This document shows, one piece after another, positions 1 through 64,000 of a DNA stretch of 64,000 nt. The position numbers and the translations under genes are program-made. Under the pieces are notes generated by a model. The model ran no database searches. It was given only the letters and a program-made list of their open reading frames with translations, and was not told where the DNA came from. Positions within the stretch are counted from its first letter, which is position 1, and every line of letters begins with the position of its first letter. Source of the stretch: Legionellales bacterium (lineage in GTDB: Bacteria > Pseudomonadota > Gammaproteobacteria > JAHCLG01); assembly GCA_026125385.1 (NCBI GenBank), contig JAHCLG010000013.1, forward strand, positions 3,866 to 67,865, in the 5' to 3' direction.

Positions 1-943
1 GGCGGTGGAATCTGTGCGCATGTAAGTGATTAAACCGACGGACCCTTCGCCGGTGTCAATTCCTTCATATAACTGTTGAGCCATCATCATCGTGCGTTTC
101 GCGGAAAATCCTAATTTACGCACCCCTTCTTGTTGTAATGTCGACGTAATAAAGGGTGCGGCTGGATTACGTTTGCGTTGTTTTTTTTCTACATTGGTAA
201 CGGTTAATTGGCCTTTGGCTAATTGTTCAATCTGCTGTTTAATTTGATGGGCTTGTTCAGTATTCGTTATGCTAAATTGTTCGATTTTTTTATGTTCGTA
301 TAAATTTAATTTAGCTAAAAATTCGGCCTGATCTTTATCGACGGCGGCTTGGAGTGTCCAATATTCTTCAGATTTAAATTGTTCTATTTCTTTTTCACGT
401 TCCACAATTAAACGTAATGCCGGACTTTGCACACGCCCTGCGGATAAACCACGGCGAATTTTTTTCCACAACAAGGGTGATAAATTAAATCCTACTAAAT
501 AATCTAACGCGCGCCGCGCTTGTTGGGCGTTGACTAGAGCCATAGAAATTTCGCGGGGATGTTCCACAGCGTGTTGAATGGCGGATTTAGTAATTTCGTG
601 AAAAACTACGCGCTTAACATTTTTGTCGTTTAAGGCTTTTTTTTCATTGAGTAATTCATAGACGTGCCAGGAAATGGCTTCTCCTTCACGATCCGGGTCG
701 GTAGCGAGATAGAGATTATCGACATTTTTAATCGCTTTGCGAATGGCATCGACATGTTTACTGTTACGATCGATGATTTGATATTTCATGGCGAAATCAT
801 GTGCCGTATCTACCGCACCTTCTTTGGGTAATAAATCGCGAACGTGACCGTAAGACGCCAAAACTTCAAAGTCTTTGCCTAAATATTTTTTAATGGTTTT
901 GGCTTTGGCGGGAGATTCCACCACCACTAATGATTTACTCATG
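1..943 (-). CDS. topA: DNA topoisomerase I, N-terminal part (partial; continues past window start)
   Basis: Manual minus-strand translation from the ATG at 943 reads MSKSLVVVESPAKAKTIKKYLGKDFEVLASYGHVRDL..., matching the TopA Toprim N-terminus. The conserved dprA-smg-topA order supports the call. Not in the ORF track because it runs off the window edge. Confidence 0.85.
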
Positions 944-945
944 TG

Positions 946-1428
946 TTAATGCAGTCCATTTTTTCGGTTATCTAAAACATAGTCTTCCATCCATGCCAGT
1001 TCCGCTTCTTGGCCTGGGAAATTAAACAGAACCATTAATATTACCCATTTTAAACGTGCGAGATCAATTTCATCACCATCCAAAGCCATCGCGCGGTCAA
1101 TCACTAATTCTCGCGTCGCGGAATTGAGTACGCCAATTTGCTCCAGAAATAAAATAAATCCCGTTCCTTCTACACCTAATTTATCGGTTTCATCGAATGA
1201 AAAAATCCGTAGGGCTGGGCGATAAGACGATTTTGTCCACGCTTCGCTTTTATTTTGTAGCTCAGACAAATCCTCCAACCAATGAAAGGCTTTATGGATC
1301 TCCGTTAAATTAAAACCTTCCGCTTCTAATTCTTGGATCAATTCATCGTGATCGCGATGAACTTCGCAATTATTGCTCATGTAATTTTCAAATAAATACA
1401 TTAACACATCTAACATGCTTTCTTTCAT
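946..1428 (-). CDS. smg: Smg protein (DUF494)
   Basis: 160 aa. Lies between dprA and topA as in many gammaproteobacteria. The N-terminus MKESMLDVLMYLFENY is typical of Smg. Confidence 0.8.
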   Translation of the reverse strand: MKESMLDVLMYLFENYMSNNCEVHRDHDELIQELEAEGFNLTEIHKAFHWLEDLSELQNKSEAWTKSSYRPALRIFSFDETDKLGVEGTGFILFLEQIGVLNSATRELVIDRAMALDGDEIDLARLKWVILMVLFNFPGQEAELAWMEDYVLDNRKNGLH

Positions 1429-1540
1429 GTGCTACCTAAGTTGTCGACTGCTAAATACGTTTAAATTGATTGGCTAATAAATTACTCCACTTACGCAGAG
1501 AAAGCTACCCCTAATTACGAAACGCCATTGACACCAAGAT

Positions 1541-2641
1541 TTAGCGAAGAATGCGCTCGTAACCGTGGGGGTTGGATTGAATCAATCCGTCTAATTCCAG
1601 CGATTGTAGTATTCTTACAACATTATCACTTTCAAGGCCGCTGTGCGCGACGATGTGATCAACGCTTAGGCTTTCATAGTGTAATAAATCCAAAATTTTT
1701 TGTTGTTGGGGGTCTTGCACAGTGATCAATTTTTCGTCCTCAATAGTGAGCGTGGTTTGTAATAACATACCGAGTTCAACTAATATATCGTTGATGTTAC
1801 TAACCAATTTAGCACCTTGACGAATTAATTCATGGCAGCCTTGGCTTAATGGATTATTAATCGAACCAGGAACGGCAAAGACTTCACGACCCTGTTCGTT
1901 GGCATAACGCGCGGTGATAAGCGAGCCGCTACGCAATGCTGCTTCTACGACCAACACGCCGACACACATGCCACTAATAATGCGATTACGGCGCGGAAAG
2001 TTTTCGGCACGTGGTGGTGTTTGTGGAGTGAATTCACTGATGAGCACTCCTTGTTCACGAATTTTCGCTGCGAGATTACGATTTTTTTCTGGAAAAATAT
2101 GATTTAAGCCGGTGCCCATGACGGCAATCGTGGGGTAGTGATGATTAATGGCTCCAAAATGACTAGCGGTATCAATCCCCGCTGCCAATCCGCTGGTGAT
2201 GATTAAACCTTGTTGGCTTAACTGTTTTGCAAAATTATGGGCAATGGAAATCCCGTGCTGACTGGGTTGGCGGCTGCCCACAATCGCGAGTTGCGGTTTG
2301 GTTAGGCATTCCACTAAACCTTGCGCATATAAAATTAAGGGTGCCGCATTAATTTGTTTGAGTAAAGGAGGATAATTGGGATCGGCAAATGCCACAAGAT
2401 GACTGTGTGTTTCTCGTGCCCAATTTAATGCTTCATCGACTTTCTGCCAATCGGGGCGTTGAATTTGGGCACGGATTGAAATGGGAATACCTAGTGCGGT
2501 TAACTCTGGATCGCGCAGAGTAAAAATTTGTTCGACGTTGTTATCAACAGCAGCCAATAATTTTTTGACCGTAGCAATGCCACAGCCAGGAATGTGATGT
2601 AGCGCTAACCAATAATCGAGGGATAGCCGGTTATTTTCCAT
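1541..2641 (-). CDS. dprA: DNA processing protein DprA (Smf)
   Basis: Rossmann-like DprA core with motifs such as GIDTASH and ALRSGSLITA. Start trimmed to the internal ATG at 2641 (METNRL...), which has a GAGGAA Shine-Dalgarno and avoids a 41-nt overlap with the upstream gene. Confidence 0.85.
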   Translation of the reverse strand: MENNRLSLDYWLALHHIPGCGIATVKKLLAAVDNNVEQIFTLRDPELTALGIPISIRAQIQRPDWQKVDEALNWARETHSHLVAFADPNYPPLLKQINAAPLILYAQGLVECLTKPQLAIVGSRQPSQHGISIAHNFAKQLSQQGLIITSGLAAGIDTASHFGAINHHYPTIAVMGTGLNHIFPEKNRNLAAKIREQGVLISEFTPQTPPRAENFPRRNRIISGMCVGVLVVEAALRSGSLITARYANEQGREVFAVPGSINNPLSQGCHELIRQGAKLVSNINDILVELGMLLQTTLTIEDEKLITVQDPQQQKILDLLHYESLSVDHIVAHSGLESDNVVRILQSLELDGLIQSNPHGYERILR

Positions 2642-2654
2642 AGTTTCCTCAATA

Positions 2655-3797
2655 TTATTTAATATAAACACCGTGTTTAAGGGTGTGATGATCATTATTC
2701 GTTAATTGCGGAGAATTCTGTTGTCCTTCATCTGGGTTGGTCGCTTTATCTCCAAGATGGATCGCAATATGAGCATTAAGAATTAACGCATAACTAACAT
2801 TATCGAATACCCGATAAACCATGGCTTGACCTGCGAGTTGATTCGGTAAGGTGACGCGCTTGTCTCGACGCTGCTGATTTACCGGATCCATAATGGTGCG
2901 CCCGCGCCGATAAATTTCCAACACATCGCCAATGCGCAGGCCTTGCAATTTTCCTTGATCCAACACGACAGAATTCCATTGCCCAATTTGGGTTATACCA
3001 TCACTCAATACCGCAATGATATCGGCATTAATAGGAATATTGGGGGCATGAGGCATGAAATTGGTGGTAAATTCATTTTCTTCGGCAGGGAATAAGCGAT
3101 CGCCAACTAATGCTTCACTGGTAGATTGTTTAATGACTAATGTGGCAATGTCGCCTGCCCGCACTAATTGTGCTTGGGCAATGTAACTGGCTTCATAACC
3201 CAAGGGAGTTTTGGTTTTCAAATTTTTATATTCTTTCCCTGGCCGATAAATAGTGAACATTTTGGTGCGTTGAGAAGGGATTGAACGCACATAAATTTCA
3301 CTATTGGCACCGCCTGCCACATGTTCACCCACAAATGAAATAATATAAGGTGCTTTCAGTAATTCGCGTTTGGACATGACGCGACTTTTCGATAAAAACG
3401 ATAAAATATCTTCAACGGGAATGGTTGGGATGGGATGTTCGAGCGGCATCACGCGGGTCTGGGGCGTGAGTTTAATGGTGCCTTTAGTGCTTACCAAACT
3501 CATTAACGGTTTGCCATTTTGGAGATGCAACTCTAAGACATCGCCTGGATATAATTCGGTGGGATAAGTAATTTGTGGGTTATTTTGCCAAATTAACGGC
3601 CATTGCCAGGGATATTTTAAAAATTTCGAGGAGATCGACCATAAGGTATCCCCAGGTTTAACGGTGTAATGATTGGGATGTCCTTGGCGTAATTCAACGT
3701 TTGCATAACCCCATATTGGCAATAATAAGACGATGTTTAGTAGTAACACTCGCAATTTCATGATACCCATCCTTAGTGCTAAAGTATAAGTCATCAA
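2655..3797 (-). CDS. LysM-domain secreted protein
   Basis: N-terminal signal peptide. LysM-like motifs YTVKPGDTLWSIS and LRIGDVLEI. Conserved position upstream of dprA. Confidence 0.65.
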   Translation of the reverse strand: MMTYTLALRMGIMKLRVLLLNIVLLLPIWGYANVELRQGHPNHYTVKPGDTLWSISSKFLKYPWQWPLIWQNNPQITYPTELYPGDVLELHLQNGKPLMSLVSTKGTIKLTPQTRVMPLEHPIPTIPVEDILSFLSKSRVMSKRELLKAPYIISFVGEHVAGGANSEIYVRSIPSQRTKMFTIYRPGKEYKNLKTKTPLGYEASYIAQAQLVRAGDIATLVIKQSTSEALVGDRLFPAEENEFTTNFMPHAPNIPINADIIAVLSDGITQIGQWNSVVLDQGKLQGLRIGDVLEIYRRGRTIMDPVNQQRRDKRVTLPNQLAGQAMVYRVFDNVSYALILNAHIAIHLGDKATNPDEGQQNSPQLTNNDHHTLKHGVYIK

Positions 3798-3990
3798 GTG
3801 TAGCGAAATTTTTGGTGAGTTGTCATCTAGAGAAAGTTGGTATGATGCATTCTATTTGTCAGAACGTCCGATGTGTAATAGCATGCAAAGAAATATCGTG
3901 AGCGCAGTGCAACGGTATTTAACCCGCTAGGATGTTGCTTCTGCGAAACCGTTCGCAGGCAAAGTGAAAATTTAAATTGAGGTTTTATCG

Positions 3991-5658
3991 ATGGCTACTA
4001 CCACGGATCATCATCGTCAAATTCATGCGCCCACTGGAACACGCTTAACGGCAAAAAGTTGGCTCACCGAAGCACCACTCCGAATGTTAATGAATAATCT
4101 TGACCCGAGTGTGGCGGAAAAACCTGAAGAGTTAATTGTCTATGGTGGACTTGGGCGAGCAGCGCGCAATTGGGCATGCTTCGATAAAATCGTCGAAACG
4201 TTAACTCGTTTAAATGACGATGAAACCTTATTAATTCAATCAGGCAAACCGGTGGGGGTATTTAAAACCCATGAAGATGCGCCGCGAGTGTTAATTGCAA
4301 ATTCTAATTTAGTGCCACATTGGGCCACCTGGGATCATTTTCATGAATTAGATCGAAAAGGTTTAATGATGTTTGGGCAAATGACGGCGGGTTCGTGGAT
4401 TTATATTGGCAGCCAAGGCATCATCCAAGGAACCTACGAAACCTTTGTCGAAGCCGCGCGCCAGCATTATCAGGGTAATTTACAAGGCAAATGGATTTTA
4501 ACTGCCGGATTAGGCGGCATGGGGGGCGCGCAACCTTTAGCAGCAACCCTGGCCGGAGCCAGTATTTTAGCGGTAGAGTGTGATCCCGCACGAATTCAAA
4601 AGCGTTTAGAGACGCGCTATGTCGATATTAAAACCACGCAATTAGACGAAGCACTGGCGCGAATTAACCAAGCTTGTGCCAAAGGGCAAGCAATTTCAGT
4701 GGCACTGTTAGGGAATGCTGCAGAAATTTATCCAGAATTAATTCGCCGCGGCATTAAACCCGACATGGTCACCGATCAAACCAGTGCGCATGATCCCTTA
4801 AACGGTTATTTGCCGCGTGGATGGTCATTAGAACAAGCCCAACATTTACGCCAAAGCGATCCACACAAAGTGATTAAACAAGCGAAAGAATCGATGGCTG
4901 TGCAAGTGCAGGCGATGTTAAATTTTCAAGAGCAAGGCATTCCAGTATTTGATTACGGTAATAATATACGACAAATGGCCTTAGAAGTTGGGGTGAAAAA
5001 TGCCTTTGATTTTCCAGGTTTTGTGCCGGCGTATATTCGTCCGTTATTTTGTCGTGGTATTGGACCTTTTCGCTGGGTAGCGTTATCGGGCGATCCAGAG
5101 GATATTTATAAAACTGATCGAAAAGTCAAAGAATTAATTCCTAACGATCCGCATTTACATCATTGGTTAGATATGGCCGCTCAAAAAATTCAATTTCAAG
5201 GATTGCCGGCACGGATCTGTTGGGTAGGTTTGGGCGATCGTCAGCGTTTAGGTTTAGCCTTTAATGAGATGGTGGCAAACGGTGAATTAAGTGCACCGAT
5301 TGTAATTGGACGCGATCATTTGGATTCAGGATCGGTCGCTAGTCCTAATCGCGAAACGGAAAATATGTTAGATGGTTCGGATGCTGTTTCCGATTGGCCG
5401 TTATTAAATGCGATGTTAACTATCGCCAGTGGCGCGACGTGGGTCAGCCTTCATCATGGGGGCGGCGTTGGCATGGGATATTCTCAACATTCAGGCATGG
5501 TGATTGTGTGTGATGGTAGTGCAAAAGCGGCTGATCGTATCGAACGTGTGCTGTTTAATGATCCAGCAACGGGGGTCATGCGCCATGCGGATGCGGGTTA
5601 TGAGATTGCCAAAGACTGTGCGCGCCAACAACAGCTTGATTTACCGATGCTGGAGTAA
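3991..5658 (+). CDS. hutU: urocanate hydratase
   Basis: 555 aa. Shows urocanase family hallmarks (the NAD-binding [12 protein letters not shown] region and typical length). Confidence 0.85.
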
Positions 5659-5739
5659 TTGCTTAAGCAATATAGTTACCAATTATTTCGCGAAAATAGC
5701 GGCAAAGCGAATTATAAAATAAGCAGCGAATAATTTGCG

Positions 5740-6525
5740 TTATTGCATATGCCAACCATGCGACACAATAAGCGATTGACCGGTTAAGGCATTGGTTTCA
5801 AAGCCTGCCAAAAATAATGCCGTTTCGGCGACATCATCCACCGTGGTAAATTCGCCATCTACGGTATTCCCTAACATCACTTTTTTGATGACGTCTTCTT
5901 CAGAAATATGCAAAGTACGCGCTTGTTCTGGAATTTGCTTTTCCACCAAAGGCGTTTTTACAAACCCTGGGGCAATTAAATTGGCACGAATATTATAAGG
6001 CGCACCTTCTTTAGCAATAGCTCGTGTTAAACCCATTAATCCATGTTTAGCGGTAACATAGGCGCATTTTTCTTTGGAGGCTTCTACGGAATGCACTGAT
6101 CCCGTAAAAATAATCGAACCACCACCGGTTTTGCGCATGCTATTCATGCAAGCTTGCGCTGTTAAAAATCCGCCATCTAAATGAATGCTTAATAATTTTT
6201 TCCAATCGGCAAATTTAAAATCAAAAATCGATGAAATAATTTGGATACCGGCATTGCTGATTAAGCAATCGATTTTTCCAAATTTTTCTACTGCCGCATT
6301 TACACCGGCATTAACTTCATCGTATGAAGTCACATCCATTTTGACACCTAATGCTTCTTTATCGAAACGTTGAGTAATCTCAGTGGCTGTGGCTTGTGAA
6401 TGAGTTAAATCAATATCAGCGATAACAACATTGGCACCATTCTCGGCAAATTTTTCTGCCATTGCCTTACCAATTCCGCTGGCGGCTCCCGTAATTAATG
6501 CGACTTTACCTGCTAATTTATTCAT
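5740..6525 (-). CDS. bdhA: 3-hydroxybutyrate dehydrogenase (SDR family)
   Basis: 261 aa SDR. Has the TGAASGIG cofactor motif and an NAG...Y/K active-site pattern. It is adjacent to a patatin-like gene, as in the Legionella bdhA-patD operon. Confidence 0.65.
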   Translation of the reverse strand: MNKLAGKVALITGAASGIGKAMAEKFAENGANVVIADIDLTHSQATATEITQRFDKEALGVKMDVTSYDEVNAGVNAAVEKFGKIDCLISNAGIQIISSIFDFKFADWKKLLSIHLDGGFLTAQACMNSMRKTGGGSIIFTGSVHSVEASKEKCAYVTAKHGLMGLTRAIAKEGAPYNIRANLIAPGFVKTPLVEKQIPEQARTLHISEEDVIKKVMLGNTVDGEFTTVDDVAETALFLAGFETNALTGQSLIVSHGWHMQ

Positions 6526-6539
6526 AATTTACCTCGTGG

Positions 6540-7718
6540 TTAAAGTGTGGTTAAAATTAATTCGTCTTCTTCCTGGGTGAAAATAATTCGTTCGTTACTT
6601 TGAATTTGCTCAAGCCACTTGGTTCTTCCTGCTTGCAATAGACGACAAGCATGTTGAAAACCATCTTCAATTCGCCGTTGAATCGACGTCGTAGAAAATT
6701 CATAATCTTTGCTATGCAATTCTTTCCCGGTGGGCGAATGATAAATAATATGAGCGATATGCAAGTGACCGACGAAACCTAAATTTAAAATATTTTGCAC
6801 TTGTTCTGATTTTAATTGTTCTTTCGTTAATAATTTTCCTAATTCTGAAATGGCTTTGCGTAAATTATATTGCGTCATATGCAATTGGGTTTGTCGTTTG
6901 GAGCGGCTAGAATAATGAATATCTTTTTCTCGTTCTAAAATACCGTCTAAACTATGGGGTAAAACGCCTTTTGCAGAAAAATTATCAATCAGTATACACA
7001 GCGTACTTTCATCGCCTAATTCCGGTAGCACGACACATAAAGGAGAATTAGCGTAGACACCGCCATCCCAATAATAATCATCGCCAATTTTTACCGCAGG
7101 AAAAGCCGGCGGTAATGCGCAACTTGCTAAGATATGATCGACGGTTAGAGTTTGTTTTGTGTTATCGAAATAAACAATGGCTCCTTCACTCACATTAACA
7201 GCACCCAAACTTAAGCGCACATGATGTTGGTTTAAATAATTAAAATCGACGAGCTCTTCAATCGATTTTCTGAGTTCACTGGTATCATAAAAACTAATTT
7301 GATCAGGCGGTGCATTGTGAATAAACCAAGGATTAATAAAATTCGGTTTGCAAAAATTGGGGATACCATAAAGCAACGCAAGCTGAGCACTCATGGAACC
7401 ATGGATTTTGGCCTGATTAACAGTATTAAATAACGACCATAGTCCGGTGTCGATGGCGACATTTTTCCAAAATGCTGCGAGCTTAGCAACGCGATTTTCA
7501 GGGGGATTGCCCGCAATAATTGCCGCATTGATAGCACCAATGGAAATTCCGCAGATCCACGTGGGTCGATAGTTGGCTTGATATAATGCTTGATAAGCGC
7601 CAAATTGAAATGCGCCCAATGCCCCTCCGCCTTGCAATACATAGACTAGATGATCATAACCATCTTTATGTTGTGGGTTGTGTTTAGCCACTTCTTTGCA
7701 GATCTCGTGCTGTAACAT
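6540..7718 (-). CDS. patatin-like phospholipase
   Basis: Glycine-rich GGGALGAFQFG motif, the GISIG serine lipase motif, and a D-G-G catalytic Asp motif (WDGGVYANSP). Confidence 0.75.
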   Translation of the reverse strand: MLQHEICKEVAKHNPQHKDGYDHLVYVLQGGGALGAFQFGAYQALYQANYRPTWICGISIGAINAAIIAGNPPENRVAKLAAFWKNVAIDTGLWSLFNTVNQAKIHGSMSAQLALLYGIPNFCKPNFINPWFIHNAPPDQISFYDTSELRKSIEELVDFNYLNQHHVRLSLGAVNVSEGAIVYFDNTKQTLTVDHILASCALPPAFPAVKIGDDYYWDGGVYANSPLCVVLPELGDESTLCILIDNFSAKGVLPHSLDGILEREKDIHYSSRSKRQTQLHMTQYNLRKAISELGKLLTKEQLKSEQVQNILNLGFVGHLHIAHIIYHSPTGKELHSKDYEFSTTSIQRRIEDGFQHACRLLQAGRTKWLEQIQSNERIIFTQEEDELILTTL

Positions 7719-7849
7719 GTCAATCCTTTTGATACACTGGCAAGATTTATAATCGTAGCGCGCTTTTAATAAAATTCCTATAATTTAATTTTACAGAAGT
7801 TACGTACTTGTGCGAAACTTCTGTAAAATTAATTGTTAAGGAATCGTGT

Positions 7850-8581
7850 ATGGATAGTTATTTTCAAATGCCCGTGGATCGATTTAACAAGAGTTATCCG
7901 GCAGGCCCTTATCGTTTTATTAATCGGGAATTTTTTATTATTAGTTATCGAACCGATCGTAAAAAATTAGAAGAATTTGTTCCCGAACCGTTAAAAGTAA
8001 CCGATGATATTATTAATTTCGAATTTATTCGTATGCCAGATTCGACGGGATTTGGAGATTACACGGAATCAGGTCAAGTGATCCCTGTTGAATATCAAGG
8101 AAAACCCGCTAATTTTACCATTTCTATGTTTTTAGATTGTTACGCGCCGATTGCGGGTGGGCGAGAAATTTGGGGATTCCCTAAAAAATTAGCTAAACCC
8201 ATTTTAGAGGTGGAGCACGATACCTTGGTGGGTACATTAGATTATGGTCGTGTGCGCATTGCTACAGCGACCATGGGTTATAAATACAAAACACTAGACA
8301 CGACTCCTATTTTACACAGTTTGCAAAAGCCTAATTTTTTAATTAAAACCATTCCAGATGTCACGGGTAAACCACAAATTTGTCAATTGATTAAATATTC
8401 TTTAGAAGATATTCAGGTAAAAGGAGCGTGGACTGGGCCTTGTTCTTTAGAATTACATCCGCATGCCTTAGCGAATATTAGCTATTTTGAAGTAAAAGAA
8501 ATTATTTCAGCCGTGCACTTGCTAACCGATTTAACGTTACCTTATGGAACGGTAGAAAAAGATTATTTGCTCGAAAGTTAA
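7850..8581 (+). CDS. adc: acetoacetate decarboxylase family protein
   Basis: ADC-family motifs YPAGPYRFINREFFIISYRTD and EFVPEPL. Start moved to the internal Met (MDSYFQ...), giving the typical length of about 243 aa. Confidence 0.7.
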   Translation: MDSYFQMPVDRFNKSYPAGPYRFINREFFIISYRTDRKKLEEFVPEPLKVTDDIINFEFIRMPDSTGFGDYTESGQVIPVEYQGKPANFTISMFLDCYAPIAGGREIWGFPKKLAKPILEVEHDTLVGTLDYGRVRIATATMGYKYKTLDTTPILHSLQKPNFLIKTIPDVTGKPQICQLIKYSLEDIQVKGAWTGPCSLELHPHALANISYFEVKEIISAVHLLTDLTLPYGTVEKDYLLES

Positions 8582-8640
8582 GATATACAATTAACGCTCA
8601 AATTTTAGGCTTAGTCAGCGAGTTAAAGCAGCGGAGAGGT

Positions 8641-8709
8641 GTATTCAGTATACTCTTTTTCGTAGCTTTAACTCGGTGCCTTACTTATAATCCAAGCGCT
8701 TTGAGTATG
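8641..8709. repeat. copy of the dispersed 60-70 bp repeat (GTATTCAGTATAC...CTTTAACTCGGTGCC...AATCCAAGCGCTTTGAGTATG)
   Basis: Aligns with the copies at 48380-48449 and 41408-41466. Sits in the convergent gap between adc and prlC. Confidence 0.5.
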
Positions 8710-8722
8710 CTGCTCGACTATT

Positions 8723-10777
8723 TTAGTTTTGATCAGCAGGTTGAATGTTATAAGCTTTTAACAGGGCAGAAATTTCGGGTTTGCGTCCACGGAAACGCAT
8801 AAATAACGCTTCGGGAGATTCCGCACCACCGCGCTCTAAAATACAGTGGAGAAACTCACGTCCTGTCTGCGGATTTAATACACCCTCTTCAATGAATTTA
8901 GCAAATCCATCTTCAGCCATTACTTCGGCCCATAAATAACTGTAATAGCCAGCCGCATAGCCACCGGCAAAAATATGTGAAAAACTATTTTGAAAACGAT
9001 TAAAGTCCGGCGCTTGCACCACGGCAATTTGTTTGCGTACTTCATTTAAAATCGTTTGAATTTGCTGCGGAGTATTAGGATTAAATTCCATATGTAAACG
9101 AAAATCAAATAGACCAAATTCTAATTGTCTCACTAATTTCATCGCTGCTTGGAAATTTTTTGCATTTAACATTTTTTGATGCAAATTATCAGGAATTTTT
9201 TCTTGGGTTTGAAAATGGCCGCTGATTAAATCCAAAGTTTCACGTTGCCAACAAAAGTTTTCCATAAATTGACTGGGAAATTCCACCGCATCCCAAGGCA
9301 CACCATTAATTCCTGCAATATCCGCATAATTAACTTGGGTTAAGAGATGATGCAAGGTGTGGCCAAACTCGTGAAATAAGGTGGTCACTTCATCGTGAGT
9401 GAATAAAGCAGGTTGATTGCCAACCGGCGCGCTAAAATTACACGTTAAAAATGCCACAGGATGATGTAATTGATGATGTTCATCCAGATGACGGGTGCGA
9501 CAGTCATCCATCCACGCACCACCTCGTTTGTGGGCACGGGCATATAGATCTAAATAAAAACTTCCGCGTTTTTCACCGCTTTCGTCAACGATATCATAAA
9601 ATTTAACTTGTTGATGCCAAGTTTCAACCTGTTTATTTTCAGTAACGGTCATGCCAAAAATTTGGTGGATAATGGTAAACATGCCATTTAAAACCCGATC
9701 TTCAGGAAAGTAAGGTCGTAAGTCTTCTTGAGAAATATCATAGCGCTGTTGGCGTAATTTTTCCGCGTAATAGGCAACATCCCATGCTAATAATTCGGTG
9801 TGAGCGAATTGTTTGCGAGCAAATTCTTGTAGTTCTGCATATTCTGCATGTGCTGTCGGTTTGGCTTGCTGAGCGAGTGAATTTAAAAAATCCAAGACTT
9901 CTTGCGGTTTTTTTACCATTTTCGTGGCAAGTGAGCGTTCCGCGTAATTTTTAAATCCTAGTAACTGAGCTAATTGCAATTTTAACGATAAAATTTCGAA
10001 CATGATTTTATCGTTATTGTATTTTTTATCGTGCATACCTTGATCGGAGGCGCGAGTATTATAAGCGGTATAAAATAATTGACGTAACTCACGATCGTCT
10101 GCGTAAGTCATCACGGCAAAATAGATTGGAATTTCTAATTTTAGTAACCAGCCAGTAAGATTTTGCTGTTTAGCTTCTTCCTCTGTCAGCGCTTGGATAT
10201 GTGGAGGAAGTCCTGCAATTTTTTTAGGATCTTCGGTGTAAAACGACCAGGCATCGCTACATTTTAAAATATTTTGTTCAAATTCATTAGCCAGCGTTGA
10301 TAATTTTTGTGAAATTTCGGCAAATTGTTGTTTTGCTTCTGGTGCTAGATCGACTCCCGCTAAATGAAAATTTTTTATACTATCACTTAATAACTTTTTT
10401 TGATCGGCATTTAAATTAGGATCTTCATTGACGTTTTTTATGGCTTTAAATAATGCTTCATTTTGACCAACTTCGGTCATGTAGGCCGAAATTTTTGGTA
10501 GACATTGACTATAAACTTCATTTAATGCTTCGCTATTAAGTACCGAATTTAAATGAGCAACAGGTGAAAACATATCGTTTAATCGTGTATCGAGCATTTC
10601 GAGACGATGAATAGTATTTTCCCAATTGAATGTCGACTGGTTTAAGAGTTGTTGGATGGCTTGACGATTATTTTCCAAAATCGTATCCAACGCCACTTCC
10701 ACATGCTGTGGATCAATTTCTTTAAAAGCCGGTAAGGTATCATTACGTAATAAAGGGTTAGTCATAGCCTGCCTCAA
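8723..10777 (-). CDS. prlC: oligopeptidase A (M3 zinc metallopeptidase)
   Basis: 684 aa. HEFGHTLHH zinc motif and M3 family length. Confidence 0.9.
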   Translation of the reverse strand: MRQAMTNPLLRNDTLPAFKEIDPQHVEVALDTILENNRQAIQQLLNQSTFNWENTIHRLEMLDTRLNDMFSPVAHLNSVLNSEALNEVYSQCLPKISAYMTEVGQNEALFKAIKNVNEDPNLNADQKKLLSDSIKNFHLAGVDLAPEAKQQFAEISQKLSTLANEFEQNILKCSDAWSFYTEDPKKIAGLPPHIQALTEEEAKQQNLTGWLLKLEIPIYFAVMTYADDRELRQLFYTAYNTRASDQGMHDKKYNNDKIMFEILSLKLQLAQLLGFKNYAERSLATKMVKKPQEVLDFLNSLAQQAKPTAHAEYAELQEFARKQFAHTELLAWDVAYYAEKLRQQRYDISQEDLRPYFPEDRVLNGMFTIIHQIFGMTVTENKQVETWHQQVKFYDIVDESGEKRGSFYLDLYARAHKRGGAWMDDCRTRHLDEHHQLHHPVAFLTCNFSAPVGNQPALFTHDEVTTLFHEFGHTLHHLLTQVNYADIAGINGVPWDAVEFPSQFMENFCWQRETLDLISGHFQTQEKIPDNLHQKMLNAKNFQAAMKLVRQLEFGLFDFRLHMEFNPNTPQQIQTILNEVRKQIAVVQAPDFNRFQNSFSHIFAGGYAAGYYSYLWAEVMAEDGFAKFIEEGVLNPQTGREFLHCILERGGAESPEALFMRFRGRKPEISALLKAYNIQPADQN

Positions 10778-10961
10778 TCGTTAAACGGTCAAAGCTTAAG
10801 GATAATCAAATTCTTAGGTCAAAGGCAATTTTTCTTGGATAAATAGTATCCCAACGTCTAGCTTGCCGTAGGGTAAATTTCCTGTCAGTATTTTTATACT
10901 GCATTTTCGTTATAAAAAGGTATAATTGCCCTTCTGTGAAATAGATAATAAGGTATCGGGT

Positions 10962-13169
10962 ATGGCGATTCTCAAAAATGTTCTTAAGCAACTGATTACT
11001 ATAAAAGTGCATTTAAATCCAAAAGATAATAAGCTGAGAAATACTCTTGAGACTATGAAAAAAATATCAAAACACTTAAATTCAGCACAAAATTTTTTAT
11101 TAAACGACGATGATTACGATGCAATTAGACAAGATATCAAGCAATTAAATCTAACATTTAAAAACCTTAGTATCGAAGAATTTACGACATCTGCTCTCGA
11201 TAAAGTTGATGATTTTCAAGACATGATTGAGGAAGCTATTACCGAAATTATTAACACTCATCACGCCGAAATTAATGAAGTCATCGACGAGTTGAGCAAT
11301 GCATCTAAAGCCGTTGAAAACTTTGAATGTGATTTTTCTAGCGCACTCGAATATCTTGGGCAAGCACGTCAATTACTAGCCAATATGTCTGATAGTGATC
11401 ATGAAGAGATTATCGATAAACTTAACGAGTCTTATGATGGTGTAAAAGAATTTGTGGTAGATGTGAGTGATACTCGCAGTGAGATTGATTCCGAGTATGA
11501 TACTTCGGAACCCGAAAATAGTGACACTGATAACGATTATAGTGATAATTACTCATACTCTGATGCTGATAATTCAGAAAACGAACAAGATGATACAGAA
11601 ATATATGAAAAAGCTGATCAATTTACTGATGAAATTAGTGAAATGATTTCTGAGTTAGAAAACACACAACTAGATGAAGATGAAATTGCAGAGATAGACA
11701 ATCTGCCTAAAATCACCTCAGTTACAGAACCATTCTCTACCTTCAGCGCAGCCTTAGATGAAAATGGCGATGATTCATCGGATGAAGAATTTGCTGAAGA
11801 TATGCGAGAAATGCATTATGGGCTCAATGTTGATGAAATTCTAAAAACAGCAGGCTATGATTTACCTAAAAAGCTTTCTTTTATTGCCCACTATCTAGGC
11901 CGAGAAATATACTATTCTAAAGAAGTGGATGAGCCGTATCGTTTACTCAAAAAAAGTCAACTTAAGAATAATTTTTCAAGCAAGATAAAGGATCATTTTA
12001 CTAGTATAGTGCTGAAAGTAATTAATAAACTTGACGAGTCAAAAGCAGTTGAAAATGTGGCTCCTGTTACTTTAGTTATTCTGAATCTCTTTAATTATTA
12101 TTTGCAAAAATTACGCAGGTTGAATTTTCGTAAAAATAATGAAACGTTTCTACAGAATACTCTAAAAAACCTGAATATTATTCATTGTCACGATCTAGAA
12201 AAAGCAATAAAAAGAATATTCCCTGATAAAAATAATCGTGAAATCAGAATAATCATTGCGGCTATTCAACAAGAAATTCAGAGCACGCCATTTTCGTTCG
12301 ATCGACAAAAAATAGATTATATCAATACAAAAATGCTCAGTAATAGCGCCTATGAATTTTTAGCAAATAAACGGCTTGCCCAACGCTCATTTGTACGCAA
12401 TGTTGGTAATGGTGTTGAAAATTTGAAAAGTTTTAAAATTTCTAACCAAGTATCAACAATTAATTGGCAATTCTTTCCAAATTGCACTACGCAAGAAAGA
12501 CATGAAATATCTTATAACCAATCAACTCAGTTATTTGGTCAGACTGATATGGTTATCAATTTAGGAAAATATAAAGAGATCTGTGTATTGATTGAGATGC
12601 TTAAGAAAAGTTATTCTGGCGACGATGTTATCATTGCCAGACATATTCGTGATATTTTTAATGGCAAAAAACCGCAAGCATGGGATCAGCTTGAGAATAA
12701 TTTACTATCTGAAAATATTAAAACATGTTTAAGTAATCTCACGTATCTTCTTTTAGGTTGTGAACCTACTCGTAATCCAGGGTTGCATATCATCAATCAA
12801 ATGATGTTAGATTTAATTATAGCCGGTCAATTAACTTGGCAAGCAGTATTAACGGGAGATCAGTTTTTAATGCCGATGGCACCGCCAGGTATTACTCGTA
12901 TCGCACGAATTTTAGAAGCTGAATATAATCAGCTACTACCCAGAAAGTATGTTTATATGGGCATTCAAGGATATAAAAAAAATGATGATAGCGATATTAA
13001 TCAGCTCGTTTCACGTGAGGCTGCGATGATCTCATGCTGGCTTCAACATAATAATTATCAATCGAAAATGCCGAAACAAATTATTCATGATATTCGAAAA
13101 CATTATGATCAATGGTTTAAACCCACAATTTCTGCAACGATACAGAGTTCGCCAGGAATTAAAAAATAG
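10962..13169 (+). CDS. large acidic coiled-coil hypothetical protein
   Basis: Long ORF with a run of D/E/S-rich segments. Start placed at MAILKN, which is preceded by an AAGG Shine-Dalgarno. No recognisable catalytic motif. Confidence 0.5.
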   Translation: MAILKNVLKQLITIKVHLNPKDNKLRNTLETMKKISKHLNSAQNFLLNDDDYDAIRQDIKQLNLTFKNLSIEEFTTSALDKVDDFQDMIEEAITEIINTHHAEINEVIDELSNASKAVENFECDFSSALEYLGQARQLLANMSDSDHEEIIDKLNESYDGVKEFVVDVSDTRSEIDSEYDTSEPENSDTDNDYSDNYSYSDADNSENEQDDTEIYEKADQFTDEISEMISELENTQLDEDEIAEIDNLPKITSVTEPFSTFSAALDENGDDSSDEEFAEDMREMHYGLNVDEILKTAGYDLPKKLSFIAHYLGREIYYSKEVDEPYRLLKKSQLKNNFSSKIKDHFTSIVLKVINKLDESKAVENVAPVTLVILNLFNYYLQKLRRLNFRKNNETFLQNTLKNLNIIHCHDLEKAIKRIFPDKNNREIRIIIAAIQQEIQSTPFSFDRQKIDYINTKMLSNSAYEFLANKRLAQRSFVRNVGNGVENLKSFKISNQVSTINWQFFPNCTTQERHEISYNQSTQLFGQTDMVINLGKYKEICVLIEMLKKSYSGDDVIIARHIRDIFNGKKPQAWDQLENNLLSENIKTCLSNLTYLLLGCEPTRNPGLHIINQMMLDLIIAGQLTWQAVLTGDQFLMPMAPPGITRIARILEAEYNQLLPRKYVYMGIQGYKKNDDSDINQLVSREAAMISCWLQHNNYQSKMPKQIIHDIRKHYDQWFKPTISATIQSSPGIKK

Positions 13170-13173
13170 TAAA

Positions 13174-14154
13174 CTATTTTTGTGTTTGCAACAAAGCCTG
13201 AATCGTTTGCACTAAACCCTGTTGAAAATCACAAGGTTGCCAATTTAATTCCTGCTGAGCTTTTTCACTGTTTGGGATAGCTTGCCATTGTAAAAAATGG
13301 AGTTGGCCTTGGGCAATAAGGGGTGGCATTCCGGTGAGATGCGCCCATTTTTCGTTAAGCCAGGCAAATGCTTGCACCAATGTTAAAGGAGCAACGGGTG
13401 GTAGGCGTTTACGTTCAATGTGAGTTAAGGCCTGTTGTGCTATCGCTACAATCGTTTGATACGATTCACTTAAAATATAACGCTCGCCAATTTTTCCATG
13501 AAGTCCTGCTAACACATGACCTTCACCGACATCATGCGCCAATACTACGGGCATGCCTCCCGGTAATAAAAATGGAATTTTACCATCGATTAATCGTTGT
13601 AAAAATCCATTCACACCCAGTGAGCGGCTCGGCCCTGCGCCATAGACTGCTGCTGGATGCAAAAATATGGCGGGCAAATCGCATTGCAGGGCTTCTTCTA
13701 CATAGCGATCAGCTTGTTGTTTAGAGCGTTCATAAGCCGTATGTTTATCTTCTTCAGCGAGTGCTGTTTCATCAAATACGCTGTGGACATTGGCTTTAAA
13801 GACGTCAATCGTGCTGGTATAAATAAATCGCTGAATGGCAGCGCGTAAACTGGCTTCGACCATATTAATGGTGCCATCCACATTCACCGTAAAAAATTGA
13901 TTTTCATTTTTAAGCCATTGTTCAGGAATTCCTGCTGCGTGATACACGGTGTCACAATCCTGCAATGCAGCTTGAATGGAAGTGCGATCGGTGACATCTC
14001 CCATGACAATCTCACAGCCTAATTGCGCCAGATATTCCGCCCGCTTAGGCTCACGCACGAGAAGCTTAACGGGTAAATGACGTCTTAATAAAGCTTGCGT
14101 AATATGATACCCAACCAAACCCGTAGCGCCGGTAACTAATATTTTTTTTGTCAT
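13174..14154 (-). CDS. NAD-dependent epimerase/dehydratase family protein
   Basis: N-terminal VTGATGLVG Rossmann motif. 326 aa. Confidence 0.7.
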   Translation of the reverse strand: MTKKILVTGATGLVGYHITQALLRRHLPVKLLVREPKRAEYLAQLGCEIVMGDVTDRTSIQAALQDCDTVYHAAGIPEQWLKNENQFFTVNVDGTINMVEASLRAAIQRFIYTSTIDVFKANVHSVFDETALAEEDKHTAYERSKQQADRYVEEALQCDLPAIFLHPAAVYGAGPSRSLGVNGFLQRLIDGKIPFLLPGGMPVVLAHDVGEGHVLAGLHGKIGERYILSESYQTIVAIAQQALTHIERKRLPPVAPLTLVQAFAWLNEKWAHLTGMPPLIAQGQLHFLQWQAIPNSEKAQQELNWQPCDFQQGLVQTIQALLQTQK

Positions 14155-14629
14155 AGCACAATCTCCAAAATTAACTTTAAAATCGGCGAATTGGTTATTT
14201 GTCTCTGTTACTCGAATGCATTCGCCGTGGATTTAAATTCTGTTGAGTGTTCTTCGAAATAAGTTTGAATTTCTTCTGAATAAAAAGGCGTAGTCTACAC
14301 CAACCTCGGAATAACTGAAAAACAGTTTATGGTGTGACATAAGTTGAGAGTCTGTGCTCATAAGGGTCGTGAGGGAATAAAAATAAACGGTTGGGTTATC
14401 TAATTGCATTCTAGTCAAGCGTGAGATCGATCATTTTAAAAATAAGTATTCCCCTGGTTCTCTTCGCAGTCACTTTAGCCAAAGTGAATGTTACTTCAAC
14501 GATCTTTATAAGCTAAGCAGCATCCTAATCTTAGACGAAAGAGGGGGCGACATGTATAGAATCGACACTTTCAGACTCAAGCTCGAAGATTTTGCACAGG
14601 CGCTAAGAAAAAAATATTTACGCGCCACT

Positions 14630-14842
14630 TGTAAGTACGCCAGATTATGGTATATAATGTACACTATGTGGTGATGGGAATACGTGACTCGTAAATGGTT
14701 TTGGTAACCTCGTGTTGCCACTATGCCGCGCGACCCTCTCTGCGCGGAAATCGCTACTGGCGACCCCCAAACCAGTAGCACTTCTTCGCCCCGGTGATCT
14801 TCCCTTCCCCCTACCTAATCACATTACCGGGGCTTCTTTTAT
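14630..14842 (+). ncRNA. candidate small RNA or structured leader upstream of mpg
   Basis: A sigma70-like promoter, TTGTAA-N17-TATAAT (about 14630-14660), is followed by three GC-rich hairpins. These are CCGCGC/GCGCGG at 14726-14747 and GCTACTGG/CCAGTAGC at 14753-14779. The third, CCCCGGTGAT/ATCAC..ACCGGGG at 14789-14832, is followed by CTTCTTTTATT and resembles an intrinsic terminator. Confidence 0.35.
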
Positions 14843-14867
14843 TAGCCTGATTCTGTTACAACAGGGC

Positions 14868-15479
14868 ATGATGAAAAAACTTACGTCCACTTTTTTCGAT
14901 CGCGATGCTGTGCAAGTTGCGCGCGAATTATTAGGCAAAATCATTTGCCATCATTATAGCGATCATCTACTAACGGCGATGATCATTGAAACTGAAGCCT
15001 ATTATCTCGACGATAAAGCCAGTCACGCCTCCTTAGGGTTTACCGAAAAACGTAAAGCCCTATTCATGCCAGCAGGCACCATTTACATGTATTACGCGCG
15101 GGGTGGGGATTCATTGAACATCAGTTGTCAGGGTGCAGGTAATGCGGTTTTGATAAAATCGGGCATTGCATATCCCATTATTGAATCGTCTCCACAGATG
15201 ATTTCGATCATGCAAACTTTAAATCCCATTTTACCCACTCAAAAAATTCGCGCTCGCGAAAAATTATGCAGCGGCCAAACCTTGTTGTGTAAGTCATTAG
15301 GTTTAAAAGTGCGCGATTGGGATCAGCAACAATTTAACGATGATTTTTATTTTATCGATAATGATTATTCACCCCAAAAAATTATTACGACCACACGTCG
15401 CGGCATTCCCAAAGGCCGCGATGAGCATTTACCGTATCGTTTTATTGATGCTGCTAACCTAAAATTTTGCAGTCGATAA
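14868..15479 (+). CDS. mpg: DNA-3-methyladenine glycosylase (Mpg/AAG family)
   Basis: FFDRDAVQVARELLGK...YARGG family pattern. The track ORF starts at 14712, but that N-terminal extension overlaps the structured non-coding region. The real start is likely MMKK at 14868 or 14871. Confidence 0.8.
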   Translation: MMKKLTSTFFDRDAVQVARELLGKIICHHYSDHLLTAMIIETEAYYLDDKASHASLGFTEKRKALFMPAGTIYMYYARGGDSLNISCQGAGNAVLIKSGIAYPIIESSPQMISIMQTLNPILPTQKIRAREKLCSGQTLLCKSLGLKVRDWDQQQFNDDFYFIDNDYSPQKIITTTRRGIPKGRDEHLPYRFIDAANLKFCSR

Positions 15480-15573
15480 GGTTAACTTGCTGAAGGTCCA
15501 AAGGTTTTTTGGTTGACAAAATTTGTAATAGGTATTAATTTAATTAATATTATAAACATCTTTTGTCAACTAT

Positions 15574-16374
15574 ATGTCTAAACACCTTTTTGCTCAACAA
15601 GCGGTCTTTACACTACAAGAATTTTACGATTCTTTAATAGCACAGGGTTCCCAAAACCAAACAACTCAATATAATTTATTACGTTACTATCTCAGCAAAG
15701 GGAAACTTATTAAAATACAGCGCGGATTGTTTGCTGTAGTTCCTGATTTGTTTACTCCAGAGACTGTGAATGTAGATCCATATCTTATTACAGGCAAATT
15801 AACTGGCGATGCAATTATTGCCTATCACACAGCGTTGCAATTCCATGGTGTGGCTTACACGGTTTACCAACAATTTTATTTCCTAACACGTTATAACAAA
15901 AAATTATTCTATTTTCATGATCATACTTTCCAAGGTGTTGCATTTCCTAAGATATTAATTACGCATCAACAAGAAAATGTTGCTACAGACACGGTAACAC
16001 GTCAGGGAGTAAAATTACGCATTACTAGCTTAGAAAGGACTATAGTTGATGTTTTAGATAAGCCAGAGTTAGGGGGCGGTTGGGAAGATATATTAGCCTC
16101 ATTTGAAATGGTTGGTGTGCTAAATATTCAAAAATTAATTGATTACGCTTTATTACTTAATAACGCCACACTCATTTCTAAAGTTGGCTTTTTTTTAGAG
16201 AAATATCAAAAGAATTGGGGGGTTAGTGAACAGCAATTGAATTTATTAATGAAATATTTGCCAAAAAGTAAACATTATCTGATTCGCAATAAACGTGGAT
16301 CAGGTAAATATTTTTCTCGTTGGAAGTTGGTAATTCCTAATCGAATATTGCGACATCATGGAGAAGAATTCTAA
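15574..16374 (+). CDS. AbiEi-like winged-helix protein (possible solo antitoxin-family regulator)
   Basis: 266 aa. The N-terminal LRYYLSKGKLIKIQRGLFAVVP pattern and a central AYHTALQFHG pattern resemble AbiEi antitoxin architecture. It shares this layout with the AbiEi at 30325-30960. Confidence 0.4.
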   Translation: MSKHLFAQQAVFTLQEFYDSLIAQGSQNQTTQYNLLRYYLSKGKLIKIQRGLFAVVPDLFTPETVNVDPYLITGKLTGDAIIAYHTALQFHGVAYTVYQQFYFLTRYNKKLFYFHDHTFQGVAFPKILITHQQENVATDTVTRQGVKLRITSLERTIVDVLDKPELGGGWEDILASFEMVGVLNIQKLIDYALLLNNATLISKVGFFLEKYQKNWGVSEQQLNLLMKYLPKSKHYLIRNKRGSGKYFSRWKLVIPNRILRHHGEEF

Positions 16375-16577
16375 TGATTTTAGATAAACAAGGTTTAGCA
16401 GTAGCGGCTAATCAATCAGGTTTTCGTGAAGAAATATTAGAAAAAGTAACTCTGTTTGAGGGGATATCCAGAAACGATAAGGTGAGTGAATAGCAGTAAT
16501 ATGACAATCGTCCCAAAAATCGTGTGATTCAAAATGGCAAAACGTGCAGAACAAAAAACTTTATACAACAGTCATCC

Positions 16578-16994
16578 TTATTCCGGCAATCCCTCAAATC
16601 GTTTTAAATTGATTAATTTATCTTCCCAAGAAGCGCGATTTAAATAAAAAATATGGGCGGTGGGTTGGAGAGAGGTATCTTCATTTAAGGTGCCGGCTGG
16701 TAAAACTACGCTGGTACCTCCTGCTGATCTTGGCAGTGGACTGCCACAGGTTTTGCAAAAAGAGCGCTGTTTCCTAGTGTTTTCTAAGGTAAAATGAGTC
16801 ATATTATTTTCACCCTGCTGCCACACTAATTGAGCATCTTGAAAAAAAACGGTGGCTGCATGACTGGTGCCTGTTTCTTTTCGGCATCGACTACAGTGAC
16901 ACAAATACATGGCGGTTGGTGCTGCTGCGGTAATGATATAATGGCAAGCACCACAAAGACATTGACCTTGATATTGATTCATTAGACACTTCAT
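16578..16994 (-). CDS. GFA-family (glutathione-dependent formaldehyde-activating-like) zinc protein
   Basis: 138 aa. The Cys pattern CLCGACHY...CHCSRCRK...CKTCGS fits the GFA/CENP-V fold. Confidence 0.6.
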   Translation of the reverse strand: MKCLMNQYQGQCLCGACHYIITAAAPTAMYLCHCSRCRKETGTSHAATVFFQDAQLVWQQGENNMTHFTLENTRKQRSFCKTCGSPLPRSAGGTSVVLPAGTLNEDTSLQPTAHIFYLNRASWEDKLINLKRFEGLPE

Positions 16995-17063
16995 CCTGTC
17001 TTTAATTTTAAAACGACTATCATACTGTAAATCATAGTACGTTGAAAACTTGAGAAAATCATA

Positions 17064-17978
17064 ATGAGCATGGCAACCTTAGTAGAAAATGTTGTGAACG
17101 TTTGGGGCGATAAAGGCAAAACCTGGTTGAATAACCTACCTAATATCATTGCTGAATTATCCATGCATTGGCAGTTGAGTGAGGTGAGGCCGGTAAAAAA
17201 CCTGAGCTACAATTATGTCGCAACTGCTAAACAGCATCACAATTTACCGGTGGTATTAAAATTCAGTTGCGATAAGGCACTCATTGAAAACGAGTACCGC
17301 GCATTACAACAATTCAATGGGGTGGGATCGATTCAAGTTATTGACAGACACGCCGATTATAATGCCCTTTTGCTTCAACAAGCCATTCCAGGAAATCTGC
17401 TCAAAGAAAAAGACCGTAGCAATATTGCCGATACTATCAACATTTATGCAGGCGTTATAAAAACATTAGCATCAATTTCCACGGCAGATGGGGGATATAC
17501 TCATGTGGCAACTTGGTGTGAGGCCATCGATAGAATAACCGATCCACGTCTAAGCCTTGACTATATTAATAAAGCAAAAGAACTTAAAAACTATCTTTTA
17601 TCCACGGCCAATCACTATCTCTGTCATGGTGATTTACATTTAGAAAATATTCTAATGCATCACCAACAATGGTTAAGTATCGATCCTAAAGGCATATGGG
17701 GCGAAATGGCCTTTGAAGCGGCGGCTTTTGATGTGTTAGATAACTCAGATTGGGAATTTCCTGAAACTCTTACTCATAAACTGAAGCAGCGATTATCACT
17801 GCTGGCAAATAGTCTTGCGATTTCTGAGGATCGCTTGCGAGCCTGGGTTTTTTTGCGCGTCCTCATTTCAGCTCAATGGACTATAGAAGATAAGGGTGAT
17901 CCTAATAAAATGCTCAGATTAGCAGCACTACTCTATCCTATGCTGGATAACACACGCCCTAACCTTAAGTCAAAATAA
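17064..17978 (+). CDS. aminoglycoside phosphotransferase (APH)-like kinase family protein
   Basis: Brenner-type HGDLHLENIL catalytic motif and a DPK motif. About 300 aa, similar in size to APH(6)/StrB-like proteins. Confidence 0.6.
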   Translation: MSMATLVENVVNVWGDKGKTWLNNLPNIIAELSMHWQLSEVRPVKNLSYNYVATAKQHHNLPVVLKFSCDKALIENEYRALQQFNGVGSIQVIDRHADYNALLLQQAIPGNLLKEKDRSNIADTINIYAGVIKTLASISTADGGYTHVATWCEAIDRITDPRLSLDYINKAKELKNYLLSTANHYLCHGDLHLENILMHHQQWLSIDPKGIWGEMAFEAAAFDVLDNSDWEFPETLTHKLKQRLSLLANSLAISEDRLRAWVFLRVLISAQWTIEDKGDPNKMLRLAALLYPMLDNTRPNLKSK

Positions 17979-18074
17979 ACCCGCAATAGCTGGTGATCAT
18001 GGCATTTTTGTTTATAATCGATGTTTCATGGTCGGCAGCAGCTTCAATCCAGGTTGAACCATAGGACGTTTGGA

Positions 18075-19814
18075 ATGCCTAAAACAACTCTTAATATTTT
18101 TAATAAAGATAAAATTATCAGCCAAACGAATCGCTGGGATTTGATTGCGTTGTTTTTAGTTCTGGGATTAATTGTGGGGTTAGTGTGGGGCGCAAAACAA
18201 ATGACTGTACCCTATCAACTCGGCCAACCCATTCTAATTTCTTTAAACCCAAGTAAATTACCCGATTACGCATTACGATCCGTGCTGCGCATGCTCATTG
18301 CAATGTGTTTTTCATTATTATTTACGTTTACCTTTGGTGCCTGGGCGGCGAAAAGTAAACATGCGGAACGTATTATTATTCCCGCTATCGATATTTTACA
18401 ATCGGTACCCATTTTAGGATTTTTATCCATCTCAATTGCTGGATTTATAGCACTTTTTCCAGGCAGCTTATTAGGCCCTGAGTGTGCGGCGATTTTTGTG
18501 ATTTTCACTTCTCAAGCGTGGAATATGGCGTTAGGTTTTTATCAATCCTTGCGTACCTTGCCGCATGATTTGCATGAAGCAAGTGACATGTTCTTATTGT
18601 CGCCTTGGCAAAAATTTTGGCGAGTAGAAGTACCCTTTGCCATGCCGAGCTTATTATGGAATAGCATGATATCAATGTCTGCCGGTTGGTTTTTTGTGGT
18701 AGCTTCAGAAGCCATTTCTGTTGCAAATCATAATATCACGTTGCCTGGTATGGGTTCCTATATTGCATTAGCCATTAGCAATGCCAATAGCACGGCGGTT
18801 TTTTATGCGATAGTAACCATGCTAGTGGTAATTTTGTTATACGATCAATTGCTATTTCGCCCGATTATCGCTTGGTCAGAAAAATTTAAAACAGAATACG
18901 ATCCTGAAGCGGCGATCGATCCCCCTTGGCTCACCATCTTATTACAACGCACGAAATTAATACGCTATGGCGGGATTTTTATTAGTGCTCTTACCGATTA
19001 TTTTATTAATCTAAAAATATTTCCAACTCGAAAAAAAAATGGCTTACTGCCAAAATCTCACTCATTTACCTTAACGGCGGTGGTAGTTTGGTATGCTTTA
19101 ATTTTTTTAGCAGTGCTCGCTACCTTGCATGGATTGTGGCATTTTATTTTTAAAACCTTAACTTTCCAAGATGCGATACATGTCGCCTATTTAGGATTTA
19201 TCACGGGCTTGCGTGTTATTGTCTTAATTATTATTTGTTCACTCATTTGGGTACCTATTGGCGTATGGATTGGTCTACGTCCGCGAGTTGCCAGAATTAT
19301 TCAACCTATCGCTCAATTTTTTGCAGCATTTCCAGCAAACTTATTATTTCCGCCACTGGTATTATTTATCATTACCTTTCATCTGAATGTGAATGTTTGG
19401 TGCACGCCACTGATGATTTTAGGAACCCAATGGTATATTTTATTTAACGTGATTGCAGGTACTACGTCACTTCCCAAAGATTTATATTACGCAGCAAAAA
19501 ATTTTCAAGTGCAAGGATTATTAAAATGGCGACGATTAATTTTACCCGCTATTTTTCCCTTTTATGTGACTGGTGCGTTAAGTGCTGCTGGAGGTGCTTG
19601 GAATGCTAGCATTGTCGCAGAAGTTTTGACCTGGGGTAAAACTACATTGAGTGCGACAGGACTTGGCGCGTATATTACGCATTTTACCGAACTTGGAGAT
19701 TATCCGCGCATTACTTTAGGCATCACGGTGATGTGCCTTTACGTATTAATTATTAATCGATTATTCTGGAAACCGTTATATAATTTTGCTGAAGAACGTT
19801 TTCAGATCCTCTGA
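18075..19814 (+). CDS. ABC transporter permease with two fused BPD transmembrane domains
   Basis: Two EAA-like loops (EASDMFLLSPWQKFWRVEVPFAMP and AAKNFQVQGLLKWRRLILPAIFP) and about 12 TM segments. Start placed at MPKTTL; 18021 is also possible. Confidence 0.7.
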   Translation: MPKTTLNIFNKDKIISQTNRWDLIALFLVLGLIVGLVWGAKQMTVPYQLGQPILISLNPSKLPDYALRSVLRMLIAMCFSLLFTFTFGAWAAKSKHAERIIIPAIDILQSVPILGFLSISIAGFIALFPGSLLGPECAAIFVIFTSQAWNMALGFYQSLRTLPHDLHEASDMFLLSPWQKFWRVEVPFAMPSLLWNSMISMSAGWFFVVASEAISVANHNITLPGMGSYIALAISNANSTAVFYAIVTMLVVILLYDQLLFRPIIAWSEKFKTEYDPEAAIDPPWLTILLQRTKLIRYGGIFISALTDYFINLKIFPTRKKNGLLPKSHSFTLTAVVVWYALIFLAVLATLHGLWHFIFKTLTFQDAIHVAYLGFITGLRVIVLIIICSLIWVPIGVWIGLRPRVARIIQPIAQFFAAFPANLLFPPLVLFIITFHLNVNVWCTPLMILGTQWYILFNVIAGTTSLPKDLYYAAKNFQVQGLLKWRRLILPAIFPFYVTGALSAAGGAWNASIVAEVLTWGKTTLSATGLGAYITHFTELGDYPRITLGITVMCLYVLIINRLFWKPLYNFAEERFQIL

Positions 19815-19830
19815 ATAAAAGGACTCGCGC

Positions 19831-21138
19831 ATGAAGCCATTGCATAAAGATATTATTACAATTAAAAATGTCAAAAAATCGTTTAAAAAATCCGGTAATC
19901 AAGAATTATTAGTATTGGATAATATAAAATTTTCATTGCGTGAAAATGAAATTGTTGCCTTACTAGGAAAATCGGGATCGGGAAAATCTACCTTATTAAG
20001 AATTATTGCTGGATTAATTTTTCCTGATGCCGGAGAAGCTTTTTATCGCGGAAAATCCATTGAAAAACCCGTCGAAGGAATTTCTATGGTGTTCCAACAT
20101 TTTGCCTTAATGCCTTGGCTTACCGTGTTGCAAAATGTCGAATTAGGCTTAGAAGCCTTAGGGGTGAATCGCCGCGAACGACGTCAACGAGCATTACAAG
20201 CCATCGATACCATTGGACTTGATGGATTTGAATCGGCCTACCCCAAAGAATTATCGGGTGGTATGCGGCAACGAGTCGGGATTGCGCGGGCAATTGTCGT
20301 CAATCCAGACTTATTATTAATGGATGAACCTTTTTCCGCATTAGATGTCTTAACCGCAGAAAATTTACGCAGTGATTTATTAGATCTGTGGCAATCCAAA
20401 AAAACCAATACTAACGGTATCTTGATTGTGACTCACAACATTGAAGAAGCAGTAGCACTAGCCGATCGTATTTTTATTTTTGGCAGTGATCCCGGTTACA
20501 TTCGCGAAAAAATTATTGTGGATATTCCTCATCCGCGCAATGACGATTCTCCTGAATTTCGTCAATTAGTTGATGATATTTATACTGCCATGACCACACG
20601 CCGCGATGAATCGCCACAACAACGCACCCAACGTTTACGTAAAATTGATTTGAGTTTCCGTTTACCGGATGTGCAAGTATCTGAATTAACAGGGGTATTA
20701 GAAACTTTGGATACTCCAGAATATCAAGGGCGCATGGATTTACCCGAACTTGCTGATTACGCGCAAAAAGATATTGATGATTTAGTGCCTCTCACCGATA
20801 TGTTAGTCATTCTTGATTTTGCGCAAGTGAAAGATGGCGATATTCAATTACTCGCCAAAGGTCGGGAATTTGCCAATGCCGATATTCTCGTGCGTAAACA
20901 AATTTTTAAAACGCAATTATTAAAATACATTCCACTCGCACAACATATTTGTCAATTATTAGATGAAAAATCGACTCATCGTTTATCTGAAGATTTCTTT
21001 TTAGATCAGCTTGAAGATTACTTCAGCGAAGAAGAAGCCGAAAGAATTTTACGTACCATGATTGACTGGGGGCGTTACGCAGAAATTTTCGCTTATGATT
21101 ATAACGATGGTATGTTAAGTTTGGAAAATCCAAATTAA
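19831..21138 (+). CDS. ABC transporter ATP-binding protein with C-terminal extension domain
   Basis: Walker A GKSGSGKST, signature LSGGMRQR, Walker B LLLMDEP. About 180 extra C-terminal residues of unknown function. Confidence 0.85.
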   Translation: MKPLHKDIITIKNVKKSFKKSGNQELLVLDNIKFSLRENEIVALLGKSGSGKSTLLRIIAGLIFPDAGEAFYRGKSIEKPVEGISMVFQHFALMPWLTVLQNVELGLEALGVNRRERRQRALQAIDTIGLDGFESAYPKELSGGMRQRVGIARAIVVNPDLLLMDEPFSALDVLTAENLRSDLLDLWQSKKTNTNGILIVTHNIEEAVALADRIFIFGSDPGYIREKIIVDIPHPRNDDSPEFRQLVDDIYTAMTTRRDESPQQRTQRLRKIDLSFRLPDVQVSELTGVLETLDTPEYQGRMDLPELADYAQKDIDDLVPLTDMLVILDFAQVKDGDIQLLAKGREFANADILVRKQIFKTQLLKYIPLAQHICQLLDEKSTHRLSEDFFLDQLEDYFSEEEAERILRTMIDWGRYAEIFAYDYNDGMLSLENPN

Positions 21139-21170
21139 AATTTATTTCTCGCAATTGACTAAGCAGTATT

Positions 21171-22058
21171 TTATTTATCTAAAGAAATCTCTTGCTTTTC
21201 AGCATCTTTGGTTAGCAAATAAACGTTAATTCGCCGATTAATAGGATTTTCAGGATTAGCCTTATCCAAAGGATCGCTCGAACCCACGCCAGAAATCCGC
21301 ATGATTTTTTCTTTTTCCAAACCGCCCCCGACTAACGCACGACGCGTGGCATTGGCGCGGTCGACTGATAATTCCCAGTTTGAATAACTGCCCAAACCAC
21401 GGCCTGCAAACGGTTTAGCATCGGTATGACCCACAATTACGACTTTATTGGGCATATTATTTAATTCTTTGCCTAACCATTCCATCACTTGTTTAGTTTG
21501 CTCATTGAGTTCAGAGCTGCCAGACTCGAACATAGGTTTACCTTCAATATCATTTAAACGAATGCGTAAACCATTTTGCAAAACGTCGACATAAATTTGA
21601 TCTTTAAATTGGGATAATTGAGGATCGTTTTTAATGTTATTTAATAATTGCTTTTTCAATTCTTCTAAACGCTTTTTTTCTTCTTCTTTCGCTTTTTGGT
21701 CAGCTAATTGCTTAGGATCGGGTTTGGCAGGAGGAATGGTTTTTTCTTCAGCCTTTTCTTTCTTTTCTTCTGCCTTAGCACCTTCCGGTAAGGGCATTTC
21801 TTTTTCCGTAATCGTGCGATATTTTGCTAAATTAGGGCTTAATGGATCTTTAAAATATTCAGCAATACCTTCTTTTTGATATTTATTCAAGGAAGCTAGT
21901 AACCACATTAATAAAAAGAATGCCATCATTGCGGTGACGAAATCGGCATAGGCAATTTTCCAGGCACCACCGTGATGACCATGCCCGCCAGCTTTAATTT
22001 TTTTAACAATGATGGGGGCTTTTTCTTCCTCAGTTTTGCTCTCTTTATCTTGTGCCAT
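21171..22058 (-). CDS. motB: MotB-like OmpA-domain stator protein
   Basis: N-terminal TM with a YADFVTAMMAFFLLMW motif. A Lys/Glu-rich linker. C-terminal OmpA-like peptidoglycan-binding domain (VVIVGHTD...SVDRA). Adjacent to motA. Confidence 0.7.
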   Translation of the reverse strand: MAQDKESKTEEEKAPIIVKKIKAGGHGHHGGAWKIAYADFVTAMMAFFLLMWLLASLNKYQKEGIAEYFKDPLSPNLAKYRTITEKEMPLPEGAKAEEKKEKAEEKTIPPAKPDPKQLADQKAKEEEKKRLEELKKQLLNNIKNDPQLSQFKDQIYVDVLQNGLRIRLNDIEGKPMFESGSSELNEQTKQVMEWLGKELNNMPNKVVIVGHTDAKPFAGRGLGSYSNWELSVDRANATRRALVGGGLEKEKIMRISGVGSSDPLDKANPENPINRRINVYLLTKDAEKQEISLDK

Positions 22059-22068
22059 GGCAATAATC

Positions 22069-22926
22069 CTATTTTTTCAGCTCTTTTAGCATTTCGTCTA
22101 ATTCATTAAAGCTTAAGCGTTCGGTAGAAAATAATACTTTGCGGCCAAATTCCAGCGCAATGGCTGGCGGATAGCTATTAATTGTTGCGAGAATAATAAC
22201 TTTTACTACGACAAAGGCTTTAGAACTGGTTTCAACGCGATGTTTTAATAAGCCAGCTAACGGCCCCACAAAACCATACCCTAATAAAATACCTAAAAAC
22301 GTTCCCACGAGTGCGGCAGCAATTAAAATACCTAATTCTGCTGGTGGTAGATTAATCGATTCCATGGTGTGGACTACCCCCATCACGGCGGCGACGATAC
22401 CAAACGCAGGTAATCCATCTGCTAACGTTTGAATGGCACTTGCAGGTGCTTCACTTTCATGGTGGTGCGTTTCGATTTCCACATCCATTAAATTTTCAAT
22501 TTGAAAATAATCGGCTGTCCCTGAAACTACCAAACGAAAATAATCGCAAATAAAATCTAATAAATGATGATCTTTTAAAACCAAGGGATATTCGGTGAAT
22601 AAACTACTTTCTTTAGGATTTTCAATATCGTTTTCAATGGCAATGGGGCCACTGTTTTTCATTTTTAGAGTAATGCGAAACATCAAAGACAATAATTCGC
22701 CGTAAAATTTTTTATTGTATTTATCACCTTTGAAAACCGTGGGCAGGGCTTTTAATACTGCTTTAGAAACTTTTCCGCCATTGGTCACTAAAAACGCGCC
22801 AACAGCCGAACCACCGATCATCAAGACTTCAACCGGTTGCCACAGCGTGGCTAAATGCCCACCCGCTAAAGCAAATCCCCCAAAGACTGATCCAATAACA
22901 ATTAAAAAACCGATAATCACAAACAT
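22069..22926 (-). CDS. motA: MotA/PomA-family proton channel protein
   Basis: 285 aa, four TM helices, MotA-like N-terminus. Forms an operon with the motB-like gene. Confidence 0.75.
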   Translation of the reverse strand: MFVIIGFLIVIGSVFGGFALAGGHLATLWQPVEVLMIGGSAVGAFLVTNGGKVSKAVLKALPTVFKGDKYNKKFYGELLSLMFRITLKMKNSGPIAIENDIENPKESSLFTEYPLVLKDHHLLDFICDYFRLVVSGTADYFQIENLMDVEIETHHHESEAPASAIQTLADGLPAFGIVAAVMGVVHTMESINLPPAELGILIAAALVGTFLGILLGYGFVGPLAGLLKHRVETSSKAFVVVKVIILATINSYPPAIALEFGRKVLFSTERLSFNELDEMLKELKK

Positions 22927-23177
22927 GCTAGCATTAATCCCTGTTAGTTCGTCCTACAATGATTTTTTTGGTATGGATCTAGATGCTAAAACCAATCTCC
23001 GATTTTGTCAAAAGTTTACAATAATCAGACAGTTAATTTTTGTCAGCACGATCACGGCATCCTTGTTTACCCAGGCTTTTCCGCAGGGATCCCTGATCGG
23101 TGTTTGTGCTGCAAATTTTCCAATGAATTAGTATATAATCTAGCTTAGAAACTGACAGCAACCTCAAGAGACATGAT

Positions 23178-24107
23178 GTGAAGATAATTTTTGCCGGCAC
23201 GCCCGATTTTGCCGCTTTAGCATTAGAAAAATTAATTGCCTACGGACATAACATTGTAGCCGTTTATACGCAACCCGATCGCGCTGCCGGACGTGGGCGT
23301 CAATTACAAGCCAGTGCGGTGAAACAATTTGCTGAACACGCCGACATTCCGGTTTGTCAGCCGGTGAGTTTGCGAGATCCCGCTGTGGTTGCAGAATTAA
23401 AACACTGGCAAGCTGAGGTGATGGTGGTGTTTGCCTATGGTTTATTAATTCCTAAAACAGTGCTCGATATTCCGCCGTTGGGTTGTATTAATATTCATCC
23501 TTCATTATTACCGCGTTGGCGAGGTGCCGCTCCCATCATTCAGGCAATTTTAAATGGTGATGCGATAACGGGCGTGTCGATCATGAAAATGAATGAATAT
23601 TTAGATACGGGTGATGTATATTTACAAAAAAAAATAGTGTTAGACGATTCAATGACAGCGGATTTTTTAAATCGACATTTAGCTCTCATGGGCGCTGAAT
23701 TAACGCATGACGTGTTAACTCATATTACTACCTTAATTCCACAACCACAAAATGAACAGTTAGCGACCTACGCCAGTAAAATTAATACCAATGATGCTAA
23801 AATAAATTGGCAAGAGGATGCCTTAGTAAATTTACGAAAAATTAATGCGTTTAATCCACAACCTGGTGCATTTGCATTTTTTGCCGGACAACGGATTAAA
23901 TTTTGGCAGGCACATCTTGAAATAATTACCCACCAAGCACATCCCGGCACACTCTTAAAAATTGATAAATCTGGGATTCTTATTGCTTGCGGCAAAAATG
24001 CCTTGCGAGTGGAAATCATTCAAATGCCTGGGAAAAAAGCTTGTTCAGTGGCTGAACTTATTAATGGACGCAGTTTGCCTTGGTCTTTACAAACGGTTTT
24101 GGAATAA
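23178..24107 (+). CDS. fmt: methionyl-tRNA formyltransferase
   Basis: GTG start. IIFAGTPDFA N-terminus and HPSLLPRWRGAAPI formyltransferase motif. Confidence 0.9.
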   Translation: MKIIFAGTPDFAALALEKLIAYGHNIVAVYTQPDRAAGRGRQLQASAVKQFAEHADIPVCQPVSLRDPAVVAELKHWQAEVMVVFAYGLLIPKTVLDIPPLGCINIHPSLLPRWRGAAPIIQAILNGDAITGVSIMKMNEYLDTGDVYLQKKIVLDDSMTADFLNRHLALMGAELTHDVLTHITTLIPQPQNEQLATYASKINTNDAKINWQEDALVNLRKINAFNPQPGAFAFFAGQRIKFWQAHLEIITHQAHPGTLLKIDKSGILIACGKNALRVEIIQMPGKKACSVAELINGRSLPWSLQTVLE

Positions 24108-24109
24108 CT

Positions 24110-25396
24110 ATGAAAAAAATAGCATTTACTATTTTATTGAAAGTATTACGCGAAAAAAAATCATTAAATTCTTTATTAGCTCTTGAGTTATCCACGATTA
24201 ACGAAAGACGTGATAAAGCGTGGCTGCAAGAAATGGTCATGGGAGTATGTCGTTATTATCATCAATTAGAATGTTATTTAAATAGTTTAGTGGAAAAGCC
24301 CTTAACCGGAAAAAAGCTCCCCATAAAAATTATTTTATTGATGGGTTTATATCAAATTATTTATATGCGCACTCCCGAATTTGCCGCCGTTAACGAAATG
24401 GTGGAGCTTAGCAAAAAAATTAATGAAGCATGGGCGAGTAAATTAGTTAATGGAGTGCTACGTCGATTTTTACGCGAGCGAGAAAGTTTAGATCAAACAT
24501 TAAATGAAAATGAGGTTTTTCGCTATTCACATCCGCAATGGATGATTGAAAAAATTAAACATCACTATCCTGAAAATTACCAGACTATTTTGCAAGCCAA
24601 TAATTATATGCCATCGCTGGTTATTCGCGTTAATCTGCAAAAAATCACGCGCGATGACTATTTAAAATGTTTACTCGATAAGGGTATTCAAGCACAAGCC
24701 TGTCAATTAAGCCCTGCTGCCATAACAGTTAGTAGCAAAGTCATCATCCCAGAACTCCCTGGATTTCAAGCGGGTTGGTTTTTTGTACAAAGTGAAAGCG
24801 CGCAATTAGCGGCATATTTATTAGCACCGCAAAAAAACGATCGAATTTTAGATGCGTGTGCGGCACCAGGTGGTAAACTGTGTCATTTAGCAGAAATCGA
24901 ACCACAATTAGAATTAATAGCGATAGAAAATAATCCGCACCGTTTGCAAAAATTACAAGAAAATATCCAGCGCATGCAAATCAATACCACTTTCTTCGGT
25001 GCTGAAGCGCAAGATCTGGCAAGTTGGTGGGATGAGATACCGTTCGATAAAATCATTTTAGACGTCCCCTGTTCGGCCTCTGGCGTTATTCGCCATCATC
25101 CTGATATTAAACTCTTGCGCCAAGAAAGTGATTTAATAACACTAACCAAAACACAAATGGATTTATTAACCACACTTTGGCAAACATTAAAACCTGGCGG
25201 AAAATTATTGTACGTGACCTGTTCGCTCTTTCCCGAGGAAAATCAGCGTATTATTCAACAATTTTTAGCCAAACACAGTGACGCTAAAATGCTAGAGCTT
25301 GCTTTTTTATCTCAAATGCTTACCATGCCAATTGTCACGAGTCTCACCCAAGATGGATTTTATTATGCGTTGTTGGGTAAAGATGAAATAAAATAA
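24110..25396 (+). CDS. rsmB: 16S rRNA m5C967 methyltransferase
   Basis: NusB-like N-domain plus a SAM-dependent MTase with DACAAPGGK and VTCS motifs. Start trimmed to MKKIAF to remove the 28-nt overlap with fmt. Confidence 0.85.
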   Translation: MKKIAFTILLKVLREKKSLNSLLALELSTINERRDKAWLQEMVMGVCRYYHQLECYLNSLVEKPLTGKKLPIKIILLMGLYQIIYMRTPEFAAVNEMVELSKKINEAWASKLVNGVLRRFLRERESLDQTLNENEVFRYSHPQWMIEKIKHHYPENYQTILQANNYMPSLVIRVNLQKITRDDYLKCLLDKGIQAQACQLSPAAITVSSKVIIPELPGFQAGWFFVQSESAQLAAYLLAPQKNDRILDACAAPGGKLCHLAEIEPQLELIAIENNPHRLQKLQENIQRMQINTTFFGAEAQDLASWWDEIPFDKIILDVPCSASGVIRHHPDIKLLRQESDLITLTKTQMDLLTTLWQTLKPGGKLLYVTCSLFPEENQRIIQQFLAKHSDAKMLELAFLSQMLTMPIVTSLTQDGFYYALLGKDEIK

Positions 25397-25402
25397 TTTA
25401 TA

Positions 25403-27487
25403 CTAAGCCTTCGAAGAAGGCGTAGTGCTGTGTTGCTCAATCAAGAGGCCTTGCGCGCTTTTGGCGGGTTGCTTTTCGCTGGGTTTGAGTTGTTTATAAA
25501 ATCCGGTTTTTTGCAATTCCCAGGCTTGCATATTATCTTGTAAGTGAACTTCTAATCCTTCATATTTGATGATCTTTTTTAATTCTGGATCTTCAATAGG
25601 TACGGCAATTTCCACACGATGTGCGAGATTGCGTTCCATCCAATCGGCGCTGCTAATATATAATTTTTCATCTCCACCATGCAGAAAATAATAAACGCGA
25701 GAATGTTCTAAAAATCTTCCAACCAAAGAACGTACACGAATATTTTCTGAAATATCCTTAATTTTTGGGCATAAACAACAGACACCACGAACAATTAAAT
25801 CAATTTTCACTCCCGCACTTGATGCTTCATAAAGGGCTTTAATAATTCCTTCGTCAGTAAGCGCATTCATTTTGGCAATAATACGTGCCGGCTTGCCGGC
25901 TTTGGCTTGTTCAATTTCAAAATTAATATAATTTAATAAGGATTTATACAAAGTGAAAGGAGATTGTAATAATTTTTTTAATTTAACAATTTGTCCCATA
26001 CCCGTTAATTGCTGAAAGACATTATGAATATCTTCAGTTATTGCTTGATCGTAAGTGAATAAACTAAAATCAGTGTAAAGTTTGGCATTGTTCGCATGAT
26101 AATTTCCTGTGCTAATATGCGCATAACGTTTGATTTTCCCTTGCTCACGCCTGACCACTAATATCATTTTTGCATGCGTTTTGAATCCAATAATGCCATA
26201 GATAACCAGAGCACCTGCTTCTTGTAAACGCGAGGCAAAACCAATATTGCGTTCTTCATCAAAGCGCGCTCTTAACTCCACAACGGCGGTTACTTGTTTA
26301 CCTGCGCGTGCGGCATCTACTAAGGCATCGGCCATTTGCGAATCTTTATCAAACCGATATAAAGTTAATTTAATGGCGAGCACATTTGGGTCAATAGTTG
26401 CCTGACGAATAAAATCAACAACTGGGGCAAACGATTGATACGGGTGATGTAATAAAATATCGGCATTACGAATAGTTTCGAAAATATCTTGTTTATGAGT
26501 CAGTCGATTGGGTAGTGTGGGAGTAAAGACTGGGAATAATAAATCAGGGCGATTAGTTAAGTCTAAAATGGTGCGAAATCGGCTTAAATTAACCGGACCA
26601 TTCACTCGATAAAGTTCAGAATTATTTAAACCATGTTTATTTAATAAAAACTCAGCAATTTGATCGGGGCAATCGGCGGCAATTTCTAAACGCACCGCAG
26701 TGCCGTAGCGGCGTGAAAATAATTTATTTTTTAAGGCATGAGCTAGATCATCGGTATTATCTTCATCGACCAGTAAATCGCTATTACGAGTGATTCTAAA
26801 TTGGTAACAGCCATTTACTTTCATTCCAGGAAATAATTCTTTGGCATATTCATTAATAATTGAATTTAATAACACATAATTATCGCCATGATCACAAATA
26901 GTATCGGGTAAACGAATTACCCGTTGTAAATTACGCGGTGCATTCACGACCGCTAAACCACTATCGCGATTGAATGCATCTTTTCCAGTTAACGAAACAA
27001 TATAATTTAAACTTTTATTGACCAGGCGTGGAAAAGGATGAGCGAGATCTAAACCAATCGGTGAAATTACTGGTAAAATTTCATCTTCAAAATAATGTTT
27101 AATCCAATCTGCTTGTTCTGGTGTCCAATCGCCGACATTTAAAATATAAATTTTTTCTCGATGAAGTGCCGGAATTAAATCATCATTTAACAGTTGATAC
27201 ATTTCTTGCACGAACATGTGCGCCGTCACCGAAATTCGGCTCATCACTTCTTCTGTGCTCAACCCATCGGCATCGATCCGCGGCCTACCATAAAGCAATT
27301 GATTTTTTAAGCCCGCTACACGTACTTCGAAAAATTCATCGAGATTAGAACTACAAATAAACAAATAATTTAAACGTTCCAGCAAGGGCAACGAGCGATC
27401 GTAGGCCATGGCTAGAACGCGATAATCGAATTGCAATAATGCTAATTCGCGATTTATAAAGCAATCGCTAGAATAATTCGTTGTCAT
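25403..27487 (-). CDS. ppk: polyphosphate kinase 1
   Basis: 694 aa. PPK1 domain order with conserved HAK/HSK phospho-His regions. Confidence 0.9.
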   Translation of the reverse strand: MTTNYSSDCFINRELALLQFDYRVLAMAYDRSLPLLERLNYLFICSSNLDEFFEVRVAGLKNQLLYGRPRIDADGLSTEEVMSRISVTAHMFVQEMYQLLNDDLIPALHREKIYILNVGDWTPEQADWIKHYFEDEILPVISPIGLDLAHPFPRLVNKSLNYIVSLTGKDAFNRDSGLAVVNAPRNLQRVIRLPDTICDHGDNYVLLNSIINEYAKELFPGMKVNGCYQFRITRNSDLLVDEDNTDDLAHALKNKLFSRRYGTAVRLEIAADCPDQIAEFLLNKHGLNNSELYRVNGPVNLSRFRTILDLTNRPDLLFPVFTPTLPNRLTHKQDIFETIRNADILLHHPYQSFAPVVDFIRQATIDPNVLAIKLTLYRFDKDSQMADALVDAARAGKQVTAVVELRARFDEERNIGFASRLQEAGALVIYGIIGFKTHAKMILVVRREQGKIKRYAHISTGNYHANNAKLYTDFSLFTYDQAITEDIHNVFQQLTGMGQIVKLKKLLQSPFTLYKSLLNYINFEIEQAKAGKPARIIAKMNALTDEGIIKALYEASSAGVKIDLIVRGVCCLCPKIKDISENIRVRSLVGRFLEHSRVYYFLHGGDEKLYISSADWMERNLAHRVEIAVPIEDPELKKIIKYEGLEVHLQDNMQAWELQKTGFYKQLKPSEKQPAKSAQGLLIEQHSTTPSSKA

Positions 27488-27558
27488 GATGAACCACTAT
27501 TGCGTTTTATCCCCTATATCTTTATTTTAGCTCAAAATGGCAAAATGAATGGAAAAAG

Positions 27559-29559
27559 ATGTTAAAACCCACAATCGTGCACATTGCAATGGCAACACCA
27601 CTCAGAAACTGTTTTGATTATCGTTTAGATGACACTCAGCGTATTCCCGCTATTGGTGCACGGGTGTTAGTGCCTTTTGGTGCGCGTCAAATGGTAGGGA
27701 TCGTTATTGCCGTAGATACTCACACGGAATTAGCGCTTAAACAATTAAAACCAATTATTCGAATTCTAGATGAGACGCCCTTAATTGATGAAACGTTATT
27801 AAAGTTATGTCACTGGGCAAGTGATTATTATCATCATCCTTTAGGTGACGTACTCAGTAGTGCACTACCAAAATTATTACGTGAAGGTCGTGAAGCTAAT
27901 TTATCATCTACTAATAAAATAACTAGCAAAAAGAAAATGAATGATGATGATAAACCCTCAATAATTTTAAATTCAGAGCAAATCGCAGCGGTGGAAAAAA
28001 TTACGGCGCAATTAGATCATTTCGCCACCTTTTTACTGGATGGTGTAACTGGTAGCGGGAAAACAGAGATCTATTTACAAATTATTGAAAAAGTGCTCCA
28101 ACACCACAAACAAATATTGGTATTAGTGCCAGAAATTGCCCTCACGCCCCAAACCATGATCCGATTTACCCACCGTTTTGGCGACCAGGTGACGGTGCTA
28201 CATTCTGGGTTAACCGATAAAACACGTATGCAAATTTGGCTGAAAATTCGTGATGCTACTATTCCCATCGTGATTGGTACGCGTTCTGCAATTTTTACAC
28301 CGTGTCGTCAATTAGGATTAATTATTTTAGACGAAGAACACGATTTATCATTTAAACAACAAGAAGGCTTTCGCTACTCAGCACGCGATTTAGCAATTGT
28401 ACGTGCTAAACAATGCGCCATACCCATTATTTTAGGTTCAGCAACTCCGTCGTTAGAAAGTTATTTGAATGCTAAACAGAGGCGTTATCATTATTTGCAA
28501 CTGACAGAACGTGCTGGTAATGCTATGCTACCTAAAATAAATATTATAGATTTACGATCTCAAGAATTAAAAGCCAATTTAACGCCAACGGTGATCGAAG
28601 GAATTCATCAAACCCTGGAAAAAAAGCAACAAGTATTATTATTTTTAAATCGTCGAGGTTATGCGCCACTGGTAATGTGTCATCAGTGTGGTTGGATGGC
28701 AGATTGCAAAAACTGCGATGCGCATTTGACTTGGCATGCCGCAGAAAAAAAATTATTTTGTCATCATTGTGGAGCTAATCAAAATTTATTTAAACACTGT
28801 CCACAATGCCAAGCGCAAACGTTATTTACCGTTGGAATAGGTACCGAAAAACTAGTTGAACAATTAACACAATTATTTCCTGATAAAACTATTGTGCGGA
28901 TTGATCGCGATACCACACGAAAAAAAGGTGAACTCGAAAAGCTCTTAACGCAAATTCAAAATAATCAGGCCGAAATTATTGTGGGCACACAAATGATTGC
29001 AAAAGGACATCATTTTCCTAAAGTCACTATGGTGGTCATTGTCGATGCCGATAGCGGTTTACTTAGTGCCGATTTTCGTGCCAGTGAACGCATGGGGCAA
29101 TTATTAATGCAAGTGTCAGGTCGCGCCGGGCGAGAAGATCAGTTTGGTCAGGTTTATATACAAACTCATCAACCCCAACATCAATTATTACAGTGTTTAA
29201 TCAAACACGATTATCATCAATTTTTAACAGTGCTTACTCAAGAACGCCGCATCGCGCAATTACCGCCGTTTAGCTACCTCGCATTAGTACGAAGTGATGC
29301 CAAACAGCGCCAAGATGCTATTGAGTTTTTAGAATCGTTTAAAAAGTATTTGATCAATGAAAATATTACGGTATTAGGTCCAATTCCTGCATTATTAGAA
29401 AAGCGCGCTGGAAAATATCGTGCCTTATTATTATTAAACGCTAAGCAAAGAGCACCATTGCACGCAGCAATAAAAAAATGCTTAAAGAAAATTGAACATA
29501 CTTCACAGCCGAGAGTTCGTTGGAGCGTGGAAATCGATCCGCAAGATGTTTTGTCTTGA
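27559..29559 (+). CDS. priA: primosomal protein N'
   Basis: DEAH helicase (GSGKTE Walker A, DEEHD). Cys4 zinc cluster CHQCGW...CKNCD...CHHCG...CPQC. Confidence 0.9.
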   Translation: MLKPTIVHIAMATPLRNCFDYRLDDTQRIPAIGARVLVPFGARQMVGIVIAVDTHTELALKQLKPIIRILDETPLIDETLLKLCHWASDYYHHPLGDVLSSALPKLLREGREANLSSTNKITSKKKMNDDDKPSIILNSEQIAAVEKITAQLDHFATFLLDGVTGSGKTEIYLQIIEKVLQHHKQILVLVPEIALTPQTMIRFTHRFGDQVTVLHSGLTDKTRMQIWLKIRDATIPIVIGTRSAIFTPCRQLGLIILDEEHDLSFKQQEGFRYSARDLAIVRAKQCAIPIILGSATPSLESYLNAKQRRYHYLQLTERAGNAMLPKINIIDLRSQELKANLTPTVIEGIHQTLEKKQQVLLFLNRRGYAPLVMCHQCGWMADCKNCDAHLTWHAAEKKLFCHHCGANQNLFKHCPQCQAQTLFTVGIGTEKLVEQLTQLFPDKTIVRIDRDTTRKKGELEKLLTQIQNNQAEIIVGTQMIAKGHHFPKVTMVVIVDADSGLLSADFRASERMGQLLMQVSGRAGREDQFGQVYIQTHQPQHQLLQCLIKHDYHQFLTVLTQERRIAQLPPFSYLALVRSDAKQRQDAIEFLESFKKYLINENITVLGPIPALLEKRAGKYRALLLLNAKQRAPLHAAIKKCLKKIEHTSQPRVRWSVEIDPQDVLS

Positions 29560-29564
29560 TTAGC

Positions 29565-30338
29565 TTATGTAATAGATTTCACCCAATCGGGGAAAAGCTT
29601 AACTTTGTTAATATCAGCCGAATTGAATAAAAATGGCCGGACATCATTGGCCAAATCACTAAAATCTACTTTTGAGCATTTTTCAATTAGGTAATCTTTT
29701 AATTTATTAATATTGTCTATATTCAGTTTCAATTTAAGATATTCGAAATTAGGTTTTGTTTTATTGGACAAAAAAATGATATCAAAAAAGTCTCTTCCCT
29801 TCGGCCTTTTTCGGTTAAACGCTGCATATAATTTTTGACTAAAAAGAACATCTAGTGGGGAGGTAACTATGTTTTGCAGGACATCAAAACGGTTAATAAG
29901 TTTCAATTCTGTGTTATGTGGAAATGACTGAGGTTCAGTATCAAATTGAATTAATATGATTTCTTCTTTAATTGGAGATAATTTATTGTCATAAAGAAGC
30001 TTTGGGATTTTAATTCGACAACGAAAAGCATTCTTCATGGTATTTTTTATGGTTGACTCAAATCCTTCATTTTTTAATGATGAGCATATAATGTGAGTTA
30101 ACTCAGTCAATGATTCCCGATTTAATCCTAAATTATCGAAATCAAGGTCTTCTGAAAATCGCTGGTTTTGATATAAGATCCTTAAAGCAGTTCCGCCAAT
30201 AAAAGACAAATCTTTTCCATATTTGCTAGAATAAATAATATTCAGTATTTTATATTGTAAATATTCTCGTAAAATAAATCGTTTGAATGGACGTAGCTTT
30301 TCTGGATATTCCTTTTCAATCTCATTAATTAGTAACAT
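29565..30338 (-). CDS. AbiEii/AbiGii-family nucleotidyltransferase toxin (DUF1814)
   Basis: GGTAL...RFSEDLDFD nucleotidyltransferase signature. 257 aa. Overlaps the upstream AbiEi gene by 14 nt. Confidence 0.7.
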   Translation of the reverse strand: MLLINEIEKEYPEKLRPFKRFILREYLQYKILNIIYSSKYGKDLSFIGGTALRILYQNQRFSEDLDFDNLGLNRESLTELTHIICSSLKNEGFESTIKNTMKNAFRCRIKIPKLLYDNKLSPIKEEIILIQFDTEPQSFPHNTELKLINRFDVLQNIVTSPLDVLFSQKLYAAFNRKRPKGRDFFDIIFLSNKTKPNFEYLKLKLNIDNINKLKDYLIEKCSKVDFSDLANDVRPFLFNSADINKVKLFPDWVKSIT

Positions 30339-30960
30339 AATCGAGGAACCTCATAGTACGTTGAGTGAGTTTTCTTTTATCAAAAATTTTTAAATAGCAA
30401 AATAATTTTTCTCGATCAATTTTGGCGTTCAATTCATTTTTATCAAAACGTAATTCGTAAAAGAAATTCAGATTATCAGCTTCTGGCATTAAGTATAAAA
30501 AATCTAATAATGCCTTTTCAAGAAATGCAATATTCACTTTGCCAAATTCAGTATCATGTAAATAATAACCAAATATCAGCGTTGGTTTTAGATGGCGATA
30601 ATTAAAATTCGCAATCTCAGACTCGAAACGTTGAGTTTTTTTGCTAGTAATGGCCGTAATTTCAAATACTCCTTCAGGGATCAAATTATGCAGCGCAAAG
30701 ACGAGTTCGAGAGAAATATAGGAAGGATAAACTAGCTTGTTAGCAATCAACATTAATAACTCTTCGGTGAGAGGAATATCAGCAAATAGATACCAGCCCC
30801 GTATTATTCGTTTGATATAACCTTTTTGTTCCCATCGGGTTAGCTCTGACGACCGAATGCTCGGTGCTTTGAGGCGAAGGGTCTCCAGCGAGAACAAACC
30901 AAGCGGTTTGAGGTACTTTTCTAAGTCGCGATAATGCATTTTGTTTCTCGAAGTATACAA
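30325..30960 (-). CDS. AbiEi-family antitoxin/transcriptional regulator
   Basis: 211 aa. Winged-helix N-terminus (LTRWEQKGYIKRIIRGWY). Overlaps the AbiEii gene. Confidence 0.6.
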   Translation of the reverse strand: MYTSRNKMHYRDLEKYLKPLGLFSLETLRLKAPSIRSSELTRWEQKGYIKRIIRGWYLFADIPLTEELLMLIANKLVYPSYISLELVFALHNLIPEGVFEITAITSKKTQRFESEIANFNYRHLKPTLIFGYYLHDTEFGKVNIAFLEKALLDFLYLMPEADNLNFFYELRFDKNELNAKIDREKLFCYLKIFDKRKLTQRTMRFLDYVTN

Positions 30961-31052
30961 AAATGTATATTATAAGAAATATAATCAACTTTTTAGGCAA
31001 ATTCAAGCGCATAAGATTTAAGTACGCTCAAAGCTAGGATACCTAGTATCTC

Positions 31053-32339
31053 CTAACTTAAGGTATTTTTTTGCAGCATAATACTCACTTTTAACCCGCC
31101 TTCGGCTAGATTGATTAAAGAGATATCGCCACCCAACGCGTGAATAATATCTCTGGCCACGGCTAAACCTAAGCCAGTTCCGCCCGTTTGACGAGAGCGC
31201 GATCCTTCCACGCGATAAAAAGGTTCGAATACTTTTTCCATTTCTTTTTCGGGAATGCCAGGACCTTGGTCGCTGATTTCAACAATAATATGATCATTTT
31301 TTTCTAATAATTTTACTACCGCGAGATTACCGTACTTCACCGCATTTTCAATTAAATTACTAAATACGCGTTTTAGCGAGTTAGGTTTACTGTAATAAAT
31401 TAAACGCTTTTCATAATTCTCATAATGAACATTCAATCCAGCATCCGCTAAATCTAAACACAGCGCTTCCATAAATGCATCAAAATCGAATTTTTCCATC
31501 ATTTCATCTTGATAATCATCACGTGCAAAATTCATGGTGGCTGAAATCATCGCCTCCATGTCTTCTAGATCGCGTAATATACGTTGATATTGTTCGTGAT
31601 CGTCAATTAATTCAGCGCGTAATTTAAGTCGGGTTATTGGTGTGCGTAAATCATGAGAAATTGCTGCTAACATTTGCGTACGATTGGTAATTAAGCGTTT
31701 AATGCGAGTTTGCATTTCGTTAAAAGCACGGGTGGCTTGTTTAATTTCTAGCGGTCCTTGTTCAGCTAATGGAGGTGCATTAACATCAATACTTAAGCGT
31801 TTTGCTGCACTGAAAAAATTGACTAGTGGCAATGCTAAACGACGCACTGCCCATGCGCATAATAAAAATGCTGCACCAGCCATGAGTAATAAGGTAATTA
31901 CCGTAAAAAAAACTAAGATATGGCTTGATTCAACAAATTGACCATTAATGTTTAACCAATTACCATCATCTAAATTAAGTGATAATTGAAATTTATTATC
32001 TTGAATATTATTAATATAATTACGAATGCGTAGTGGATTAGCATGATGAATAATGACAGATTTATCTTTGGGAGATTTATCTAGTGCAATAGTGAGATCG
32101 GAATTATTAACGGCACTAATAATATGTTCTAATTCATCGCGCGGTACCACTAAGGCAATACGGACGATTTGCGAAATGCGATTGGCTAATTCGTTACGAC
32201 CTGGATTATGCAGAACATAACTGTGATACAAATCGTAAATTAAAAAACTCGAAAATTGAATAATTAAAAAGCCAATAAATAATAATAAAAAAGTTTGGCG
32301 TCCCATACTGCCTGGAAATAAACGAAATGATTTTAACAT
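31053..32339 (-). CDS. envZ: EnvZ-like osmosensor histidine kinase
   Basis: Two TM segments and a HAMP domain. H-box AAISHDLRTPITRLKL is nearly identical to EnvZ; G-boxes GTGLGLA. Directly downstream of the ompR-like gene. Confidence 0.75.
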   Translation of the reverse strand: MLKSFRLFPGSMGRQTFLLLFIGFLIIQFSSFLIYDLYHSYVLHNPGRNELANRISQIVRIALVVPRDELEHIISAVNNSDLTIALDKSPKDKSVIIHHANPLRIRNYINNIQDNKFQLSLNLDDGNWLNINGQFVESSHILVFFTVITLLLMAGAAFLLCAWAVRRLALPLVNFFSAAKRLSIDVNAPPLAEQGPLEIKQATRAFNEMQTRIKRLITNRTQMLAAISHDLRTPITRLKLRAELIDDHEQYQRILRDLEDMEAMISATMNFARDDYQDEMMEKFDFDAFMEALCLDLADAGLNVHYENYEKRLIYYSKPNSLKRVFSNLIENAVKYGNLAVVKLLEKNDHIIVEISDQGPGIPEKEMEKVFEPFYRVEGSRSRQTGGTGLGLAVARDIIHALGGDISLINLAEGGLKVSIMLQKNTLS

Positions 32340-32351
32340 GAGTACCGCCTT

Positions 32352-33125
32352 TTAATCGCTAAGAATGTCGACATTCACACAAAATTGATAGCCACCACCG
32401 CGCACGGTTTTTATCATTTCTGGATTTTTAGGATCAGTCTCGATTTTACGCCGTAATCGGCCTACTTGCACGTCAATGGTGCGATCAAAGGGACCTGCTT
32501 CGCGTTCCCGAGTTAAATCTAATAATTGATCACGAGTTAAAACTCGATGGGGGTTATTTACAAAGGCGATTAATAAATCAAATTCTCCCGCGGAAAGTGG
32601 CACGACGACGCCATCGGCGGCTTGTAAACGACGTTTATTCTGATCCAAAATCCAATTACGAAATTGAATACGGGGTAAAGGGATGAGTTTTCCATCGCTG
32701 GGGTTATCACTTAAAATAGCGTTGCGGGCACGGCGCAAAACCGCTTTAATTCGTGCTAATAATTGACGTGGGCTAAATGGTTTGGCGACAAAATCATCTG
32801 CACCGGTTTCTAAACCGGCAACGACATCCGCTTCACTGTTCATGGCAGTAAGCATGATAATAGGTGTTGTGAGTTTTTCGCGAATTTTTCGGCATAAACT
32901 AAAACCATCATCCCCAGGAAGCATAATATCTAATAAAATTAAATCCAATTTATCTTTCCCCAAAACCGCCAACATATCTTCGCCATGATGACACACGGTT
33001 ACGCGATAACTATGTTTTTCCAAAAATTCTCGTAAGAGTTGGCAAATTTCCAGATCATCATCAACGATGAGAATATGTAGGCGTTTATCCATGGTTTCAT
33101 CATAAGGTTTATTAACGGATGACAA
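32352..33125 (-). CDS. ompR: OmpR-family response regulator, close to OmpR itself
   Basis: Long stretches such as IIMLTAMNSEADVVAGLETGADDF..PF.PR.LLARIKAVLRR and LSAGEFDLL...RTIDVQVGRLRRKIE align almost residue-by-residue with E. coli OmpR from memory. Confidence 0.8.
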   Translation of the reverse strand: MSSVNKPYDETMDKRLHILIVDDDLEICQLLREFLEKHSYRVTVCHHGEDMLAVLGKDKLDLILLDIMLPGDDGFSLCRKIREKLTTPIIMLTAMNSEADVVAGLETGADDFVAKPFSPRQLLARIKAVLRRARNAILSDNPSDGKLIPLPRIQFRNWILDQNKRRLQAADGVVVPLSAGEFDLLIAFVNNPHRVLTRDQLLDLTREREAGPFDRTIDVQVGRLRRKIETDPKNPEMIKTVRGGGYQFCVNVDILSD

Positions 33126-33242
33126 GAATATACGGCACTTACGAGATTAAGAAAAGCGGTAATTTGCTGGAAATTCAAACTCTGTGATAATATTTGGCTA
33201 TGGTGTATTTGCAGTATTCTAAAAAATTACTGGAGAAAATTT

Positions 33243-34946
33243 TTGCCCCCTCACGCCCTCCCTTTAATTACTACGCTCGCGGCTGCATTTGGGTTAGCAT
33301 TGCTCTTTGGATTTATAGCGGCACGCTTAAAAATTCCCACTTTAGTCGGATATTTATTAGCAGGTATCGTGCTAGGACCATTCACGCCAGGATTTGTGGC
33401 TAACACCTCCATTGCACACGAATTATCTGAAATTGGTGTCATGTTATTAATGTTTGGTGTGGGACTGCATTTTTCTCTTAGCGATTTACTGACAGTGCGT
33501 AAAATCGCTGTGCCTGGTGCATTAATTCAAATTATTGTGGCCACGCTATTAGGGGTTGCTGTTGCTTTGCCTTGGGGATTTGGTTTGGGTGGTGCTTTAA
33601 TTTTTGGTTTAGCACTGTCGGTTGCCAGTACAGTGGTTTTATTGAGAGCGCTCGAAAGCCAAGGATTACTGGAATCCATTAACGGTAGAATTGCCGTGGG
33701 TTGGTTGGTCATTGAAGATCTTGTTATGGTCTTAGTATTGGTTCTATTACCACCGTTGGCAAAATTATTGGGTGGTGCTTCTCCCCATTTTCAAAGCAGC
33801 GATTCTCTCTGGTTGATTCTGGGGGTAACTCTGCTGAAAATTGCGCTCTTTATTACTTTAATGCTAGTGTTGGGACGGCGATTTTTCCCAAAATTATTGT
33901 GGTGGGTGGCAAGTAGTGGTTCACGCGAATTATTTACACTTAGTGTGATAGCGGCCGCGATTAGTATAGCTTACTTAGCTTCCATTTTATTTGGTGTTTC
34001 TTTTGCATTAGGGGCTTTTTTTGCAGGAATGATGATGCGCGGTTCCGATCTCAGTCATCGAGCTGCAGAAGAATCATTACCCTTTCGCGATGCATTTGCT
34101 GTATTATTTTTTGTTGCCGTTGGCATGCTATTTGATCCTAAAATATTAATTTTAGAACCATTCCACGTATTGGCAGTCGTGGGAATTATTATCATTGGTA
34201 AATCGCTTGCAGCTGCTATGCTCGTACTCTTTTTTCGCTATCCACTCAACACGGCTTTAACGGTTTCCGTAAGTCTCGCCCAAATAGGTGAATTTTCTTT
34301 TATTCTGGCAGGCCTTGGTGTTGCCCTCGGTTTATTACCCGTCAATGGACAAAATTTAATTTTAGCCGGCGCATTAATTTCAATCGCAGTTAATCCTTTT
34401 ATTTTTGCCGCAGTGAATCCATTTTTAAATTGGCTACGCAAGCACTCGGCATTAGCGCGAAAATTTGAACGCGCAGCAGATCCTTTAACCGAATTACCCA
34501 TGACTACAGCGCCAAAATTTTTATCAGAACAAATTGTATTAGTGGGTTATGGTGATCGTGTGGGAAGCCGGATTGCACAAGCTTTTATTCAAGAGGATAT
34601 TCCTTATGTCGTAGTTGATCAAAATCGTGAATTAGTTGAAGAATTAAGAAATCAAGATATTGCGGTGGTATCAGGCGACGCAGCAGAACCGAGTGTGTTA
34701 ATTCAAGCTCATATTGCACGCGCAAAGTTAATGGTAATCGCATTACCTAATACCTTGCATGTGCAAAGAATGATTGAAATAGCGCGTATGCTGAATCCTA
34801 AAATTGAAATTGTCGTGCGCACGCATTTTGAGGAAGAAGCTGAACGTTTAGAAAAACAAGCGCGTGTAAAAGCATTTTTAGGAGAAAAAGAACTCGCACA
34901 TAGCATGAGTCACTATGCTTTAACCTACTGGAAAACTGAACATTAA
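33243..34946 (+). CDS. KefB/KefC-family monovalent cation:proton antiporter (CPA2) with C-terminal TrkA-N domain
   Basis: Na+/H+-exchanger membrane domain (LGYLLAGIVLGP) plus a Rossmann KTN domain (VLVGYGDRVG). Exact start uncertain. Confidence 0.75.
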   Translation: MPPHALPLITTLAAAFGLALLFGFIAARLKIPTLVGYLLAGIVLGPFTPGFVANTSIAHELSEIGVMLLMFGVGLHFSLSDLLTVRKIAVPGALIQIIVATLLGVAVALPWGFGLGGALIFGLALSVASTVVLLRALESQGLLESINGRIAVGWLVIEDLVMVLVLVLLPPLAKLLGGASPHFQSSDSLWLILGVTLLKIALFITLMLVLGRRFFPKLLWWVASSGSRELFTLSVIAAAISIAYLASILFGVSFALGAFFAGMMMRGSDLSHRAAEESLPFRDAFAVLFFVAVGMLFDPKILILEPFHVLAVVGIIIIGKSLAAAMLVLFFRYPLNTALTVSVSLAQIGEFSFILAGLGVALGLLPVNGQNLILAGALISIAVNPFIFAAVNPFLNWLRKHSALARKFERAADPLTELPMTTAPKFLSEQIVLVGYGDRVGSRIAQAFIQEDIPYVVVDQNRELVEELRNQDIAVVSGDAAEPSVLIQAHIARAKLMVIALPNTLHVQRMIEIARMLNPKIEIVVRTHFEEEAERLEKQARVKAFLGEKELAHSMSHYALTYWKTEH

Positions 34947-35103
34947 CAATGTAACGATCTTGTTACCAAAAATAGTGACGCTGACATTTTGAAGTTACTC
35001 GCAAATTTTATACTATTCCCATACTCAATTGAGTAACCCATAATTCCACCCCATAGGATTATGGGGACATTAACGTGTCAAATGTAAAGTGTGCTGGTAA
35101 AAT

Positions 35104-35141
35104 GGGGGAGAACAATGCTGCGTATCTCCCCCGTTTTTTTT
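35104..35141 (+). terminator. intrinsic terminator-like hairpin (GGGGGAGA / TCTCCCCC, 13-nt loop, T8)
   Basis: Perfect 8-bp GC-rich stem followed by 8 T. Lies between the kefB-like gene and the convergent small gene, and could act in both directions. Confidence 0.5.
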
Positions 35142-35159
35142 GCGGATTAAAATACTTTT

Positions 35160-35414
35160 CTATTCCTTTAAAATGCCTTCTTGATCAGCTTCAAAATTTA
35201 ATTCTCGAATATAATCTTGAATTAATTTTGCCGAAATAGCTAATTTTTGCGAGGCTTGCGAACACTCGGAAAAATATTGTTTTGATGCCTTGTCGTTAAA
35301 ATTAGCTTGCGGTTCAATGGCTGCTAATAATTGAGAAATAATAGCACTTAATTCTGAAATCACTTCTGCCAGTGGCAACAGATCATGTGCGACTTTTTTA
35401 ATGGTACGGGTCAT
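35160..35414 (-). CDS. hypothetical small protein (84 aa)
   Basis: ORF directly downstream of the XRE/S24 repressor on the same strand. No motif recognised. Confidence 0.4.
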   Translation of the reverse strand: MTRTIKKVAHDLLPLAEVISELSAIISQLLAAIEPQANFNDKASKQYFSECSQASQKLAISAKLIQDYIRELNFEADQEGILKE

Positions 35415-35440
35415 GTGGTTTCCTTTTACAAAATATCATA

Positions 35441-36085
35441 TTATCCATTCCTCGAACGTTTCCAACATTCTCGATAGACGCCAATAATCATCACTTCATC
35501 GTGTAATTTTAATTTGTTAGGGTGATTTAACGGTGAACTTAAAATAAGATGATCATTCATCTTGTGTGCAAAGCGAATTAATATCTCATTAGCTGGGCGC
35601 GTATATGCCAAGATAATTTCGCCATCGTTAAAATGAAGCAGTTGTTCGAATATAATCATATCGCCTACTTCAAATTTTGGCGCCCATTCATGGCTAGTCA
35701 CATAAATGCTTATGGAATTATTTTCATACACTTGGGAGGTGATGATAAAGTTATTCGTGGTTAGTGATTTTTTTTCGTTACTTTGATAATACATGCGCAG
35801 TTGATCGGGGTAATATAAGGGTACGCGGTAGGTTTTGATTGACGTATTTTCTTGATGAATTTCACCTTGTCCAGTGGCTAGCCAAGTTTCATTCACATTC
35901 AAATATTCTGCAATTTTTTTCGCATTTTTAGAAAATTTAACATCATTATTGAGAATATAGTGCAATCCAGAAGGTGACAACCCCAGTTTTTCCGCCATAT
36001 GCGATTGTTTAACCCCCATGGTATCAACGAGATACTTGAGGCGTTTCGATACACTGTCTAGATTGTCGAGCTTTTCGGAGGTCAT
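35441..36085 (-). CDS. XRE-HTH / S24 (LexA/CI-like) two-domain repressor
   Basis: N-terminal HTH (QSHMAEKLGLSPSGLHYILN). C-terminal S24-like beta domain. GDM appears in place of the canonical GDSM, so autocleavage is uncertain. Confidence 0.6.
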   Translation of the reverse strand: MTSEKLDNLDSVSKRLKYLVDTMGVKQSHMAEKLGLSPSGLHYILNNDVKFSKNAKKIAEYLNVNETWLATGQGEIHQENTSIKTYRVPLYYPDQLRMYYQSNEKKSLTTNNFIITSQVYENNSISIYVTSHEWAPKFEVGDMIIFEQLLHFNDGEIILAYTRPANEILIRFAHKMNDHLILSSPLNHPNKLKLHDEVMIIGVYRECWKRSRNG

Positions 36086-36130
36086 TAGTGTTTAGCTCTC
36101 TCACCGGAAAAGCGGTAGCATAACAGTAAC

Positions 36131-36144
36131 TGAATAATTATTCA
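36131..36144. promoter_or_regulatory. perfect 14-bp palindrome TGAATAATTATTCA (operator candidate)
   Basis: Lies in the divergent intergenic region between the repressor and the 90-aa ORF. A related site GAATAAATATTC is at 36245-36257, and there are several TTCGAA cores. Confidence 0.4.
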
Positions 36145-36306
36145 AATTATATTAAAATTTTGGTGTTGAAATTTCGAAACCGTTCTATATTCGAATAAAA
36201 TTGCTATTTGTCGCGTTATAACTTGAAAATTACGCTTGACTTCGAATAAATATTCAGTATTATGTCACTGTCTTTTCGAATTTTTAGTTAGAGATAGGGG
36301 TAGTCA

Positions 36307-36579
36307 ATGCAATCTGTCGATGAACAACCAGTCAATCACCAAGCCATTCCGTTAGCGCGTTTTAAAATTGTGAAGCATTATTATGATCAATCCATTGCTC
36401 GCGTAATGTTGTACGATCATGAAAATGCGCAAACTCATTTGTTGACATTGCCAGAACTCGTGCAGCACGATGATTTTCTCACTAGTCTCAACGCAACGGA
36501 TTTACGCATCGTGATGTCGATGTGGGTCGATTATGAAATATTACAGGAACGTCAAGCCATTCGCGATCTTATTCATTAA
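36307..36579 (+). CDS. hypothetical protein (90 aa), divergent from the repressor
   Basis: ORF with a plausible start. Followed by a 12-bp inverted repeat (GAGCAATTACCA/TGGTAATTGCTC at 36633-36684) and then a T7 run. Confidence 0.45.
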   Translation: MQSVDEQPVNHQAIPLARFKIVKHYYDQSIARVMLYDHENAQTHLLTLPELVQHDDFLTSLNATDLRIVMSMWVDYEILQERQAIRDLIH

Positions 36580-36833
36580 CGTAAATATTTTTCAGACGAG
36601 CAGAAAATTCCTGGCTTGCTATTTTCTGATAAGAGCAATTACCACGTTTATTAATACGTTCTCTGTGTGTTATGGTAATTGCTCGTTTTTTTGATAGTTT
36701 CAAAAGTGCAAACTGCAGTTATTCAAAAGGATTAAAAGTAATGGAGAATCATTATTCTAGTAAATTATTGTAATATTTTCACCATATTTGGTTTTTTTTC
36801 TCTCTCTGATTTAATATATTAGATTTTTGTATG

Positions 36834-37934
36834 CTATATATTCCCGCATATTTTACATGACGACATTTTTTCCCAGGTTTCCTTTACAAGTAATTTATTA
36901 GATTGAAAATCATAAACAATCAGATTACCTAAGGCGTTCGGAGCAAGAATATCAGTAGTGATTTTTATAAACTCAGATAACATCAATCCTGTTAGAATAG
37001 ATACTAAAGGTGCAATTGTTATATTCGGAATTCTGGAGCTCACAAAATTATCATTTTCTATGAAATCTAAGAATAATGTTCCTGACTCTCTGGCAGAATT
37101 CTTCCAGCATTCAATACACCCGCTTTTCCCTGGTATGACTGAATAAAAGAAGCAATATTTCCAATCTAAAGCACCACAAATAAAAGGGACTTTTTCATTG
37201 ATGCAGGCCTGGTTTACCCAGTTTAGGATTTGGTTTCTGGGTTGATCAATAACACTAATAACAAACTCTTGGCCAGATATAATATTGGAAACGTCATCAT
37301 TCGATGATATTTTAATATTAATAAAATTTAGTTTTGCATTAGGCAAAAATGCTTTTATTTTTCTTTTTGCAATATCAACTTTGCGTAGACCCACATCAGA
37401 TTCATCGTATATTATTTGTCTATTGAGATTTGATAACTCGATTTTATCAAAATCTACGGCTTGTATTTGATGTATACCTAATGCTGCAAGTTCATAAAGT
37501 ATATGGGAACCAGCTCCACCGAGCCCTAATAGTGTAACTTTAGTATTTTGTAGTTTTTTTTGATAATTAAATTTATTATGACTAGAAGATGTGTAGGCGC
37601 CAAAAAATTCAATATTTCGTTCCCAGCGTTCAATCTCATAGGGTGAAAATTCTTTACTATTTAGAATGACATTGTCTTCTAGTAAATAAGCTTTATCAAG
37701 TGATGTCAGCAGGTCATTTAAATATGATACTTCTTTTGGATGAGTGTGATTAAGGATTTCTTCTATTTCTTTGACAGTTTTTTTGCCATCCAGTAGCTGG
37801 CATACCGTTTTGATAAAACCTTTACTATCACCCAGCTCTATGGCTGTTCCCGGACTTTTAAAAAAATATATTTTATCTTCAGATGTGTAATATTCAACCA
37901 TAGCCTTTAGTATTGGCCGACTAGTGTTTTTCAT
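36834..37934 (-). CDS. ThiF/MoeB/MccB-like E1 adenylyltransferase with N-terminal RRE (RiPP recognition element)-like domain
   Basis: The N-terminal roughly 120 aa show a PqqD/RRE-like pattern (LLDGKKTVKEIEEIL...DLLTSLDKAYLL). This is followed by the E1 P-loop LLGLGGAGS and DFDKIELSNLNRQ. The C-terminus has CxxC pairs (CIECW, CKICG), a Zn tetrathiolate arrangement as in MoeB/MccB. Confidence 0.7.
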   Translation of the reverse strand: MKNTSRPILKAMVEYYTSEDKIYFFKSPGTAIELGDSKGFIKTVCQLLDGKKTVKEIEEILNHTHPKEVSYLNDLLTSLDKAYLLEDNVILNSKEFSPYEIERWERNIEFFGAYTSSSHNKFNYQKKLQNTKVTLLGLGGAGSHILYELAALGIHQIQAVDFDKIELSNLNRQIIYDESDVGLRKVDIAKRKIKAFLPNAKLNFINIKISSNDDVSNIISGQEFVISVIDQPRNQILNWVNQACINEKVPFICGALDWKYCFFYSVIPGKSGCIECWKNSARESGTLFLDFIENDNFVSSRIPNITIAPLVSILTGLMLSEFIKITTDILAPNALGNLIVYDFQSNKLLVKETWEKMSSCKICGNI

Positions 37935-37958
37935 AATTTTTCACTTAGAGCAAATTGA

Positions 37959-38018
37959 TTACGCTACTTGAGCTGTACCCGCTATACTTATATCAATTTC
38001 TTTTATTTCGAAACTCAT
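37959..38018 (-). CDS. 19-codon ORF MSFEIKEIDISIAGTAQVA, candidate precursor/substrate peptide
   Basis: GAGGTG Shine-Dalgarno exactly 6 nt upstream of the ATG. Stops 24 nt before the E1-like gene on the same strand. Confidence 0.4.
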   Translation of the reverse strand: MSFEIKEIDISIAGTAQVA

Positions 38019-38233
38019 TTCTCACACCTCTTCATTTATTCAATAGATGACATATTAGCATAAGACTTGCAACTGAACAATTGATGTATATTGAATGGCT
38101 CTCTGGCGTTTCCCTAACAAATAAAAGCTTTTATGATTGGTTAAAGTATGGTAATTTACTGCATAGTATGTTTTTTACTATAAAAAACAATTCGTGAATT
38201 TCCTTCGCAATTATAAATGGTAGATACCACTCG

Positions 38234-39676
38234 ATGCTTAAGTGTTTTAAATTTATTTTATGTGTTTTGGCAACCCTAAGTTATTTATGTGGTAGCGCCG
38301 CTGGGTTAACCATCCCTCTTGGAAATAATAAAGTTTCACTTGATCCATCCTATGCTTTGGATGTATTGAGTTTATTTGTTGCGAGACAAATTAATTGTCA
38401 ACTGATACGCAACCAGAATGGTAATTACAAATTAGAAGCGGCAGAGTCTCTTAAATTTATATCTCCTACAGAATTACAAATAGTATTAAATAAAAATGCA
38501 AAATTTACTGATGGTTCTCCCGTAACAACATATGACGTCTTAGCAAGTTTTAATTATATAAAAAAATATCGAGCATTTTATCGAAATTTTTTTTCATGGA
38601 TTAATGATATTAAAATCATAGATCAAACAAAGTTATTAATCCGTTTGAAAAAACCTGCCCCGCAACTTTTAAATATGCTTGCATCACCAATTTATTCAAT
38701 ATATAAAAAATCTTTTTTAGCCAGAGCAGAAAAAAATAAATCTCTTTGGCATAACCCAATTGGTTGTGGTGGGTATAAAATACTGAAGTTTACAAAAAAG
38801 GAAATCCAGCTTGAACCAATACATAAGGGATTGCCAATTAAGTTTGTTTTTAATAATGAAAATCAAATATCGTCTGCTGATATTGATAAATATGATTTAA
38901 TCACATTGAAAGTTAGCCAAAACTTAAAGAAGTTGTCTAATTTCCAGGATATAAAAATATTTGATCCGTCACAGCTTTATGTCGGGTTAAATGTTTCTAA
39001 ACCTATTTGGAGTAACAAAAGCACACGATGCTCTTTTCTTTCAAAAATTGATGATAATGATTTAAAAAAATTATATGGTGACTCTGGAATTATAGCTAAT
39101 GATTTCCTACCTCAAGGTACTCTGGGGTATAATAAGAACTTCAATTTTGCAGCAATAATTCATGCTAACACTGAAGATTATTCGTCCTTAAAAATCACAA
39201 AGGATATATGCGTCGCATATATAGGGATTAGTATACCTAAAGATCTTATAAAAGGTTATCTAGATACTATAGAAAAAATTTCACCTCGCATTAAGCTTTT
39301 ATCAATTTCAAATCCTAGTAAATTTGCTCCAATTTTCTTAAAGAAAAAATGCGATATAATTATTTTTAGCTTAAAATCTAGTTATTATGATGGTTATGAA
39401 TATTTAGATGTATTCGCAGATAAAGATGAAAATTTCACTGGAATTCATGACGAAGATCTTATTTCTAAAATAAAAAAGAGCCAATACGTTACCGATTTAA
39501 ATAAGCGCGCAATGCAATATCAAAAAATTATTAATAATATTGCAAATAAATGCTATATAAGACCATTGATCACGGTCCCAATGAGAGATATTTATGTGAA
39601 AAATATATTTAATGCTCCTGGTATTTCTATAGGTCCATATGCCGAGTATTACCTTGGAAATATTGCTTTAAAATAG
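38234..39676 (+). CDS. family-5 (peptide/nickel type) periplasmic solute-binding protein, orphan
   Basis: Signal peptide plus an SBP_bac_5-like N-terminus (KFTDGSPVTTYDVLASFNYIKK). No adjacent ABC permease or ATPase. Confidence 0.6.
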   Translation: MLKCFKFILCVLATLSYLCGSAAGLTIPLGNNKVSLDPSYALDVLSLFVARQINCQLIRNQNGNYKLEAAESLKFISPTELQIVLNKNAKFTDGSPVTTYDVLASFNYIKKYRAFYRNFFSWINDIKIIDQTKLLIRLKKPAPQLLNMLASPIYSIYKKSFLARAEKNKSLWHNPIGCGGYKILKFTKKEIQLEPIHKGLPIKFVFNNENQISSADIDKYDLITLKVSQNLKKLSNFQDIKIFDPSQLYVGLNVSKPIWSNKSTRCSFLSKIDDNDLKKLYGDSGIIANDFLPQGTLGYNKNFNFAAIIHANTEDYSSLKITKDICVAYIGISIPKDLIKGYLDTIEKISPRIKLLSISNPSKFAPIFLKKKCDIIIFSLKSSYYDGYEYLDVFADKDENFTGIHDEDLISKIKKSQYVTDLNKRAMQYQKIINNIANKCYIRPLITVPMRDIYVKNIFNAPGISIGPYAEYYLGNIALK

Positions 39677-39683
39677 TTATTAA

Positions 39684-39945
39684 TACCCATATTGAGCTAC
39701 CCTCTGATTAAAAAATCGAATTTATTCTGAACAAATTAGTAAAATTTTGCTTACATTAATGTTGTTTAAACCCTTTCTCACTGGATCCATTAACTTTCAC
39801 TCTACTAACTGCTTCTATGAGTGATCAATTTGCACGATCTTCATTTCTACGAGCAATATAACTTTCTTAGAAAGACTCTAAGTTAATGTTTTTTTTATAT
39901 TTAATAAAATCAATTTTTTATGAAGTGGGGTAGCTCAATGTGGGT
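39684..39945. repeat. MITE-like segment bounded by 19-bp imperfect inverted repeats (TACCCATATTGAGCTACCC ... GGGTAGCTCAATGTGGGTT)
   Basis: Inverted repeats at 39684-39702 and 39927-39945 match 17 of 19. They flank about 225 bp in the convergent gap between the SBP and MATE genes. Confidence 0.35.
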
Positions 39946-40027
39946 TAATATATGATACGCGTAAATTTTGTTTTTAATGGCTTTTCATGTATGCTTAAAT
40001 CGGGAAATTTTAATCTCGGTTCAATAT

Positions 40028-41380
40028 TCAAACTAAGGATTTCCCATATCGTTTTTCAAGTTTCAAAATATCCTTGTAACACAAAATAGCAAATACTGTT
40101 GAGAATAAGGTCATTATTAATCCAAATGTTTTAGGCGTTGCATGAATAAATAAGATAAACACTTCTGTGATACCAATTAAAATTAATATTTCAGTTAGAA
40201 AATAATTTTTTGTAACCATATGGCTATTTTTTGTGGCACGTAAAGGCACAGTGAATCCGTTGCCTATTTGTGCAATAAACGAACTTCCCAAAAAAATAAT
40301 TACATATTGCATTTGATCAGGATTGGGGATATAACCATACACTAATTTAAATAAAGGTGACACGTAGAGTAAAGAGATCGTTAAGAACAACGAAGTTGGA
40401 ATGATGCCTGTATAAAAATATATTGGCCACCATGTGACATTTTCGTTACATTCTTGAGAAAAAGTTTGTGACGCTTCTCTAATTGCTATTTGCATTGCTG
40501 CAACAAATGGCATGCAAATAATAAATGCTAATTGTAATGTTAGTTGATAGGTAACTAAAAAATTTGAAGAACTTATAAAATAGACAAATTGCAAAGCAAG
40601 AATAAAAGGTGTAATCCCTCTTATTAAATAAACACCTAGTTCGCCCCACCATACTTTCATAATCATAGGCAAAGGATATTTATCCCAGCCCATTCTATTT
40701 TTTGATAGAAAATAAAGTCCAGAAGAAATAGCTAGGATATATAATATAGTAGTAGAGGATATTAATATTATCATTGGATAATAAATAGAATTTACTGTGG
40801 TACTTCCGTGAAAATAGTAACTAACAATCTGACTATCTATAATAATATTTAAAATAACTAGAACAAAAGCTATTTTCATACTAAAATTTTGTTTTTTAGA
40901 AGCAACTAATATACCATCGACGGTGCAATAAAGTGTTTGAAGAATCATATTTATGAGGCCAATTCGTAGATATGCTATTGCTAAGGGAATATAAGATGTT
41001 TGAACTTTACAAAACGTTACAAATTGATATGAAAATACCCCTGCGGTAATGGCTATGCATAGCGCAATTGTTCCTGATAAAAGTAAATGATTAATGAGTA
41101 CTGAGCCTTCCTTACCTTTACATTCTTCACGGTTAAAGAATACTAGACAACTTATATAAGTTGCTAATCCAATGAATTGTCCAAAAGTAATAAATACATA
41201 CTGTAAATTATGTATATATAGTGCTGATTGACCTAAAACGGCAATATATCGATTATCAATTATAGGGAAAAATCTCTGAAATATTTGTGAAAAAACGATG
41301 GGTAATAGAAGAATAAAATGATGTTGCAAATTCTCTGGTTTTTGAAAGCATTTTTTTATAATAGCTGTAAATAATTCCAT
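40028..41380 (-). CDS. MATE/MOP-family efflux transporter
   Basis: 450 aa, about 12 TM segments. MATE-like N-terminal pattern PIVFSQIFQRFFPIIDNRYIAVLGQSALY. Confidence 0.6.
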   Translation of the reverse strand: MELFTAIIKKCFQKPENLQHHFILLLPIVFSQIFQRFFPIIDNRYIAVLGQSALYIHNLQYVFITFGQFIGLATYISCLVFFNREECKGKEGSVLINHLLLSGTIALCIAITAGVFSYQFVTFCKVQTSYIPLAIAYLRIGLINMILQTLYCTVDGILVASKKQNFSMKIAFVLVILNIIIDSQIVSYYFHGSTTVNSIYYPMIILISSTTILYILAISSGLYFLSKNRMGWDKYPLPMIMKVWWGELGVYLIRGITPFILALQFVYFISSSNFLVTYQLTLQLAFIICMPFVAAMQIAIREASQTFSQECNENVTWWPIYFYTGIIPTSLFLTISLLYVSPLFKLVYGYIPNPDQMQYVIIFLGSSFIAQIGNGFTVPLRATKNSHMVTKNYFLTEILILIGITEVFILFIHATPKTFGLIMTLFSTVFAILCYKDILKLEKRYGKSLV

Positions 41381-41407
41381 AGATTAAACCTTCTTTCCAT
41401 TAATATC

Positions 41408-41466
41408 TACTTCTTCGTGTCTTTAACTCTGCGCCTCGCCTAGAATCCAATTGCTTTGAGTAAATA
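41408..41466. repeat. copy of a dispersed 60-70 bp repeat (other copies at 8641-8709 and 48380-48449)
   Basis: The sequence CTTCGTGTCTTTAACTCTGCGCCTCGCCTAGAATCCAATTGCTTTGAGTA aligns at about 85% with the other copies. Confidence 0.5.
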
Positions 41467-41686
41467 CACGACCTTAATTAAATTTGACACTTATTCATAA
41501 CGTTTATATTTTAAGTTGTGTAGCGAATTAAGCCTACATAAAGGCTATAACTGATACATTAGCTTGTAAATTTAACTCATCAAAATGGTTGAAATATTAA
41601 ACATATATTTGGAGCACATAATAACATAAAATAACGCTAAATAATACTATTTAATGTACTCCTGCATGCTTCTCTTGAAAAGATTG

Positions 41687-42594
41687 TTAGTTTAATTTTT
41701 TTCTACATTCAAACAAAATCATCGGTATGAATAGCTCTGGTGTTTCACTATCCTTACTGATAATAATTTTATTGACACTAAGATTAGTCTTATTAAGTAA
41801 ACTCAACCATTCTTCTTTAGAACGACTTAAGCTATTCCAGTTAACCATCAAATTTAAATCATTTAATACGGCTCTTAAATACCCTAGATGTGACTTTTGC
41901 GGCAACATAAAATCGACAATGAGCAATTTAGCTTCATTAGACAAACTTTTTGCGCATTCATTCAGAATTTTAATGGCCATGTCATCATTCCAATTCAATA
42001 ATGTGCGGCATAAGACATACAGATCACCACTTTGGGGAATACCTTGAAAAAAATCACCACCGATTATGGTTACGCGCGTCAGACAATTATAGGCATTTAG
42101 AACTTTTTCAGCGTTTTGTACCACGGTTGGTAAGTCGAATAAGATACCAGTTTGATGAGGATTGTTTTTCAATACATTGCCCAAAAAATGCCCTTGAGCA
42201 CCAGCAACATCTACAATTCGATGGTAACTATCAAAATTATTTTGCCAAATTTTTTGTTCCAGGCAGGTTCATGAGTTTTAAGGGTGAATTCAAATTCTTC
42301 AAATGCTTCATAAGCTCTGATTAAATGAGGTGACCTCGCACGAGCTAATTGTGGGGTTAACTCTGTGCAATAAACCCTATCCTGAGAGATAAGTACGATT
42401 TCATGTGCTTCTAACACTCTTAAAAAACGTTTAAGGGCGTCGTGATTAAATTGTAATGTTGTCGCTAGTTCTAGTGTGCTAATACCGGTACTAGGAATCA
42501 ACTTATCTAGCTTGTACTCACCAGCTAGTAAAATTACTTTAGCGGTCACATAGCTAAGCGCCAAGGTATAAATTTTATGAGGATTCTTTTGCAT
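41687..42594 (-). pseudogene. class-I SAM-dependent O-methyltransferase (COMT-like family 2) split by a frameshift in a T6/A6 homopolymer
   Basis: The N-terminal dimerisation fragment (42211-42594) and the C-terminal catalytic fragment (41687-42184) are in different frames. Reading the second frame upstream restores YHRIVDVAGAQGHFLGNVLKN, the SAM-binding motif. The shift maps to the homopolymer run at 42250-42255. Confidence 0.7.
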
Positions 42595-42840
42595 TGGAGT
42601 CTCAAGTCGGTTTACTATGGGAGATAAGTTTAACTGTTTACACGATTAACCACAATTTAAACATGGCGCATATTTATTCTAATAAGTTTACATTGAAAAC
42701 TTCAATAAGAAATATCTTTCTAGGTACTTTTTTAGTTATTTTTATTTCAGCGTTTTTTTTTATCGCTGTATTTTAGTAATCAAGAAGCTGCCACGCAAAT
42801 TCGGCAGAACACGTTAGCTTCACATAAAATTTTAGTTTCA

Positions 42841-44862
42841 TTGATTGAACCGAGTTTGGTTATTTCCAATACCTTAGAAATTCGAAGGCTATTGGCATTA
42901 GTTAGTAGTGATGAGCACACTTTTTCAGTAATTGATGATAATAATATTGTGTATTTGCCCGATTATAAATTTCAAGATTTAGTCGATGAAATTATAAAAT
43001 CGGATAAAATAAAACATGGCTGTGAAATCAATGATTTTTTCACAATAGCATTTCATGGTCGAACATATCAAGTATTATGCTCAATAATTAGCAAGCCTGG
43101 AATCATATCCTTTAAAGGAAGCCCATATTTAATCAGCTTTAATTTGGAAAATCCTTTAAAAATTTCAATTAATACACTTCTCTATTTTTTAATATCTACG
43201 ATATTGATATTTTTAATTACCTATTTTTGGTTTGGGATTAATTTAAAGAGAAAGTTATTAAATTATCTGTATTCACTTGAGGTTCAAATCAAAAATAAAA
43301 ATTTCAACTTCATAGAGAATGTTTCTGCGGTTAAAGATGATAAAATACCTCTTGAAATCGAGAATATTCGCGCGGCTTTTCAACAGCTATTAAGCGATCT
43401 GGGTAATGAAACGAATAAACGAATTGCCAGTGAAAAAAAAGCCGCCATTAGCACACTAGCAGCTCAGGTTGCTCACGATATTCGTTCACCTGTCGCTGCA
43501 ATTCAAATGCTAAGCAAAGAAAACTGCTTATTGCCAGAAAATACTCGTAAATCGTTAAAAGATGCGGCAGCTCGAATACAGGATATTGCCAATAATTTAT
43601 TGTCTCAATATAAAACTGGTGCTAAAGATACGGCAGAGCAGAATAGTTTATTTTTAATTTCAGATGCAATTAGTGCTGTTGTTTCTGAAAAAAAATTACA
43701 ATATTCAGAACGCAAACTAAACTTGCATATTCAAGCACAAGGTGATGCCAATCTCGCTTTTATATATTCAGACCCCATTAACTTTAAACGAATGCTTTCC
43801 AATTTACTCAATAATTCGATTGAGGCCATAGGTGAAGAGGGTTCTATTTCCATTGTGCTTCACTCATCACAAGATTATGTTGATGTGCGGATCACGGATG
43901 ATGGTTGTGGTATGTCTTCCGTAAAAATAGCTAATATTCTTAATGGCAATATTACTTCAACTAAAAATCAAGGTTCCGGTTTAGGCTTGCAACATGCGCG
44001 AGACTTTATGAAAAACGCCGCGGCAAAATTTGATATTCAATCAACAGAACGTATCGGTACCACTATTCACTTACAATTTAAACGAAGTGCTTCTCCTCCA
44101 TGGTTAGCTGATAAAATTTCTATTAAAAAGCAGAGTACTATTATCATTCTTGATGACGATGTTTCCATTCATGGCGCATGGGATCGATATTTTGCCGATC
44201 GAATTAATGTTGAGTATGGCATTAATATTCTGCATTTTCACCAAGCAGCGGAGTGTATTCTTACAATAAAAAATAATTTCAACACGCTGAAGGATGTAAT
44301 TATATTAACGGATTTTGAATTACTTAACCAAAATATGAATGGTTTAGATGTAGTTGAACATAGCGGTGTAAATAATACAATATTAGTCACCAGTTATTAT
44401 GATGACCGAAAAATATTAGCAAGGGCAGTATCACTGAATGCTAAAGTATTACCTAAAATGTTAGCCAGTGAGATTGAAATTGAAATTAATGAACAGCCTC
44501 AAAATTTTAAAATTCCTGAGGCTCCAAAAAATGAAGCTATCGATATAGTTTTGCTGGAAGATAATCAAGAGTTATCTGATATTTTCGCATTTATATGTGA
44601 ACGCAATGGAAAGCAGGTAAAAATCTATCATAACCCTTACTCATTATTTACGGATTTAAATACTTTCGACCCTCTTGCTACCAAAATTTGTCTTGATCTT
44701 AATCTCGGCTTCGATCCTGTCAATGGAATTGATATTGCCATTCTTCTGCATAATAAGGGATTTAAGCAAATTTATCTTGCTAGTGGCAGCCAGATCGATC
44801 CAAATTCTGTTCCCGAATATTTAATGGTATTAAAAAATAAAATCGATCTGACGCGTCTTTAG
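42841..44862 (+). CDS. hybrid sensor histidine kinase with two C-terminal receiver-like domains
   Basis: One clear TM segment, a HisKA H-box (VAHDIRSPVAAI), HATPase G-boxes (DDGCGM, GSGLGL), then two CheY-like modules with divergent acidic pockets. Confidence 0.7.
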   Translation: MIEPSLVISNTLEIRRLLALVSSDEHTFSVIDDNNIVYLPDYKFQDLVDEIIKSDKIKHGCEINDFFTIAFHGRTYQVLCSIISKPGIISFKGSPYLISFNLENPLKISINTLLYFLISTILIFLITYFWFGINLKRKLLNYLYSLEVQIKNKNFNFIENVSAVKDDKIPLEIENIRAAFQQLLSDLGNETNKRIASEKKAAISTLAAQVAHDIRSPVAAIQMLSKENCLLPENTRKSLKDAAARIQDIANNLLSQYKTGAKDTAEQNSLFLISDAISAVVSEKKLQYSERKLNLHIQAQGDANLAFIYSDPINFKRMLSNLLNNSIEAIGEEGSISIVLHSSQDYVDVRITDDGCGMSSVKIANILNGNITSTKNQGSGLGLQHARDFMKNAAAKFDIQSTERIGTTIHLQFKRSASPPWLADKISIKKQSTIIILDDDVSIHGAWDRYFADRINVEYGINILHFHQAAECILTIKNNFNTLKDVIILTDFELLNQNMNGLDVVEHSGVNNTILVTSYYDDRKILARAVSLNAKVLPKMLASEIEIEINEQPQNFKIPEAPKNEAIDIVLLEDNQELSDIFAFICERNGKQVKIYHNPYSLFTDLNTFDPLATKICLDLNLGFDPVNGIDIAILLHNKGFKQIYLASGSQIDPNSVPEYLMVLKNKIDLTRL

Positions 44863-44935
44863 AAAAATTATTTCTTAAAAATCTCTTATTGATCGCCGTT
44901 ATGATTTGATTCTTGCATATAATCTTTCACTCTTA

Positions 44936-47197
44936 TTATTTCCGCTGCCAAGCATCTTTTAATTGCGCGGCAAATGCGTTCATGAGTTCGGGTTTTGGAG
45001 AATTGATGACAGGTGATTTAAGCGGTTTTGCGGATTTAGGTGGTTTATGGCCTTGCTTCATCGTTAAACTAATACGTTTACGCGCTTCATCAACTTCTAA
45101 TACTCGCACTTTGACAATTTGTCCGACTTTCACTTCTTGATGCAAATCTTTCACAAAATGATCGGCAATTTCGGAGACGTGGACTAAACCATCTTGATGA
45201 ACACCAATATCGACAAACGCGCCAAAATTCGCCACATTAGTGATGACACCTTCTAGTTCCATACCAATTTTTAAATCTTTTATTTCATTGACACCTTCAA
45301 TAAATTTTGCCATTTTAAATTCAGGACGCGGATCACGACCGGGTTTTTTTAACTCGTCAAAAATATCGCGTAAGGTAGGCAAGCCTACTTGATCGCTGAC
45401 AAATTGTTGGGGATCGAGTGAGTTTAATAAAGATTCATTACTAATTAATTCACTGACGGGTTTTTTTACTACCGCAGCAATTTTTTCGACGATAGCATAA
45501 CTTTCTGGATGAACCGCAGAGCCATCTAAGGGATTTTTTCCATTAATAATTCTTAAAAAACCCGCTGCTTGTTCAAAGGTTTTTGCACCTAAACGAGGTA
45601 CGGATTTAATTTGTTCGCGATCGTCAAAACGTCCATGTTGTTCGCGATATAAAACAATATTTTTAGCAATTGTTTCATTTAAGCCTGAAATACTGGTTAA
45701 TAATGGCACCGATGCGGTATTAATATCAGCACCGACGGCATTCACGCAATCTTCCACGGTGGCTTGCAAGGAATGTTCGAGTTTTGTTTGATTGACATCA
45801 TGTTGATATTGACCCACACCAATAGCTTTCGGATCAATTTTTACTAATTCTGCTAGTGGATCTTGTAAGCGTCTGGCAATCGATACTGCTCCGCGATAGG
45901 ACACATCTAATTCTGGGAATTCTTTTGCTGCTAGTTCAGAGGCAGAATATACCGAGGCACCCGCTTCTGAAACCACAATTTTAGTCATGCCCAACTCGGG
46001 TAGTTGTTTAATTAATTCATTCGCGAGTTGATCGGTTTCGCGTGAAGCCGTACCGTTGCCAATACTAATTAATTTTACCTTAAAATGTTGGCATAATTTA
46101 CCCAGCATTGTTAACGCTTCATCCCATTGTTTTTGCGGGGGATGTGGGTAAATCACCGTATGAGTTAATAATTTTCCTGTACTATCGATAATGACCGTTT
46201 TCACACCTGTGCGGTAACCGGGATCTAATCCTAAAACTACATAATTACCAGCGGGAGCTGCCATTAATAAATTTTTTAAATTATCACGAAAAACTTTAAT
46301 CGCTTCTTCATCTGCGCGATTTTTAAGTTCAAGCATAATTTCCAAATCAAGTTTGGATTTTAATTTAATTTTCCACGCCCAGACGATGGTTTGCCAAAGC
46401 CAATGAGTAGGTGATGGTTTCAACTCTGGTGAAAATGTTTTAGCAATTAAGCCATAACAATGTTCGTTTACCGTTTCATCGCGAAATTCTAAATTAACAT
46501 GAAGAAAATTTTCTTTACGTCCACGAAAAATAGCGAGTAAACGATGCGAAGGAATGGTTTTAATGCTTTCGCTAAAATCAAAATAATCGGCAAATTTAAT
46601 GCCAGATTCTTCTTTATCTTTTGCAACTTTGCTAATGATAATGCCTTCTTGCCACAGCTTATCGCGTAATTGTTGCAACAGATCAGCTTGTTCACAAAAT
46701 AGTTCAGCTAAAATATGACGGGCACCTTCAAGTGCCGCAGCCGCATCGGCAATTTCTTTTTCGGGATTTATATAGGATTTCGCACAGGTTTCAGCATCAC
46801 AAGCTAACTCTGTTAATAATTGTTGTGCCAGTGGTTCAAGACCTGCTTCTTTGGCTATTTGAGCTTTTGTGCGACGTTTAGGTTTATAGGGTAAATAAAG
46901 ATCTTCTAAACGAATTTTGCTATCGGCATTTTCAATTTCTTGTTTTAATTCAGGACTGAGCTTGCCTTGTTCTTCGATGGATTTTAAAATTGTGTGTCGA
47001 CGATCTTCTAATTCGGTTAAATAAGTTAAACGTTCAGTTAAATCTCTTAGAACAGTATCCGATAAGCCACCCGTTGCTTCTTTACGATAACGGGCAATAA
47101 ACGGCACCGTTGCCCCATCGTTTAATAATTCCATGGTGGCGGTAACCTGAGAAGATTTAATATTCAATTCCTTGGCAATCGTTTCAACAATATTCAT
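44936..47197 (-). CDS. tex: transcription accessory protein Tex
   Basis: 753 aa. Tex N-terminus (GATVPFIARYRKE), YqgF/HhH and a C-terminal S1 domain. Confidence 0.9.
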   Translation of the reverse strand: MNIVETIAKELNIKSSQVTATMELLNDGATVPFIARYRKEATGGLSDTVLRDLTERLTYLTELEDRRHTILKSIEEQGKLSPELKQEIENADSKIRLEDLYLPYKPKRRTKAQIAKEAGLEPLAQQLLTELACDAETCAKSYINPEKEIADAAAALEGARHILAELFCEQADLLQQLRDKLWQEGIIISKVAKDKEESGIKFADYFDFSESIKTIPSHRLLAIFRGRKENFLHVNLEFRDETVNEHCYGLIAKTFSPELKPSPTHWLWQTIVWAWKIKLKSKLDLEIMLELKNRADEEAIKVFRDNLKNLLMAAPAGNYVVLGLDPGYRTGVKTVIIDSTGKLLTHTVIYPHPPQKQWDEALTMLGKLCQHFKVKLISIGNGTASRETDQLANELIKQLPELGMTKIVVSEAGASVYSASELAAKEFPELDVSYRGAVSIARRLQDPLAELVKIDPKAIGVGQYQHDVNQTKLEHSLQATVEDCVNAVGADINTASVPLLTSISGLNETIAKNIVLYREQHGRFDDREQIKSVPRLGAKTFEQAAGFLRIINGKNPLDGSAVHPESYAIVEKIAAVVKKPVSELISNESLLNSLDPQQFVSDQVGLPTLRDIFDELKKPGRDPRPEFKMAKFIEGVNEIKDLKIGMELEGVITNVANFGAFVDIGVHQDGLVHVSEIADHFVKDLHQEVKVGQIVKVRVLEVDEARKRISLTMKQGHKPPKSAKPLKSPVINSPKPELMNAFAAQLKDAWQRK

Positions 47198-47273
47198 GAA
47201 AATAGTCCACTTAATTTAAAATCTGAAATGAAGAAAACGATCCCACTCATCAATAGTGGGATCGAAACGTAAT

Positions 47274-48281
47274 TTATTTTGCTTGCATCATGGCTATTGC
47301 AGTGTCTAACATGCGATTGCTAAAGCCCCATTCATTATCATACCAGGCTAAAATTTTGCAGGTGGTGCCAATCACTTTAGTTTGGGTACTATCGAAAATT
47401 GAAGAGGCAGGATTGTGATTAAAATCGATCGAAACTAAAGGTAAGTCGTTATACGCTAAAATTCCAGCAAATTCATTTTGACTGGCTTTTTGAATGACGG
47501 CATTAATTTCTTGGATGGATGTTTCGCGTGCCGCCTGAAAGGTTAAATCGACGACAGAAACATTAATTGTCGGAACGCGTAAGGCAAAACCATCGAGTTT
47601 GCCATTTAATTCAGGCAATACTAAACCGACGGCAGCAGCAGCGCCTGTTTTAGTCGGGATCATGGAATGAGTGGCGGAGCGTGCGCGTCGTAAATCGGTG
47701 TGATAAACATCCGTTAGCACTTGATCGTTGGTGTAAGCGTGAACGGTGGTCATTAAGCCATTCACAATACCAATTTGATCATTTAATATTTTAGCAACAG
47801 GGGCTAAACAGTTTGTGGTGCAGGAAGCATTTGAAATAATTTTATCGCTAGATTTTAAAATCGAATGATTAACACCAAAAACCACGGTTGCATCGACATC
47901 GGTTCCAGGTGCAGAGATTAAGACTTTTTTTGCCCCCGCTTGCAAATGTGCTTGTGCTTGACTGGCTTTGGTAAATAAACCCGTACATTCAAACACGATA
48001 TCGATATTTAATTTTTCCCACGGTAATTGTTTGGGATCGCGTTCTGAAAAAACCTGAATGGTATCGCCATTGACAATGAGTGAATTACCTTCAACTGTTA
48101 CTGTTCCAGGAAATTTGCCGTGCGCGGTGTCGTATTGGGTTAAATGCGCATTGGTGTTAACATCGCCTAAATCATTAATGGCAACAATTTCAATATTATG
48201 TTTTTTATTCGATTCATAATGGGCGCGTAAAATATTACGTCCAATTCTTCCATAACCATTAATTGCAATTCTCAGTGTCAT
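47274..48281 (-). CDS. gap: glyceraldehyde-3-phosphate dehydrogenase
   Basis: [12 protein letters not shown] motif and SCTTNCLAP active-site Cys. Confidence 0.9.
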
Positions 48282-48379
48282 ATTTTTTCTCCAGATTATT
48301 TATAAAGGTAATTGTTTGAGTATATATTCTTCACGCTTGAATTTTAGGCTTTGTTGTCGAGCTAAAGCTGATCAGTCAT

Positions 48380-48449
48380 GTATTCAGTATACATTCCTTC
48401 GCATCTTTAACTCGACACCTCGCCTAAAATCCAATTGTTTTGAGTATAG
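48380..48449. repeat. copy of the dispersed 60-70 bp repeat (GTATTCAGTATAC...TTTAACTCG...CCTCGCCTAAAATCCAATTGTTTTGAGTATAG)
   Basis: Shares the GTATTCAGTATAC head and the TTTGAGTAT tail with the copy at 8641-8709, and the core with the copy at 41408-41466. Confidence 0.5.
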
Positions 48450-50412
48450 TTTCTATCGTTAATCCAACCTGATCAAAAATGGTTGGCGCAGGTGCCGATA
48501 ATCCGAATTGATCGATGCCAAATACTTTACCATCGAAACCGACGTAACGGTACCATGATTGCGAACTCGCTGCTTCAATTGCTACGCGATTACGAATTGA
48601 GGGTGGCAAAACGTGATCGCGGTAGGCTTGATCTTGTTGCTCAAAGACCTCACAGCACGGCATGGATACGACACGTGCGGCAATATGTTTTTCTTGCAAG
48701 CGTTGATAAACACCTACAGCGAGTTGTAATTCAGAACCACTGGCGATCAAAATTATTGTTGGTGTGGAATGATTTTCACATAAAATATAGCCACCGCGTT
48801 GAATTAATTTTAGTGTTGCATCATCACGGCTAAAGGCAGGTAAATCTTGGCGCGATAAACATAAACAACTCGGTGTGGATTGCGATTCAATGGCGTGTTT
48901 CCAAGCAACTGCCGTTTCGATGGTATCCGCAGGACGCCATACATTTAAATTAGGCGTCGCGCGTAACATCGCTAAATGTTCAATCGGTTGATGAGTAGGG
49001 CCATCTTCGCCTAAACCAATCGAATCATGCGTGTAAACAAAAATGGCACGTTGCTTCATGAGTGCACTTAAGCGAATGGCATTGCGCGCATAATCGCTAA
49101 ACGTTAAAAATGTTCCAGCAAAGGGAATGATACCACCGTATAAACTCATGCCATTGAGAATGGCTGACATGCCAAATTCGCGCACACCGTAATAAATATA
49201 ATTTCCTTGTGGATGTTCGGCGCTAAATGAAATAGCATTTTTACCGCGAGTTAAATTTGAGCCAGTTAAATCCGCCGATCCACCAATTAATTCCGGCAAA
49301 ATTTCGCTATAGGCTTCAATACATTTTAATGATGCTTTACGCGTTGCCATTTTTTCCATAGTTTCTTGGCAGGTGTGAATAAACTGTTGGGAATGAGTGT
49401 GCCAAGCCGTTGGAAACTCTTTTTGCATGCGGCGTAAAAATTCTTGAGCTAATTCAGGATATTTTTTTTGATATTCTACAAATAACTGTTGCCAATGATT
49501 TTCGAGTTCTTTGCCATGTTGAATTTTATTCCAAGCAGTTAAGATTTCATCGGGAATCATAAAGGGTGGATGTGGCCAATTTAGCGCAAGTCGAGTAGCA
49601 GCAATTTCAGCTTCACCCAAAGGCGCCCCATGCGCATGAGCACTCCCGGCAACATGCGGTGCACCGTGCGCAATTTGGGTTTTACAAATAATTAATGTCG
49701 GACGAGTATGTTCTTGTTGTGCTTGTAAAATAGCATTACGAATTTCTTGAGCGTCGTGACCATTAATATTGTCGATCACATTCCATTGATAAGCGCGAAA
49801 ACGTTCAGCGGTATTATCGCTAAACCAATTACCCACTTCGCCATCGATGGAAATACCATTATCATCATAAAATGCAATTAATTTATTTAATTTCCACGTA
49901 CCGGCTAAAGAACACACTTCATGCGAAATACCTTCCATTAAACAACCATCACCTAAAAATACATAAGTATAATGATCGATAATATTAAAGTGATCGCGAT
50001 TAAATAGTGCACTTAAATGTTTTTCACTTAACGCCATGCCTACGGCATTGGCAAGCCCTTGTCCGAGAGGTCCTGTGGTGGTTTCCACACCCGGTGTTTC
50101 AGCAACTTCAGGATGTCCTGGCGTTTTGGAATGTAATTGTCGAAATTGTTTGAGATCGTCAATCGAGACATCGTATCCGCTTAAATATAATAAAGCGTAT
50201 TGCAACATCGAGCCGTGACCATTCGATAAAATAAAGCGATCACGATTGTACCAAAGAGGATTACCTGGATTATGTTTTAAAAAATCATTCCATAAAACTT
50301 CCGCAATATCGGCCATCCCCATTGGCATGCCTGGATGACCCGAATTGGCTTTCTGTACTGCATCCATGCTTAACACACGGATGGCATTGGCGAGTTGTTG
50401 ACGAGAAATCAT
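48424..50412 (-). CDS. tkt: transketolase
   Basis: 662 aa. TPP-binding GHPG and GDGCLMEG motifs. Confidence 0.9.
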   Translation of the reverse strand: MISRQQLANAIRVLSMDAVQKANSGHPGMPMGMADIAEVLWNDFLKHNPGNPLWYNRDRFILSNGHGSMLQYALLYLSGYDVSIDDLKQFRQLHSKTPGHPEVAETPGVETTTGPLGQGLANAVGMALSEKHLSALFNRDHFNIIDHYTYVFLGDGCLMEGISHEVCSLAGTWKLNKLIAFYDDNGISIDGEVGNWFSDNTAERFRAYQWNVIDNINGHDAQEIRNAILQAQQEHTRPTLIICKTQIAHGAPHVAGSAHAHGAPLGEAEIAATRLALNWPHPPFMIPDEILTAWNKIQHGKELENHWQQLFVEYQKKYPELAQEFLRRMQKEFPTAWHTHSQQFIHTCQETMEKMATRKASLKCIEAYSEILPELIGGSADLTGSNLTRGKNAISFSAEHPQGNYIYYGVREFGMSAILNGMSLYGGIIPFAGTFLTFSDYARNAIRLSALMKQRAIFVYTHDSIGLGEDGPTHQPIEHLAMLRATPNLNVWRPADTIETAVAWKHAIESQSTPSCLCLSRQDLPAFSRDDATLKLIQRGGYILCENHSTPTIILIASGSELQLAVGVYQRLQEKHIAARVVSMPCCEVFEQQDQAYRDHVLPPSIRNRVAIEAASSQSWYRYVGFDGKVFGIDQFGLSAPAPTIFDQVGLTIETILKTIGF

Positions 50413-50491
50413 GTGCGTTTTACTCTCGGCGATAAAATAAGGCGCTATTTTCGCCTAGATGGCGAGAAATGCAAAGTAAAATTTCAGAAGT

Positions 50492-51619
50492 CTATTGCGA
50501 TTTACCACGCATATCAATTGGCCAAATATCAATAATTCTATCATCTTGTGTAATATAAAGATGGTCAAATAAATTCATGGTAGGATCGCAGTGTGAAACC
50601 ATTAATTCGATTTTAGTATTTAACGCGATCCTCATATCGTTTGGTTTTAATAATTTACCATGTTCATCGCCATAACCCCATTCGTATTCAAGATGACAAT
50701 TGGCAGGATGAATGACTAAGGGTCGACTGTTATCGAGATAGAGTGCTTTTAATCCCGCATCAAGCGTGACGTGACTCGGATGATTATTGCTGATGACGGT
50801 TGATAATAAGGTTAATGCTGGTTTAAAGGTGCAAAAATTTTTAGCGGAAGCAGATTCAATATTAAAATAATCGGCATCCATGACAATATAGGAACCAGGT
50901 TGGATCTCGGTGACTTCGGGGATATCACAATCGATATCATAGGTTCCCGTGCCCGTTCCCGTTAAAATTTCTGCGGGTAAGTTTAATTGTTGTAATGCCG
51001 TTAAAATTTCACCAGCTTGACGCATATATTGCTGCGATATTTTTTTTCGTTCAGAATACGATTTAATGTGTTGTATATTTCCAGCGTAGCACTGAACTCC
51101 CCGTACGGCTAAGTGAGAATAAGCATGAATGGATTTTGCAAATTCAATCGCATCGTAAAATGACACACCAGTACGTCCAACATTGGGATCAATATCGACT
51201 AACACATTTAAACTGTGATCAGCACTTCTTGCTGCTTCATTTAGCATTTGTGCATTGCTTAAATTATCCACTACGACGGTAATTTCGGGATCTTCACTAA
51301 AACAATTAATTAAATGATCAATTTTTTCTGGAGTTGTGATTGGTGACGTAATTAAAATATTACGCACGTTTTTTTGAATAAGCACCATGGCTTCGCTAAT
51401 CTTAGCGCAAGAAATTCCAATGCTGCCCGTTTGCAATTGTAATTTTGCAATTTTAGAACATTTATGGGTTTTGACATGCGGACGGAGATTTTTACGTTTG
51501 GATTTCACATAAGCTTGCATGGTTAATAAGTTTTGTTGCAACAATTTGCGATCGAGCGTTAAACACGGCGTGTCTAAGTCCCATTTGGAATGACCAATAT
51601 AAAAATCTAATTCGCGCAT
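50492..51619 (-). CDS. alanine-racemase-domain PLP enzyme (DSD1 / D-threonine aldolase-like family)
   Basis: N-terminal RPHVKTHKC PLP-lysine motif typical of DSD1-family proteins. 375 aa. Confidence 0.6.
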   Translation of the reverse strand: MRELDFYIGHSKWDLDTPCLTLDRKLLQQNLLTMQAYVKSKRKNLRPHVKTHKCSKIAKLQLQTGSIGISCAKISEAMVLIQKNVRNILITSPITTPEKIDHLINCFSEDPEITVVVDNLSNAQMLNEAARSADHSLNVLVDIDPNVGRTGVSFYDAIEFAKSIHAYSHLAVRGVQCYAGNIQHIKSYSERKKISQQYMRQAGEILTALQQLNLPAEILTGTGTGTYDIDCDIPEVTEIQPGSYIVMDADYFNIESASAKNFCTFKPALTLLSTVISNNHPSHVTLDAGLKALYLDNSRPLVIHPANCHLEYEWGYGDEHGKLLKPNDMRIALNTKIELMVSHCDPTMNLFDHLYITQDDRIIDIWPIDMRGKSQ

Positions 51620-51642
51620 ACCTAATTCGCTGAGTTATTGTT

Positions 51643-52194
51643 TTAATTCATGGCATATTTTAACACATAATTGACATCATAATCTTTGCCGTATTGTTGT
51701 CTAATGACCGGCGTAATCGAAATGTTAAGATTATTGGCTTGTAATTGATATAGTGGTAAAGCTTGATCGACTTGTTGAGTTTTATTGAAGTTACCATAAG
51801 CTTGTGAAAGTTGCTGAGCAATTTCGGCGACACGTTGTTCGACTTGCTTAAAATCCGTTTGATGTTTAAATACGGTAGATTCAACTTGCACCAGTTTTAA
51901 TTGGTTGTTTTGATTAAAACTTAACACGACTAATGCGGCATCATCAAAGGGTTTAGGTAATGCTTCGGCTTTATAAGACGTCATACCATAAAGCGCATGT
52001 AATCCATATTGAGAGGGGGTGACATAGCGTAAATAAGGGGTTAATTGCACACCTTGAGCTTTCACGGCGGTTAAACTCATTCCAGGGGTTAAACCGAACA
52101 TGGCATTTTGGGGATTAAGTGGTTGATTGGTGGAAGCAAACGCATAAAAACAACAAAAACTGATCACAAGACTCCAATATTTCCATAACTTCAT
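51643..52194 (-). CDS. hypothetical secreted protein (183 aa)
   Basis: Signal peptide. No known motif. Confidence 0.4.
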   Translation of the reverse strand: MKLWKYWSLVISFCCFYAFASTNQPLNPQNAMFGLTPGMSLTAVKAQGVQLTPYLRYVTPSQYGLHALYGMTSYKAEALPKPFDDAALVVLSFNQNNQLKLVQVESTVFKHQTDFKQVEQRVAEIAQQLSQAYGNFNKTQQVDQALPLYQLQANNLNISITPVIRQQYGKDYDVNYVLKYAMN

Positions 52195-52275
52195 CGCTAA
52201 AATCCTTCTTTAGAGTTAATGAAACGGTATGACATTAACGTAATTGCGGAGATATTGCAAGATAGCAGCGACTTC

Positions 52276-52881
52276 TTAATGATTATGGAAGCGTTTTAGC
52301 GTTCTATTGCATTGGGTGATGATGATTTTTTCTACTCGTTGTAAAGCAGGATAACTACCATGAACTTTTTCAAACTCTTCTTTTACCCTACTGAAATTTT
52401 CTTTTAAAGTGATGGCAAGTTCATTAACTAACTTAATTAAATAATGTGATTTGATATCGCAAGCATGGGCTAATTGAGTCCAATCTTCAACCGTTATGGT
52501 GTTAGGATTAAATTTATCTCCAACTGCAAATGCTAATTTACTGTCGATGCGAGCAATTGCTCTGGTGCAAACTAAATCATAAAATGGAGCAAGTTGTATT
52601 TGTTGATTCGATTTATAAAGCAAAGCATTGTCTATTATTTTCAGATCGCGAATAATGTGGGTTCTTGCACTGCCCTCTGGCAATAAATTGGCAAAAAAAT
52701 TGTGAGCTTTTTTGCTGGTAGGTAAATATTTTTCGGAAGTAAGCGGTAATTGTTGGGAAATAGCAAACCCATGGTCTAACCAAGTATCATGGTATTGAAA
52801 TCCTATTTCACCCTGATTATCGGGTGTTAATTCTCCTACTAGTTTTTCTTCATACCAAACAATTAGTCGATCATTATTCAT
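52276..52881 (-). pseudogene. hipA: HipA-family toxin remnant with in-frame loss of the kinase core
   Basis: A HipA N-domain (MNNDRLIVWYEEKLVGELT...FFANLLPEGS) is joined directly to a HipA C-terminal tail (LAPFYDLVCTRA...). The kinase catalytic region of about 240 aa is absent. Only 201 aa. Confidence 0.55.
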
Positions 52882-53158
52882 CAGCCTGTAGATCCTTTTC
52901 GTGATGGTAGCGATAAGTGCGTGGTTGGATGATAATATCTAGACCTAATTTATAAAGCGTTGCTAATGTTTTACCTATTTCGGCAGTTTCTTTGCCACGT
53001 TCTAATTCCGATAAAAACCGCATGCTCACATTCGTGAGTCCAGACACTTTTTCTAAAGTTAGGCCATGGCTTTTTCGAAAGGCTCGCAAAAGTGTTCCTA
53101 ATTCACTGACGGTAGTGACTTGGCCGAAGTGGGGTTTAAGCGTTGAGTTATTATTCAT
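52874..53158 (-). CDS. hipB: HipB-like XRE-family HTH antitoxin/repressor
   Basis: HTH_XRE with the LRAFRKSHGLTLEKVS pattern. Start moved to the ATG at 53158 (MNNNSTLK). It overlaps the hipA remnant by 8 nt. Confidence 0.6.
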   Translation of the reverse strand: MNNNSTLKPHFGQVTTVSELGTLLRAFRKSHGLTLEKVSGLTNVSMRFLSELERGKETAEIGKTLATLYKLGLDIIIQPRTYRYHHEKDLQADE

Positions 53159-53175
53159 CAGTATTATTCCAAAAG

Positions 53176-53280
53176 TTATCGTACGGTAAAAATAGTCCAA
53201 TTTTTAGGAGTCGTCAATGCATTTTTTATCGTACGGTAAAAATTTAAGGAAATAGGTGCTCTGCTAGACTAAATTTTCCC
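53176..53280. promoter_or_regulatory. array of three operator-like palindromes sharing a CGTACG core upstream of hipB
   Basis: TTATCGTACGGTAA at 53176-53189 and 53226-53239. TCCCGTACGGGA, a perfect 12-mer, at 53269-53280. Confidence 0.45.
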
Positions 53281-53317
53281 GTACGGGATAAAATAGAGCT
53301 TAAAGATATTAAACAGG

Positions 53318-53932
53318 TTACGCTGAATGCGAGCTTAATTCATACCAGGTATCTAATTGCTGAAAAAGTTCATCTAGCCCTGTTTTTTTCAATGCAGAAA
53401 ATAATTGCACCGAAGCTTCAGGATGCCATAAGGGTAATTGTTTTTTAACTTCCCGCAAGACTTGGCTTTTATCGTTTTGATTGAGTTTATCAGCTTTGGT
53501 TAATAAAACATGTACGGGTAAATTACGCTCTGCACTCCAATGCAACATATTACAATCCAGTTCTGTTAAGGGATGCCGAGAATCCATTAATAAAATCAGT
53601 CCGCGCAAACATTGGCGTAATTCTAAATACGCAGCTAACGTATTTTGCCAGCGTAATTTCGTTTCTTCAGAGACTTTGGCGTAACCATATCCCGGTAAAT
53701 CGACTAACCTTCTTGTGTCATCTAAGCGAAATAAGTTAATCAGTTGGGTGCGTCCAGGTGTTTTCGAGGTTTTTGCCAACGTGCGTTGTTGACATAAACA
53801 ATTTAAGGCCGAAGACTTACCTGCATTCGAGCGTCCTGCAAAGGCGACTTCAAAACCGCTATCGGTAGGTAATTGTGATAATTTTGCAGCACTGGTTAAA
53901 AACTCAGCGCGTTGATAATGCGATGCTGTCAT
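53318..53932 (-). CDS. engB: ribosome biogenesis GTP-binding protein YihA/EngB
   Basis: G1 motif GRSNAGKSS and the EngB family pattern. 204 aa. Confidence 0.85.
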
Positions 53933-54017
53933 GAAAGGCCTATTGATGTGAAATGATTGAAGTGTAACATAAAATGATTATACTGTTGTTAGTAAAATCT
54001 CACGCAAGGATCGCTTC

Positions 54018-54617
54018 ATGAAAAAAGTAGTAGGCTTATTATTATTAACCAGTCTCATGACGTTTGCACACGCCAACGGCAACGTTGAAAATGGCAAAAA
54101 ACTCGCCGCGGCATGCGGTGCTTGTCATGGAATGAATGGAGTGAGTAATAATCCTCTTTATCCTAACCTTGCCGGACAATCGCAACGCTACACCTATTTA
54201 CAATTGCAAGCCTTCAAAAAAGGTGCGAATGGTGGACGGGTCAATCCACTGATGAATGGCATGGCTGCCAATTTATCCGATCAAGACATGCAAGATTTAG
54301 GCGCGTATTTTGCGAGTTTACCCGCAGGTCATGGTGAAACAGCAGCCAATTTAGCGACCTTAGGCGAAACGATTTATCGTGGGGGTAATTTAGATAAACA
54401 TATTCCTGCTTGCATGGCATGTCATGGGCCGGATGGTAAGGGTAATGACGAAGCAGGATTTCCCGCGTTAGCCGGTCAGCACGCGGAATATGTGTTAGCG
54501 CAATTGCAGGCTTATGCCAAAGGCGAGCGTGGTAAAAATATGATGAGTGATATTAGCGCAAGATTATCCAAAGAAGAGATGGAAGCGGTGGCCAGTTTTA
54601 TCCAGGGCTTACATTAG
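54018..54617 (+). CDS. diheme cytochrome c4
   Basis: Signal peptide plus two CxxCH haem motifs (CGACH, CMACH). Confidence 0.8.
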   Translation: MKKVVGLLLLTSLMTFAHANGNVENGKKLAAACGACHGMNGVSNNPLYPNLAGQSQRYTYLQLQAFKKGANGGRVNPLMNGMAANLSDQDMQDLGAYFASLPAGHGETAANLATLGETIYRGGNLDKHIPACMACHGPDGKGNDEAGFPALAGQHAEYVLAQLQAYAKGERGKNMMSDISARLSKEEMEAVASFIQGLH

Positions 54618-54682
54618 TAAAGTTCGTATTTTAAAACACAATAGGTATAATACCCCTCACTACTGTATCGAGGGGGAAACTT

Positions 54683-55306
54683 ATGCAACGCATCGTCAAA
54701 ATAATTGCTATTCTATTTTTTATGCCATTAGTGGCTTTTGCCAATTCCTTTCAAGCAGGCAAAGAGTATCAACTCATTAAAAATCCTCCCGCGTTGAATT
54801 TAGCCCAAGGTCAAGTGCAAGTTATCGAATTTTTTAGTCCAGGTTGTCCTTGGTGTTTTAAATTAGAACCCTATTTAGAAAAATGGTTAGCCAGCAAACC
54901 AAAAAATATTACCTTTGAACGTATACCGGTGGCCTTTGAACAAGGCTGGGATACCTTAGCAAAAGCATATTATGCAGCAGAAGCTTTGGGTGTTGCCGAT
55001 AAAATGGTTCCAGTGATGTTTAATGCCATTCATGAACAACAGTTGGATTTAAGTAGTAAAGAAGCGCTCGCTGATTTATTTGCTAAACATGGTGTTAAGA
55101 AAGACGATTTTATGAATGCGATCGATTTTTCACCAGGCATTGATATGCAAATGCAACAAGGTCAAAAATTAATGTCACAATATGGAATTTTGAGTATTCC
55201 AACCATTGTGGTGAATGGCAAATACAAAACCAATCCCGCCTTAGCAAATGGTGATTCCGAAAAAATGATGAAAATCGTTGACTACTTAGTCAAAAAATCG
55301 GCTTAA
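54683..55306 (+). CDS. dsbA: thiol:disulfide interchange protein DsbA family
   Basis: Signal peptide. Thioredoxin fold with a CPWC active site. Confidence 0.8.
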   Translation: MQRIVKIIAILFFMPLVAFANSFQAGKEYQLIKNPPALNLAQGQVQVIEFFSPGCPWCFKLEPYLEKWLASKPKNITFERIPVAFEQGWDTLAKAYYAAEALGVADKMVPVMFNAIHEQQLDLSSKEALADLFAKHGVKKDDFMNAIDFSPGIDMQMQQGQKLMSQYGILSIPTIVVNGKYKTNPALANGDSEKMMKIVDYLVKKSA

Positions 55307-55325
55307 CATAGGTAAATTTTTTTGA

Positions 55326-57479
55326 ATGGACGTATCACAATTACTCAATGAATTAAACGATATTCAACGCCAAGCAGTTTCGATGCCCGCGCAAAATTCT
55401 TTAATTTTGGCCGGTGCGGGTAGTGGAAAAACTCGCGTATTAACGCATCGCATTGCTTGGTTAATTCAAGTCGAACGTGTCTCACCTTTTCATATTTTAG
55501 CGGTAACCTTTACCAATAAAGCCGCTGGAGAAATGCGGCATCGTATCGAAGAATTATTAGAAAATCGTCTGCCAGGAATGTGGGTGGGAACTTTTCACGG
55601 TATTGCTCATCGGATTTTGCGCCGTCATTGGCAAGATGCGCATTTACCAGAAGCCTTTCAAGTGATCGACAGCGATGATCAATATCGCTTAATTCGGCGA
55701 ATAATGCGGCAATTAACTATTGACGAAAATCGCTGGCCACCTAAACAAGTGCAATGGTATATCAATCAACAAAAAGATTTAGGTTTGCGTGCCGCGCAAT
55801 TAAATCCCCACGATCATTTTACTAAAACCATGAAACAATTATATGCAGCGTATGAAGAGGCGTGCCAGCGTGCTGGGGTAATTGATTTTGCCGAACTCTT
55901 ATTGCGCGTTCAACAATTGTGGCGGGAACACCCCGCGATATTACAACAATTTCGCGATCGATTTCGGTTTGTCTTAGTGGATGAGTTTCAAGATACCAAT
56001 GCCGTGCAATATGATTGGCTAAAAATTTTATTAAGCCCACACAGTGTGGTGATGGCGGTGGGTGATGATGATCAATCCATTTATGGTTGGCGTGGTGCCA
56101 AAATCGAAAACATTCAGCAATTTTCTCGGGATTTTGCCCCCGTTGCCACTTTACGCTTAGAGCAAAATTATCGTTCCACCGCGACTATTTTGCAGGCTGC
56201 GAATGCCGTTATTTCACATAATCAAGATCGTTTAGGTAAAAATTTGTGGACGGATGGCGAGACCGGTGAGCCGCTTAATTTATACATTGGATTTAATGAA
56301 ATTGATGAAGCGCGTTTCATTTGCGAACAAATTCAGCAATGGAAAAATCAAGGCGGCTCTTTAAACGAAGTGGCGATCTTATATCGTTCTAATGCGCAAT
56401 CGCGTGTGTTAGAAGAATCTTTATTACAGCGCGGCATCAGTTATCGGGTGTATGGAGGCTTACGGTTTTTTGAGCGCGCTGAAATTAAAGATGTCTTGGC
56501 ATATTTGCGTTTAGTCAATAATGAAGACGATGATGCCGCGTTTGATCGTATCATTAATACGCCCACTCGAGGAATTGGCGATCGCAGTAAACAATTATTT
56601 CGTGATATCGCTGCACAGCAAAATTGCAGTTTATGGCAAGCCGCACAATTTTGTTTGCAACAGCGCGAACTGAGCGGGCGCGCGGCAAGTTCAGTGCAAC
56701 AATTTTTAGATTTAATTTTATCTTTACGCGAAACGACTAAGACATTATCGCTTACCAAACAAATTGAACAGGTTACTGAACAGAGCGGTCTCATTCAACA
56801 TTATCAAAAAGAAAAAGGCGAGAAAGGCCAATCGCGCTTAGAAAATATGGCAGAATTAGCGGTTGCGGCCAGTGAATTTGTTGAAAATTTAGAAAACAAT
56901 CAAGACATGGAATTATCCCCGCTCACTTTATTTTTAACGCAAGCGGTTTTAGAAGCAGGTGAAGAATATGGCGACAAATCTAATCAATGCGTGCAATTAA
57001 TGACATTGCATTCTGCTAAAGGATTGGAATTTAAATTCGTTATTTTATCTGGCATGGAAGAAGGTTTATTTCCGCATAGCATGTCATATGCGGAACCTGG
57101 TCGTATAGAAGAAGAACGACGTTTATGTTATGTAGGAATGACGCGTGCGCGCGAATCGTTACTTTTAACCGCGGCTGAAAGCAGAAGAATTTATGGGCAA
57201 GATGCCAGACATCGTTTATCGCGTTTTGTGCTGGAAATTCCCCAACATTTATTACGCGAATTACGTTTAAAATCACAAGTCGTAAGACCCGTATGGCAAC
57301 ATCCCATAGATGAAGGTGAATTTAAATTAGGTCAACGCGTGATCCATCCGCATTTTGGTGAAGGAATTGTCATGAACAGCGAAGGTAATGGTGAACATTC
57401 GCGTGTGCAAGTGAATTTTCAGCGTCATGGAGAAAAATGGCTGGTATTGAAATACGCGAAATTAGAAACGCTGTTTTAG
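55326..57479 (+). CDS. uvrD: DNA helicase II
   Basis: N-terminus MDVSQLLNELNDIQRQAV...LAGAGSGKTRVLTHRIAWL matches UvrD. 717 aa. Confidence 0.9.
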   Translation: MDVSQLLNELNDIQRQAVSMPAQNSLILAGAGSGKTRVLTHRIAWLIQVERVSPFHILAVTFTNKAAGEMRHRIEELLENRLPGMWVGTFHGIAHRILRRHWQDAHLPEAFQVIDSDDQYRLIRRIMRQLTIDENRWPPKQVQWYINQQKDLGLRAAQLNPHDHFTKTMKQLYAAYEEACQRAGVIDFAELLLRVQQLWREHPAILQQFRDRFRFVLVDEFQDTNAVQYDWLKILLSPHSVVMAVGDDDQSIYGWRGAKIENIQQFSRDFAPVATLRLEQNYRSTATILQAANAVISHNQDRLGKNLWTDGETGEPLNLYIGFNEIDEARFICEQIQQWKNQGGSLNEVAILYRSNAQSRVLEESLLQRGISYRVYGGLRFFERAEIKDVLAYLRLVNNEDDDAAFDRIINTPTRGIGDRSKQLFRDIAAQQNCSLWQAAQFCLQQRELSGRAASSVQQFLDLILSLRETTKTLSLTKQIEQVTEQSGLIQHYQKEKGEKGQSRLENMAELAVAASEFVENLENNQDMELSPLTLFLTQAVLEAGEEYGDKSNQCVQLMTLHSAKGLEFKFVILSGMEEGLFPHSMSYAEPGRIEEERRLCYVGMTRARESLLLTAAESRRIYGQDARHRLSRFVLEIPQHLLRELRLKSQVVRPVWQHPIDEGEFKLGQRVIHPHFGEGIVMNSEGNGEHSRVQVNFQRHGEKWLVLKYAKLETLF

Positions 57480-57492
57480 AGGAAAAATTTAT

Positions 57493-58416
57493 ATGCCCCT
57501 TCATCCGCAATTAAATGCATTGTTAAAAAAATTTGCCGAACTTCCCGTCACTGATTTTAATCAATTTACCGCAAGGCAGTTGCGCGAATTAGCACAGATG
57601 AATCATTTTATGTGGGGCGCGCCTCCCGCAATTGCTCGAGTTCGCGATATCACCATTGAATTACCGACGCATGAAATTCCTCTGCGTATTTATCAGCACG
57701 CTACCCAAAAACGCCCAACATTAATTTATTTTCATGGCGGTGGCCATGTCTTAGGAAATTTAGCCACCCACGATACCATTTGTCGTCATTTGTGTTTAGA
57801 AGCCAATGTTCACGTGATAGCGGTGGATTATCGGTTAGCGCCAGAAAATCCGTATCCTGCTTGTCACGAAGATGCTTATTCTGCATTGCGTTGGATTATT
57901 GAAAATGGGCATTCATTTAATATGGATGTTAATTCGATTATTCTTGCTGGCGATAGTGCGGGCGGCAATATTGCCGCCTTATTAGCATTGCGTGCTCGCG
58001 ATGAAAATATCGAAAAAATAAAATTACAAGTATTGTTGTATCCAGAATTAAATTTAACCTGTCAAACACCGTCACATCAACACTATGCGCAAGGATTTTA
58101 TTTAACCAAAGAAAAAATTGAGTGGTTATTTAAACAATATTTACCACCCCATGTTAAACGCGACGATCCTTTAGTATCACCCTATTTCGCCGATTTACAT
58201 CAAGTAGCTCCTGCGATTATTATCGCCGCAGAATACGATCCATTGTGTGATGAAGCCAAAGATTACGCCGAAAAATTAACAGCATCACAAGTGAACGTGC
58301 TCTATACATTAGAAACTGGCATGATCCACGGATTTTATGGCATGTTGGCAATATGTGAGCAAGGCTTAACCTCGTTAAAAAAAGCAGGTCGCCAGATCCA
58401 ACAGTATTTGCCCTAA
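57493..58416 (+). CDS. alpha/beta-hydrolase esterase/lipase (HSL family)
   Basis: HGGGH oxyanion motif and GDSAGG nucleophile elbow. Confidence 0.75.
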   Translation: MPLHPQLNALLKKFAELPVTDFNQFTARQLRELAQMNHFMWGAPPAIARVRDITIELPTHEIPLRIYQHATQKRPTLIYFHGGGHVLGNLATHDTICRHLCLEANVHVIAVDYRLAPENPYPACHEDAYSALRWIIENGHSFNMDVNSIILAGDSAGGNIAALLALRARDENIEKIKLQVLLYPELNLTCQTPSHQHYAQGFYLTKEKIEWLFKQYLPPHVKRDDPLVSPYFADLHQVAPAIIIAAEYDPLCDEAKDYAEKLTASQVNVLYTLETGMIHGFYGMLAICEQGLTSLKKAGRQIQQYLP

Positions 58417-58904
58417 TGAGTATTTTGTTTTTGCAAATAATTCGCGCTGCCATCGATCCAATCTTGGCGAGCGGGAGCAAAAAAATCCACATCAATGGTA
58501 TCGGCAATGGCGACAAAGCGGTGCGGCACATTCGGTGGGATCACTAAGACATCACCCGCCTTCACCGTGAATTTTTTTCCTTGCGAATAAACAATGACTT
58601 CACCTGAAACTATCCAAGTAATTTGTTCGTTAGGATGATAGTGAGTTGGAATAATGGAGCCTTTTTTTAAATACCATTTAACGATTTCCGACCGACTACC
58701 ATAAATATATTGGCGAGCCGTTAAGGGGGTTAATTGTTCTTTCGGCATGCTTTCAAAATGATAGAGAGAGGGGTCAGCGTAATAATGTTGACTAATGTGG
58801 GGGATAATCCCACGATCTTCATCGGGATTAGTTTGGTGATTTGTTGCAAACGCTGTATTGCCGAGTAAAAAGCTAAGAATACCTATCATAAAATATTTTA
58901 TCAT
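58413..58904 (-). CDS. cupin-domain secreted protein
   Basis: Signal peptide. Cupin-like motifs HYHPNE...GDVLVIPPNVPH. Confidence 0.55.
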   Translation of the reverse strand: MIKYFMIGILSFLLGNTAFATNHQTNPDEDRGIIPHISQHYYADPSLYHFESMPKEQLTPLTARQYIYGSRSEIVKWYLKKGSIIPTHYHPNEQITWIVSGEVIVYSQGKKFTVKAGDVLVIPPNVPHRFVAIADTIDVDFFAPARQDWIDGSANYLQKQNTH

Positions 58905-59442
58905 GCCGACTCCTTTTACTATTTGGCAATTTTACACATTCGATTAGCTCACGTTAAAACTCATTGTCTGATTATATCTATTTAATTCTCTAGTGAAACA
59001 GCAAGTTATTAACACGCATTACTAATTCTAAATAATTTTAATTCTTAGTCCAAGTAATTAATTCAAATTGGATGTCTCAATCATCTGGTTCTCTCTATTC
59101 TTTTTATTGCCAAAATAACTATACCCAAAGCACTTCAAGATGCGGCTGAAGCCAAAATCTAGGGTTAGAAATTTTCCCTGATTGTCGAAGTGAGTTATCC
59201 TAATAAATACCTATTTTTCCTCTTATTTTGCGAAAGCTTAGCGAACGCACTTATTAACTAACGCCTGCGACTTAATCTCCAACTCCCCGCATCTTCATTG
59301 GCGAGCGGTATAGATGGAAGTCAGTAACTAATACCTTTTGAGTATATTTATATAAATAATTCATAAACAGGGGGTAATATCGTCAACTTGTTCGATTTTC
59401 ATCCATAAAATCGTTGCTGTGAAATATCATGAGTTTGAATTT

Positions 59443-59473
59443 CACGGAACTTCGCTCACTACGAAGTTCCGTG
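59443..59473. other. perfect 12-bp inverted repeat hairpin CACGGAACTTCG-(7 nt)-CGAAGTTCCGTG
   Basis: Read directly from the sequence. Located 43 nt downstream of the stop of the 59516-60961 gene. Confidence 0.5.
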
Positions 59474-59515
59474 GGTGGGTTTGGAGTTTAGCTTTATTAC
59501 TCATCGCCACTTTTT

Positions 59516-60961
59516 TTAAGTGTTAAATTCTCTCTTTGAGAGAAAAAAAGTATCTATCGTGATAGAACTATTATTTGAATTCGATGGTGATGCTGCGAAC
59601 ATGGCTGACGGATTTCTGCCAGGTGAGGTAGGAGGACTTATTAAATTATTTATCTCTTGTAGAATCAAATTGCGTTCTTGCTCGGAAGTAATTTTTTTAG
59701 TTAAATCATGTATTCTTGAAATACATTTATATTTAAAATAGCTGTCACTTTCATTTTTATCATAACGCGTAATCAGTCGTCTAATATTTTGTATAATTAA
59801 TGAGTCAATTATTTTCTGACTATCAGCTTTAATATTCGCTATAAATCCCTCTTTATTTTGGTTTTCTTTATAAGAATTAAAAATAGTTGAAATTTCAGTT
59901 TGTTTATCTGGGAATATTGTTTTTAAACTTTTTAAAAAAGTATCATTTATTGAATAATCTTTGTTCACAGCAAATAGAATTAAATGAATATTGTCATTCT
60001 TGCAGAGTAGATCGTATATGTGATCCTTGCAGAGTAGATCGTATATGTGATCCTGTATGGTTTTATAGCTTTCTTGGTCGACAAATGAAAAGACAGTTTC
60101 GAAAAAACTTCGGAGTCGACCTCTGGAATATTTAAAATCATAACTAGTGAATAATTCATAAAGAATTTGCTCTGGGATTGCCATGATATAATTAAACGCA
60201 TCTTCTGATGAGTTTTTATAGTTTTTTTCTAAATGAGATTCTAGCTGAGTCGTAACAGGTGATGCGTCGTAATAGTTGGTAAGTTCTGCCCAATTATTTT
60301 CTGTAGAAGATGCAATTTTTTTATCCATTTCTTCTTGGATTGTCGCGCTGGATATTACGTTAGTATTTGCTGCTATATTTTCAGGAGCCTGTGTGTTACT
60401 GGTCGAAGTTGATAGGTCTTGCAGTTGCGTTTCTGATTGTTTGTTATCGGTTATTGGGTAATTCTGACCACAAGCAGGTTTCTCTAAGACTATGTCTGCA
60501 ACACCTCGATCGTTAGAACCATTTTGGTTATTACTTCCTTGATCTGCTTGTTTTCTGTTGCTGGATGATACGGGATTATTTGGTGTTATAGCGTTGTTGT
60601 TTGATGTTGTGATGGTCGCTGAAGTTGCGTTTGAGGTGGAGTTTAGCACTTGTTTTTGAGTAGTATTCTCTGAAACTGTTGTTAATAGAGCTGTATCTGA
60701 GTTATTCTCGACTAGTTCGTATTCGTGTAAATCATCAGAATCTGCATTTTCTGTGGTATTATCATCACTCGTTGTCAGTGCTAGCGTTGTACCATTAATC
60801 CCGCTCTCTGCGCTGTTCACAGTAGTAGTCGTGTTAGTAGTTGTTGTAGAATTATCACTTAAAGCAGTCATTTGTTGTTCTGTTGCAGAGTCACTCTGAT
60901 TGCTCGCTGTTTGAGTATTACCAAGTAAATTAACAACTCCTTTATAAAGGCCACTAAGCAT
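59516..60961 (-). CDS. Ser/Thr/Asn-rich low-complexity protein with internal tandem duplication, effector-like
   Basis: 481 aa. The N-terminal roughly 200 aa are STN-rich and disordered, followed by a C-terminal folded region. The protein contains DHIYDLLCK repeated twice. Confidence 0.55.
   Translation of the reverse strand: MLSGLYKGVVNLLGNTQTASNQSDSATEQQMTALSDNSTTTTNTTTTVNSAESGINGTTLALTTSDDNTTENADSDDLHEYELVENNSDTALLTTVSENTTQKQVLNSTSNATSATITTSNNNAITPNNPVSSSNRKQADQGSNNQNGSNDRGVADIVLEKPACGQNYPITDNKQSETQLQDLSTSTSNTQAPENIAANTNVISSATIQEEMDKKIASSTENNWAELTNYYDASPVTTQLESHLEKNYKNSSEDAFNYIMAIPEQILYELFTSYDFKYSRGRLRSFFETVFSFVDQESYKTIQDHIYDLLCKDHIYDLLCKNDNIHLILFAVNKDYSINDTFLKSLKTIFPDKQTEISTIFNSYKENQNKEGFIANIKADSQKIIDSLIIQNIRRLITRYDKNESDSYFKYKCISRIHDLTKKITSEQERNLILQEINNLISPPTSPGRNPSAMFAASPSNSNNSSITIDTFFLSKREFNT
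59999..60052. repeat. perfect 2 x 27-bp in-frame tandem repeat (CTTGCAGAGTAGATCGTATATGTGATC)
   Basis: Read directly from the sequence. Encodes DHIYDLLCK twice on the minus strand. Confidence 0.85.
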
Positions 60962-61094
60962 TTTCTATCTCTCTTTTTTATGTAACCTAAATGCCTCAAT
61001 CGCGGAGTAATATTTTTGAAAAACCCCTCTATTCCAACGCATTTGGTTTAGTTAATTATTTTCTAAGACCCATAACATCTTAAAACCCAGGGCG

Positions 61095-61127
61095 ATTATA
61101 CATAAATTTTATTAAGATAATATTACG
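61095..61127 (-). promoter_or_regulatory. PmrA-box-like tandem repeat (cgTAATATT-at-cTTAATAAa) 7 nt upstream of a TATAAT -10
   Basis: The minus-strand read cgTAATATTatcTTAATAAAatttatgTATAAT resembles the Legionella/Coxiella PmrA consensus cTTAATatT-N2-cTTAATatT, which sits in place of a -35 element. Confidence 0.4.
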
Positions 61128-61196
61128 TAGCCGTAGCTTTGCCTCATAAAGGGTGTGTTAGCGCATGGTAGCGTGAGCTTGACTCGCGGTGCGGTG

Positions 61197-61949
61197 TTAA
61201 ATAATCCCACTTTCCATGCTGCGCAACTTCAAATCGTCGAATAAGGCGAGATAGAGTCGGTAGTACCAGGGTAAGAAAGCAGTCATGGCGAAGGCTTTGG
61301 CGAAATTATGCGATAAATATAGCGGGGCTTGTGTGGCGGAGTGGGTAATCACCAAGGTTTCGCGAAAAGCGCTATCGATGAGTAGCGTTAATATAAGCGA
61401 GATAATGCCGCCGAGGATTAACAATAAAAAAGTTCGCCACCAATAGTGTTTTACTATGGCGATGCTAGAGGTTAAGGCTTTCCAGGGGTGATAATGCTCT
61501 AATAAAATTAATGCGGGAAATTGACTGAGTAAAATTAATAAAATAATGCCGGGAATAATTAAAATTAAAAGTCCTGATAAACCCGCTATCATGAAAATAA
61601 TAAACCCGCAGAGAAAAAATGGAAATTTTTTAAATGCTAGGCGGAAGAGTTCTGTGGATTGTGTTTGTAGGTGATGCTGTTGATGATAAATACGCAAAAT
61701 TAACCAACAGTGAAGAAATAATAAAATTAGCACATAAGGAAAAAAATACGGTAAAAAAGCGCGCACGCCAGTTTCAATTTGAGCAAAATGTTCAGAGGCG
61801 ATGTTGGGAAAAATTAGCGCGGGTGCTACGGTGATAATGCCAATCAATAAACACAGCGCAAAATTGTTAAGCCATGTTTGTCCAAAGCGAGAAATACTGG
61901 AATGTAAAATTTCGCTGGGGCTATGAGTCGTCAAATTGTGATTGGACAT
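61197..61949 (-). CDS. multi-pass membrane protein of unknown function
   Basis: 250 aa with five or six hydrophobic helices. Confidence 0.45.
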   Translation of the reverse strand: MSNHNLTTHSPSEILHSSISRFGQTWLNNFALCLLIGIITVAPALIFPNIASEHFAQIETGVRAFLPYFFPYVLILLFLHCWLILRIYHQQHHLQTQSTELFRLAFKKFPFFLCGFIIFMIAGLSGLLILIIPGIILLILLSQFPALILLEHYHPWKALTSSIAIVKHYWWRTFLLLILGGIISLILTLLIDSAFRETLVITHSATQAPLYLSHNFAKAFAMTAFLPWYYRLYLALFDDLKLRSMESGII

Positions 61950-62049
61950 GGTGGACTTCCTTGTGCTGCCATTTGCCGAGTATGTTCACTTTACAAGCGC
62001 GGATGATAGTATAATATACTTCCAACAGTGAAATGAAAAGACCAGGATC

Positions 62050-63375
62050 ATGGGCATTCAGCAACGTATTGCAGAGTTTATTGATAGAGTTCAGGTATCG
62101 ATTATTCAGAGTGTGGAATATTCTGAAGAATATATGGTCATGATAGGTGCAGTAGGGTTTATCGGATTTCCCTTGTTTTATATTTTGTGGAACTATATTT
62201 ATCCCCAAGCATTTGAAAATTTGCAATTACGTTTAATTGGCAGTTTTCTTTGTATGATCTTAATGTTAAAAGACTATTGGCCACCGGCCTGGAAAAAGTT
62301 TTTTCCATTGTATTGGTATGTCACAGCGCTTTATTGCCTGCCTTTTTTCTTTTTATTTTTAGTATTAAAAAATAAATGGACGGTCATTCCAGTGATGGAA
62401 ATGTTGTGTGGCTTATTTTTATTAGTATTATTAGTAGACTGGCTAAGCTTAATTATTTTATGTTTTCTTGGTTCCGCGCTGGCGCTGGTTGTTTATATTA
62501 TCAGCACGCCTAATATTTATTTTGAAAGTATTTATTTGCAATATATTTCTGTATATTTATTTGCAGTGATCGCTGGAACTATTTTTAATTATAAAACCGG
62601 CGTATTAAAACGAGAAAAATTAGCAGTATTATCGATTATTAGCAGCAGTATCGCCCATGAATTACGCACACCGTTGTTAGGCATTAAAAGTGGATCGGTC
62701 GGGATTAAACGTTATTTACCTATTTTATTTGAAGCGTATAACTTAGCACGCGATCACGGGTTGCCCGTCACTAAAATTCGCTCAGCTCACTATAATACCT
62801 TATTGCCGGCCTTAGAGCGTATAGAAAATGAGGCTAATAATGCTAATACGATTATCGACATGCAGTTAATGAATGTGGGTAAGCAAACCATCGACTCAAG
62901 CATGTTTGAGATTTGTTCGATGAATGGCTGCGTTGAAGAAGCATTAATGCGCTATCCGTTTTCTTCCGCGGAAGAATATCGTTTGATCGACTGGAGACCC
63001 AGCGTTGAAGACCTTTATTTTAATGGCGCCAAATTATTAATGGTGCATGTGTTATTTAATTTAATTAAAAATGCATTGCATTTTATTGCTAAAGCGCGTA
63101 AGGGAAAAATAAAAATTTGGCTAGTCATGGAACCTACCCAAGGACATTTGTATTTTCGTGATACTGGAATAGGCATTTCCAGCAATAATTTACCCCGTAT
63201 TTTTGAACGCTTTTATTCAACCACACTCTCCGGCACAGGGATCGGTTTATCGTTTTGTCGTTTAGTCTTAGAAAGTTTTGGTGGGCGAATCACCTGTCGT
63301 TCTCTAGAGGGTGAATTCACTGAATTTTGTTTAACCTTGCCACGCATTGAACATCCTTATTCAGAACTCAACTGA
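62050..63375 (+). CDS. LqsS/CqsS-family six-TM sensor histidine kinase
   Basis: About 190 aa of six TM helices with no periplasmic domain. This is followed directly by the H-box SIAHELRTPL with the His at about residue 203 (LqsS is about H200, LqsT about H204), then a HATPase domain (GIGLSF). Confidence 0.55.
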   Translation: MGIQQRIAEFIDRVQVSIIQSVEYSEEYMVMIGAVGFIGFPLFYILWNYIYPQAFENLQLRLIGSFLCMILMLKDYWPPAWKKFFPLYWYVTALYCLPFFFLFLVLKNKWTVIPVMEMLCGLFLLVLLVDWLSLIILCFLGSALALVVYIISTPNIYFESIYLQYISVYLFAVIAGTIFNYKTGVLKREKLAVLSIISSSIAHELRTPLLGIKSGSVGIKRYLPILFEAYNLARDHGLPVTKIRSAHYNTLLPALERIENEANNANTIIDMQLMNVGKQTIDSSMFEICSMNGCVEEALMRYPFSSAEEYRLIDWRPSVEDLYFNGAKLLMVHVLFNLIKNALHFIAKARKGKIKIWLVMEPTQGHLYFRDTGIGISSNNLPRIFERFYSTTLSGTGIGLSFCRLVLESFGGRITCRSLEGEFTEFCLTLPRIEHPYSELN

Positions 63376-63433
63376 CTTTGCTTCAGTAGGATTTTACGTT
63401 ATCCTATCCACTTTGAGTATGGAGCGCTAAGGG

Positions 63434-64000
63434 ATGCAAAAATACGGAATTCCTGCTTGTTATTATCCAACCACTGTCATTTTTGTGGATGATAGCCAGG
63501 ATTTTTTAATGAATTTTAGTTTGCAGCTAGACCCCGGTCTTGCTTATCAGTTATATACGGCTCCCGACTCCGCTTTAGACACTATTAATTCCCAACATCG
63601 TGAATTGCTCGATCAGAAATGTTTTTCTCATAACTCCGAAGTAACAGGAAATCCTTCAACGACTCATACCATTAAAGTCGATATCAGCTCTATTCATCGT
63701 GAAGTTTACGACCCCCATCGCTTTAATGAAATTTCGGTCGTCGTCGTCGACTTTGCCATGCCTGATATTAACGGTTTAGAGTTTTGTAAAAAACTGATGG
63801 ATAAGCCGGTCAAAAAAATCTTATTAACGGGTCAAGCCGATGCGCAAACGGCAATCGATGCATTCAATGCAGGCATTATTGATCATTTTATTTTAAAAAG
63901 TGATCCGCACGTCATCGAAAAAGTGAATAGTGCCATTTGTGAATTGCAGCAACGCTATTTCCAAGAAAAATCCGATTTCATGGTCAAAGCTTTAGCCATT
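63434..64000 (+). CDS. LqsR-like atypical response regulator (partial, runs off window)
   Basis: RBS TAAGGGA. DD pair at residues 19-20 and the receiver Asp in VVVVDFAMPDINGLEF at about residue 106, with an inserted segment, as in LqsR (D108). Confidence 0.5.
   Translation, partial: MQKYGIPACYYPTTVIFVDDSQDFLMNFSLQLDPGLAYQLYTAPDSALDTINSQHRELLDQKCFSHNSEVTGNPSTTHTIKVDISSIHREVYDPHRFNEISVVVVDFAMPDINGLEFCKKLMDKPVKKILLTGQADAQTAIDAFNAGIIDHFILKSDPHVIEKVNSAICELQQRYFQEKSDFMVKALAI

Follow-up and report, generated by a model that had tools for sequence, protein, structure and literature searches.

The window analysed here, 64,000 nucleotides of DNA from a Legionellales bacterium, contains an island that raises one question: do its genes form a single system that produces, exports and senses a peptide modified by an E1-like adenylyltransferase, as a sequence-only reading had proposed, or have separate functions come to lie side by side? 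The island is bordered on the left by a KefB-like gene (Na_H_Exchanger and TrkA_N domains; 33243-34946) and on the right by tex (44936-47197), and domain matches confirmed both borders. The drop in base composition claimed for it was also seen in 1-kb windows, with a GC content of 0.28-0.34 across ~36.5-44.5 kb vs 0.37-0.42 in the flanks. Other GC dips occur elsewhere in the window, for example 0.30 at 29.5-30.5 kb. All the gene calls previously made in the island stand, and we consider here which of them belong to the proposed system.

At its left end the island encodes a 214-aa repressor (35441..36085, minus strand) with XRE HTH and S24 domains in Pfam, the latter at 19.3 bits vs a cut-off of 23.3. 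Its match to phrog_4 (E 1e-16) supports its description as a cI-like repressor, and a tie between it and the peptide operon is not supported: the operator-like palindromes (36132..36281), comprising the only two copies in the 64 kb of the exact palindrome GAATANNTATTC (at 36132 and 36244) and four TTCGAA sites at 36172-36281, lie in the repressor's own divergent promoter, between its gene and a 90-aa ORF, rather than ahead of the peptide operon. The XRE/S24 regulators associated with the E1 family share its architecture, with a similarity so faint (E 1e-3 to 0.04) that orthology is not demonstrable from these sequences. The 90-aa ORF (36307..36579, plus strand), divergent from the repressor gene, may encode its cro-like partner. 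Neither the 90-aa protein nor that of an 84-aa ORF downstream of the repressor gene (35160..35414, minus strand), both of which had been listed in the island, showed a significant match in Pfam, NCBIfam, PHROG or PADLOC or a homologue in the related loci; they are unique to the window and were set aside as system parts. The proposed tailoring enzyme, an O-methyltransferase with a dimerisation domain and Methyltransf_2 in Pfam (41687..42594, minus strand), fared no better. Three-frame translation revealed that it is split into 41687-42184 and 42211-42594 by one frameshift that falls within an A-run (~42240-42255), and since no homologue of it lies next to any related E1-family or module locus, a tailoring role is not demonstrable.

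The precursor peptide and its E1 enzyme

The E1 enzyme (366 aa; 36834..37934, minus strand) had been read as MccB/PaaA-like with a peptide-binding N-terminal domain, and sequence and structure comparisons agree. An N-terminal peptide-clamp or RRE-like domain (~residues 1-95) is followed by a ThiF-type adenylation domain (PF00899, E 6e-44) with a GxGxxG motif and a Cys4 site; G137-x-G139-G140-x-G142, C273xxC276 and C360xxC363 do not vary across 23 homologues. Sequence matches in the PDB included MccB at E 8e-32 and, across residues 6-203, PaaA at E 6e-29, and in Foldseek the AF2 model (pLDDT 89.9) aligned to MccB over 364 columns (TM 0.81), whereas the MoeB and ThiF structures covered the C-domain only. 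As judged by these comparisons, the E1 is a full-length MccB/PaaA-type enzyme, not a ThiF/MoeB one. An ordinary sulfur-carrier activating enzyme of the ThiF/MoeB kind, or an anti-phage Cap2-type E1, would account for the PF00899 domain and for the weak matches in PADLOC (E1-E2 models, 54 bits at best) and in NCBIfam (ThiF and MoeB models). However, the equivalog scores are far under their cut-offs (ThiF 105 vs 275; MoeB 93 vs 377), no E2 or JAB domain accompanies it, and the conserved peptide encoded upstream does not end in GG. The scores, the fold coverage and this peptide effectively refute such an identity, to which we attach almost no credence.

The peptide, MSFEIKEIDISIAGTAQVA, is encoded by a 19-codon ORF (37959..38018, minus strand), with GAGGTG placed 6 nt upstream of its ATG and its end 24 nt before the ATG of the E1 gene. 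Residues 1-10 form an amphipathic leader, and the 9-residue C-terminal core starts at Ser11, which is invariant in the family. The proposal that this ORF is a precursor gene was borne out by its conservation: precursor-type ORFs (15-23 aa, SD-preceded, Ser at -9) lie upstream of ~31 of the 35 E1 homologues whose identity is 31% or higher, across phyla, with Coxiellaceae MAGs at one end and Streptomyces at the other, and a motif scan found exactly one of them per E1 locus. In all the recurring precursors the Ser stands exactly nine residues from the variable C-terminus, compared with 11% of the small ORFs at these loci as background, and F3, S11, A13, G14, A16 and P18 are each kept through 2-4 synonymous codons. 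The leader of the family is basic or amphipathic and strand-like, and the gammaproteobacterial consensus reads M-x-F-x-V-K-x-I-x-V-S-L-A-G-x-A-x-P-x. Among the ThiF-like RiPP classes described in the literature, we found none that has such a precursor. On the strength of this conservation, the ORF and the E1 are taken to be a genuine, widely conserved and uncharacterised peptide-modification pair.

It is at the C-terminus that a microcin C-like Trojan horse has to be weighed, in which the E1 would put a nucleotide on the last residue and the peptidases and acetyltransferases of the relatives would provide MccF/MccE-like immunity. MccB is the best match both in sequence and in structure, the peptides of five close relatives (L161-L164 and L166) end in Pro-Asn, and MlrC or M19 peptidases and transporters are encoded in the clusters of these relatives, acetyltransferases in that of L165. 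Yet the stable phosphoramidate formed by MccB depends on the Asn side chain (PMC12596934, PMC4010828), whereas the peptides of this family end in A, F, Y, W, G, N, T, S or L and that of the window ends in Ala, its last three positions being QVA vs x-P-N/Y/F/W in the closest relatives. Profile searches with Pfam and NCBIfam found no MccD/E/F homologues, and the invariant Ser(-9) would be left unaccounted for. We regard a microcin C-like product as improbable, and the earlier statement that the locus fits neither microcin C, for want of a C-terminal Asn and MccD/E, nor the TOMM class, since YcaO is absent, holds good.

Linkage to a putative export and sensing module

Next to this pair lie the genes for an orphan family-5 solute-binding protein (SBP_bac_5, PF00496; 480 aa; 38234..39676, plus strand), which has a signal-peptide-like N-terminus and is divergent from the peptide-E1 operon, a MATE-like membrane transporter (PF01554, E 2e-8; 450 aa; 40028..41380, minus strand) and a hybrid sensor histidine kinase with a broken frame (42663..44862, plus strand). 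That these are linked genes finds support on other contigs, where their orthologues share an operon with an E1 and a precursor. The order in L167 is peptide-E1-MlrC-MATE-Hexapep acetyltransferase-SBP-kinase, with no gap or overlap above 10 nt, and in L165 it is peptide-E1-MlrC-Hexapep-SBP-kinase. The window MATE protein is 43.5% identical to the one encoded after MlrC and before the acetyltransferase in the L167 E1 operon (L167:2878-4233) and 42% identical to that of L169; the SBP is 44-48% identical to those encoded directly upstream of the orthologous kinase in L165, L167, L168 and L169 (at best 48%, E 1e-157); and the kinase is 30% identical to that of L165, sensor domain included (E 5e-70). 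The same gene order is found in L170 and L171 (SBP, then kinase, with the MATE position also occupied), and the SBP gene is directly upstream of the kinase gene in five of the six related loci. These genes are not random neighbours of the peptide and E1, and we consider the SBP a candidate ligand receptor for the kinase and the MATE-like protein a candidate exporter. The island encodes no ABC permease or ATPase, and no response regulator cognate to the kinase.

The further claim, that production, export and sensing form one system, stood only in part. The shared operons of L167 and L165 speak for it, but in L168-L171 the MATE-acetyltransferase-SBP-kinase module has neither an E1 nor a peptide gene in the surrounding 10 kb; these lone modules were negative in the precursor-motif scan, and also carry an XRE-type HTH protein and a ~310-aa response regulator. 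Most E1 loci have in turn a peptidase, Vut_1 and an XRE/S24 regulator in place of the SBP/kinase module, and both SBP and kinase are absent from 9 of the 12 gammaproteobacterial E1 loci (window not counted), so the two modules are separable. They could be unrelated and simply adjoin, with a peptide/E1 product, antimicrobial or other, unlinked to a MATE-SBP-kinase unit for small-molecule signalling whose signal has another source, such as the hexapeptide-repeat O-acetyltransferase missing from the window; the location of the window genes on different strands agrees with this. Against it, the two modules are rare (the SBP subfamily is small, 39 clusters among 5.8 billion proteins), yet three independent arrangements place them next to each other, and L167 and L165 unite them in a single operon, read in one direction with almost no intergenic gaps. 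We consider such independence possible but doubtful, and a single system of precursor, E1, exporter, SBP and kinase plausible on this comparative evidence.

How much of it the window retains is a separate matter. The first transmembrane segment of the kinase starts at the ATG at 42663, in another frame that is broken at a T9 run (42753-42761), so this gene is also frameshifted or mis-assembled; the kinase call was right, while the ORF listed for it is N-terminally truncated. From 42841 the rest of the frame encodes a periplasmic domain, TM2, HisKA, HATPase_c and two divergent receiver-like regions, neither of which reaches E 0.01 with Pfam Response_reg. Read by eye, these regions keep plausible acidic-pocket residues. 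In addition, an inverted MATE gene and the broken methyltransferase part the SBP from the kinase, and the genes that normally accompany this E1 family are missing: the MlrC or M19 peptidase (a peptidase is present at every close relative), Vut_1, a ~190-aa protein and the hexapeptide-repeat acetyltransferase. Both the absent partners and the kinase disruption had been overlooked before. The missing MlrC/M19, Vut_1 and Hexapep genes, the frameshifts in the kinase (T9) and methyltransferase (A-run), the rearranged gene order and the divergent peptide C-terminus would suit a decaying remnant, that is, an acquired AT-rich island that has lost its peptidase and acetyltransferase, is accruing frameshifts and makes nothing in this organism. 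But the peptide, E1, SBP and MATE frames are intact, the E1 keeps all the family-invariant residues, and both frameshifts are single-base homopolymer differences, for which MAG assembly errors or phase variation are possible. We think it unlikely that nothing is made, although the window copy, with its missing peptidase and acetyltransferase, altered gene order and kinase frameshift, is a rearranged and reduced version that may be partly non-functional.

A proposed pathway and its relation to known systems

The account that we favour, and hold to be probable, is that of a precursor/maturase pair in an uncharacterised clade of MccB/PaaA-type (RRE-ThiF-like) systems, whose product would be exported and self-sensed. 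All the known ThiF-like RiPP reactions begin with the adenylation of a carboxylate, followed by capture by a nucleophile (PMC12596934). If this common chemistry applies, the N-domain of the E1 would dock the leader and the enzyme would adenylate the C-terminal carboxylate of the peptide, which is the sole carboxylate in several family members; indeed, acidic residues are lacking in the L002 peptide, which leaves its C-terminus as the one site for adenylation. A nucleophile would then capture the acyl-adenylate, and because its spacing to the C-terminus is fixed, the Ser(-9) hydroxyl is the best candidate, which would speculatively give a 9-residue macrolactone. We found no report in the literature of a Ser hydroxyl as nucleophile for ThiF-like RiPP enzymes, and the role of Ser(-9) may lie in recognition, not in catalysis. 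The gene linkage suggests that the product would leave through the MATE-like transporter and that the orphan SBP would detect it in the periplasm and signal through the hybrid kinase. The outcome, if this is true, would be a secreted, self-sensed peptide.

The closest parallels are with two antibiotic systems. Like MccB of microcin C7 (E. coli; PDB 3H5N, 6OM4), the E1 combines an N-terminal peptide clamp with a ThiF adenylation domain and a Cys4 zinc site, and a short precursor gene lies directly upstream, with an exporter nearby. In contrast to that system, identity to MccB is ~24-25%, the precursor has 19 aa instead of 7 and ends in Ala instead of Asn, MccC/D/E/F homologues are absent, and the invariant residue is Ser(-9), not a C-terminal Asn. 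PaaA of pantocin A (Pantoea; PDB 5FF5) is the better sequence match for the N-terminal leader-binding domain, and its precursor shares a strand-like M-x-K/F leader; unlike pantocin A, this precursor family has no Glu-Glu-Asn core, some members having no acidic residue at all, the core is at the extreme C-terminus and a PaaB-type partner is absent.

IndF (indolylamide), EnfB (enterofaecin cyclic imide) and GrcB (Glu-Cys thiolactone) are ThiF-like RiPP macrocyclases, and the present enzyme is likely to resemble them as an RRE-ThiF fusion: a carboxylate of the short precursor would be adenylated and then attacked by an intramolecular nucleophile, so as to close a ring close to the C-terminal end (PMC12150305, PMC12596934). 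It differs from them in its precursors, without NWYFI, WWIII or Glu...Cys motifs, and in its hosts, which are Gram-negative Legionellales and Actinobacteria instead of Lactobacillales. As for the sensing half, LuxP-LuxQ and TorT-TorS are examples of SBP-dependent two-component sensing, and as in these systems an orphan periplasmic SBP is encoded beside a membrane histidine kinase with a periplasmic domain; in the relatives the SBP-kinase pair is translationally coupled. ABC transporter genes are absent. What would set the present pair apart is that its SBP belongs to family 5 (peptide, nickel or opine type) and that its ligand would be a ribosomal modified peptide.

The predicted maturase and its precursor

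The adenylyltransferase encoded at 36834-37934 (- strand), hereafter E1, belongs to the MccB/PaaA-type RRE-ThiF group and is neither a sulfur-carrier nor a defence E1. It matches PF00899 at 150 bits (Pfam), and its top PDB sequence matches are MccB (E 8e-32, residues 84-365) and PaaA (E 6e-29, residues 6-203, an alignment that takes in the N-terminal domain), with ThiF and MoeB far weaker. Across 23 homologues no substitution occurs in the glycine-rich motif, the catalytic NRQ/K/D residues or either CxxC pair, nor at G137, G139, G140, G142, R172, K185 and D230. An AlphaFold2 model with these 23 homologues as input reached a pLDDT of 89.9, its strand-rich N-terminal domain with three helices exceeding 90; Foldseek aligned the model with full-length MccB (TM 0.81, 364 columns) and next with PaaA, and placed MoeB and ThiF on about 270 residues, in the C-terminal domain only. 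PaaA alignment, invariant residues and Foldseek thus agree with the sequence-only reading, which had proposed an RRE-like N-terminus, an intact P-loop, a CxxC...CxxC site and MccB/PaaA logic.

Other assignments were rejected, and E1 does not group with ThiF or MoeB, a placement that would have spoken against that proposal: it scores 105 bits with the ThiF model TIGR02356 (cut-off 275) and 93 bits with the MoeB model TIGR02355 (cut-off 377; both NCBIfam), and the peptide encoded upstream, unlike ThiS and MoaD, is not ubiquitin-like and lacks a GG end. As for a CBASS Cap2/E1-E2 defence enzyme, PADLOC models run over the island gave weak matches to the adenylation domain (≤54 bits) and nothing beyond them. 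The protein database contains at least 296 relatives of E1, of which the 120 top-ranking ones listed all share 31% identity or more with it. The closest among the matches listed (45-55% identity) are almost all metagenomic, one coming from a Coxiellaceae MAG; more distant ones occur in Streptomyces, Nocardia, Pseudomonas, Burkholderia, Vibrio, Histophilus and Fluviispira.

The 19-codon ORF already singled out as the precursor (37959-38018, - strand; MSFEIKEIDISIAGTAQVA) has an ATG preceded at 6 nt by GAGGTG and a stop codon 24 nt ahead of the E1 start. Judged by its counterparts in relatives, it is a real, conserved precursor. Of the 35 loci whose E1 is at least 31% identical and for which sequence upstream is available, about 31 carry a short ORF of 15-23 codons with a Shine-Dalgarno sequence, 17-190 nt upstream of E1, and every one of these roughly 31 peptides has a serine exactly nine residues from its C-terminus (Ser(-9), Ser11 in the window peptide), against a background of 11% of all small ORFs in the same loci. 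In 12 gammaproteobacterial genes, F3, S11, A13, G14, A16 and P18 persist although each is spelled by 2-4 synonymous codons, so selection is at work on the peptide. A loose six-frame motif scan found exactly one precursor-type ORF per E1 locus, along with two spurious matches, in L166 and in L170, which has no E1 (L numbers denote related loci in other contigs). Examples are the peptides of L161 (MTFTIKQIKVSLAGCAIPN), L163 (MIFTIRYIPVSLAGCAVPN), L001 (MNFEVKHIPVSLAGVAVPF), L082 (MDFEVKHVPVSLAGAATPW), L165 (MKFKVTYVKVSLAGSASPY), L167 (MQFEVTYIPVSLAGSASPY), L009 from Streptomyces (MTVAMKTRKASIAGSTVEG), L008 from Pseudomonas (MTFEKASSAGDSQIG) and L015 from Brevibacillus (MKIQAKKVESVRTTAVAA). The C-terminal residue varies (A, F, Y, W, G, N, T, S or L), and the QVA tail of the window peptide is atypical. 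A WTTCGAAW site lies inside the start of the precursor ORF (38006-38013, ATGAGTTTCGAAATA; one of 11 in the window), where TTCGAA may merely reflect conserved Phe-Glu codons.

E1 clades at 25-30% identity have other short peptides upstream, so the Ser(-9) family is one clade in a larger superfamily. Such other peptide families were seen at L017:7833-7913, L019:7628-7693, L021-L028, L097, L101 and L120; they include a peptide with a Cys-rich tail (…AAGCCCCCGCC) in Bacillus sp. SA1-12, one with a WWIIA tail, recalling the enterofaecin WWIII type, in a Ktedonobacteraceae MAG, and a Solirubrobacterales family, ...VPAxS[IV]xKGx, with Lys at -3.

Putative production and sensing modules

In the closest relatives E1 is followed by a convergent or co-directional gene set comprising a peptidase, either MlrC/M81-type (486 aa) or an M19 dipeptidase, a Vut_1 transporter, a 170-192-aa protein and an XRE-HTH/S24 regulator; actinobacterial relatives have an MFS transporter and an M3 peptidase. 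Vut_1, the 170-192-aa protein and MlrC/M19 are near-constant downstream of E1 (L161-L164, L166, L001, L002, L081, L090). Vut_1 proteins are of the YhhQ type, putative vitamin or queuosine-precursor transporters, and a role of this protein or the 170-192-aa protein in export, co-substrate import or immunity is possible. Searching the window by tblastn with M19, MlrC, Vut_1, the 170-192-aa protein, Hexapep, MFS and cyclase proteins of close relatives gave no match at E ≤0.1: the partner genes are missing, not pseudogenised past recognition.

A second conserved set adjoins several E1 clusters (L162:6487-7604, L164:158-3742, L167:9169-15463) and is absent from the window; it encodes a 116-120-aa protein (44-57% identity among loci), an Acyl-CoA_dh_N-like protein, a Fer2 ferredoxin, a 250-aa protein, two or three ATP-grasp proteins and an MFS transporter, and could represent a further module for peptide modification. 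Type IV secretion genes (TrbC, VirB3/VirB4) adjoin E1 or sensing modules in two relatives (L162:1-5000 and 14568-16726, with a phage-type integrase also in L162; L171:12703-17462), which suggests that the modules travel on integrative conjugative elements; none of these genes flanks the window's island.

Three further window genes recur with E1 elsewhere. L165 has the order peptide-E1-MlrC-Hexapep-SBP_bac_5-kinase, and L167 a single tight operon, peptide-E1-MlrC-MATE-like-Hexapep-SBP-kinase, followed by an XRE/S24 gene. Judged by alignment, the window's family-5 solute-binding protein (SBP; 38234-39676, +; Pfam/NCBIfam), its transporter with a weak MatE match (40028-41380, -; Pfam/NCBIfam) and its hybrid histidine kinase (42841-44862, +; Pfam/NCBIfam) are orthologous to these proteins: the SBP is 48% identical to that of L165 (E 1e-157), the kinase 30% (E 5e-70, periplasmic sensor region included), and the MATE-like protein 43.5% to that of L167. 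The SBP subfamily is very small (39 clusters). Look-ups centred on it returned a canonical unit of an XRE-type HTH gene, a response regulator (~310 aa), a MATE-like gene, a hexapeptide-repeat O-acetyltransferase-like gene, SBP and kinase. The SBP and kinase genes are immediate neighbours or overlap at five of six loci (L165, L167, L168, L169, L170); in the window they lie 3.1 kb apart. An orphan SBP coupled to a periplasmic-domain kinase with no ABC genes, as found here (the window's island has no ABC permease or ATPase), is the arrangement of SBP-dependent kinase sensors.

In L168-L171 the canonical unit stands by itself, with neither E1 nor precursor nearer than 10 kb. Genes for production (peptide/E1/peptidase) thus form one module and those for export/sensing (MATE/acetyltransferase/SBP/kinase) another, and the two can be separated; three of the eight contexts seen, the window counted, join them. 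The earlier view that transporter, SBP and kinase form one system with E1 gains plausibility from their operon linkage to peptide and E1 in relatives, although the modules can part company.

At the window's far end, a membrane histidine kinase gene (HATPase_c; 62050-63375, +) is followed by a response regulator gene (63437-64000, +) cut by the window end. Its product is 37% identical (E 1e-32) to the regulators of ~310-324 aa that head the modules of L168 and L169; the L169 regulator has its best PDB match in 6sy9 ('Response regulator', E 8e-31), which may be Legionella LqsR. The window's regulator, 19 kb from the island kinase, could supply the output partner which that kinase lacks.

A seemingly reduced copy in an AT-rich island

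GC content is about 38-40% over the whole window and falls to 0.28-0.34 (1-kb windows) between ~36.5 and 44.5 kb, a stretch flanked by a KefB-like gene (Na+/H+-exchanger + TrkA_N, 33243-34946) and tex (44936-47197). Searching the window revealed no integrase and no flanking direct repeats delimiting a mobile island, so that the status of island is based on composition alone; another sharp drop (0.30) was seen outside it, at 29500-30500. Rfam (E ≤1) gave no match across the island and a tRNA scan of the whole window none; predicted sigma-70 promoters and terminators were no more frequent than in shuffled sequence. The space separating the convergent SBP and MATE genes is filled by a ~261-bp element (39685-39945) between 18-nt inverted repeats (ACCCATATTGAGCTACCC / GGGTAGCTCAATGTGGGT, one mismatch). 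Its arms have no other copy in the window, and it has no Rfam match; the rearrangement that parted SBP and kinase may have left it behind as a MITE-like scar.

All genes named by the sequence-only reading were recovered by ORF listing and Pfam/NCBIfam scans; not all belong to the system. ORF listing gave two ORFs with function unassigned, of 84 aa (35160-35414, -) and 90 aa (36307-36579, +), and Pfam/NCBIfam an XRE-HTH/S24 repressor (35441-36085, -) and an O-methyltransferase in two pieces (41687-42184 / 42211-42594, -). The 84-aa, 90-aa and methyltransferase proteins had no tblastn match in 171 related loci and were dropped as components, and with them the idea of a tailoring methyltransferase. 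The repressor is cI-like (phrog_4); as an orthologue of the cluster regulators it was likewise dropped, the similarity being faint (E 1e-3 to 0.04) and closer to an ICE/phage-type repressor in L162. Its proposed palindromic operators are there: the 64 kb contain just two exact copies of the palindrome GAATANNTATTC (36132 and 36244). Both fall within the 150 bp that separate the repressor gene from the 90-aa ORF, together with four copies of TTCGAA, the hexamer also present inside the start of the precursor ORF.

Two genes are broken. Reading the SAM motif DVAGAQG of the methyltransferase requires one frameshift in an A-run at ~42240-42255 (A4/A6), and the kinase, earlier called without a frameshift, is interrupted at a T9 run (42753-42761), its first transmembrane segment being read in another frame from an ATG at 42663. 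Both defects are single-base homopolymer differences, and the nearby core genes tex, kefB-like and gap are intact; MAG assembly error, gene decay or slipped-strand phase variation could each account for them. With no peptidase or acetyltransferase, a scrambled gene order, two frameshifts and the QVA tail, the system looks reduced in this genome, and the window copy may be defective. The finding as such is real and stands on firmer ground than the sequence alone could give, but the picture of a complete island for production, tailoring, export and sensing is overdrawn for the window locus.

Candidate chemistry and known classes

ThiF-like RiPP enzymes share a mechanism in which a carboxylate is adenylated and then captured by a nucleophile (PMC12596934). 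By analogy, the precursor leader would dock on the N-terminal domain of E1, which would adenylate the C-terminal carboxylate for capture; as some precursors contain no Asp or Glu (that of L002, for example), the C-terminus is the only carboxylate left in them. The most economical nucleophile would be the Ser(-9) Oγ, giving a 9-residue macrolactone, an outcome we consider possible though doubtful. Alternatively, the adenylated C-terminus could form an EnfB-like backbone imide or meet an external nucleophile, and relatives with Asn-ending precursors, only 5 of the 13 gammaproteobacterial ones, could follow MccB-like chemistry.

As to fate, gene linkage suggests that the modified peptide would be exported by the MATE-like pump and detected by SBP and kinase. 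The whole chain, in which the 19-mer is cyclised through an ester between the invariant Ser and the C-terminus, exported by the MATE-like protein and read as an autoinducer by SBP and hybrid kinase, seems to us unlikely; if true, Gram-negative Legionellales/Coxiellaceae-like bacteria would possess a quorum-sensing circuit whose peptide signal is a RiPP. The recurrent operon tie to exporter, SBP and kinase suggests that Gram-negative relatives of intracellular pathogens, in which peptide autoinducers are rare, may signal by modified peptides and, were the link real, would offer a signal/receptor pair reconstitutable from sequence alone. The clade, which spans uncultured Legionellales to Streptomyces, Pseudomonas, Burkholderia and Vibrio, is directly testable through its minimal 19-aa substrate with an invariant Ser at a fixed C-terminal distance, and is a promising source both of new chemistry for C-terminal macrocyclisation and of a compact biocatalyst.

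The family of ThiF-like RiPP enzymes is small and growing fast, with five reaction types characterised and most sequence space unexplored (PMC12596934, PMC12250964). In the described chemistries MccB forms a phosphoramidate, PaaA an indolizidinone, GrcB a Glu-Cys thiolactone, EnfB a cyclic imide and IndF an indolylamide (PMC12596934, PMC12250964, PMC12150305). E1 shares with MccB/PaaA-type maturases a ThiF adenylation domain, a fused N-terminal clamp/RRE and an adjacent conserved precursor, but none of the described classes (MccB, PaaA, GrcB, EnfB, IndF) has a precursor like the window's: (i) the microcin C class requires Asn for the succinimide and phosphoramidate, while the window peptide ends in Ala, and the island has no MccC MFS, MccD/MccE or MccF peptidase domains; (ii) for the pantocin A class, the window peptide lacks Glu-Glu-Asn, and that of L002 any acidic residue; (iii) TOMMs were rejected, there being no YcaO in the island or related loci; and (iv) for the enterofaecin, Ind and Grc types, the window peptide lacks WWIII, NWYFI and a C-terminal Glu-x3-Cys, a WWIIA-ending peptide being found only in the distant locus L019. 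The poor fit to MccB and TOMM classes suspected from the sequence therefore holds. Bantysh et al. 2014 reported MccB/PaaA homologues with non-Asn or unidentified peptides, and a global survey of 2025 mentions several RRE-ThiF clusters as uncharacterised, so that the existence of such a clade was anticipated, new ThiF-like RiPP clades being already expected by the field. The full-text literature to mid-2026 (subscription-only papers lie outside this scope) describes no Ser(-9) clade and no ThiF-made lactone; what is new here, and not described, is the precursor signature and the clade's tie to the SBP-kinase sensor.

What the first reader, a model, noticed from the sequence alone, without database searches (positions are those of the whole stretch)
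36834..37934. E1-like enzyme fused to an RRE-like N-terminal domain and retaining catalytic motifs
Residues of about 20-90 read IYFFKSPGTAIELGDSKGFIKTVCQLLDGKKTVKEIEEIL...DLLTSLDKAYLL. This matches the PqqD/RRE winged-helix pattern (ligand-binding beta-strand followed by the L.DG..T..EI helix). The downstream domain has the GLGGAGS P-loop, the DFD...SNLNRQ motif, and C-terminal CxxC pairs (CIECW and CKICG). Unlike the inactive E1-like C-proteins of TOMM clusters, this one should be catalytically competent. That places it nearest MccB/PaaA-type peptide-adenylating enzymes.
Basis: partly seen in the sequence, partly recalled or inferred. Interest (0 to 1): 0.65.

Follow-up and report, generated by a model that had tools for sequence, protein, structure and literature searches.

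The report
Peptide-modifying E1-like enzyme with its substrate
This gene encodes a peptide-modifying enzyme of the microcin C / pantocin A type, and next to it lies a previously unnoticed 19-residue substrate peptide from a conserved family whose chemistry is unknown, plus an exporter and a possible peptide sensor.

Summary
ORF 36834-37934 (-) encodes a 366-aa protein. It has an N-terminal RiPP-recognition-element (RRE) fold and an intact ThiF/E1 adenylation domain. Its closest solved relatives, by sequence and by fold, are MccB and PaaA, not MoeB/ThiF.

New here: a 19-codon gene (37959-38018, -; MSFEIKEIDISIAGTAQVA) sits 24 nt upstream. Homologous 15-23-aa peptides precede the enzyme gene in all 22 loci examined. 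Ser at -9 and Ala at -7 from the C-terminus are invariant, and the spacing is always the same. The C-terminal residue varies (G, Y, N, W, S, L, A), so this is not microcin C chemistry. None of the five characterised RRE-ThiF reactions fits.

Best reading: ATP-dependent activation of the peptide's C-terminal carboxylate, followed by intramolecular capture. The most likely nucleophile is the invariant Ser, which would give a 9-residue lariat lactone; this step is inferred, not shown.

The MATE exporter, orphan SBP_bac_5 binding protein and histidine kinase beside the window gene recur with this enzyme in two other loci. That hints at a secreted, sensed peptide. The kinase and a methyltransferase are frameshifted in the window.

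Verdict: a new variant of a known kind.

The parts
36834..37934 (-). RRE-ThiF (E1-like) peptide-adenylating enzyme, 366 aa
   Evidence: ORF. Pfam ThiF E 5.7e-44. Best PDB relatives are MccB and PaaA. All 29 family-invariant residues are present.
37650..37934 (-). N-terminal RRE (winged-helix, beta3-alpha3) domain, residues about 1-95
   Evidence: Model secondary structure: strands E14-18, E21-27, E30-35, then helices H40-47, H54-64, H69-81. Foldseek top hits are RRE domains. Homologous to the PaaA N-terminal domain.
36891..37565 (-). ThiF/E1 adenylation domain, residues 124-348, followed by the second CxxC pair (C360, C363) at the C-terminus
   Evidence: Pfam PF00899. Invariant GxGGxG, D163, NRQ 171-173, K185, D230, C273/C276/C360/C363.
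37959..38018 (-). Precursor peptide gene, 19 codons: MSFEIKEIDISIAGTAQVA. GAGGTG Shine-Dalgarno 7-8 nt upstream; stop codon 24 nt before the enzyme's ATG
   Evidence: Read from the sequence. Homologous peptides lie upstream of the enzyme gene in 22 of 22 loci, with invariant Ser -9 and Ala -7. It is the only such ORF in the window.
38234..39676 (+). Orphan periplasmic solute-binding protein (SBP_bac_5, peptide/nickel type) with a signal peptide; no ABC permease gene is adjacent
   Evidence: Pfam SBP_bac_5 E 1.2e-21. 47.6% and 45.6% identical to the SBP genes in the ThiF clusters of L090 and L094. Small family of 39 proteins at E<1e-30.
40028..41380 (-). MATE-family efflux protein, the likely exporter of the product
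   Evidence: Pfam MatE E 2e-8. 43.5% identical (E 1e-121) to the 451-aa MatE-like gene inside the L094 ThiF operon.
41687..42594 (-). O-methyltransferase (dimerisation domain plus Methyltransf_2), split by one frameshift. No counterpart in related clusters, so membership is uncertain
   Evidence: Pfam hits on the two halves. The SAM motif VDVAGAQG lies in the other reading frame, upstream of the second ORF.
42594..44862 (+). Sensor histidine kinase with a C-terminal receiver-like extension. As assembled it is frameshifted in a run of nine T (42753-42761). The shift separates the first transmembrane helix (ORF 42594-42776) from the rest (ORF 42841-44862)
   Evidence: Pfam HATPase_c and HisKA. 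About 30% identical over about 570 aa to the kinases that directly follow the SBP gene in L090 and L094. Frameshift shown by three-frame comparison with the L090 and L094 N-termini.
35441..36085 (-). HTH plus peptidase-S24 (LexA/CI-like) regulator, a recurrent neighbour of this enzyme family
   Evidence: Pfam HTH_19, HTH_3 and Peptidase_S24. It clusters with HTH-S24 genes beside the enzyme in L001, L002, L003, L005, L006 and L015. One is also present in L094. Direct similarity to the window protein is weak.

Best explanation
The gene encodes an RRE-fused ThiF-like adenylyltransferase. It is the maturase of a small ribosomal peptide natural product (RiPP).

Proposed mechanism: the N-terminal RRE binds the leader part of the 19-aa peptide encoded just upstream (MSFEIKEIDISIAGTAQVA). 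This places the peptide's C-terminus in the E1-type active site. There ATP/Mg is used to adenylate the C-terminal alpha-carboxylate.

The acyl-adenylate is then captured within the peptide. My preferred nucleophile is the hydroxyl of the invariant Ser, nine residues from the C-terminus. That would give a 9-residue lariat macrolactone (ring S-I-A-G-T-A-Q-V-A) with a 10-residue tail.

The product is exported by the neighbouring MATE pump. It may be recognised in the periplasm by the orphan SBP_bac_5 protein, which would signal through the adjacent histidine kinase.

Shown: domain folds, conserved catalytic residues, the conserved precursor family with fixed spacing, and recurrent neighbours.

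Inferred: that the peptide is the substrate (probability about 0.8), that the C-terminal carboxylate is the group activated (about 0.7), that Ser -9 is the nucleophile (about 0.35), and that the SBP and kinase sense the product (about 0.25).
For: Enzyme:
- RRE fold.
- MccB/PaaA-like overall fold and sequence.
- Invariant ATP-site and Zn-site residues.

Substrate:
- A short ORF with a Shine-Dalgarno site lies 11-167 nt upstream on the same strand in 22 of 22 loci, from Legionellales-like MAGs to Burkholderia, Vibrio, Histophilus, Fluviispira and Streptomyces.
- All carry Ser at -9 and Ala at -7. The background rate of this pair in ORFs of the same loci is 1.1%.
- Ser is encoded by 5 different codons and Ala by 4, so selection acts on the amino acids.
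- Gly is at -6 in 17 of 22, Ala or Ser at -4 in 20 of 22, and Pro at -2 in 10 of 22. This is a pattern of small and turn-forming residues inside the putative ring.

Carboxylate:
- The L001, L002 and L005 peptides contain no Asp or Glu. Their C-terminus is the only carboxylate available.
- All characterised ThiF-like enzymes act by nucleotidylating a carboxylate that a nucleophile then attacks (PMC12596934, PMC12150305).
- IndF and EnfB cyclise onto the C-terminal carboxylate.

Export and sensing:
- An MFS exporter gene directly follows the enzyme gene in L086-L089 and L091-L093.
- In L094, MatE, SBP_bac_5 and a kinase lie in one tight operon with the enzyme. L090 has the SBP and kinase, and the kinase gene starts 4-6 nt after the SBP stop codon.
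- The window's MATE, SBP and kinase are homologues of these at 43.5%, 46-48% and 30% identity.
Against: - No biochemistry exists for any member of this clade, and no enzyme-peptide complex could be modelled here.
- Ser -9 and Ala -7 could be recognition or spacer residues rather than the nucleophile. The fixed spacing would then reflect only the distance from the RRE to the active site, as with the fixed 7-residue length of MccA.
- The window cluster lacks the MlrC or M19 peptidase, the Vut_1 transporter and the Hexapep acyltransferase found in its nearest relatives.
- The kinase and the O-methyltransferase are frameshifted as assembled. The system may be decaying, or the MAG may carry homopolymer errors.
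- The SBP/kinase link is not universal. Only 3 of about 16 long contigs carrying this SBP family also carry a close ThiF homologue. Most enzyme loci have no SBP or kinase within 6 kb.
Confidence: 0.7

Rival explanations
1. Same enzyme and substrate, but the C-terminal acyl-adenylate has a different fate. Options: a C-terminal oxazolone or epimerisation, a backbone imide as proposed for EnfB, head-to-tail cyclisation, or transfer to an external nucleophile (amine, thiol or persulfide) giving an amide, thioester or thioacid. In this reading Ser -9 and Ala -7 serve only as recognition or spacer residues.
For: The C-terminal residue is highly variable, which suits side-chain-independent chemistry. 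ThiF-like OxzB makes oxazolones and EnfB is proposed to make an imide (PMC12596934). MccB can be diverted to make C-terminal thioesters on substrates other than its own (PMC13255007, PMC11118369; abstracts seen). The fixed spacing could be a simple molecular ruler.
Against: Pro at -2 in 10 of 22 peptides rules out attack by the residue -2 backbone nitrogen in those members. Peptide length and N-terminal extensions vary from 15 to 23 aa, and the N-terminal part is the likely RRE ligand, which argues against head-to-tail closure. No conserved partner enzyme that could supply an external nucleophile is found across the 22 loci. An invariant hydroxyl residue at a fixed distance from the electrophile would be left unexplained.
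Confidence: 0.3
2. A microcin C-type Trojan-horse system. The enzyme converts the C-terminal residue into a peptidyl-nucleotide with an N-P bond, which poisons an aminoacyl-tRNA synthetase after uptake and processing.
For: MccB is the closest solved relative. Four related peptides end in Asn: L001, L002, L005 and L012. Peptidase genes (MlrC, M19, M3, S9) and MFS pumps accompany many homologues, as immunity and export genes do in mcc clusters (PMC4010828).
Against: MccB chemistry needs a C-terminal Asn carboxamide (PMC4010828, PMC12596934). The window peptide ends in Ala, and 18 of 22 family peptides do not end in Asn. No mccD, mccE or mccF-like genes were found in the window's neighbourhood.
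Confidence: 0.05
3. A remnant. The window's copy is a decaying cluster whose enzyme and peptide are no longer used.
For: The kinase and O-methyltransferase are frameshifted. The peptidase, Vut_1 and Hexapep genes of the nearest relatives are absent from the whole window. The gene order is rearranged relative to L094.
Against: The enzyme ORF is full length with all 29 family-invariant residues. The precursor keeps Ser -9, Ala -7, Gly -6 and its Shine-Dalgarno site. The SBP and MATE ORFs are intact. The kinase frameshift lies in a T9 homopolymer, a common MAG assembly error.
Confidence: 0.1
4. Not a peptide maturase at all. It could be a housekeeping MoeB/ThiF sulfur-carrier activator, an inactive TOMM-type docking protein, or an E1 of a CBASS/Cap2-like defence system.
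For: It shares the ThiF domain with all of these. NCBIfam and PADLOC give domain-level hits.
Against: NCBIfam MoeB/ThiF scores are far below their cut-offs: 105 against 275, and 102 against 266. No MoaD or ThiS gene, no YcaO, and no E2, JAB or CD-NTase gene was identified among the ORFs of 30-45 kb that were scanned. PADLOC E1-E2 models match only the E1 core at 54 bits or less. The catalytic residues that degenerate in TOMM docking proteins are invariant here. An RRE and a conserved upstream peptide are present.
Confidence: 0.03

Closest known systems
MccB (E. coli microcin C7 synthetase; PDB 3h5n, 6om4)
   Same: Same two-domain architecture: an N-terminal peptide clamp (RRE) plus a ThiF/E1 adenylation domain with a Zn tetracysteine site. 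It is the best fold match (TMq 0.80 over 364 columns) and the best sequence match (E 8e-32). Its short precursor gene also lies directly upstream, and it acts on the peptide's C-terminal carboxylate.
   Different: Only 24-26% identical. MccA is 7 aa and must end in Asn; the peptide here is 19 aa, ends in Ala, and carries a Ser -9 / Ala -7 motif. No mccC, D, E or F homologues are present, so an N-P nucleotide conjugate is not expected.
PaaA (pantocin A maturase; PDB 5ff5)
   Same: The only solved protein whose N-terminal domain is detectably homologous by sequence (E 2e-5 for the single sequence, 3.8e-8 for the profile). Pfam PaaA-like_N matches 6 of 24 family members. Same RRE-ThiF architecture.
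   Different: PaaA activates an internal Glu side chain within a Glu-Glu-Asn motif of a 30-aa precursor. The peptides here have no conserved acidic residue, and some have none at all.
IndF, EnfB and GrcB (ThiF-like macrocyclases of Gram-positive RiPPs)
   Same: RRE-ThiF enzymes that lose one water by adenylating a carboxylate, which a nucleophile within the peptide then attacks. IndF and EnfB use the C-terminal carboxylate, and their clusters are minimal: precursor, enzyme, transporter (PMC12150305, PMC12596934). This is the mechanism I think the window enzyme works like.
   Different: Their nucleophiles and motifs are absent from the window peptide: a Trp indole three residues from the C-terminus, the WWIII motif, and a Glu plus C-terminal Cys pair. 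They come from streptococci and enterococci, not Gammaproteobacteria. No Ser-to-C-terminus ester made by a ThiF-like enzyme is described in the reviews read.
MoeB / ThiF (molybdopterin and thiamin sulfur-carrier activators)
   Same: The adenylation domain is homologous (E about 1e-17 to 1e-13), with the same Gly-rich loop, Arg/Lys/Asp catalytic residues and Zn site.
   Different: They have no RRE domain, and they act on about 70-90-aa beta-grasp proteins ending in Gly-Gly. NCBIfam equivalog cut-offs are missed by a wide margin.
Ocin-ThiF-like / TOMM 'C' docking proteins (PbtF, McbB, the N-terminal parts of LynD and TruD)
   Same: Their RRE domains are the best structural matches to the isolated N-terminal domain.
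   Different: Those proteins work with a YcaO cyclodehydratase, and their E1-like part is not an adenylating enzyme (PMC12150305). No YcaO is present here, and the ATP-site residues are invariant.
Binding-protein-dependent sensor kinases such as LuxP-LuxQ or TorT-TorS (from general knowledge, not tested here)
   Same: A periplasmic solute-binding protein is encoded next to a membrane histidine kinase that has a short periplasmic domain, with no ABC permease genes.
   Different: There is no sequence relationship. The ligand here would be a modified ribosomal peptide, which is not known for such pairs in Gram-negative bacteria.

Membership tests
ThiF/E1-like adenylyltransferase superfamily (PF00899) | ThiF domain above Pfam's gathering score | tested here: met
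   150.5 bits against a cut-off of 28.1, residues 124-348.
ThiF/E1-like adenylyltransferase superfamily (PF00899) | Intact nucleotide-binding and catalytic residues (Gly-rich loop, Asp, Arg, Lys, Asp) and the Zn tetracysteine site | tested here: met
   G137, G139, G140, G142, D163, R172, K185, D230 and C273, C276, C360, C363 are invariant in 37 homologues, including the window protein. They align with the same motifs in MccB.
RRE-fused ThiF-like RiPP maturases (MccB/PaaA family) | N-terminal RiPP recognition element (winged helix, beta3-alpha3) | tested here: met
   However, no Pfam RRE model matches the window sequence itself at E<=1.
RRE-fused ThiF-like RiPP maturases (MccB/PaaA family) | Short precursor peptide gene next to the enzyme gene and conserved with it | tested here: met
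   37959-38018 (-). Homologues are present in 22 of 22 loci.
RRE-fused ThiF-like RiPP maturases (MccB/PaaA family) | Exporter and/or peptidase genes in the cluster | tested here: met
   The window's MATE is homologous to the MatE-like gene in the L094 operon. Relatives carry MFS, MlrC, M19 or M3 genes. No peptidase gene is present in the window.
RRE-fused ThiF-like RiPP maturases (MccB/PaaA family) | ATP-dependent modification of the peptide | not testable with these tools
   Needs an in vitro assay.
Microcin C-type systems | Precursor ends in Asn, which is required for the succinimide and the N-P bond | tested here: not met
   The window peptide ends in Ala. Only 4 of 22 family peptides end in Asn.
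Microcin C-type systems | Accessory mccC, mccD, mccE or mccF-type genes | tested here: not met
   Pfam and NCBIfam scans of the neighbours find SBP_bac_5, MatE, an O-methyltransferase and a histidine kinase instead.
Pantocin A-type systems | Internal Glu-Glu-Asn core in the precursor | tested here: not met
   No EEN in MSFEIKEIDISIAGTAQVA. Several family peptides have no acidic residue at all.
GrcB / IndF / EnfB product classes | Glu plus C-terminal Cys (GrcB); Trp three residues before the C-terminus (IndF); WWIII-type motif (EnfB) | tested here: not met
   The window peptide has no Cys and no Trp. Motifs are as described in PMC12596934 and PMC12150305.
MoeB / ThiF of primary metabolism | NCBIfam equivalog score, and a MoaD or ThiS partner ending in Gly-Gly | tested here: not met
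   TIGR02356 scores 105 against 275. NF004281 scores 102 against 266. TIGR02355 scores 93 against 377. No such partner was identified among the neighbouring ORFs.
TOMM / YcaO-associated E1-like docking proteins | Partner YcaO cyclodehydratase in the cluster | tested here: not met
   No YcaO among the neighbours at 35-45 kb, nor in the annotated related loci.
CBASS Cap2 / E1-E2 defence proteins | Fused or adjacent E2 (and JAB) with a CD-NTase | tested here: not met
   PADLOC E1-E2 models align only to the E1 core, residues about 124-287, at 54 bits or less. The neighbours have no defence hits.

The most novel reading that the evidence does not exclude
The cluster is a peptide-based autoinducer circuit in a Gram-negative (Legionellales) bacterium. 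A ThiF-like enzyme turns a 19-aa ribosomal peptide into a lariat depsipeptide; a Ser-to-C-terminus ester would be a reaction new to this enzyme family. A MATE pump exports the product. An orphan periplasmic SBP_bac_5 protein, paired with a hybrid histidine kinase, senses it. This would be functionally analogous to Gram-positive AIP/Agr signalling but built from unrelated parts.
Probability: 0.15. Interest if true: 0.85.

Novelty: new variant of a known kind. Interest (0 to 1): 0.58.

Why it matters
RRE-fused ThiF-like enzymes are a recognised but barely explored source of RiPP chemistry. Five reaction types are known, against about 27,400 candidate fusions in RefSeq (PMC12150305).

This locus defines a compact, testable clade: a two-gene core, a 15-23-aa substrate that is easy to synthesise, and a clear sequence signature (Ser -9, Ala -7, fixed spacing). 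None of the known reactions fits that signature, so a simple in vitro assay could reveal a sixth reaction.

The clade reaches cultured bacteria, including Burkholderia ubonensis, Vibrio mangrovi, Histophilus somni, Fluviispira vulneris and Streptomyces, so experiments need not rely on the MAG.

The repeated linkage to an orphan peptide-binding protein and a sensor kinase raises the possibility of modified-peptide signalling in Gram-negative bacteria. If confirmed, that would be of wide interest.

Tried and rejected
1. AIP-like 5-residue thiolactone or lactone from a Cys/Ser/Thr at -5. This was suggested by the first four peptides. It was rejected because position -5 is V, A, R, L, D, Q or M in 11 of 22 peptides.

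2. Microcin C chemistry. Rejected for the window and for the family as a whole, because a C-terminal Asn occurs in only 4 of 22 peptides.

3. Backbone imide at residue -2. Impossible where -2 is Pro, which is 10 of 22 peptides.

4. The promoter and terminator scan of 36000-38400 found no more sites than shuffled sequence, so it was uninformative.

5. I spent the single genome-contig scan on the lone protein rather than on an alignment. It returned only one locus. Isolate genomes had to be reached through the look-up of encoding contigs instead.

6. The first tblastn of the window's neighbours against the 85 loci then held found nothing. The SBP, MATE and kinase link appeared only after L090 and L094 were fetched.

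7. The kinase homologue search was dominated by kinases that share only the C-terminal 70%. It added just two further same-contig SBP-kinase pairs, inferred from equal contig lengths (5841 and 8286 bp).

8. tblastn of relatives' MlrC, M19, Vut_1, MFS and the conserved 170-190-aa unknown protein against the whole window found no homologues or remnants.

9. Literature searches found no paper on this clade or its precursor motif. The tiarin preprint's mention of Legionella concerns an unrelated cluster.

Full report
**1. Observation**

The ORF at 36834..37934 (-) is real and complete: 366 aa, ATG start.
- Pfam ThiF matches residues 124-348 (E 5.7e-44). Nothing in Pfam matches residues 1-120.
- An identical protein is recorded as a ThiF family adenylyltransferase from a Legionellales MAG. 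The closest other homologue is only 55% identical, and 296 homologues were found at E<=1e-3 in 5.8 billion proteins.
- In a 37-sequence alignment that includes the window protein (the others are 30-55% identical to it), several residue groups are invariant. These are the Gly-rich loop (G137, G139, G140, G142), D163, N171-R172-Q173, K185, D230 and the four Cys C273, C276, C360, C363.
- From my own knowledge of E. coli MoeB, R103, R172, K185 and D230 correspond to its R14, R73, K86 and D130. I did not test this with a tool.

**2. The enzyme**

By sequence, the best solved relatives are MccB (E 8e-32) and PaaA (E 6e-29). The PaaA match spans query residues 6-203, so it includes the N-terminal domain. 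MoeB and ThiF follow at 1e-17 to 1e-13.

The full-length AlphaFold model is confident (pLDDT 94.7).
- It superposes on MccB over its whole length (TMq 0.80, 364 columns) and on PaaA (TMq 0.71).
- MoeB and ThiF cover only the C-terminal domain.

The N-terminal domain was tested separately.
- Alone, it hits PaaA's N-terminal domain at E 2e-5.
- As a 24-sequence profile it hits PaaA at 3.8e-8. Sub-threshold hits to PqqD, PbtF and TbiB1 follow.
- Pfam PaaA-like_N matches 6 of the 24 family members and PqqD matches 5. Neither matches the window member itself.
- A separate model of residues 1-99 (pLDDT 84.7) has three strands followed by three helices.
- Its top 22 PDB matches are almost exclusively RRE domains: PbtF, ThcOx, TbiB1, TruD, LynD, TbtB, McbB, lasso B1, MadB, MibB and SuiB.

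This N-terminal domain family is rare. Only 40 cluster representatives reach E<=1e-3 among 1.84 billion proteins, and nearly all of them are about 360-390-aa proteins or fragments.

Other assignments were checked.
- NCBIfam MoeB/ThiF equivalogs are missed by a wide margin.
- PADLOC E1-E2 models match only the E1 core.

**3. The substrate gene**

A 19-codon ORF lies 24 nt upstream on the same strand at 37959-38018. It encodes MSFEIKEIDISIAGTAQVA and is preceded by GAGGTG.

I fetched related loci by exact-protein look-up and by collection scans. In all 22 loci of this family with upstream sequence, a homologous ORF of 15-23 codons ends 11-167 nt before the enzyme gene. Examples:

| Locus | Organism or source | Peptide |
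|---|---|---|
| Window | Legionellales MAG | MSFEIKEIDISIAGTAQVA |
| L001 | metagenome | MTFTIKQIKVSLAGCAIPN |
| L090 | metagenome | MKFKVTYVKVSLAGSASPY |
| L007 | metagenome | MDFEVKHVPVSLAGAATPW |
| L086 | Burkholderia ubonensis | MSFEKISVAGTSQTG |
| L087 | Vibrio mangrovi (two copies) | MAIKFTKASNATLSAVG |
| L088 | Histophilus somni | MKFKKYQASDAKLASVG |
| L089 | Streptomyces | MKTRKASAAGQAHEG |
| L091 | Fluviispira vulneris | MKFKVKKTPLSSAGMSNVG |

Conservation, counted from the C-terminus:

| Position | Residues | Count |
|---|---|---|
| -9 | Ser | 22 of 22 |
| -7 | Ala | 22 of 22 |
| -6 | Gly | 17 of 22 |
| -4 | Ala or Ser | 20 of 22 |
| -2 | Pro | 10 of 22 |
| -1 (C-terminus) | G 9, Y 5, N 4, W 1, S 1, L 1, A 1 | variable |

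- The Ser -9 / Ala -7 pair occurs in 1.1% of all ORFs in the same loci.
- Ser is written with five different codons and Ala with four. Selection therefore acts on the peptide, not on the DNA.
- The window holds only one such ORF.

**4. Mechanism**

All characterised ThiF-like enzymes nucleotidylate a carboxylate, which a nucleophile then attacks (PMC12596934; PMC12150305).

Several peptides of this family (L001, L002, L005) contain no Asp or Glu. Their C-terminal carboxylate is the only candidate, so C-terminal activation is the parsimonious reaction. None of the known outcomes fits:
- Microcin C chemistry needs a C-terminal Asn. That is absent from the window peptide and from 18 of 22 peptides.
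- PaaA needs a Glu-Glu-Asn motif.
- GrcB needs a Glu and a C-terminal Cys.
- IndF needs a Trp.
- EnfB needs its WW motif. An imide at residue -2 is also impossible where that residue is Pro.
- My first idea, a staphylococcal-AIP-like ring from a Cys/Ser/Thr at -5, failed. That position is not a nucleophile in half of the peptides.

The only invariant nucleophile is Ser -9, always at the same distance from the electrophile. Small or turn-forming residues (Ala -7, Gly -6, Ala/Ser -4, Pro -2) lie between them. I therefore favour a Ser-to-C-terminus ester giving a 9-residue lariat lactone (probability about 0.35).

The main alternative is that Ser and Ala are recognition or spacer residues and the activated C-terminus has another fate. 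This cannot be settled by computation.

**5. The cluster**

In cultured relatives the enzyme gene is directly followed by an MFS exporter. An M3 or S9 peptidase or a haem-oxygenase-like/cupin protein is often nearby.

In the Legionellales-like clade the recurrent neighbours are:
- an MlrC or an M19 peptidase;
- a Vut_1 transporter;
- a 170-190-aa protein with no Pfam match;
- an HTH-S24 regulator.

The window has the HTH-S24 gene but none of the others. Instead it carries SBP_bac_5, MatE, an O-methyltransferase and a histidine kinase. These are not random neighbours.
- L094 is a tight operon: precursor, ThiF, MlrC, MatE-like, Hexapep, SBP_bac_5 and kinase, with a convergent HTH-S24 gene.
- L090 has ThiF, MlrC, Hexapep, SBP_bac_5 and kinase.
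- The window proteins match these at 43.5% (MATE), 46-48% (SBP) and about 30% (kinase) identity.

The SBP family is small: 39 proteins at E<1e-30. It has no ABC permease partner in these loci. It shares a contig with a full-length kinase homologue in at least five cases.

This suggests a binding-protein-dependent sensor for the exported peptide. The link is facultative, however. Thirteen other long contigs with this SBP carry no close ThiF homologue.

In the window the kinase is frameshifted inside a T9 run, which cuts off its first transmembrane helix. The methyltransferase also has one frameshift. These may be assembly errors or signs of decay.

The whole block (about 35.4-44.9 kb) has lower G+C (0.29-0.34) than its surroundings (about 0.38-0.40). 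That is consistent with an acquired island.

**6. Comparison and novelty**

RRE-ThiF fusions are a known kind. The MccB/PaaA family was outlined in 2014, when it was noted that many members lack an identifiable Asn-ending precursor (PMC4010828). A 2025 survey counted about 27,400 candidates, with five chemistries characterised (PMC12150305, PMC12596934, PMC12250964).

No paper in the searchable library describes this clade, its precursor signature or its SBP/kinase link.

More distant RRE-ThiF loci in the metagenome set carry other short upstream peptides with 'IRKL'-type or 'KLxKP'-type leaders. Small C-terminally addressed peptides therefore seem to be a general theme in this enzyme family.

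I rate this a new variant of a known kind. The enzyme class is known, but the substrate family is undescribed, the reaction is probably new, and the sensing association is unusual.

**7. Verdict**
- Observation: confirmed.
- Enzyme as maturase of the upstream peptide: about 0.8.
- C-terminal activation: about 0.7.
- Ser lactone: about 0.35.
- Sensing role of the SBP and kinase: about 0.25.
- Interest: 0.58.

Noticed in passing
window 42594-42862 (T run at 42753-42761): The sensor kinase is split by a frameshift inside a run of nine T. The first transmembrane helix is in ORF 42594-42776 and the rest is in ORF 42841-44862. This could be a MAG homopolymer error, a pseudogene or a phase-variable tract.
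   Followed up: partly
window 41687-42594 (-): The O-methyltransferase is split into 127-aa and 165-aa ORFs by one frameshift. The SAM motif VDVAGAQG lies out of frame upstream of the second ORF. There is no counterpart in related ThiF clusters.
   Followed up: partly
window about 35400-44900: This block has lower G+C (0.29-0.34) than the flanks (about 0.38-0.40). It lies between a Kef-type K+/H+ antiporter-like gene (33243-34946; assignment from reading the sequence, not tested) and a large gene at 44936-47197 (not analysed). It looks like an acquired island.
   Followed up: no
window 29565-30960 (-): An AbiEii nucleotidyltransferase toxin (Pfam E 3.6e-19) overlaps an AbiEi-like antitoxin gene (weak hit, E 0.004). 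Together they form a type IV toxin-antitoxin pair.
   Followed up: partly
window 31053-33125 (-): A separate two-component pair (a 428-aa histidine kinase and a 257-aa OmpR-type response regulator, judged from the translations) lies a few kb from the cluster. I did not examine whether it relates to the orphan hybrid kinase.
   Followed up: no
window 36307-36579 (+) and 35160-35414 (-): Two small ORFs (90 and 84 aa) flank the HTH-S24 gene. Neither has a significant Pfam match, and neither has a homologue in the related loci.
   Followed up: partly
L087 6686-6739 and 6829-6882 (Vibrio mangrovi): The precursor gene is duplicated in tandem. Both copies encode the identical peptide MAIKFTKASNATLSAVG and have identical Shine-Dalgarno regions.
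   Followed up: no
L009, L010, L012-L014, L086-L089, L091-L093: intergenic region between the precursor and the enzyme gene: In the more distant clade, strong stem-loops (10-16 bp; -19 to -75 kcal/mol for the region) follow the precursor stop codon. They look like attenuating terminators that would set the peptide-to-enzyme ratio. The Legionellales-like clade, including the window, has only 11-24 nt and no hairpin.
   Followed up: partly
L001 9317-9895, L002 9289-9801, L003 5222-5782, L005, L006, L015: A 170-190-aa protein with no Pfam match recurs beside the enzyme in the Legionellales-like clade, together with a Vut_1 (YhhQ-type) transporter and either an MlrC or an M19 peptidase. These may be immunity or processing factors. 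All are absent from the window.
   Followed up: partly
L086 9421-10221, L091 9321-10463, L087 5353-6417: Haem-oxygenase-like (TENA/Haem_oxygenas_2) and/or cupin proteins recur next to the enzyme-MFS pair in Burkholderia, Fluviispira and Vibrio. They may be oxidative tailoring enzymes.
   Followed up: no
L017, L022, L024-L026, L029, L033, L044, L046, L048, L051, L052: More distant RRE-ThiF genes (25-30% identity) have their own short upstream peptides. Examples are MKLKKLPKPIAPAAAVGKAG, MKLEKLEKPVVPASSIQKAG, MKIRKLSKREVLVSATSTR and MTKQAKIKIRKLEKNETTAVLCSTSA. These suggest several further uncharacterised precursor families.
   Followed up: partly

Follow-up and report, generated by a model that had tools for sequence, protein, structure and literature searches.

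A 19-codon ORF in the 64-kb stretch of DNA analysed here (the window) is probably an unannotated precursor gene for the MccB/PaaA-type E1 encoded next to it, both representing an undescribed family that would act by the mechanism proposed below. Comparison of related sequences supports a real precursor gene belonging to a previously undescribed but widely distributed subfamily of ThiF-type RiPPs. The claims concerning the gene itself and its pairing with the enzyme are strong. Activation of the peptide C-terminus by the enzyme is something we infer by reasoning, and a lactone formed with a conserved serine is put forward as a hypothesis.

A 19-codon gene upstream of the E1 gene

The peptide gene starts with an ATG at 38018–38016 and stops with a TAA at 37961–37959 (Table 1). 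Between this TAA and the ATG of the E1 gene (37934) there are 24 nts (37958–37935), and the E1 gene has a weak Shine-Dalgarno (SD) compared with the strong one of the peptide gene. The first-pass annotation had given the position and strand of the ORF, its SD GAGGTG at 6 nt and the gap to the E1 gene exactly to the base. It had also called this the best SD in the region: among the small ORFs of the 320-nt intergenic region 37920–38240, the 19-codon ORF is indeed the only one to carry an SD. When the family motif S.[AS][GST].[AS].{3}-stop, described below, was searched in all ORFs of 12–30 codons in the window, this ORF was the single match. The residues fitting the family pattern, with positions counted from the C-terminus in brackets, are M1, F3, K6, S11 (−9), A13 (−7), G14 (−6) and A16 (−4). 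We propose that residues 1–10, with their M-x-F-x-x-K start, form the leader and residues 11–19 (S-I-A-G-T-A-Q-V-A) the core.

A promoter and terminator scan of 35000–39000 gave counts not above those of shuffled sequences, with no convincing promoter for the peptide gene, and an Rfam search over the same interval returned no RNA family. By eye, a weak promoter candidate, TTGTTC-17-TATAAT-like (TAATAT), can be seen about 40 nt upstream of the gene.

Table 1. Features of the window discussed in the text
Feature	Coordinates	Strand	Basis and remarks
HTH + Peptidase_S24 (LexA/CI-like) repressor	35441..36085	−	Pfam HTH_19 1.5e-7, Peptidase_S24 1e-3 (below Pfam cut-off)
MccB/PaaA-type E1, ThiF-family adenylyltransferase	36834..37934	−	366 aa; Pfam, PDB, AF2, Foldseek
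Predicted precursor peptide gene	37959..38018	−	19 codons + TAA, MSFEIKEIDISIAGTAQVA; sequence reading, family conservation and motif
Shine-Dalgarno GAGGTG	38025..38030	−	6 nt (tgagaa) ahead of the peptide-gene ATG
SBP_bac_5 orphan periplasmic peptide-binding protein	38234..39676	+	Pfam 1.2e-21; divergent from the peptide gene
MATE-family transporter	40028..41380	−	Pfam MatE 2.1e-8
Hybrid histidine kinase	42841..44862	+	Pfam HisKA, HATPase_c, C-terminal receiver-like regions

The adjacent E1 is of the MccB/PaaA type

The Pfam ThiF match of the E1 (5.7e-44) covers residues 124–348 and is preceded by about 120 extra N-terminal residues. The layout is that of an N-terminal peptide-clamp/RRE domain (about residues 1–90), an adenylation domain and a four-Cys zinc site. 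Sequence matches in the PDB were MccB (1e-31) and PaaA (6e-29); the PaaA alignment spans residues 6–203 and so takes in the N-terminal domain. An AlphaFold (AF2) model built on 40 homologues (pLDDT 94, pTM 0.91) contains, in residues 1–90, four strands and three helices (pLDDT about 90–97) placed ahead of a Rossmann-type domain. In Foldseek this model superposed on full-length MccB (TM 0.79/0.84), with PaaA next, while MoeB and ThiF covered only its adenylation domain (TMq about 0.6).

Invariant in the alignment of the 40 homologues are G136/G138/G139/G141 (GxGxxG), D162, N170-R171-Q172, K184 and D229, as well as the four zinc cysteines C272/C275/C359/C362. The E1 reached no NCBIfam ThiF/MoeB equivalog cut-off, all scores being far below. 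Intact ThiF/E1 motifs with the Cys4 set, an N-terminal clamp/RRE domain and an adjoining short precursor gene place it in the MccB/PaaA family. Because of the clamp domain, the fold match and the invariant catalytic motifs and zinc cysteines, the label ‘RRE-E1’ given in the first-pass annotation is right, and the enzyme should, judging from its sequence and model, be catalytically active. A TOMM C-protein (SagC/McbB-like, non-catalytic E1) was considered and rejected: the catalytic motifs are intact and no YcaO is present among the neighbours in the window or in the annotated related loci.

An exhaustive HMMER search yielded 219 representative E1s at E≤1e-30, about 30 of them at the level of the clade whose members carry such a peptide; this clade amounts to roughly 30 clusters at 50% identity. 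In a neighbour-joining tree all E1s accompanied by such peptides fall into a single clade, with the window E1 inside. E. coli MccB and a PaaA-like enzyme of Pantoea, at 25% and 28% identity respectively, branch outside it, as do a distant soil group and two loci whose peptides are of another kind.

Conservation of the peptide–E1 pair

Loci with E1 homologues were gathered from genomes, metagenomes, assemblies and plasmids, and the small ORFs upstream of each E1 were listed. Where upstream sequence was present, all E1s at least 33% identical, with the exception of L078, have a same-strand, SD-preceded ORF of 15–23 codons (mode 19); L078, a related E1, has a peptide without the Ser motif. The first-pass annotation had proposed a RiPP precursor for the adjacent RRE-E1 and had pointed to conservation of ORF length and position in homologous loci as a check. 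This check was clearly positive, homologous loci keeping both upstream of related E1s. The 34 distinct peptides, from more than 30 loci, occur in Pseudomonadota, Bdellovibrionota, Actinomycetota and Chloroflexota (examples in Table 2), and an AGGAG/GGAGG-type SD precedes the peptide gene in nearly all related loci.

Table 2. Examples of family peptides
Locus or host	Peptide
L001	MIFTVKIIKVSLAGCAIPN
L004	MTFEVKYTPVSLAGVAVPY
L097	MKFKVTYVKVSLAGSASPY
Fluviispira vulneris	MKFKVKKTPLSSAGMSNVG
Histophilus somni	MKFKKYQASDAKLASVG
Salmonella Muenchen plasmid	MKFTKHATSNAKLALVG
Pantoea piersonii plasmid	MKFTKFNASNATLAAVG
Vibrio mangrovi (three tandem copies)	MAIKFTKASNATLSAVG
Burkholderia ubonensis	MSFEKISVAGTSQTG
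Burkholderia RPE67	MTIEKISAAGVASVG
Streptomyces sp. 130	MSVAMKTRKASAAGQAHEG
Ktedonobacteraceae	MSLSITVHETSIATIALEG

A strict test demanded an SD and S.[AS].{6}-stop on the same strand within 420 nt upstream of the E1. Of the 27 non-redundant loci 24 passed, whereas among small ORFs of the background only 23 in 6,019 did (binomial P about 6e-39), and two of the three negative loci still carry the peptide (contig end; longer SD spacing). Divergence between the peptide genes of L003 and L004 is of the coding type: 15 of 60 nts differ, 10 of them at third codon positions, giving eight synonymous and three non-synonymous codon changes between flanks that cannot be aligned. In L014, L016 and L018 the peptide genes are identical and the flanks different, and each of the three tandem copies in Vibrio mangrovi has its own SD. 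Peptide subtypes follow E1 subclades in the neighbour-joining tree, and the two partners appear from these comparisons to evolve as a pair.

Because of the enrichment, the coding-type divergence and the tracking of E1 subclades by peptide subtypes, chance and a purely regulatory uORF are both poor explanations. Very short ORFs are abundant, with 1,932 of 12–30 codons in the window, and a chance ORF in an AT-rich intergenic region could be imagined on this ground. It is nevertheless refuted by the enrichment of the conserved pattern, the synonymous bias of the divergence and the unique motif match in the window, which leave it a practically negligible probability.

The ORF could also be a regulatory leader peptide (uORF/attenuator) for E1 expression, itself no substrate. 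Strong hairpins are found between the peptide and E1 genes in at least 12 loci, some of them followed by T-runs, and termination after mccA in the microcin C operon is translation-controlled. However, the window spacer of only 24 nt contains no hairpin. Neither an invariant Ser-x-Ala at fixed distance from the stop in four phyla, nor co-diversification with the enzyme, nor tandem triplication is expected of attenuator peptides, and we consider this reading highly improbable. The two roles are in any case not mutually exclusive, and the hairpins fit control of precursor:enzyme stoichiometry, as expected. The 19-codon ORF is thus almost certainly a real gene, and its peptide is very probably the substrate of the adjacent E1.

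Peptide motif and predicted chemistry

Twenty-five peptides were tabulated and aligned from the C-terminus. Ser(−9) and [A/S](−4) were present in 25/25 and Ala(−7) in 24/25, while position −6 was Gly, Ser or Thr in 24/25 and Lys in the remaining one. Nine peptides found later also fit: in all 34, Ser(−9) and Ala/Ser(−4) occur throughout and Ala(−7) in 33. The family pattern can be written M-x-[F/I]-x-(x)-K ... S-x-A-G-x-[A/S]-x-x-X-COOH, in which the distance from Ser to the C-terminus is fixed and the spacer from the N-terminal motif to Ser is variable, for a total of 15–23 aa. The last residue is G in 17 peptides, Y in six, N in six, S in three and W and A in one each, the latter being the window peptide.

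Two features stressed in the first-pass annotation proved to be particular to the window peptide. The acidic amphipathic leader is confined to it, family leaders being mostly basic with the conserved M-x-[F/I]-x-(x)-K start. The terminal Ala, taken there as informative, is likewise unique, and what is conserved instead is Ser(−9), Ala(−7) and a small residue at −4. The window peptide is also without the Pro(−2) of its neighbours.

No Asp or Glu is present in 17 of the 34 peptides, and the C-terminus is therefore the only carboxylate available in every member. Similarly, Lys is absent from the L020, L093 and L096 peptides and Cys and Trp are sporadic (Trp is found in only two of the 25 tabulated peptides, at non-equivalent positions), so Ser(−9) is the only invariant side-chain nucleophile. 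ThiF-like enzymes are defined by nucleotidylation of carboxyl groups (PMC12596934), and IndF and EnfB activate the C-terminal carboxylate for intramolecular capture (PMC12150305, PMC12596934). The C-terminus is likely to be the group that the E1 would activate. The earlier proposal of C-terminal carboxylate activation, with a chemistry unlike that of MccA (Asn) or ThiS/MoaD (Gly-Gly), would fit both the acid-free half of the family and the variable last residue.

The proposed pathway would run as follows. The strong SD, seen in the sequence as is the weak SD of the E1 gene 24 nt downstream, would give abundant peptide, whose N-terminal segment would dock as a strand on the clamp/RRE domain, as extrapolated from MccB and PaaA. 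The E1 would then use ATP to adenylate the C-terminal alpha-carboxylate (Ala19 in the window). In the least certain step, the acyl-adenylate would react intramolecularly, the likeliest attacking group being the hydroxyl of Ser11 (−9), eight positions upstream. The product would be a nine-residue C-terminal macrolactone with a ten-residue N-terminal tail and a mass change of −18 Da. Closing the ring would be made easier by the small residues at −7, −6 and −4. Export would follow, by the MATE transporter here and by MFS transporters elsewhere, and in relatives an M3, M81 or M19 peptidase might trim or degrade the product.

We propose the lactone because Ser(−9) is the only invariant side-chain nucleophile, and by analogy with IndF and EnfB. 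The proposal is a tentative one, a real possibility rather than an expectation, and the role of Ser(−9), Ala(−7) and the small residues might instead be to be recognised within the E1 channel. The same gene and the same enzyme–substrate pair would also accommodate another internal nucleophile, Ser(−9) and Ala(−7) then serving recognition only: a backbone amide, giving a cyclic imide; the N-terminal amine, giving a head-to-tail ring; or a leader Lys, giving a lactam. Any tight turn would be helped by small residues at −7, −6 and −4, and EnfB is proposed to make a C-terminal macrocyclic imide with no special side chain. Yet three peptides have no Lys, the length from N- to C-terminus varies (15–23 aa) while that from Ser to C-terminus is fixed, and the simplest reading of a hydroxyl that varies neither in presence nor in distance is that it is the group that reacts. 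We judge such a nucleophile unlikely and keep the Ser(−9) lactone as our working proposal.

Gene neighbourhood of the cassette

In the subclade of the window, whose E1s are 47–55% identical, the consensus order is peptide–E1, followed on the opposite strand by an M81 (MlrC) or M19 peptidase, a Vut_1/YhhQ-family transporter, a protein of about 190 aa of no known family and an HTH-S24 repressor. One locus of this subclade sits on a conjugative element. An MFS gene directly follows the E1 gene in L008–L023, L081–L085, L087, L088, L092 and L093, and minimal clusters consist of peptide–E1–MFS (Histophilus, Pantoea, Vibrio), to which a divergent ArsR-type regulator is usually added. In the soil/Actinobacteria/Burkholderia subclade, at least nine loci also have a Peptidase_M3; a haem-oxygenase-like protein is found in five loci and AlkA-like or Tag glycosylases in four.

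The window has no Vut_1, no M81/M19 peptidase and no ~190-aa gene, all three present in the rest of its subclade, and no adjacent MFS. The 750-nt gap 36086–36833 was searched by tblastn with all partner proteins for a pseudogene of an MFS, Vut_1 or peptidase. This idea was rejected, nothing being found at E≤1; the sole sizeable ORF in this gap is 90 aa long, on the opposite strand, and belongs to no family. An M3 peptidase was also rejected as part of the locus: the only homologue is 27 kb off and probably housekeeping. The MATE transporter is the only candidate exporter near the cassette, and a weak link. With its missing partner genes, unique terminal Ala and absence of Pro(−2), the window locus is an atypical one, and its copy of the cassette may be decaying or re-wired.

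By analogy with other loci, the HTH-S24 gene is likely to be the regulator of the cassette, such genes adjoining it in L001, L003, L025, L086, L094, L095 and L096. It was rejected as a strict orthologue of the clade repressor: identity to the L086 counterpart is 19% over 167 aa, with a shared architecture and uncertain orthology.

On the other side, the SBP_bac_5 protein is a candidate receptor or binding protein for the product. Its homologues at 47% identity adjoin the cassette in L006 and L097. The hybrid histidine kinase lies 3 kb beyond the SBP gene and shows 29–31% identity to the kinases encoded directly after the SBP in L097 and L006. Because the window SBP and kinase are homologous to the contiguous pair at the L006 and L097 cassettes, this sensing module seems to be a conserved accessory of the sub-branch formed by these three loci. 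A tail-plus-lactone peptide might then be a diffusible Gram-negative signal, exported and sensed in the periplasm by the SBP_bac_5 protein and the kinase. We hold this quite improbable; if true, it would be an ATP-dependent, E1-based analogue of staphylococcal AIP quorum sensing in Legionellales-like bacteria.

The product might conceivably also be genotoxic or nucleobase-linked, which would explain the recurrent LexA-like repressors, AlkA/Tag-like glycosylases and YhhQ-family transporters. The C-terminal acyl-adenylate could alternatively be handed to an external partner: either a sulfide, giving a thiocarboxylate and a mini ThiS/MoaD-like carrier, or an amine or nucleobase-type molecule, giving a conjugate. 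Half of the peptides (17/34) end in Gly, like ThiS, MoaD and ubiquitin. Nucleobase-related genes recur, with the Vut_1/YhhQ-family transporter fixed in the subclade of the window and the glycosylases in four loci, and according to the abstract of PMC13255007 thiols can intercept MccB intermediates. But no rhodanese, other sulfurtransferase or second ligase is conserved in the cassette, the minimal clusters are just peptide–E1–MFS with no accessory gene universal, and the peptides end in any of six residues (G, Y, N, S, A, W). Transfer to an external partner is accordingly rather unlikely in our view, and intramolecular capture by Ser(−9) remains the reading that we prefer.

Novelty and significance

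In RefSeq records the peptide gene is unannotated, and two assemblies have other gene calls placed over it. Seven family peptides, extended to at least 20 aa, had no match in NCBIfam or Pfam at E≤10. A full-text literature search, with most subscription journals outside its coverage, found neither the peptide family nor the E1 clade nor a ThiF-made lactone. The sections of the 2025 reviews and of Bantysh et al. 2014 that were consulted likewise make no mention of the clade, its hosts or such a lactone, and the chemistries in these sections of the reviews are only of the microcin C, pantocin, IndF/EnfB, GrcB and ThiS/MoaD kinds. The reviews describe the sequence space of ThiF-like RiPPs as mostly unexplored and its mining as hard, precursors being tiny and unannotated.

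Five chemistries have been characterised for ThiF-like RiPP enzymes, which make up a small field. To this field the present finding supplies 34 precursor sequences, a sharp motif, a defined E1 clade and minimal three-gene clusters. The hosts include cultivable, tractable or medically relevant bacteria: Salmonella Muenchen (conjugative plasmid), Histophilus somni, Burkholderia ubonensis, Vibrio mangrovi, Pantoea piersonii and Streptomyces. If the ester between Ser and the C-terminus proves real, this lactone would be the first to come from an E1-type enzyme, and the E1 would be an ATP-driven peptide macrolactonase for biocatalysis. Current annotation pipelines miss such genes or cover them with spurious calls.

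Comparison with known systems

By its sequence features the system appears not to be of the microcin C, pantocin, IndF/EnfB, GrcB or ThiS/MoaD type. ThiS and MoaD, with ThiF and MoeB, share with it the adenylation fold and catalytic motifs of the E1 and, on the pathway proposed here, the activation of a C-terminal carboxylate, and half of the family peptides end in Gly. They are, however, beta-grasp proteins of 66–81 aa ending in Gly-Gly, and ThiF and MoeB are without a peptide-clamp domain; the window peptide has 19 aa and ends in Val-Ala, and the window E1 has the clamp domain.

The likeness to microcin C (MccA/MccB/MccC, E. coli plasmids) is larger: a tiny, usually unannotated peptide gene immediately upstream of a clamp-bearing E1, MccB as best match in both sequence and fold, and an MFS exporter after the E1 in many family loci. 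In microcin C the C-terminal carboxylate is adenylated, as would be the case in the new family. MccA, however, is a heptapeptide that needs a terminal Asn, and it is turned into a peptidyl-AMP phosphoramidate; peptides of the new family have 15–23 aa, a variable last residue and the invariant Ser(−9), and the E1, 25% identical to MccB, belongs to a separate clade. The window E1 might still be of the microcin C type, joining a nucleotide to the C-terminal residue by an N–P bond and so giving a Trojan-horse peptidyl-nucleotide. MccB is the closest solved structure, the peptide–E1–MFS layout equals mccABC, and six family peptides end in Asn, including four SLAGCA[I/V]PN peptides of the subclade of the window. 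But the terminal Asn is required for the succinimide and the N–P bond in microcin C-type RiPPs, the phosphoramidate route needing its side-chain amide (PMC12596934 and PMC4010828); the window peptide ends in Ala, and 28 of 34 peptides lack a terminal Asn. The window contains no MFS and no MccD/E/F-like gene; MFS genes occur in other family loci, and MccD/E/F-like genes were not seen. This reading is therefore very improbable.

Pantocin A (PaaP/PaaA, Pantoea agglomerans) also combines an RRE-fused ThiF-like enzyme with a small precursor; the PaaA N-terminal domain aligns with the window E1, and cyclisation is ATP-dependent and intramolecular, as proposed here. The carboxylates that PaaA activates belong to side chains of an internal Glu-Glu(-Asn) core, within a precursor of 30 aa (PMC12596934, PMC12250964). 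The window peptide has no Glu-Glu, and 17 of the 34 family peptides are acid-free.

In GrcA/GrcB (Streptococcus thiolactone), an RRE-bearing ThiF-like enzyme similarly makes a (thio)ester macrocycle near the C-terminus. GrcB differs in activating a Glu side chain, which is attacked by the thiol of a C-terminal Cys, and in having radical-SAM partners; the new family conserves neither Glu nor Cys.

The predicted product has the topology of the staphylococcal AIPs (AgrD/AgrB), that is, a short N-terminal tail and a ring between a side chain and the C-terminal carbonyl. Ser-lactone variants exist among the staphylococcal autoinducing peptides. AIP rings comprise 5 residues and are made during cleavage by the cysteine protease AgrB, with no ATP-dependent E1 and no homology to the new family. 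The window, L006 and L097 each have a sensor kinase gene close by, and an AIP-like signalling role is pure conjecture.

The logic proposed here is that of IndA/IndF (Streptococcus pneumoniae, indolylamide) and EnfA/EnfB (Enterococcus faecium, enterofaecin). In these systems, according to PMC12150305 and PMC12596934, the RRE-ThiF enzyme adenylates the C-terminal alpha-carboxylate, a group at a fixed distance of a few residues upstream attacks it and water is lost. As described, their clusters are also minimal (precursor, ThiF, transporter), with Firmicutes hosts and the motifs W-x-x-I and WWI[I/V]I, whereas the new family is mainly from Proteobacteria and the window peptide has no Trp. The nucleophile is reported to be the indole N of a Trp three residues upstream for IndF and, tentatively, a backbone amide for EnfB. 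In the new family the candidate nucleophile would instead be the Ser O-gamma eight residues upstream, giving an ester and a much larger ring.

Mobility of the cassette and its deposited annotation

The L095 cassette is flanked by type IV secretion genes (VirB4, TrbC) on one side and by a phage-type integrase on the other (1-2300, 14386-15110), which places it on an integrative/conjugative element. A conjugative MOBF plasmid carries the Salmonella copy. Together, these placements indicate that the precursor/E1 family is horizontally mobile. We also observed the same housekeeping block of rhodanese, secB and gpsA genes 4-5 kb from the cassette in both Histophilus somni (L081) and a Gammaproteobacteria MAG (L086); the two loci may have an insertion hot spot in common, or the resemblance may be coincidental.

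The precursor gene was absent from the deposited annotation of five records: Salmonella Muenchen pLG26p2 (L087), Pantoea piersonii (L088), Burkholderia RPE67 (L089), Streptomyces sp. 130 (L092) and Ktedonobacteraceae (L093). In Streptomyces sp. 130 its sequence overlaps the 3′ end annotated for the M3 peptidase gene; in Ktedonobacteraceae the overlap is with a probably spurious 76-aa gene annotated on the opposite strand. In Vibrio mangrovi the precursor gene is present in three tandem copies, all encoding the same peptide, MAIKFTKASNATLSAVG, with a single synonymous difference. The motif AAGGAG is found at each copy, and a classical terminator 3′ of the last one.

Coordinates of features in the window and in other loci encoding E1 homologues (L handles; positions are those of each locus record)
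Feature	Locus	Coordinates	Strand	Remarks
Conserved protein, ~170-200 aa	L001; L025; L086; L094; L095; L096	5352-5954; 6766-7341; 5222-5782; 9711-10289; 10325-10900; 10289-10801		
Tandem precursor genes (3)	L084 (Vibrio mangrovi)	5543-5596, 5686-5739, 5829-5882		period 143 nt
DNA-glycosylase-like genes beside cassette	L087; L093; L021; L083	7240-8133; 9305-10228; ~6283-7026; 11917-12594		
O-methyltransferase, two ORFs	window	41687-42594	-	dimerisation domain 42211-42594; Methyltransf_2 41687-42184
90-aa ORF	window	36307-36579	+	convergent with E1
Promoter-like site ahead of 90-aa ORF	window	36236-36263		TTGACT-16-TATTAT, 10/12 sigma-70-like match
M3 oligopeptidase homologue	window	8759-10759	-	29% identity to cluster-linked B. 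ubonensis M3

Other genes of the window

The 90-aa ORF is the sole sizeable one in the 750-nt gap after the window E1 and matched no family in Pfam or NCBIfam; the site ahead of it is among the region's two best sigma-70-like matches. The O-methyltransferase is frameshifted, the SAM-binding motif VDVAGAQG lying in a different frame directly past a TAG (42213-42211), and thus represents either a pseudogene or an assembly error. The M3 homologue and the cassette are 27 kb apart, and this gene probably encodes housekeeping oligopeptidase A and does not belong to the cluster.

Accessory genes and a more distant group

In the window's E1 subclade the accessory operon comprises a repressor, a ~170-200-aa protein, Vut_1 and a peptidase. 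The ~170-200-aa protein is a fixed member; it belongs to no Pfam family, and the window lacks it. DNA-glycosylase-like genes (AlkA_N/HhH-GPD-like or, in B. ubonensis, Tag) accompany the cassette at four unrelated loci. LexA-like repressors and YhhQ-family transporters occur in the other subclade. Taken together, these three kinds of gene give a hint that the activity of the cassette product is DNA- or nucleobase-related.

Five soil-metagenome loci (L031, L032, L041, L047 and L050) represent a more distant clamp-E1 group, with 25-28% identity. The small ORFs just upstream of their E1 genes carry a different set of endings (...SIHKGN, ...SIHKHG, ...SIHKNG and ...ATQGQG) and may constitute a further uncharacterised precursor family.

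Follow-up and report, generated by a model that had tools for sequence, protein, structure and literature searches.

A chromosomal lqsS-lqsR gene pair lies at the end of a 64,000-nt stretch of DNA (from here: the window) from an uncultured Legionellales bacterium. As judged from its sequence, this pair very probably represents the receptor half of an lqs/cqs gene cluster, a widespread type of cluster for α-hydroxyketone (AHK) quorum sensing. Such a cluster is known from Legionella pneumophila as the Lqs system, which comprises the sensor kinase LqsS, the response regulator LqsR, the synthase LqsA and the signal LAI-1. The first gene of the pair encodes a sensor histidine kinase that aligned to L. 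pneumophila LqsS from end to end, including the sensor domain (47% identity over 427 residues, E = 3e-113), and the second encodes a response regulator that aligned to L. pneumophila LqsR (P0263) from residue 1 (52% identity over 189 residues, E = 2e-73). Hence, the assignment to an LqsS/LqsR-type pair of the AHK family, which a preliminary description of the window had made from the bare sequence, was borne out by both proteins. The coordinates of all features are compiled in Table 1.

Table 1. Features of the lqsS-lqsR locus and its upstream flank; positions refer to the window.
Feature	Position	Strand	Basis
lqsS-type sensor histidine kinase, non-hybrid, 441 aa	62050..63375	+	47% identity to LqsS; homologues with JGI name CqsS; Pfam HATPase_c
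Six-helix membrane sensor domain, kinase residues 29-180	62134..62589	+	Hydropathy; LqsS alignment
His203 codon, predicted autophosphorylation site	62656..62658	+	Aligned to LqsS H200
HATPase_c catalytic domain, kinase residues 330-432	63037..63345	+	Pfam match, E = 4.8e-21
Kinase-regulator spacer, 58 bp	63376..63433	+	Without terminator-like hairpin
lqsR-type response regulator, 5' part, 189 of ~340 codons	63434..64000, open at window end	+	PDB 6sy9, L. pneumophila LqsR, L004
Asp106 codon, predicted phospho-acceptor, in VVVVDFAMPD	63749..63751	+	Aligned to LqsR D108
Candidate sigma-70-type promoter TTTACA-16-TAATAT	61990..62017	+	Consensus match only, in the 100-bp gap 5' of the kinase
YciC/UPF0259-like membrane protein, 250 aa, divergent	61197..61949	-	Weak matches to Pfam UPF0259 and NCBIfam YciC

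The sensor domain of the kinase consists of six hydrophobic segments (residues 29-49, 57-74, 85-106, 110-129, 131-152 and 160-180). The loops between them are at most 10 residues long and therefore leave no room for a periplasmic domain, just as the preliminary description had stated for six tightly packed transmembrane helices. Its expectation of a conserved histidine at about residue 203 was also correct: H203 is located within the H-box SIAHELRTP and aligned to LqsS H200, the residue whose phosphorylation was described for L. pneumophila (PMC5289986). The corresponding phospho-accepting histidines of the family are H200 in LqsS, H204 in LqsT and H194 in CqsS. The catalytic core is complete, with the N box NLIKNA, the G1 box DTGIG, the F box FERF and the G2 box GTGIGL. 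The HATPase_c domain is followed by 9 more residues, and the protein gave no Pfam match to Response_reg; hence, it carries no fused receiver. Pfam and NCBIfam assigned only the generic HATPase_c and Response_reg families to kinase and regulator, with the catalytic part of LuxN as the top NCBIfam match. Homologues of the kinase at 45-48% identity, and one partial match at 65%, bear the JGI name CqsS. The L. pneumophila protein used as reference possesses S111, S114, I166, F168, A172, T175 and L176 at the positions given in the literature, which identifies it as LqsS.

The regulator gene starts with an ATG at position 63434, 58 bp after the stop codon of the kinase gene. Its receiver contains the acidic pair D19/D20 together with T132 and K155. 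The Pfam Response_reg profile covers only residues 83-156 (profile positions 26-100), because an insertion of about 40 residues separates strand β1 from the remainder of the receiver. D106 corresponds to LqsR D108 in the alignments both to L. pneumophila LqsR and to the structure PDB 6sy9 (E = 2.6e-62, alignment starting at residue 1); the earlier reading of a phospho-accepting aspartate displaced to about residue 106 by an insertion, as in LqsR, thus held. The 6sy9 sequence equals that of L. pneumophila LqsR across the aligned stretch with a 20-residue tag offset (D128 - 20 = D108), and the LqsR structure paper is cited in PMC10653808, which together identify 6sy9 as LqsR. The C-terminal output domain of the regulator falls past the end of the window. 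The regulator at the closest related locus (L004), which is 80% identical to the one studied here, has a length of 340 aa and is 48% identical to LqsR over 337 residues. A protein search with the truncated regulator, based on shared exact words, yielded 22 matches among which Legionella LqsR was absent; full-length L. brunensis LqsR, used as a second query, led to the L. pneumophila cluster.

Kinase and regulator genes are probably co-transcribed as one operon, since the 58-bp gap between them contains no terminator; a terminator scan found no terminator-like sites between positions 61100 and 64000. A candidate promoter was found upstream of the kinase gene (Table 1), in a region where 14 matches to the sigma-70 consensus were observed compared to 9.9 expected, which gives this promoter weak support. 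The gene for the YciC/UPF0259-like protein is situated directly 5' of the kinase gene also at the related loci L001/L005, L004 and L086; it is a conserved neighbour in the closest relatives. Searches of the whole window against Rfam at gathering thresholds gave no RNA family. Identical copies of the kinase and of three neighbouring proteins, of a 54-mer from the window end (in genome contigs) and of a peptide pattern from the regulator (in metagenome contigs) were looked for and gave no match. With the L. pneumophila proteins as tblastn queries, only the lqsS-lqsR pair was matched, and no second lqs-type kinase, hdeD or lqsA was detected elsewhere in the 64 kb. The window encodes another histidine kinase (42841-44862), which is unrelated to the lqs-type kinase.

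The arrangement of the two genes is the one that prevails in the family. Among 83 loci tallied, 76 had an lqsR gene directly 3' of the kinase gene on the same strand. A CqsA/LqsA-type synthase gene was present at 62 of these 76 loci, in 51 cases convergent after lqsR, in nine co-directional after lqsR and in two upstream of lqsS. The preliminary description had considered the gene order to differ from that in L. pneumophila, and this view had to be given up. The L. pneumophila locus, with strands in brackets, reads hemC(-) lqsS(+) hdeD(-) lqsR(+) lqsA(-). There, too, lqsS lies upstream of and co-directional with lqsR, so that the published designation lqsA-lqsR-hdeD-lqsS describes the same map from the other strand, and only hdeD is missing in the window. 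Of the 18 Legionella species other than L. pneumophila in which the cluster is complete, 12 likewise lack hdeD (PMC8023197). Kinase, LqsR-type regulator and convergent synthase, in this succession, are the canonical arrangement across Proteobacteria, L. pneumophila included.

Synteny extends from the window to its closest relatives, which share the order DsbA-UvrD-...-UPF0259-lqsS-lqsR. Identities to the kinase and the regulator of the window were ~70% and 80% for L004, 64% and 75% for L005/L001, 60% and 59% for L086, and 62% and 56% for L003. In a neighbour-joining tree computed without support values, the kinase was placed in a clade of uncultured Legionellales that adjoins the Legionella LqsS clade. 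We also considered an LqsT-like orphan kinase located beside a regulator by chance; this was rejected, as the two genes are adjacent as a rule in this family and the tree placed the kinase next to cluster-encoded LqsS proteins.

Compared to the L. pneumophila system, the pair shares the non-hybrid kinase with six-helix sensor, the insertion in the receiver of the regulator and the position of lqsS upstream of and co-directional with lqsR. It differs by the lack of hdeD, which separates the two genes in L. pneumophila, and by its neighbourhood: in Legionella, hemC and a cytochrome c gene flank the cluster, whereas the genes here follow the DsbA-UvrD-...-YciC-like series. Moreover, lqsA is part of the L. 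pneumophila cluster, while no synthase gene was seen within the window. Comparable, too, are the lqsS-lqsR-lqsA clusters of other Proteobacteria, such as Nitrococcus mobilis, Salinisphaera, Paludibacterium and Sulfuritalea (PMC3376566, PMC10653808), in which the kinase gene is directly followed by the gene of an LqsR-type regulator on the same strand and whose kinases are 42-50% identical to the one studied here. In the tallied clusters the synthase gene directly follows lqsR (convergent in 51, co-directional in nine), whereas the equivalent site of the present locus is outside the window. On the basis of the literature (PMC3376566) and of the JGI names of homologues, the CAI-1 receptor CqsS of the Vibrio cholerae CqsA/CqsS system is a member of the same sensor family. 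In CqsS a receiver (D618) is fused to the kinase, and this hybrid protein acts via LuxU and LuxO and without LqsR, in contrast to the kinase in the window, which lacks a receiver and has LqsR as its partner. The term CqsS-type in the preliminary description was therefore imprecise (PMC3376566), since the architecture is LqsS-type and not CqsS-type; its designation as an LqsS/LqsR-type pair stands. PhcX of Ralstonia solanacearum is a member of the same LqsR regulator family (PMC10653808). It has lost its lqsS and lqsA partners and is located beside the phc genes, while the regulator in the window has kept its kinase.

The sequence comparisons establish the identity of the genes, the conserved phosphorylation residues, the domain architecture and the conserved arrangement. 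For the class of ligand, the output and the direction in which the pair is regulated, we rely on homology to L. pneumophila, where the biochemistry of LqsS and LqsR was characterized (PMC5289986, PMC8023197) and where AHK binding was demonstrated to modulate the autophosphorylation of LqsS and LqsT (PMC5289986). By analogy, the six-helix domain of the kinase would bind a lipophilic autoinducer of the AHK type inside the membrane. With the ligand absent, the kinase would autophosphorylate on His203 and pass the phosphate to Asp106 of the regulator. The phosphorylated regulator may then dimerise and act via its C-terminal domain outside the window, which is expected to be the LqsR-specific output domain of about 150 residues, a five-stranded antiparallel sheet of degenerate GGDEF-like type. 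Ligand binding would inhibit autophosphorylation, such that the phosphorylation state of LqsR would report the concentration of the signal.

Where such a signal might originate depends on the PLP-dependent autoinducer synthase CqsA/LqsA. In agreement with the preliminary description, no synthase gene was found in the 64-kb window (tblastn E > 1). One explanation, to which we assign an even chance, is that lqsS and lqsR were kept while lqsA was lost, so that the pair would detect the AHKs of other bacteria. Consistent with this, no synthase gene was found after lqsR at three of the four nearest related loci (L005/L001, L086 and L003), which have other genes there, yet their kinase and regulator reading frames are of full length. 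A similar pattern is known from 20 Legionella species (PMC8023197), and the 64 kb upstream are free of a synthase gene. This last observation carries no information on the downstream side of lqsR, the usual place of the synthase gene. A further point against the loss of lqsA is that the nearest relative has retained its synthase.

At that locus, L004, a gene for a 452-aa CqsA homologue is located on the opposite strand, convergent with lqsR and 68 bp past it, and its product matched structures of CqsA from V. cholerae (E = 2e-94). This observation supports a complete lqs cluster in the organism studied here, with a convergent lqsA/cqsA gene right after lqsR, predicted at ~64.5-65.9 kb; the preliminary description, too, had suggested a synthase gene just past position 64000, which is plausible. 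We regard such a cluster as a real possibility that nevertheless falls short of being probable. It is in line with the synthase found at 62 of the 76 tallied lqsS-lqsR loci and with the synthase genes at the further Legionellales loci L088, L039, L083, L075, L084 and L085. Against it stand the other genes past lqsR at L005/L001, L086 and L003, as well as the report by Herran et al. of receptors without lqsA in 20 of 58 Legionella species (PMC8023197). If the cluster is complete, the organism would be both producer and sensor of its own AHK signal.

A separate question is which ligand the kinase recognizes. We transferred the specificity positions to the kinase via the LqsS alignment from the residues named in PMC3376566, and obtained P114 and E117 in helix 4 and Y169, F171, A175, I178 and F179 in helix 6. 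P114 is encoded by CCA, and E117 by GAA at positions 62398-62400. In CqsS, W104 and S107 set the preference for an amino or hydroxyl group, and tail length depends on C170 or F175 (PMC3376566). The first of the two helix-4 positions is normally W or S in the family but P114 in the kinase of the window, and the second is normally S but E117 here. Thus, the conserved helix-4 serine that contacts the head group (CqsS S107, LqsS S114) is replaced by Glu. Serine was found at this position in 74 of the 84 kinases from genome loci and in 103 of the 121 database homologues, and Glu occurred only in the kinase of the window. Since Ala, Thr, Val and Gly were also seen there in other homologues, the helix-4 serine is a specificity determinant and not strictly family-defining. 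L. pneumophila LqsS differs accordingly at both helix-4 positions (S111/S114) and at the tail-length positions, with T175/L176 instead of I178/F179.

With P114 and E117 at the head-group positions, the ligand may differ from a classical AHK. This would make the protein a kinase of the LqsS family retuned to a chemically different ligand, possibly one with an amino, enamino or otherwise cationic head group or, given the bulky I178/F179, with a shorter tail. We consider this unlikely, even with E117 being unique among 84 kinases from genome loci and 121 database homologues and with the equivalent CqsS positions governing head-group and tail-length preference (PMC3376566). The deviation is present in one sequence only and may stem from an error in sequencing or assembly or from neutral drift, neighbouring lineages carry Ala at position 117, a single mutation from Glu, and the remaining sensor is well conserved, with W47, Q53, W77, D130 and F171 present. 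The more specific version, in which E117, P114 and I178/F179 would adapt the kinase to a signal distinct from both LAI-1 and CAI-1, such as a shorter-chain AHK or an amino- or enamino-ketone, and the synthase was perhaps lost, appears distinctly improbable; if the synthase was lost, the pair would eavesdrop on other species. That the genes encode instead an unrelated six-helix histidine kinase and a generic CheY-like regulator, superficially similar to Lqs, is practically negligible, as the generic Pfam and NCBIfam matches and the LuxN-like catalytic part on which it could be based are outweighed by the full-length LqsS and the LqsR/6sy9 alignments spanning sensor and insertion, and by a three-gene context kept in dozens of genomes.

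As the receptor half of an lqs/cqs cluster, the pair in the window adds to a well-described and widespread gene cluster and is not a new system. For annotation, the published name lqsA-lqsR-hdeD-lqsS should not be taken to imply a different gene order. The unique Glu at the specificity position of the sensor is the sole item with some experimental appeal. The locus provides one more instance of lqsS-lqsR, from uncultured Legionellales that do not belong to the genus Legionella. With its kinase in a clade adjoining the Legionella LqsS clade, it agrees with the proposal of Herran et al. 2021 that the cluster is old in this order, was mostly inherited vertically and lost its synthase repeatedly.

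The final 2 kb of the window are occupied by two genes in the same direction, a histidine kinase followed by a regulator, which constitute a genuine LqsS-LqsR pair in the standard arrangement, of a kind already known and widely distributed, and of which this member is new. Six hydrophobic segments (residues 29-49, 57-74, 85-106, 110-129, 131-152 and 160-180) fill the N-terminal 180 residues of the kinase, and since no connecting loop exceeds 10 residues, there is no room for a periplasmic domain. The phospho-histidine is residue 203 within the H-box SIAHELRTP. The N (NLIKNA), G1 (DTGIG), F (FERF) and G2 (GTGIGL) boxes, together with a Pfam HATPase_c match at residues 330-432 (E = 4.8e-21), make up a complete catalytic core, and because the protein ends 9 residues past this domain, it is a non-hybrid kinase. 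In the 58 bp spacer that separates the two genes no terminator-like hairpin was found. The receiver of the regulator possesses the acidic pair D19/D20, the phospho-acceptor D106 (VVVVDFAMPD), T132 and K155; its Pfam match is limited to residues 83-156 (profile positions 26-100), and about 40 additional residues are located between strand beta1 and the remaining receiver. The preliminary description had correctly reported a six-helix kinase lacking a periplasmic domain, with the histidine at about residue 203, and a phospho-aspartate displaced by an insertion to about residue 106, and its coordinates for the features of both genes were accurate.

Features of the window discussed in the text
Feature	Position	Strand	Remarks
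Histidine kinase, lqsS type	62050-63375	+	441 aa
Regulator, lqsR type	ATG 63434->64000	+	189 codons visible, open at window end
Helix-4 head-group positions of the kinase	62389-62400	+	codons 114-117
Tail-length positions of the kinase	62581-62586	+	codons 178-179
Esterase	57493-58416		in insert
Cupin protein	58413-58904		in insert
Low-complexity ORF	59516-60961	-	481 aa, Ser/Thr/Asn-rich, in insert
Second histidine kinase	42841-44862	+	673 aa
O-methyltransferase, two adjacent ORFs	41687-42184, 42211-42594	-	one Methyltransf_2, the other dimerisation domain
HipA-like ORF	52276-52881	-	201 aa

A structure search with the regulator returned 6sy9_A (361 aa) as by far the best match (E = 2.6e-62), aligned from the first native residue. 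Owing to a 20-residue tag on this chain, D128 in the structure corresponds to D108 of native L. pneumophila LqsR, where the published phospho-site lies (PMC3376566). A cluster look-up yielded L. pneumophila LqsR itself (P0263), to which the regulator is 52% identical over 189 residues with D106 opposite D108. Via P0263 the L. pneumophila locus (L085) was reached, whose 429 aa kinase has S111, S114, I166, F168, A172, T175 and L176 all at the literature positions for LqsS. With this protein the window kinase shares 47% identity over 427 residues (E = 3e-113), with the entire membrane domain aligned and H203 opposite H200. These alignments, which the preliminary description had proposed as a check, support its assignment of the pair to the LqsS/LqsR type. 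Among database homologues of the kinase, at 42-70% identity, are 'sensor histidine kinases' of Legionella and proteins named CqsS by JGI. Generic libraries recognise only the catalytic and receiver domains, therefore the pair appears anonymous in routine annotation.

For the gene arrangement, species-representative genomes were scanned with an alignment of kinase homologues, the best 80 loci were retained with 10-kb flanks, and kinase, LqsR and synthase homologues were mapped in each. Synthase seeds were checked against V. cholerae CqsA structures (the ORF of L004, the closest relative, matched 3hqt with E = 2e-94). The tally of 83 loci, including three duplicate copies of one contig, gave kinase(+) LqsR(+) synthase(-) in 51, kinase(+) LqsR(+) synthase(+) in nine and synthase(+) kinase(+) LqsR(+) in two; a synthase was not found beside kinase(+) LqsR(+) in 14, several of them at contig ends, and the kinase stood alone in seven. 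In L. pneumophila the gene order is hemC(-) lqsS(+) hdeD(-) lqsR(+) lqsA(-) cytochrome c. From the tally and this map it follows that S followed by R, as in the window, is canonical both in order and in orientation. The divergence from L. pneumophila proposed in the preliminary description thus did not hold: the published name lqsA-lqsR-hdeD-lqsS is the identical map viewed from the opposite end, and the sole difference is the missing hdeD. L. quateirensis has the L. pneumophila order plus one ORF between lqsS and hdeD, and hdeD is missing in L. brunensis, L. maceachernii and others. Of 18 Legionella species other than L. pneumophila whose cluster is complete, 12 have been reported to lack it (PMC8023197). 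In L. pneumophila (L085, 5779-10358) lqsS and lqsR are co-directional and lqsR and lqsA convergent; a 2012 review describes lqsS and lqsR transcription as convergent (PMC3376566), which appears inaccurate against this sequence. A glycosyltransferase-41 gene and a BrkB-like gene border a solitary kinase relative (L087, Logan SRR12417981, 6001-7308; 53% identity to the window kinase), which has neither LqsR nor a synthase in its vicinity; L. pneumophila LqsT is arranged similarly.

As the preliminary description had noted, no CqsA/LqsA homologue is present within the 64-kb window (tblastn E > 1). The family norm places the synthase directly 3' of lqsR, here at approximately 64.5-65.9 kb and past the window end. 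In L004 it follows lqsR convergently after 68 bp. In three other closely related loci no synthase follows lqsR: L005/L001 has HPP, a fatty-acid desaturase and ribosomal proteins L33 and L28 instead, L086 a coiled-coil protein and L003 RadC. Among farther Legionellales loci, a synthase is present in L088, L039, L075, L083, L084 and L085 and absent from L041, L051 and L078. The pattern agrees with the recurrent lqsA losses reported in Legionella (20 of 58 species; PMC8023197). As the relatives disagree, we give an lqsA gene immediately beyond 64000 somewhat less than an even chance.

The nearest loci belong to two MAGs that bear the label 'uncultured Legionellales bacterium', L004 (kinase ~70%, regulator 80% identity) and L005, the same contig as L001 (64% and 75%). 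In a neighbour-joining tree without support values, the window kinase falls into one clade together with L004, L005 and L003, and this clade lies next to that of the LqsS proteins of the genus Legionella. The window (GC ~38%) shares the synteny DsbA - UvrD - ... - YciC/UPF0259-like(-) - kinase - regulator with L001/L005, L004 and L086. The stretch from UvrD to the YciC-like gene contains, in the window, an extra insert of three genes; this insert is absent in L001 and L086, and L004 has only one 140-aa ORF there. The low-complexity ORF of this insert contains an exact 9-residue tandem duplication (DHIYDLLCK twice), matched no Pfam or NCBIfam family and could encode a secreted or effector-like protein specific to this lineage. 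No exact match to the window was found in GTDB species-representative genomes, JGI metagenome contigs or a 153-billion-gene index; with the closest loci just ~70-80% identical at the protein level, this Legionellales lineage lies outside those three collections.

Elsewhere in the window, the second histidine kinase (HisKA and HATPase_c at residues 204-415, plus ~260 more residues) gave no tblastn match to LqsS and is, judged by its sequence, unrelated to LqsS or LqsT. The lowest-GC stretch (GC 0.29-0.30, within 38000-42000) comprises an SBP_bac_5 protein, a MatE transporter and the split O-methyltransferase, probably a frameshifted or interrupted gene. The HipA-like ORF, with a Couple_hipA N-terminal domain and just a partial HipA_C, is probably a truncated toxin remnant.

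In L. pneumophila, LqsS is autophosphorylated on H200 and LqsT on H204, this autophosphorylation is inhibited by LAI-1, and LqsR accepts the phosphate on D108 and dimerises (PMC5289986). According to the published model, target genes are repressed through the phosphorylation of LqsR at low signal (PMC8023197); the output domain of LqsR has a degenerate GGDEF-like fold, for which cyclase activity was not detected (PMC10653808). The window pair retains every residue required for LqsS-LqsR phosphotransfer. The L. pneumophila scheme is expected here; by homology, phosphate would most likely pass from H203 of the kinase to D106 of the regulator.

The helix-4 positions that determine the preference for the ligand's head group, W104/S107 in CqsS and S111/S114 in LqsS (PMC3376566), are P114/E117 in the window kinase. 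At the second of them, 74 of 84 genome-locus kinases and 103 of 121 database homologues have Ser, and the window kinase alone has Glu; neighbouring lineages have Ala, from which Glu is one mutation away. At the tail-length positions the window kinase has I178/F179, LqsS T175/L176. This single-sequence observation could reflect a shifted ligand specificity, and the substitution at the specificity site is possibly worth a note.
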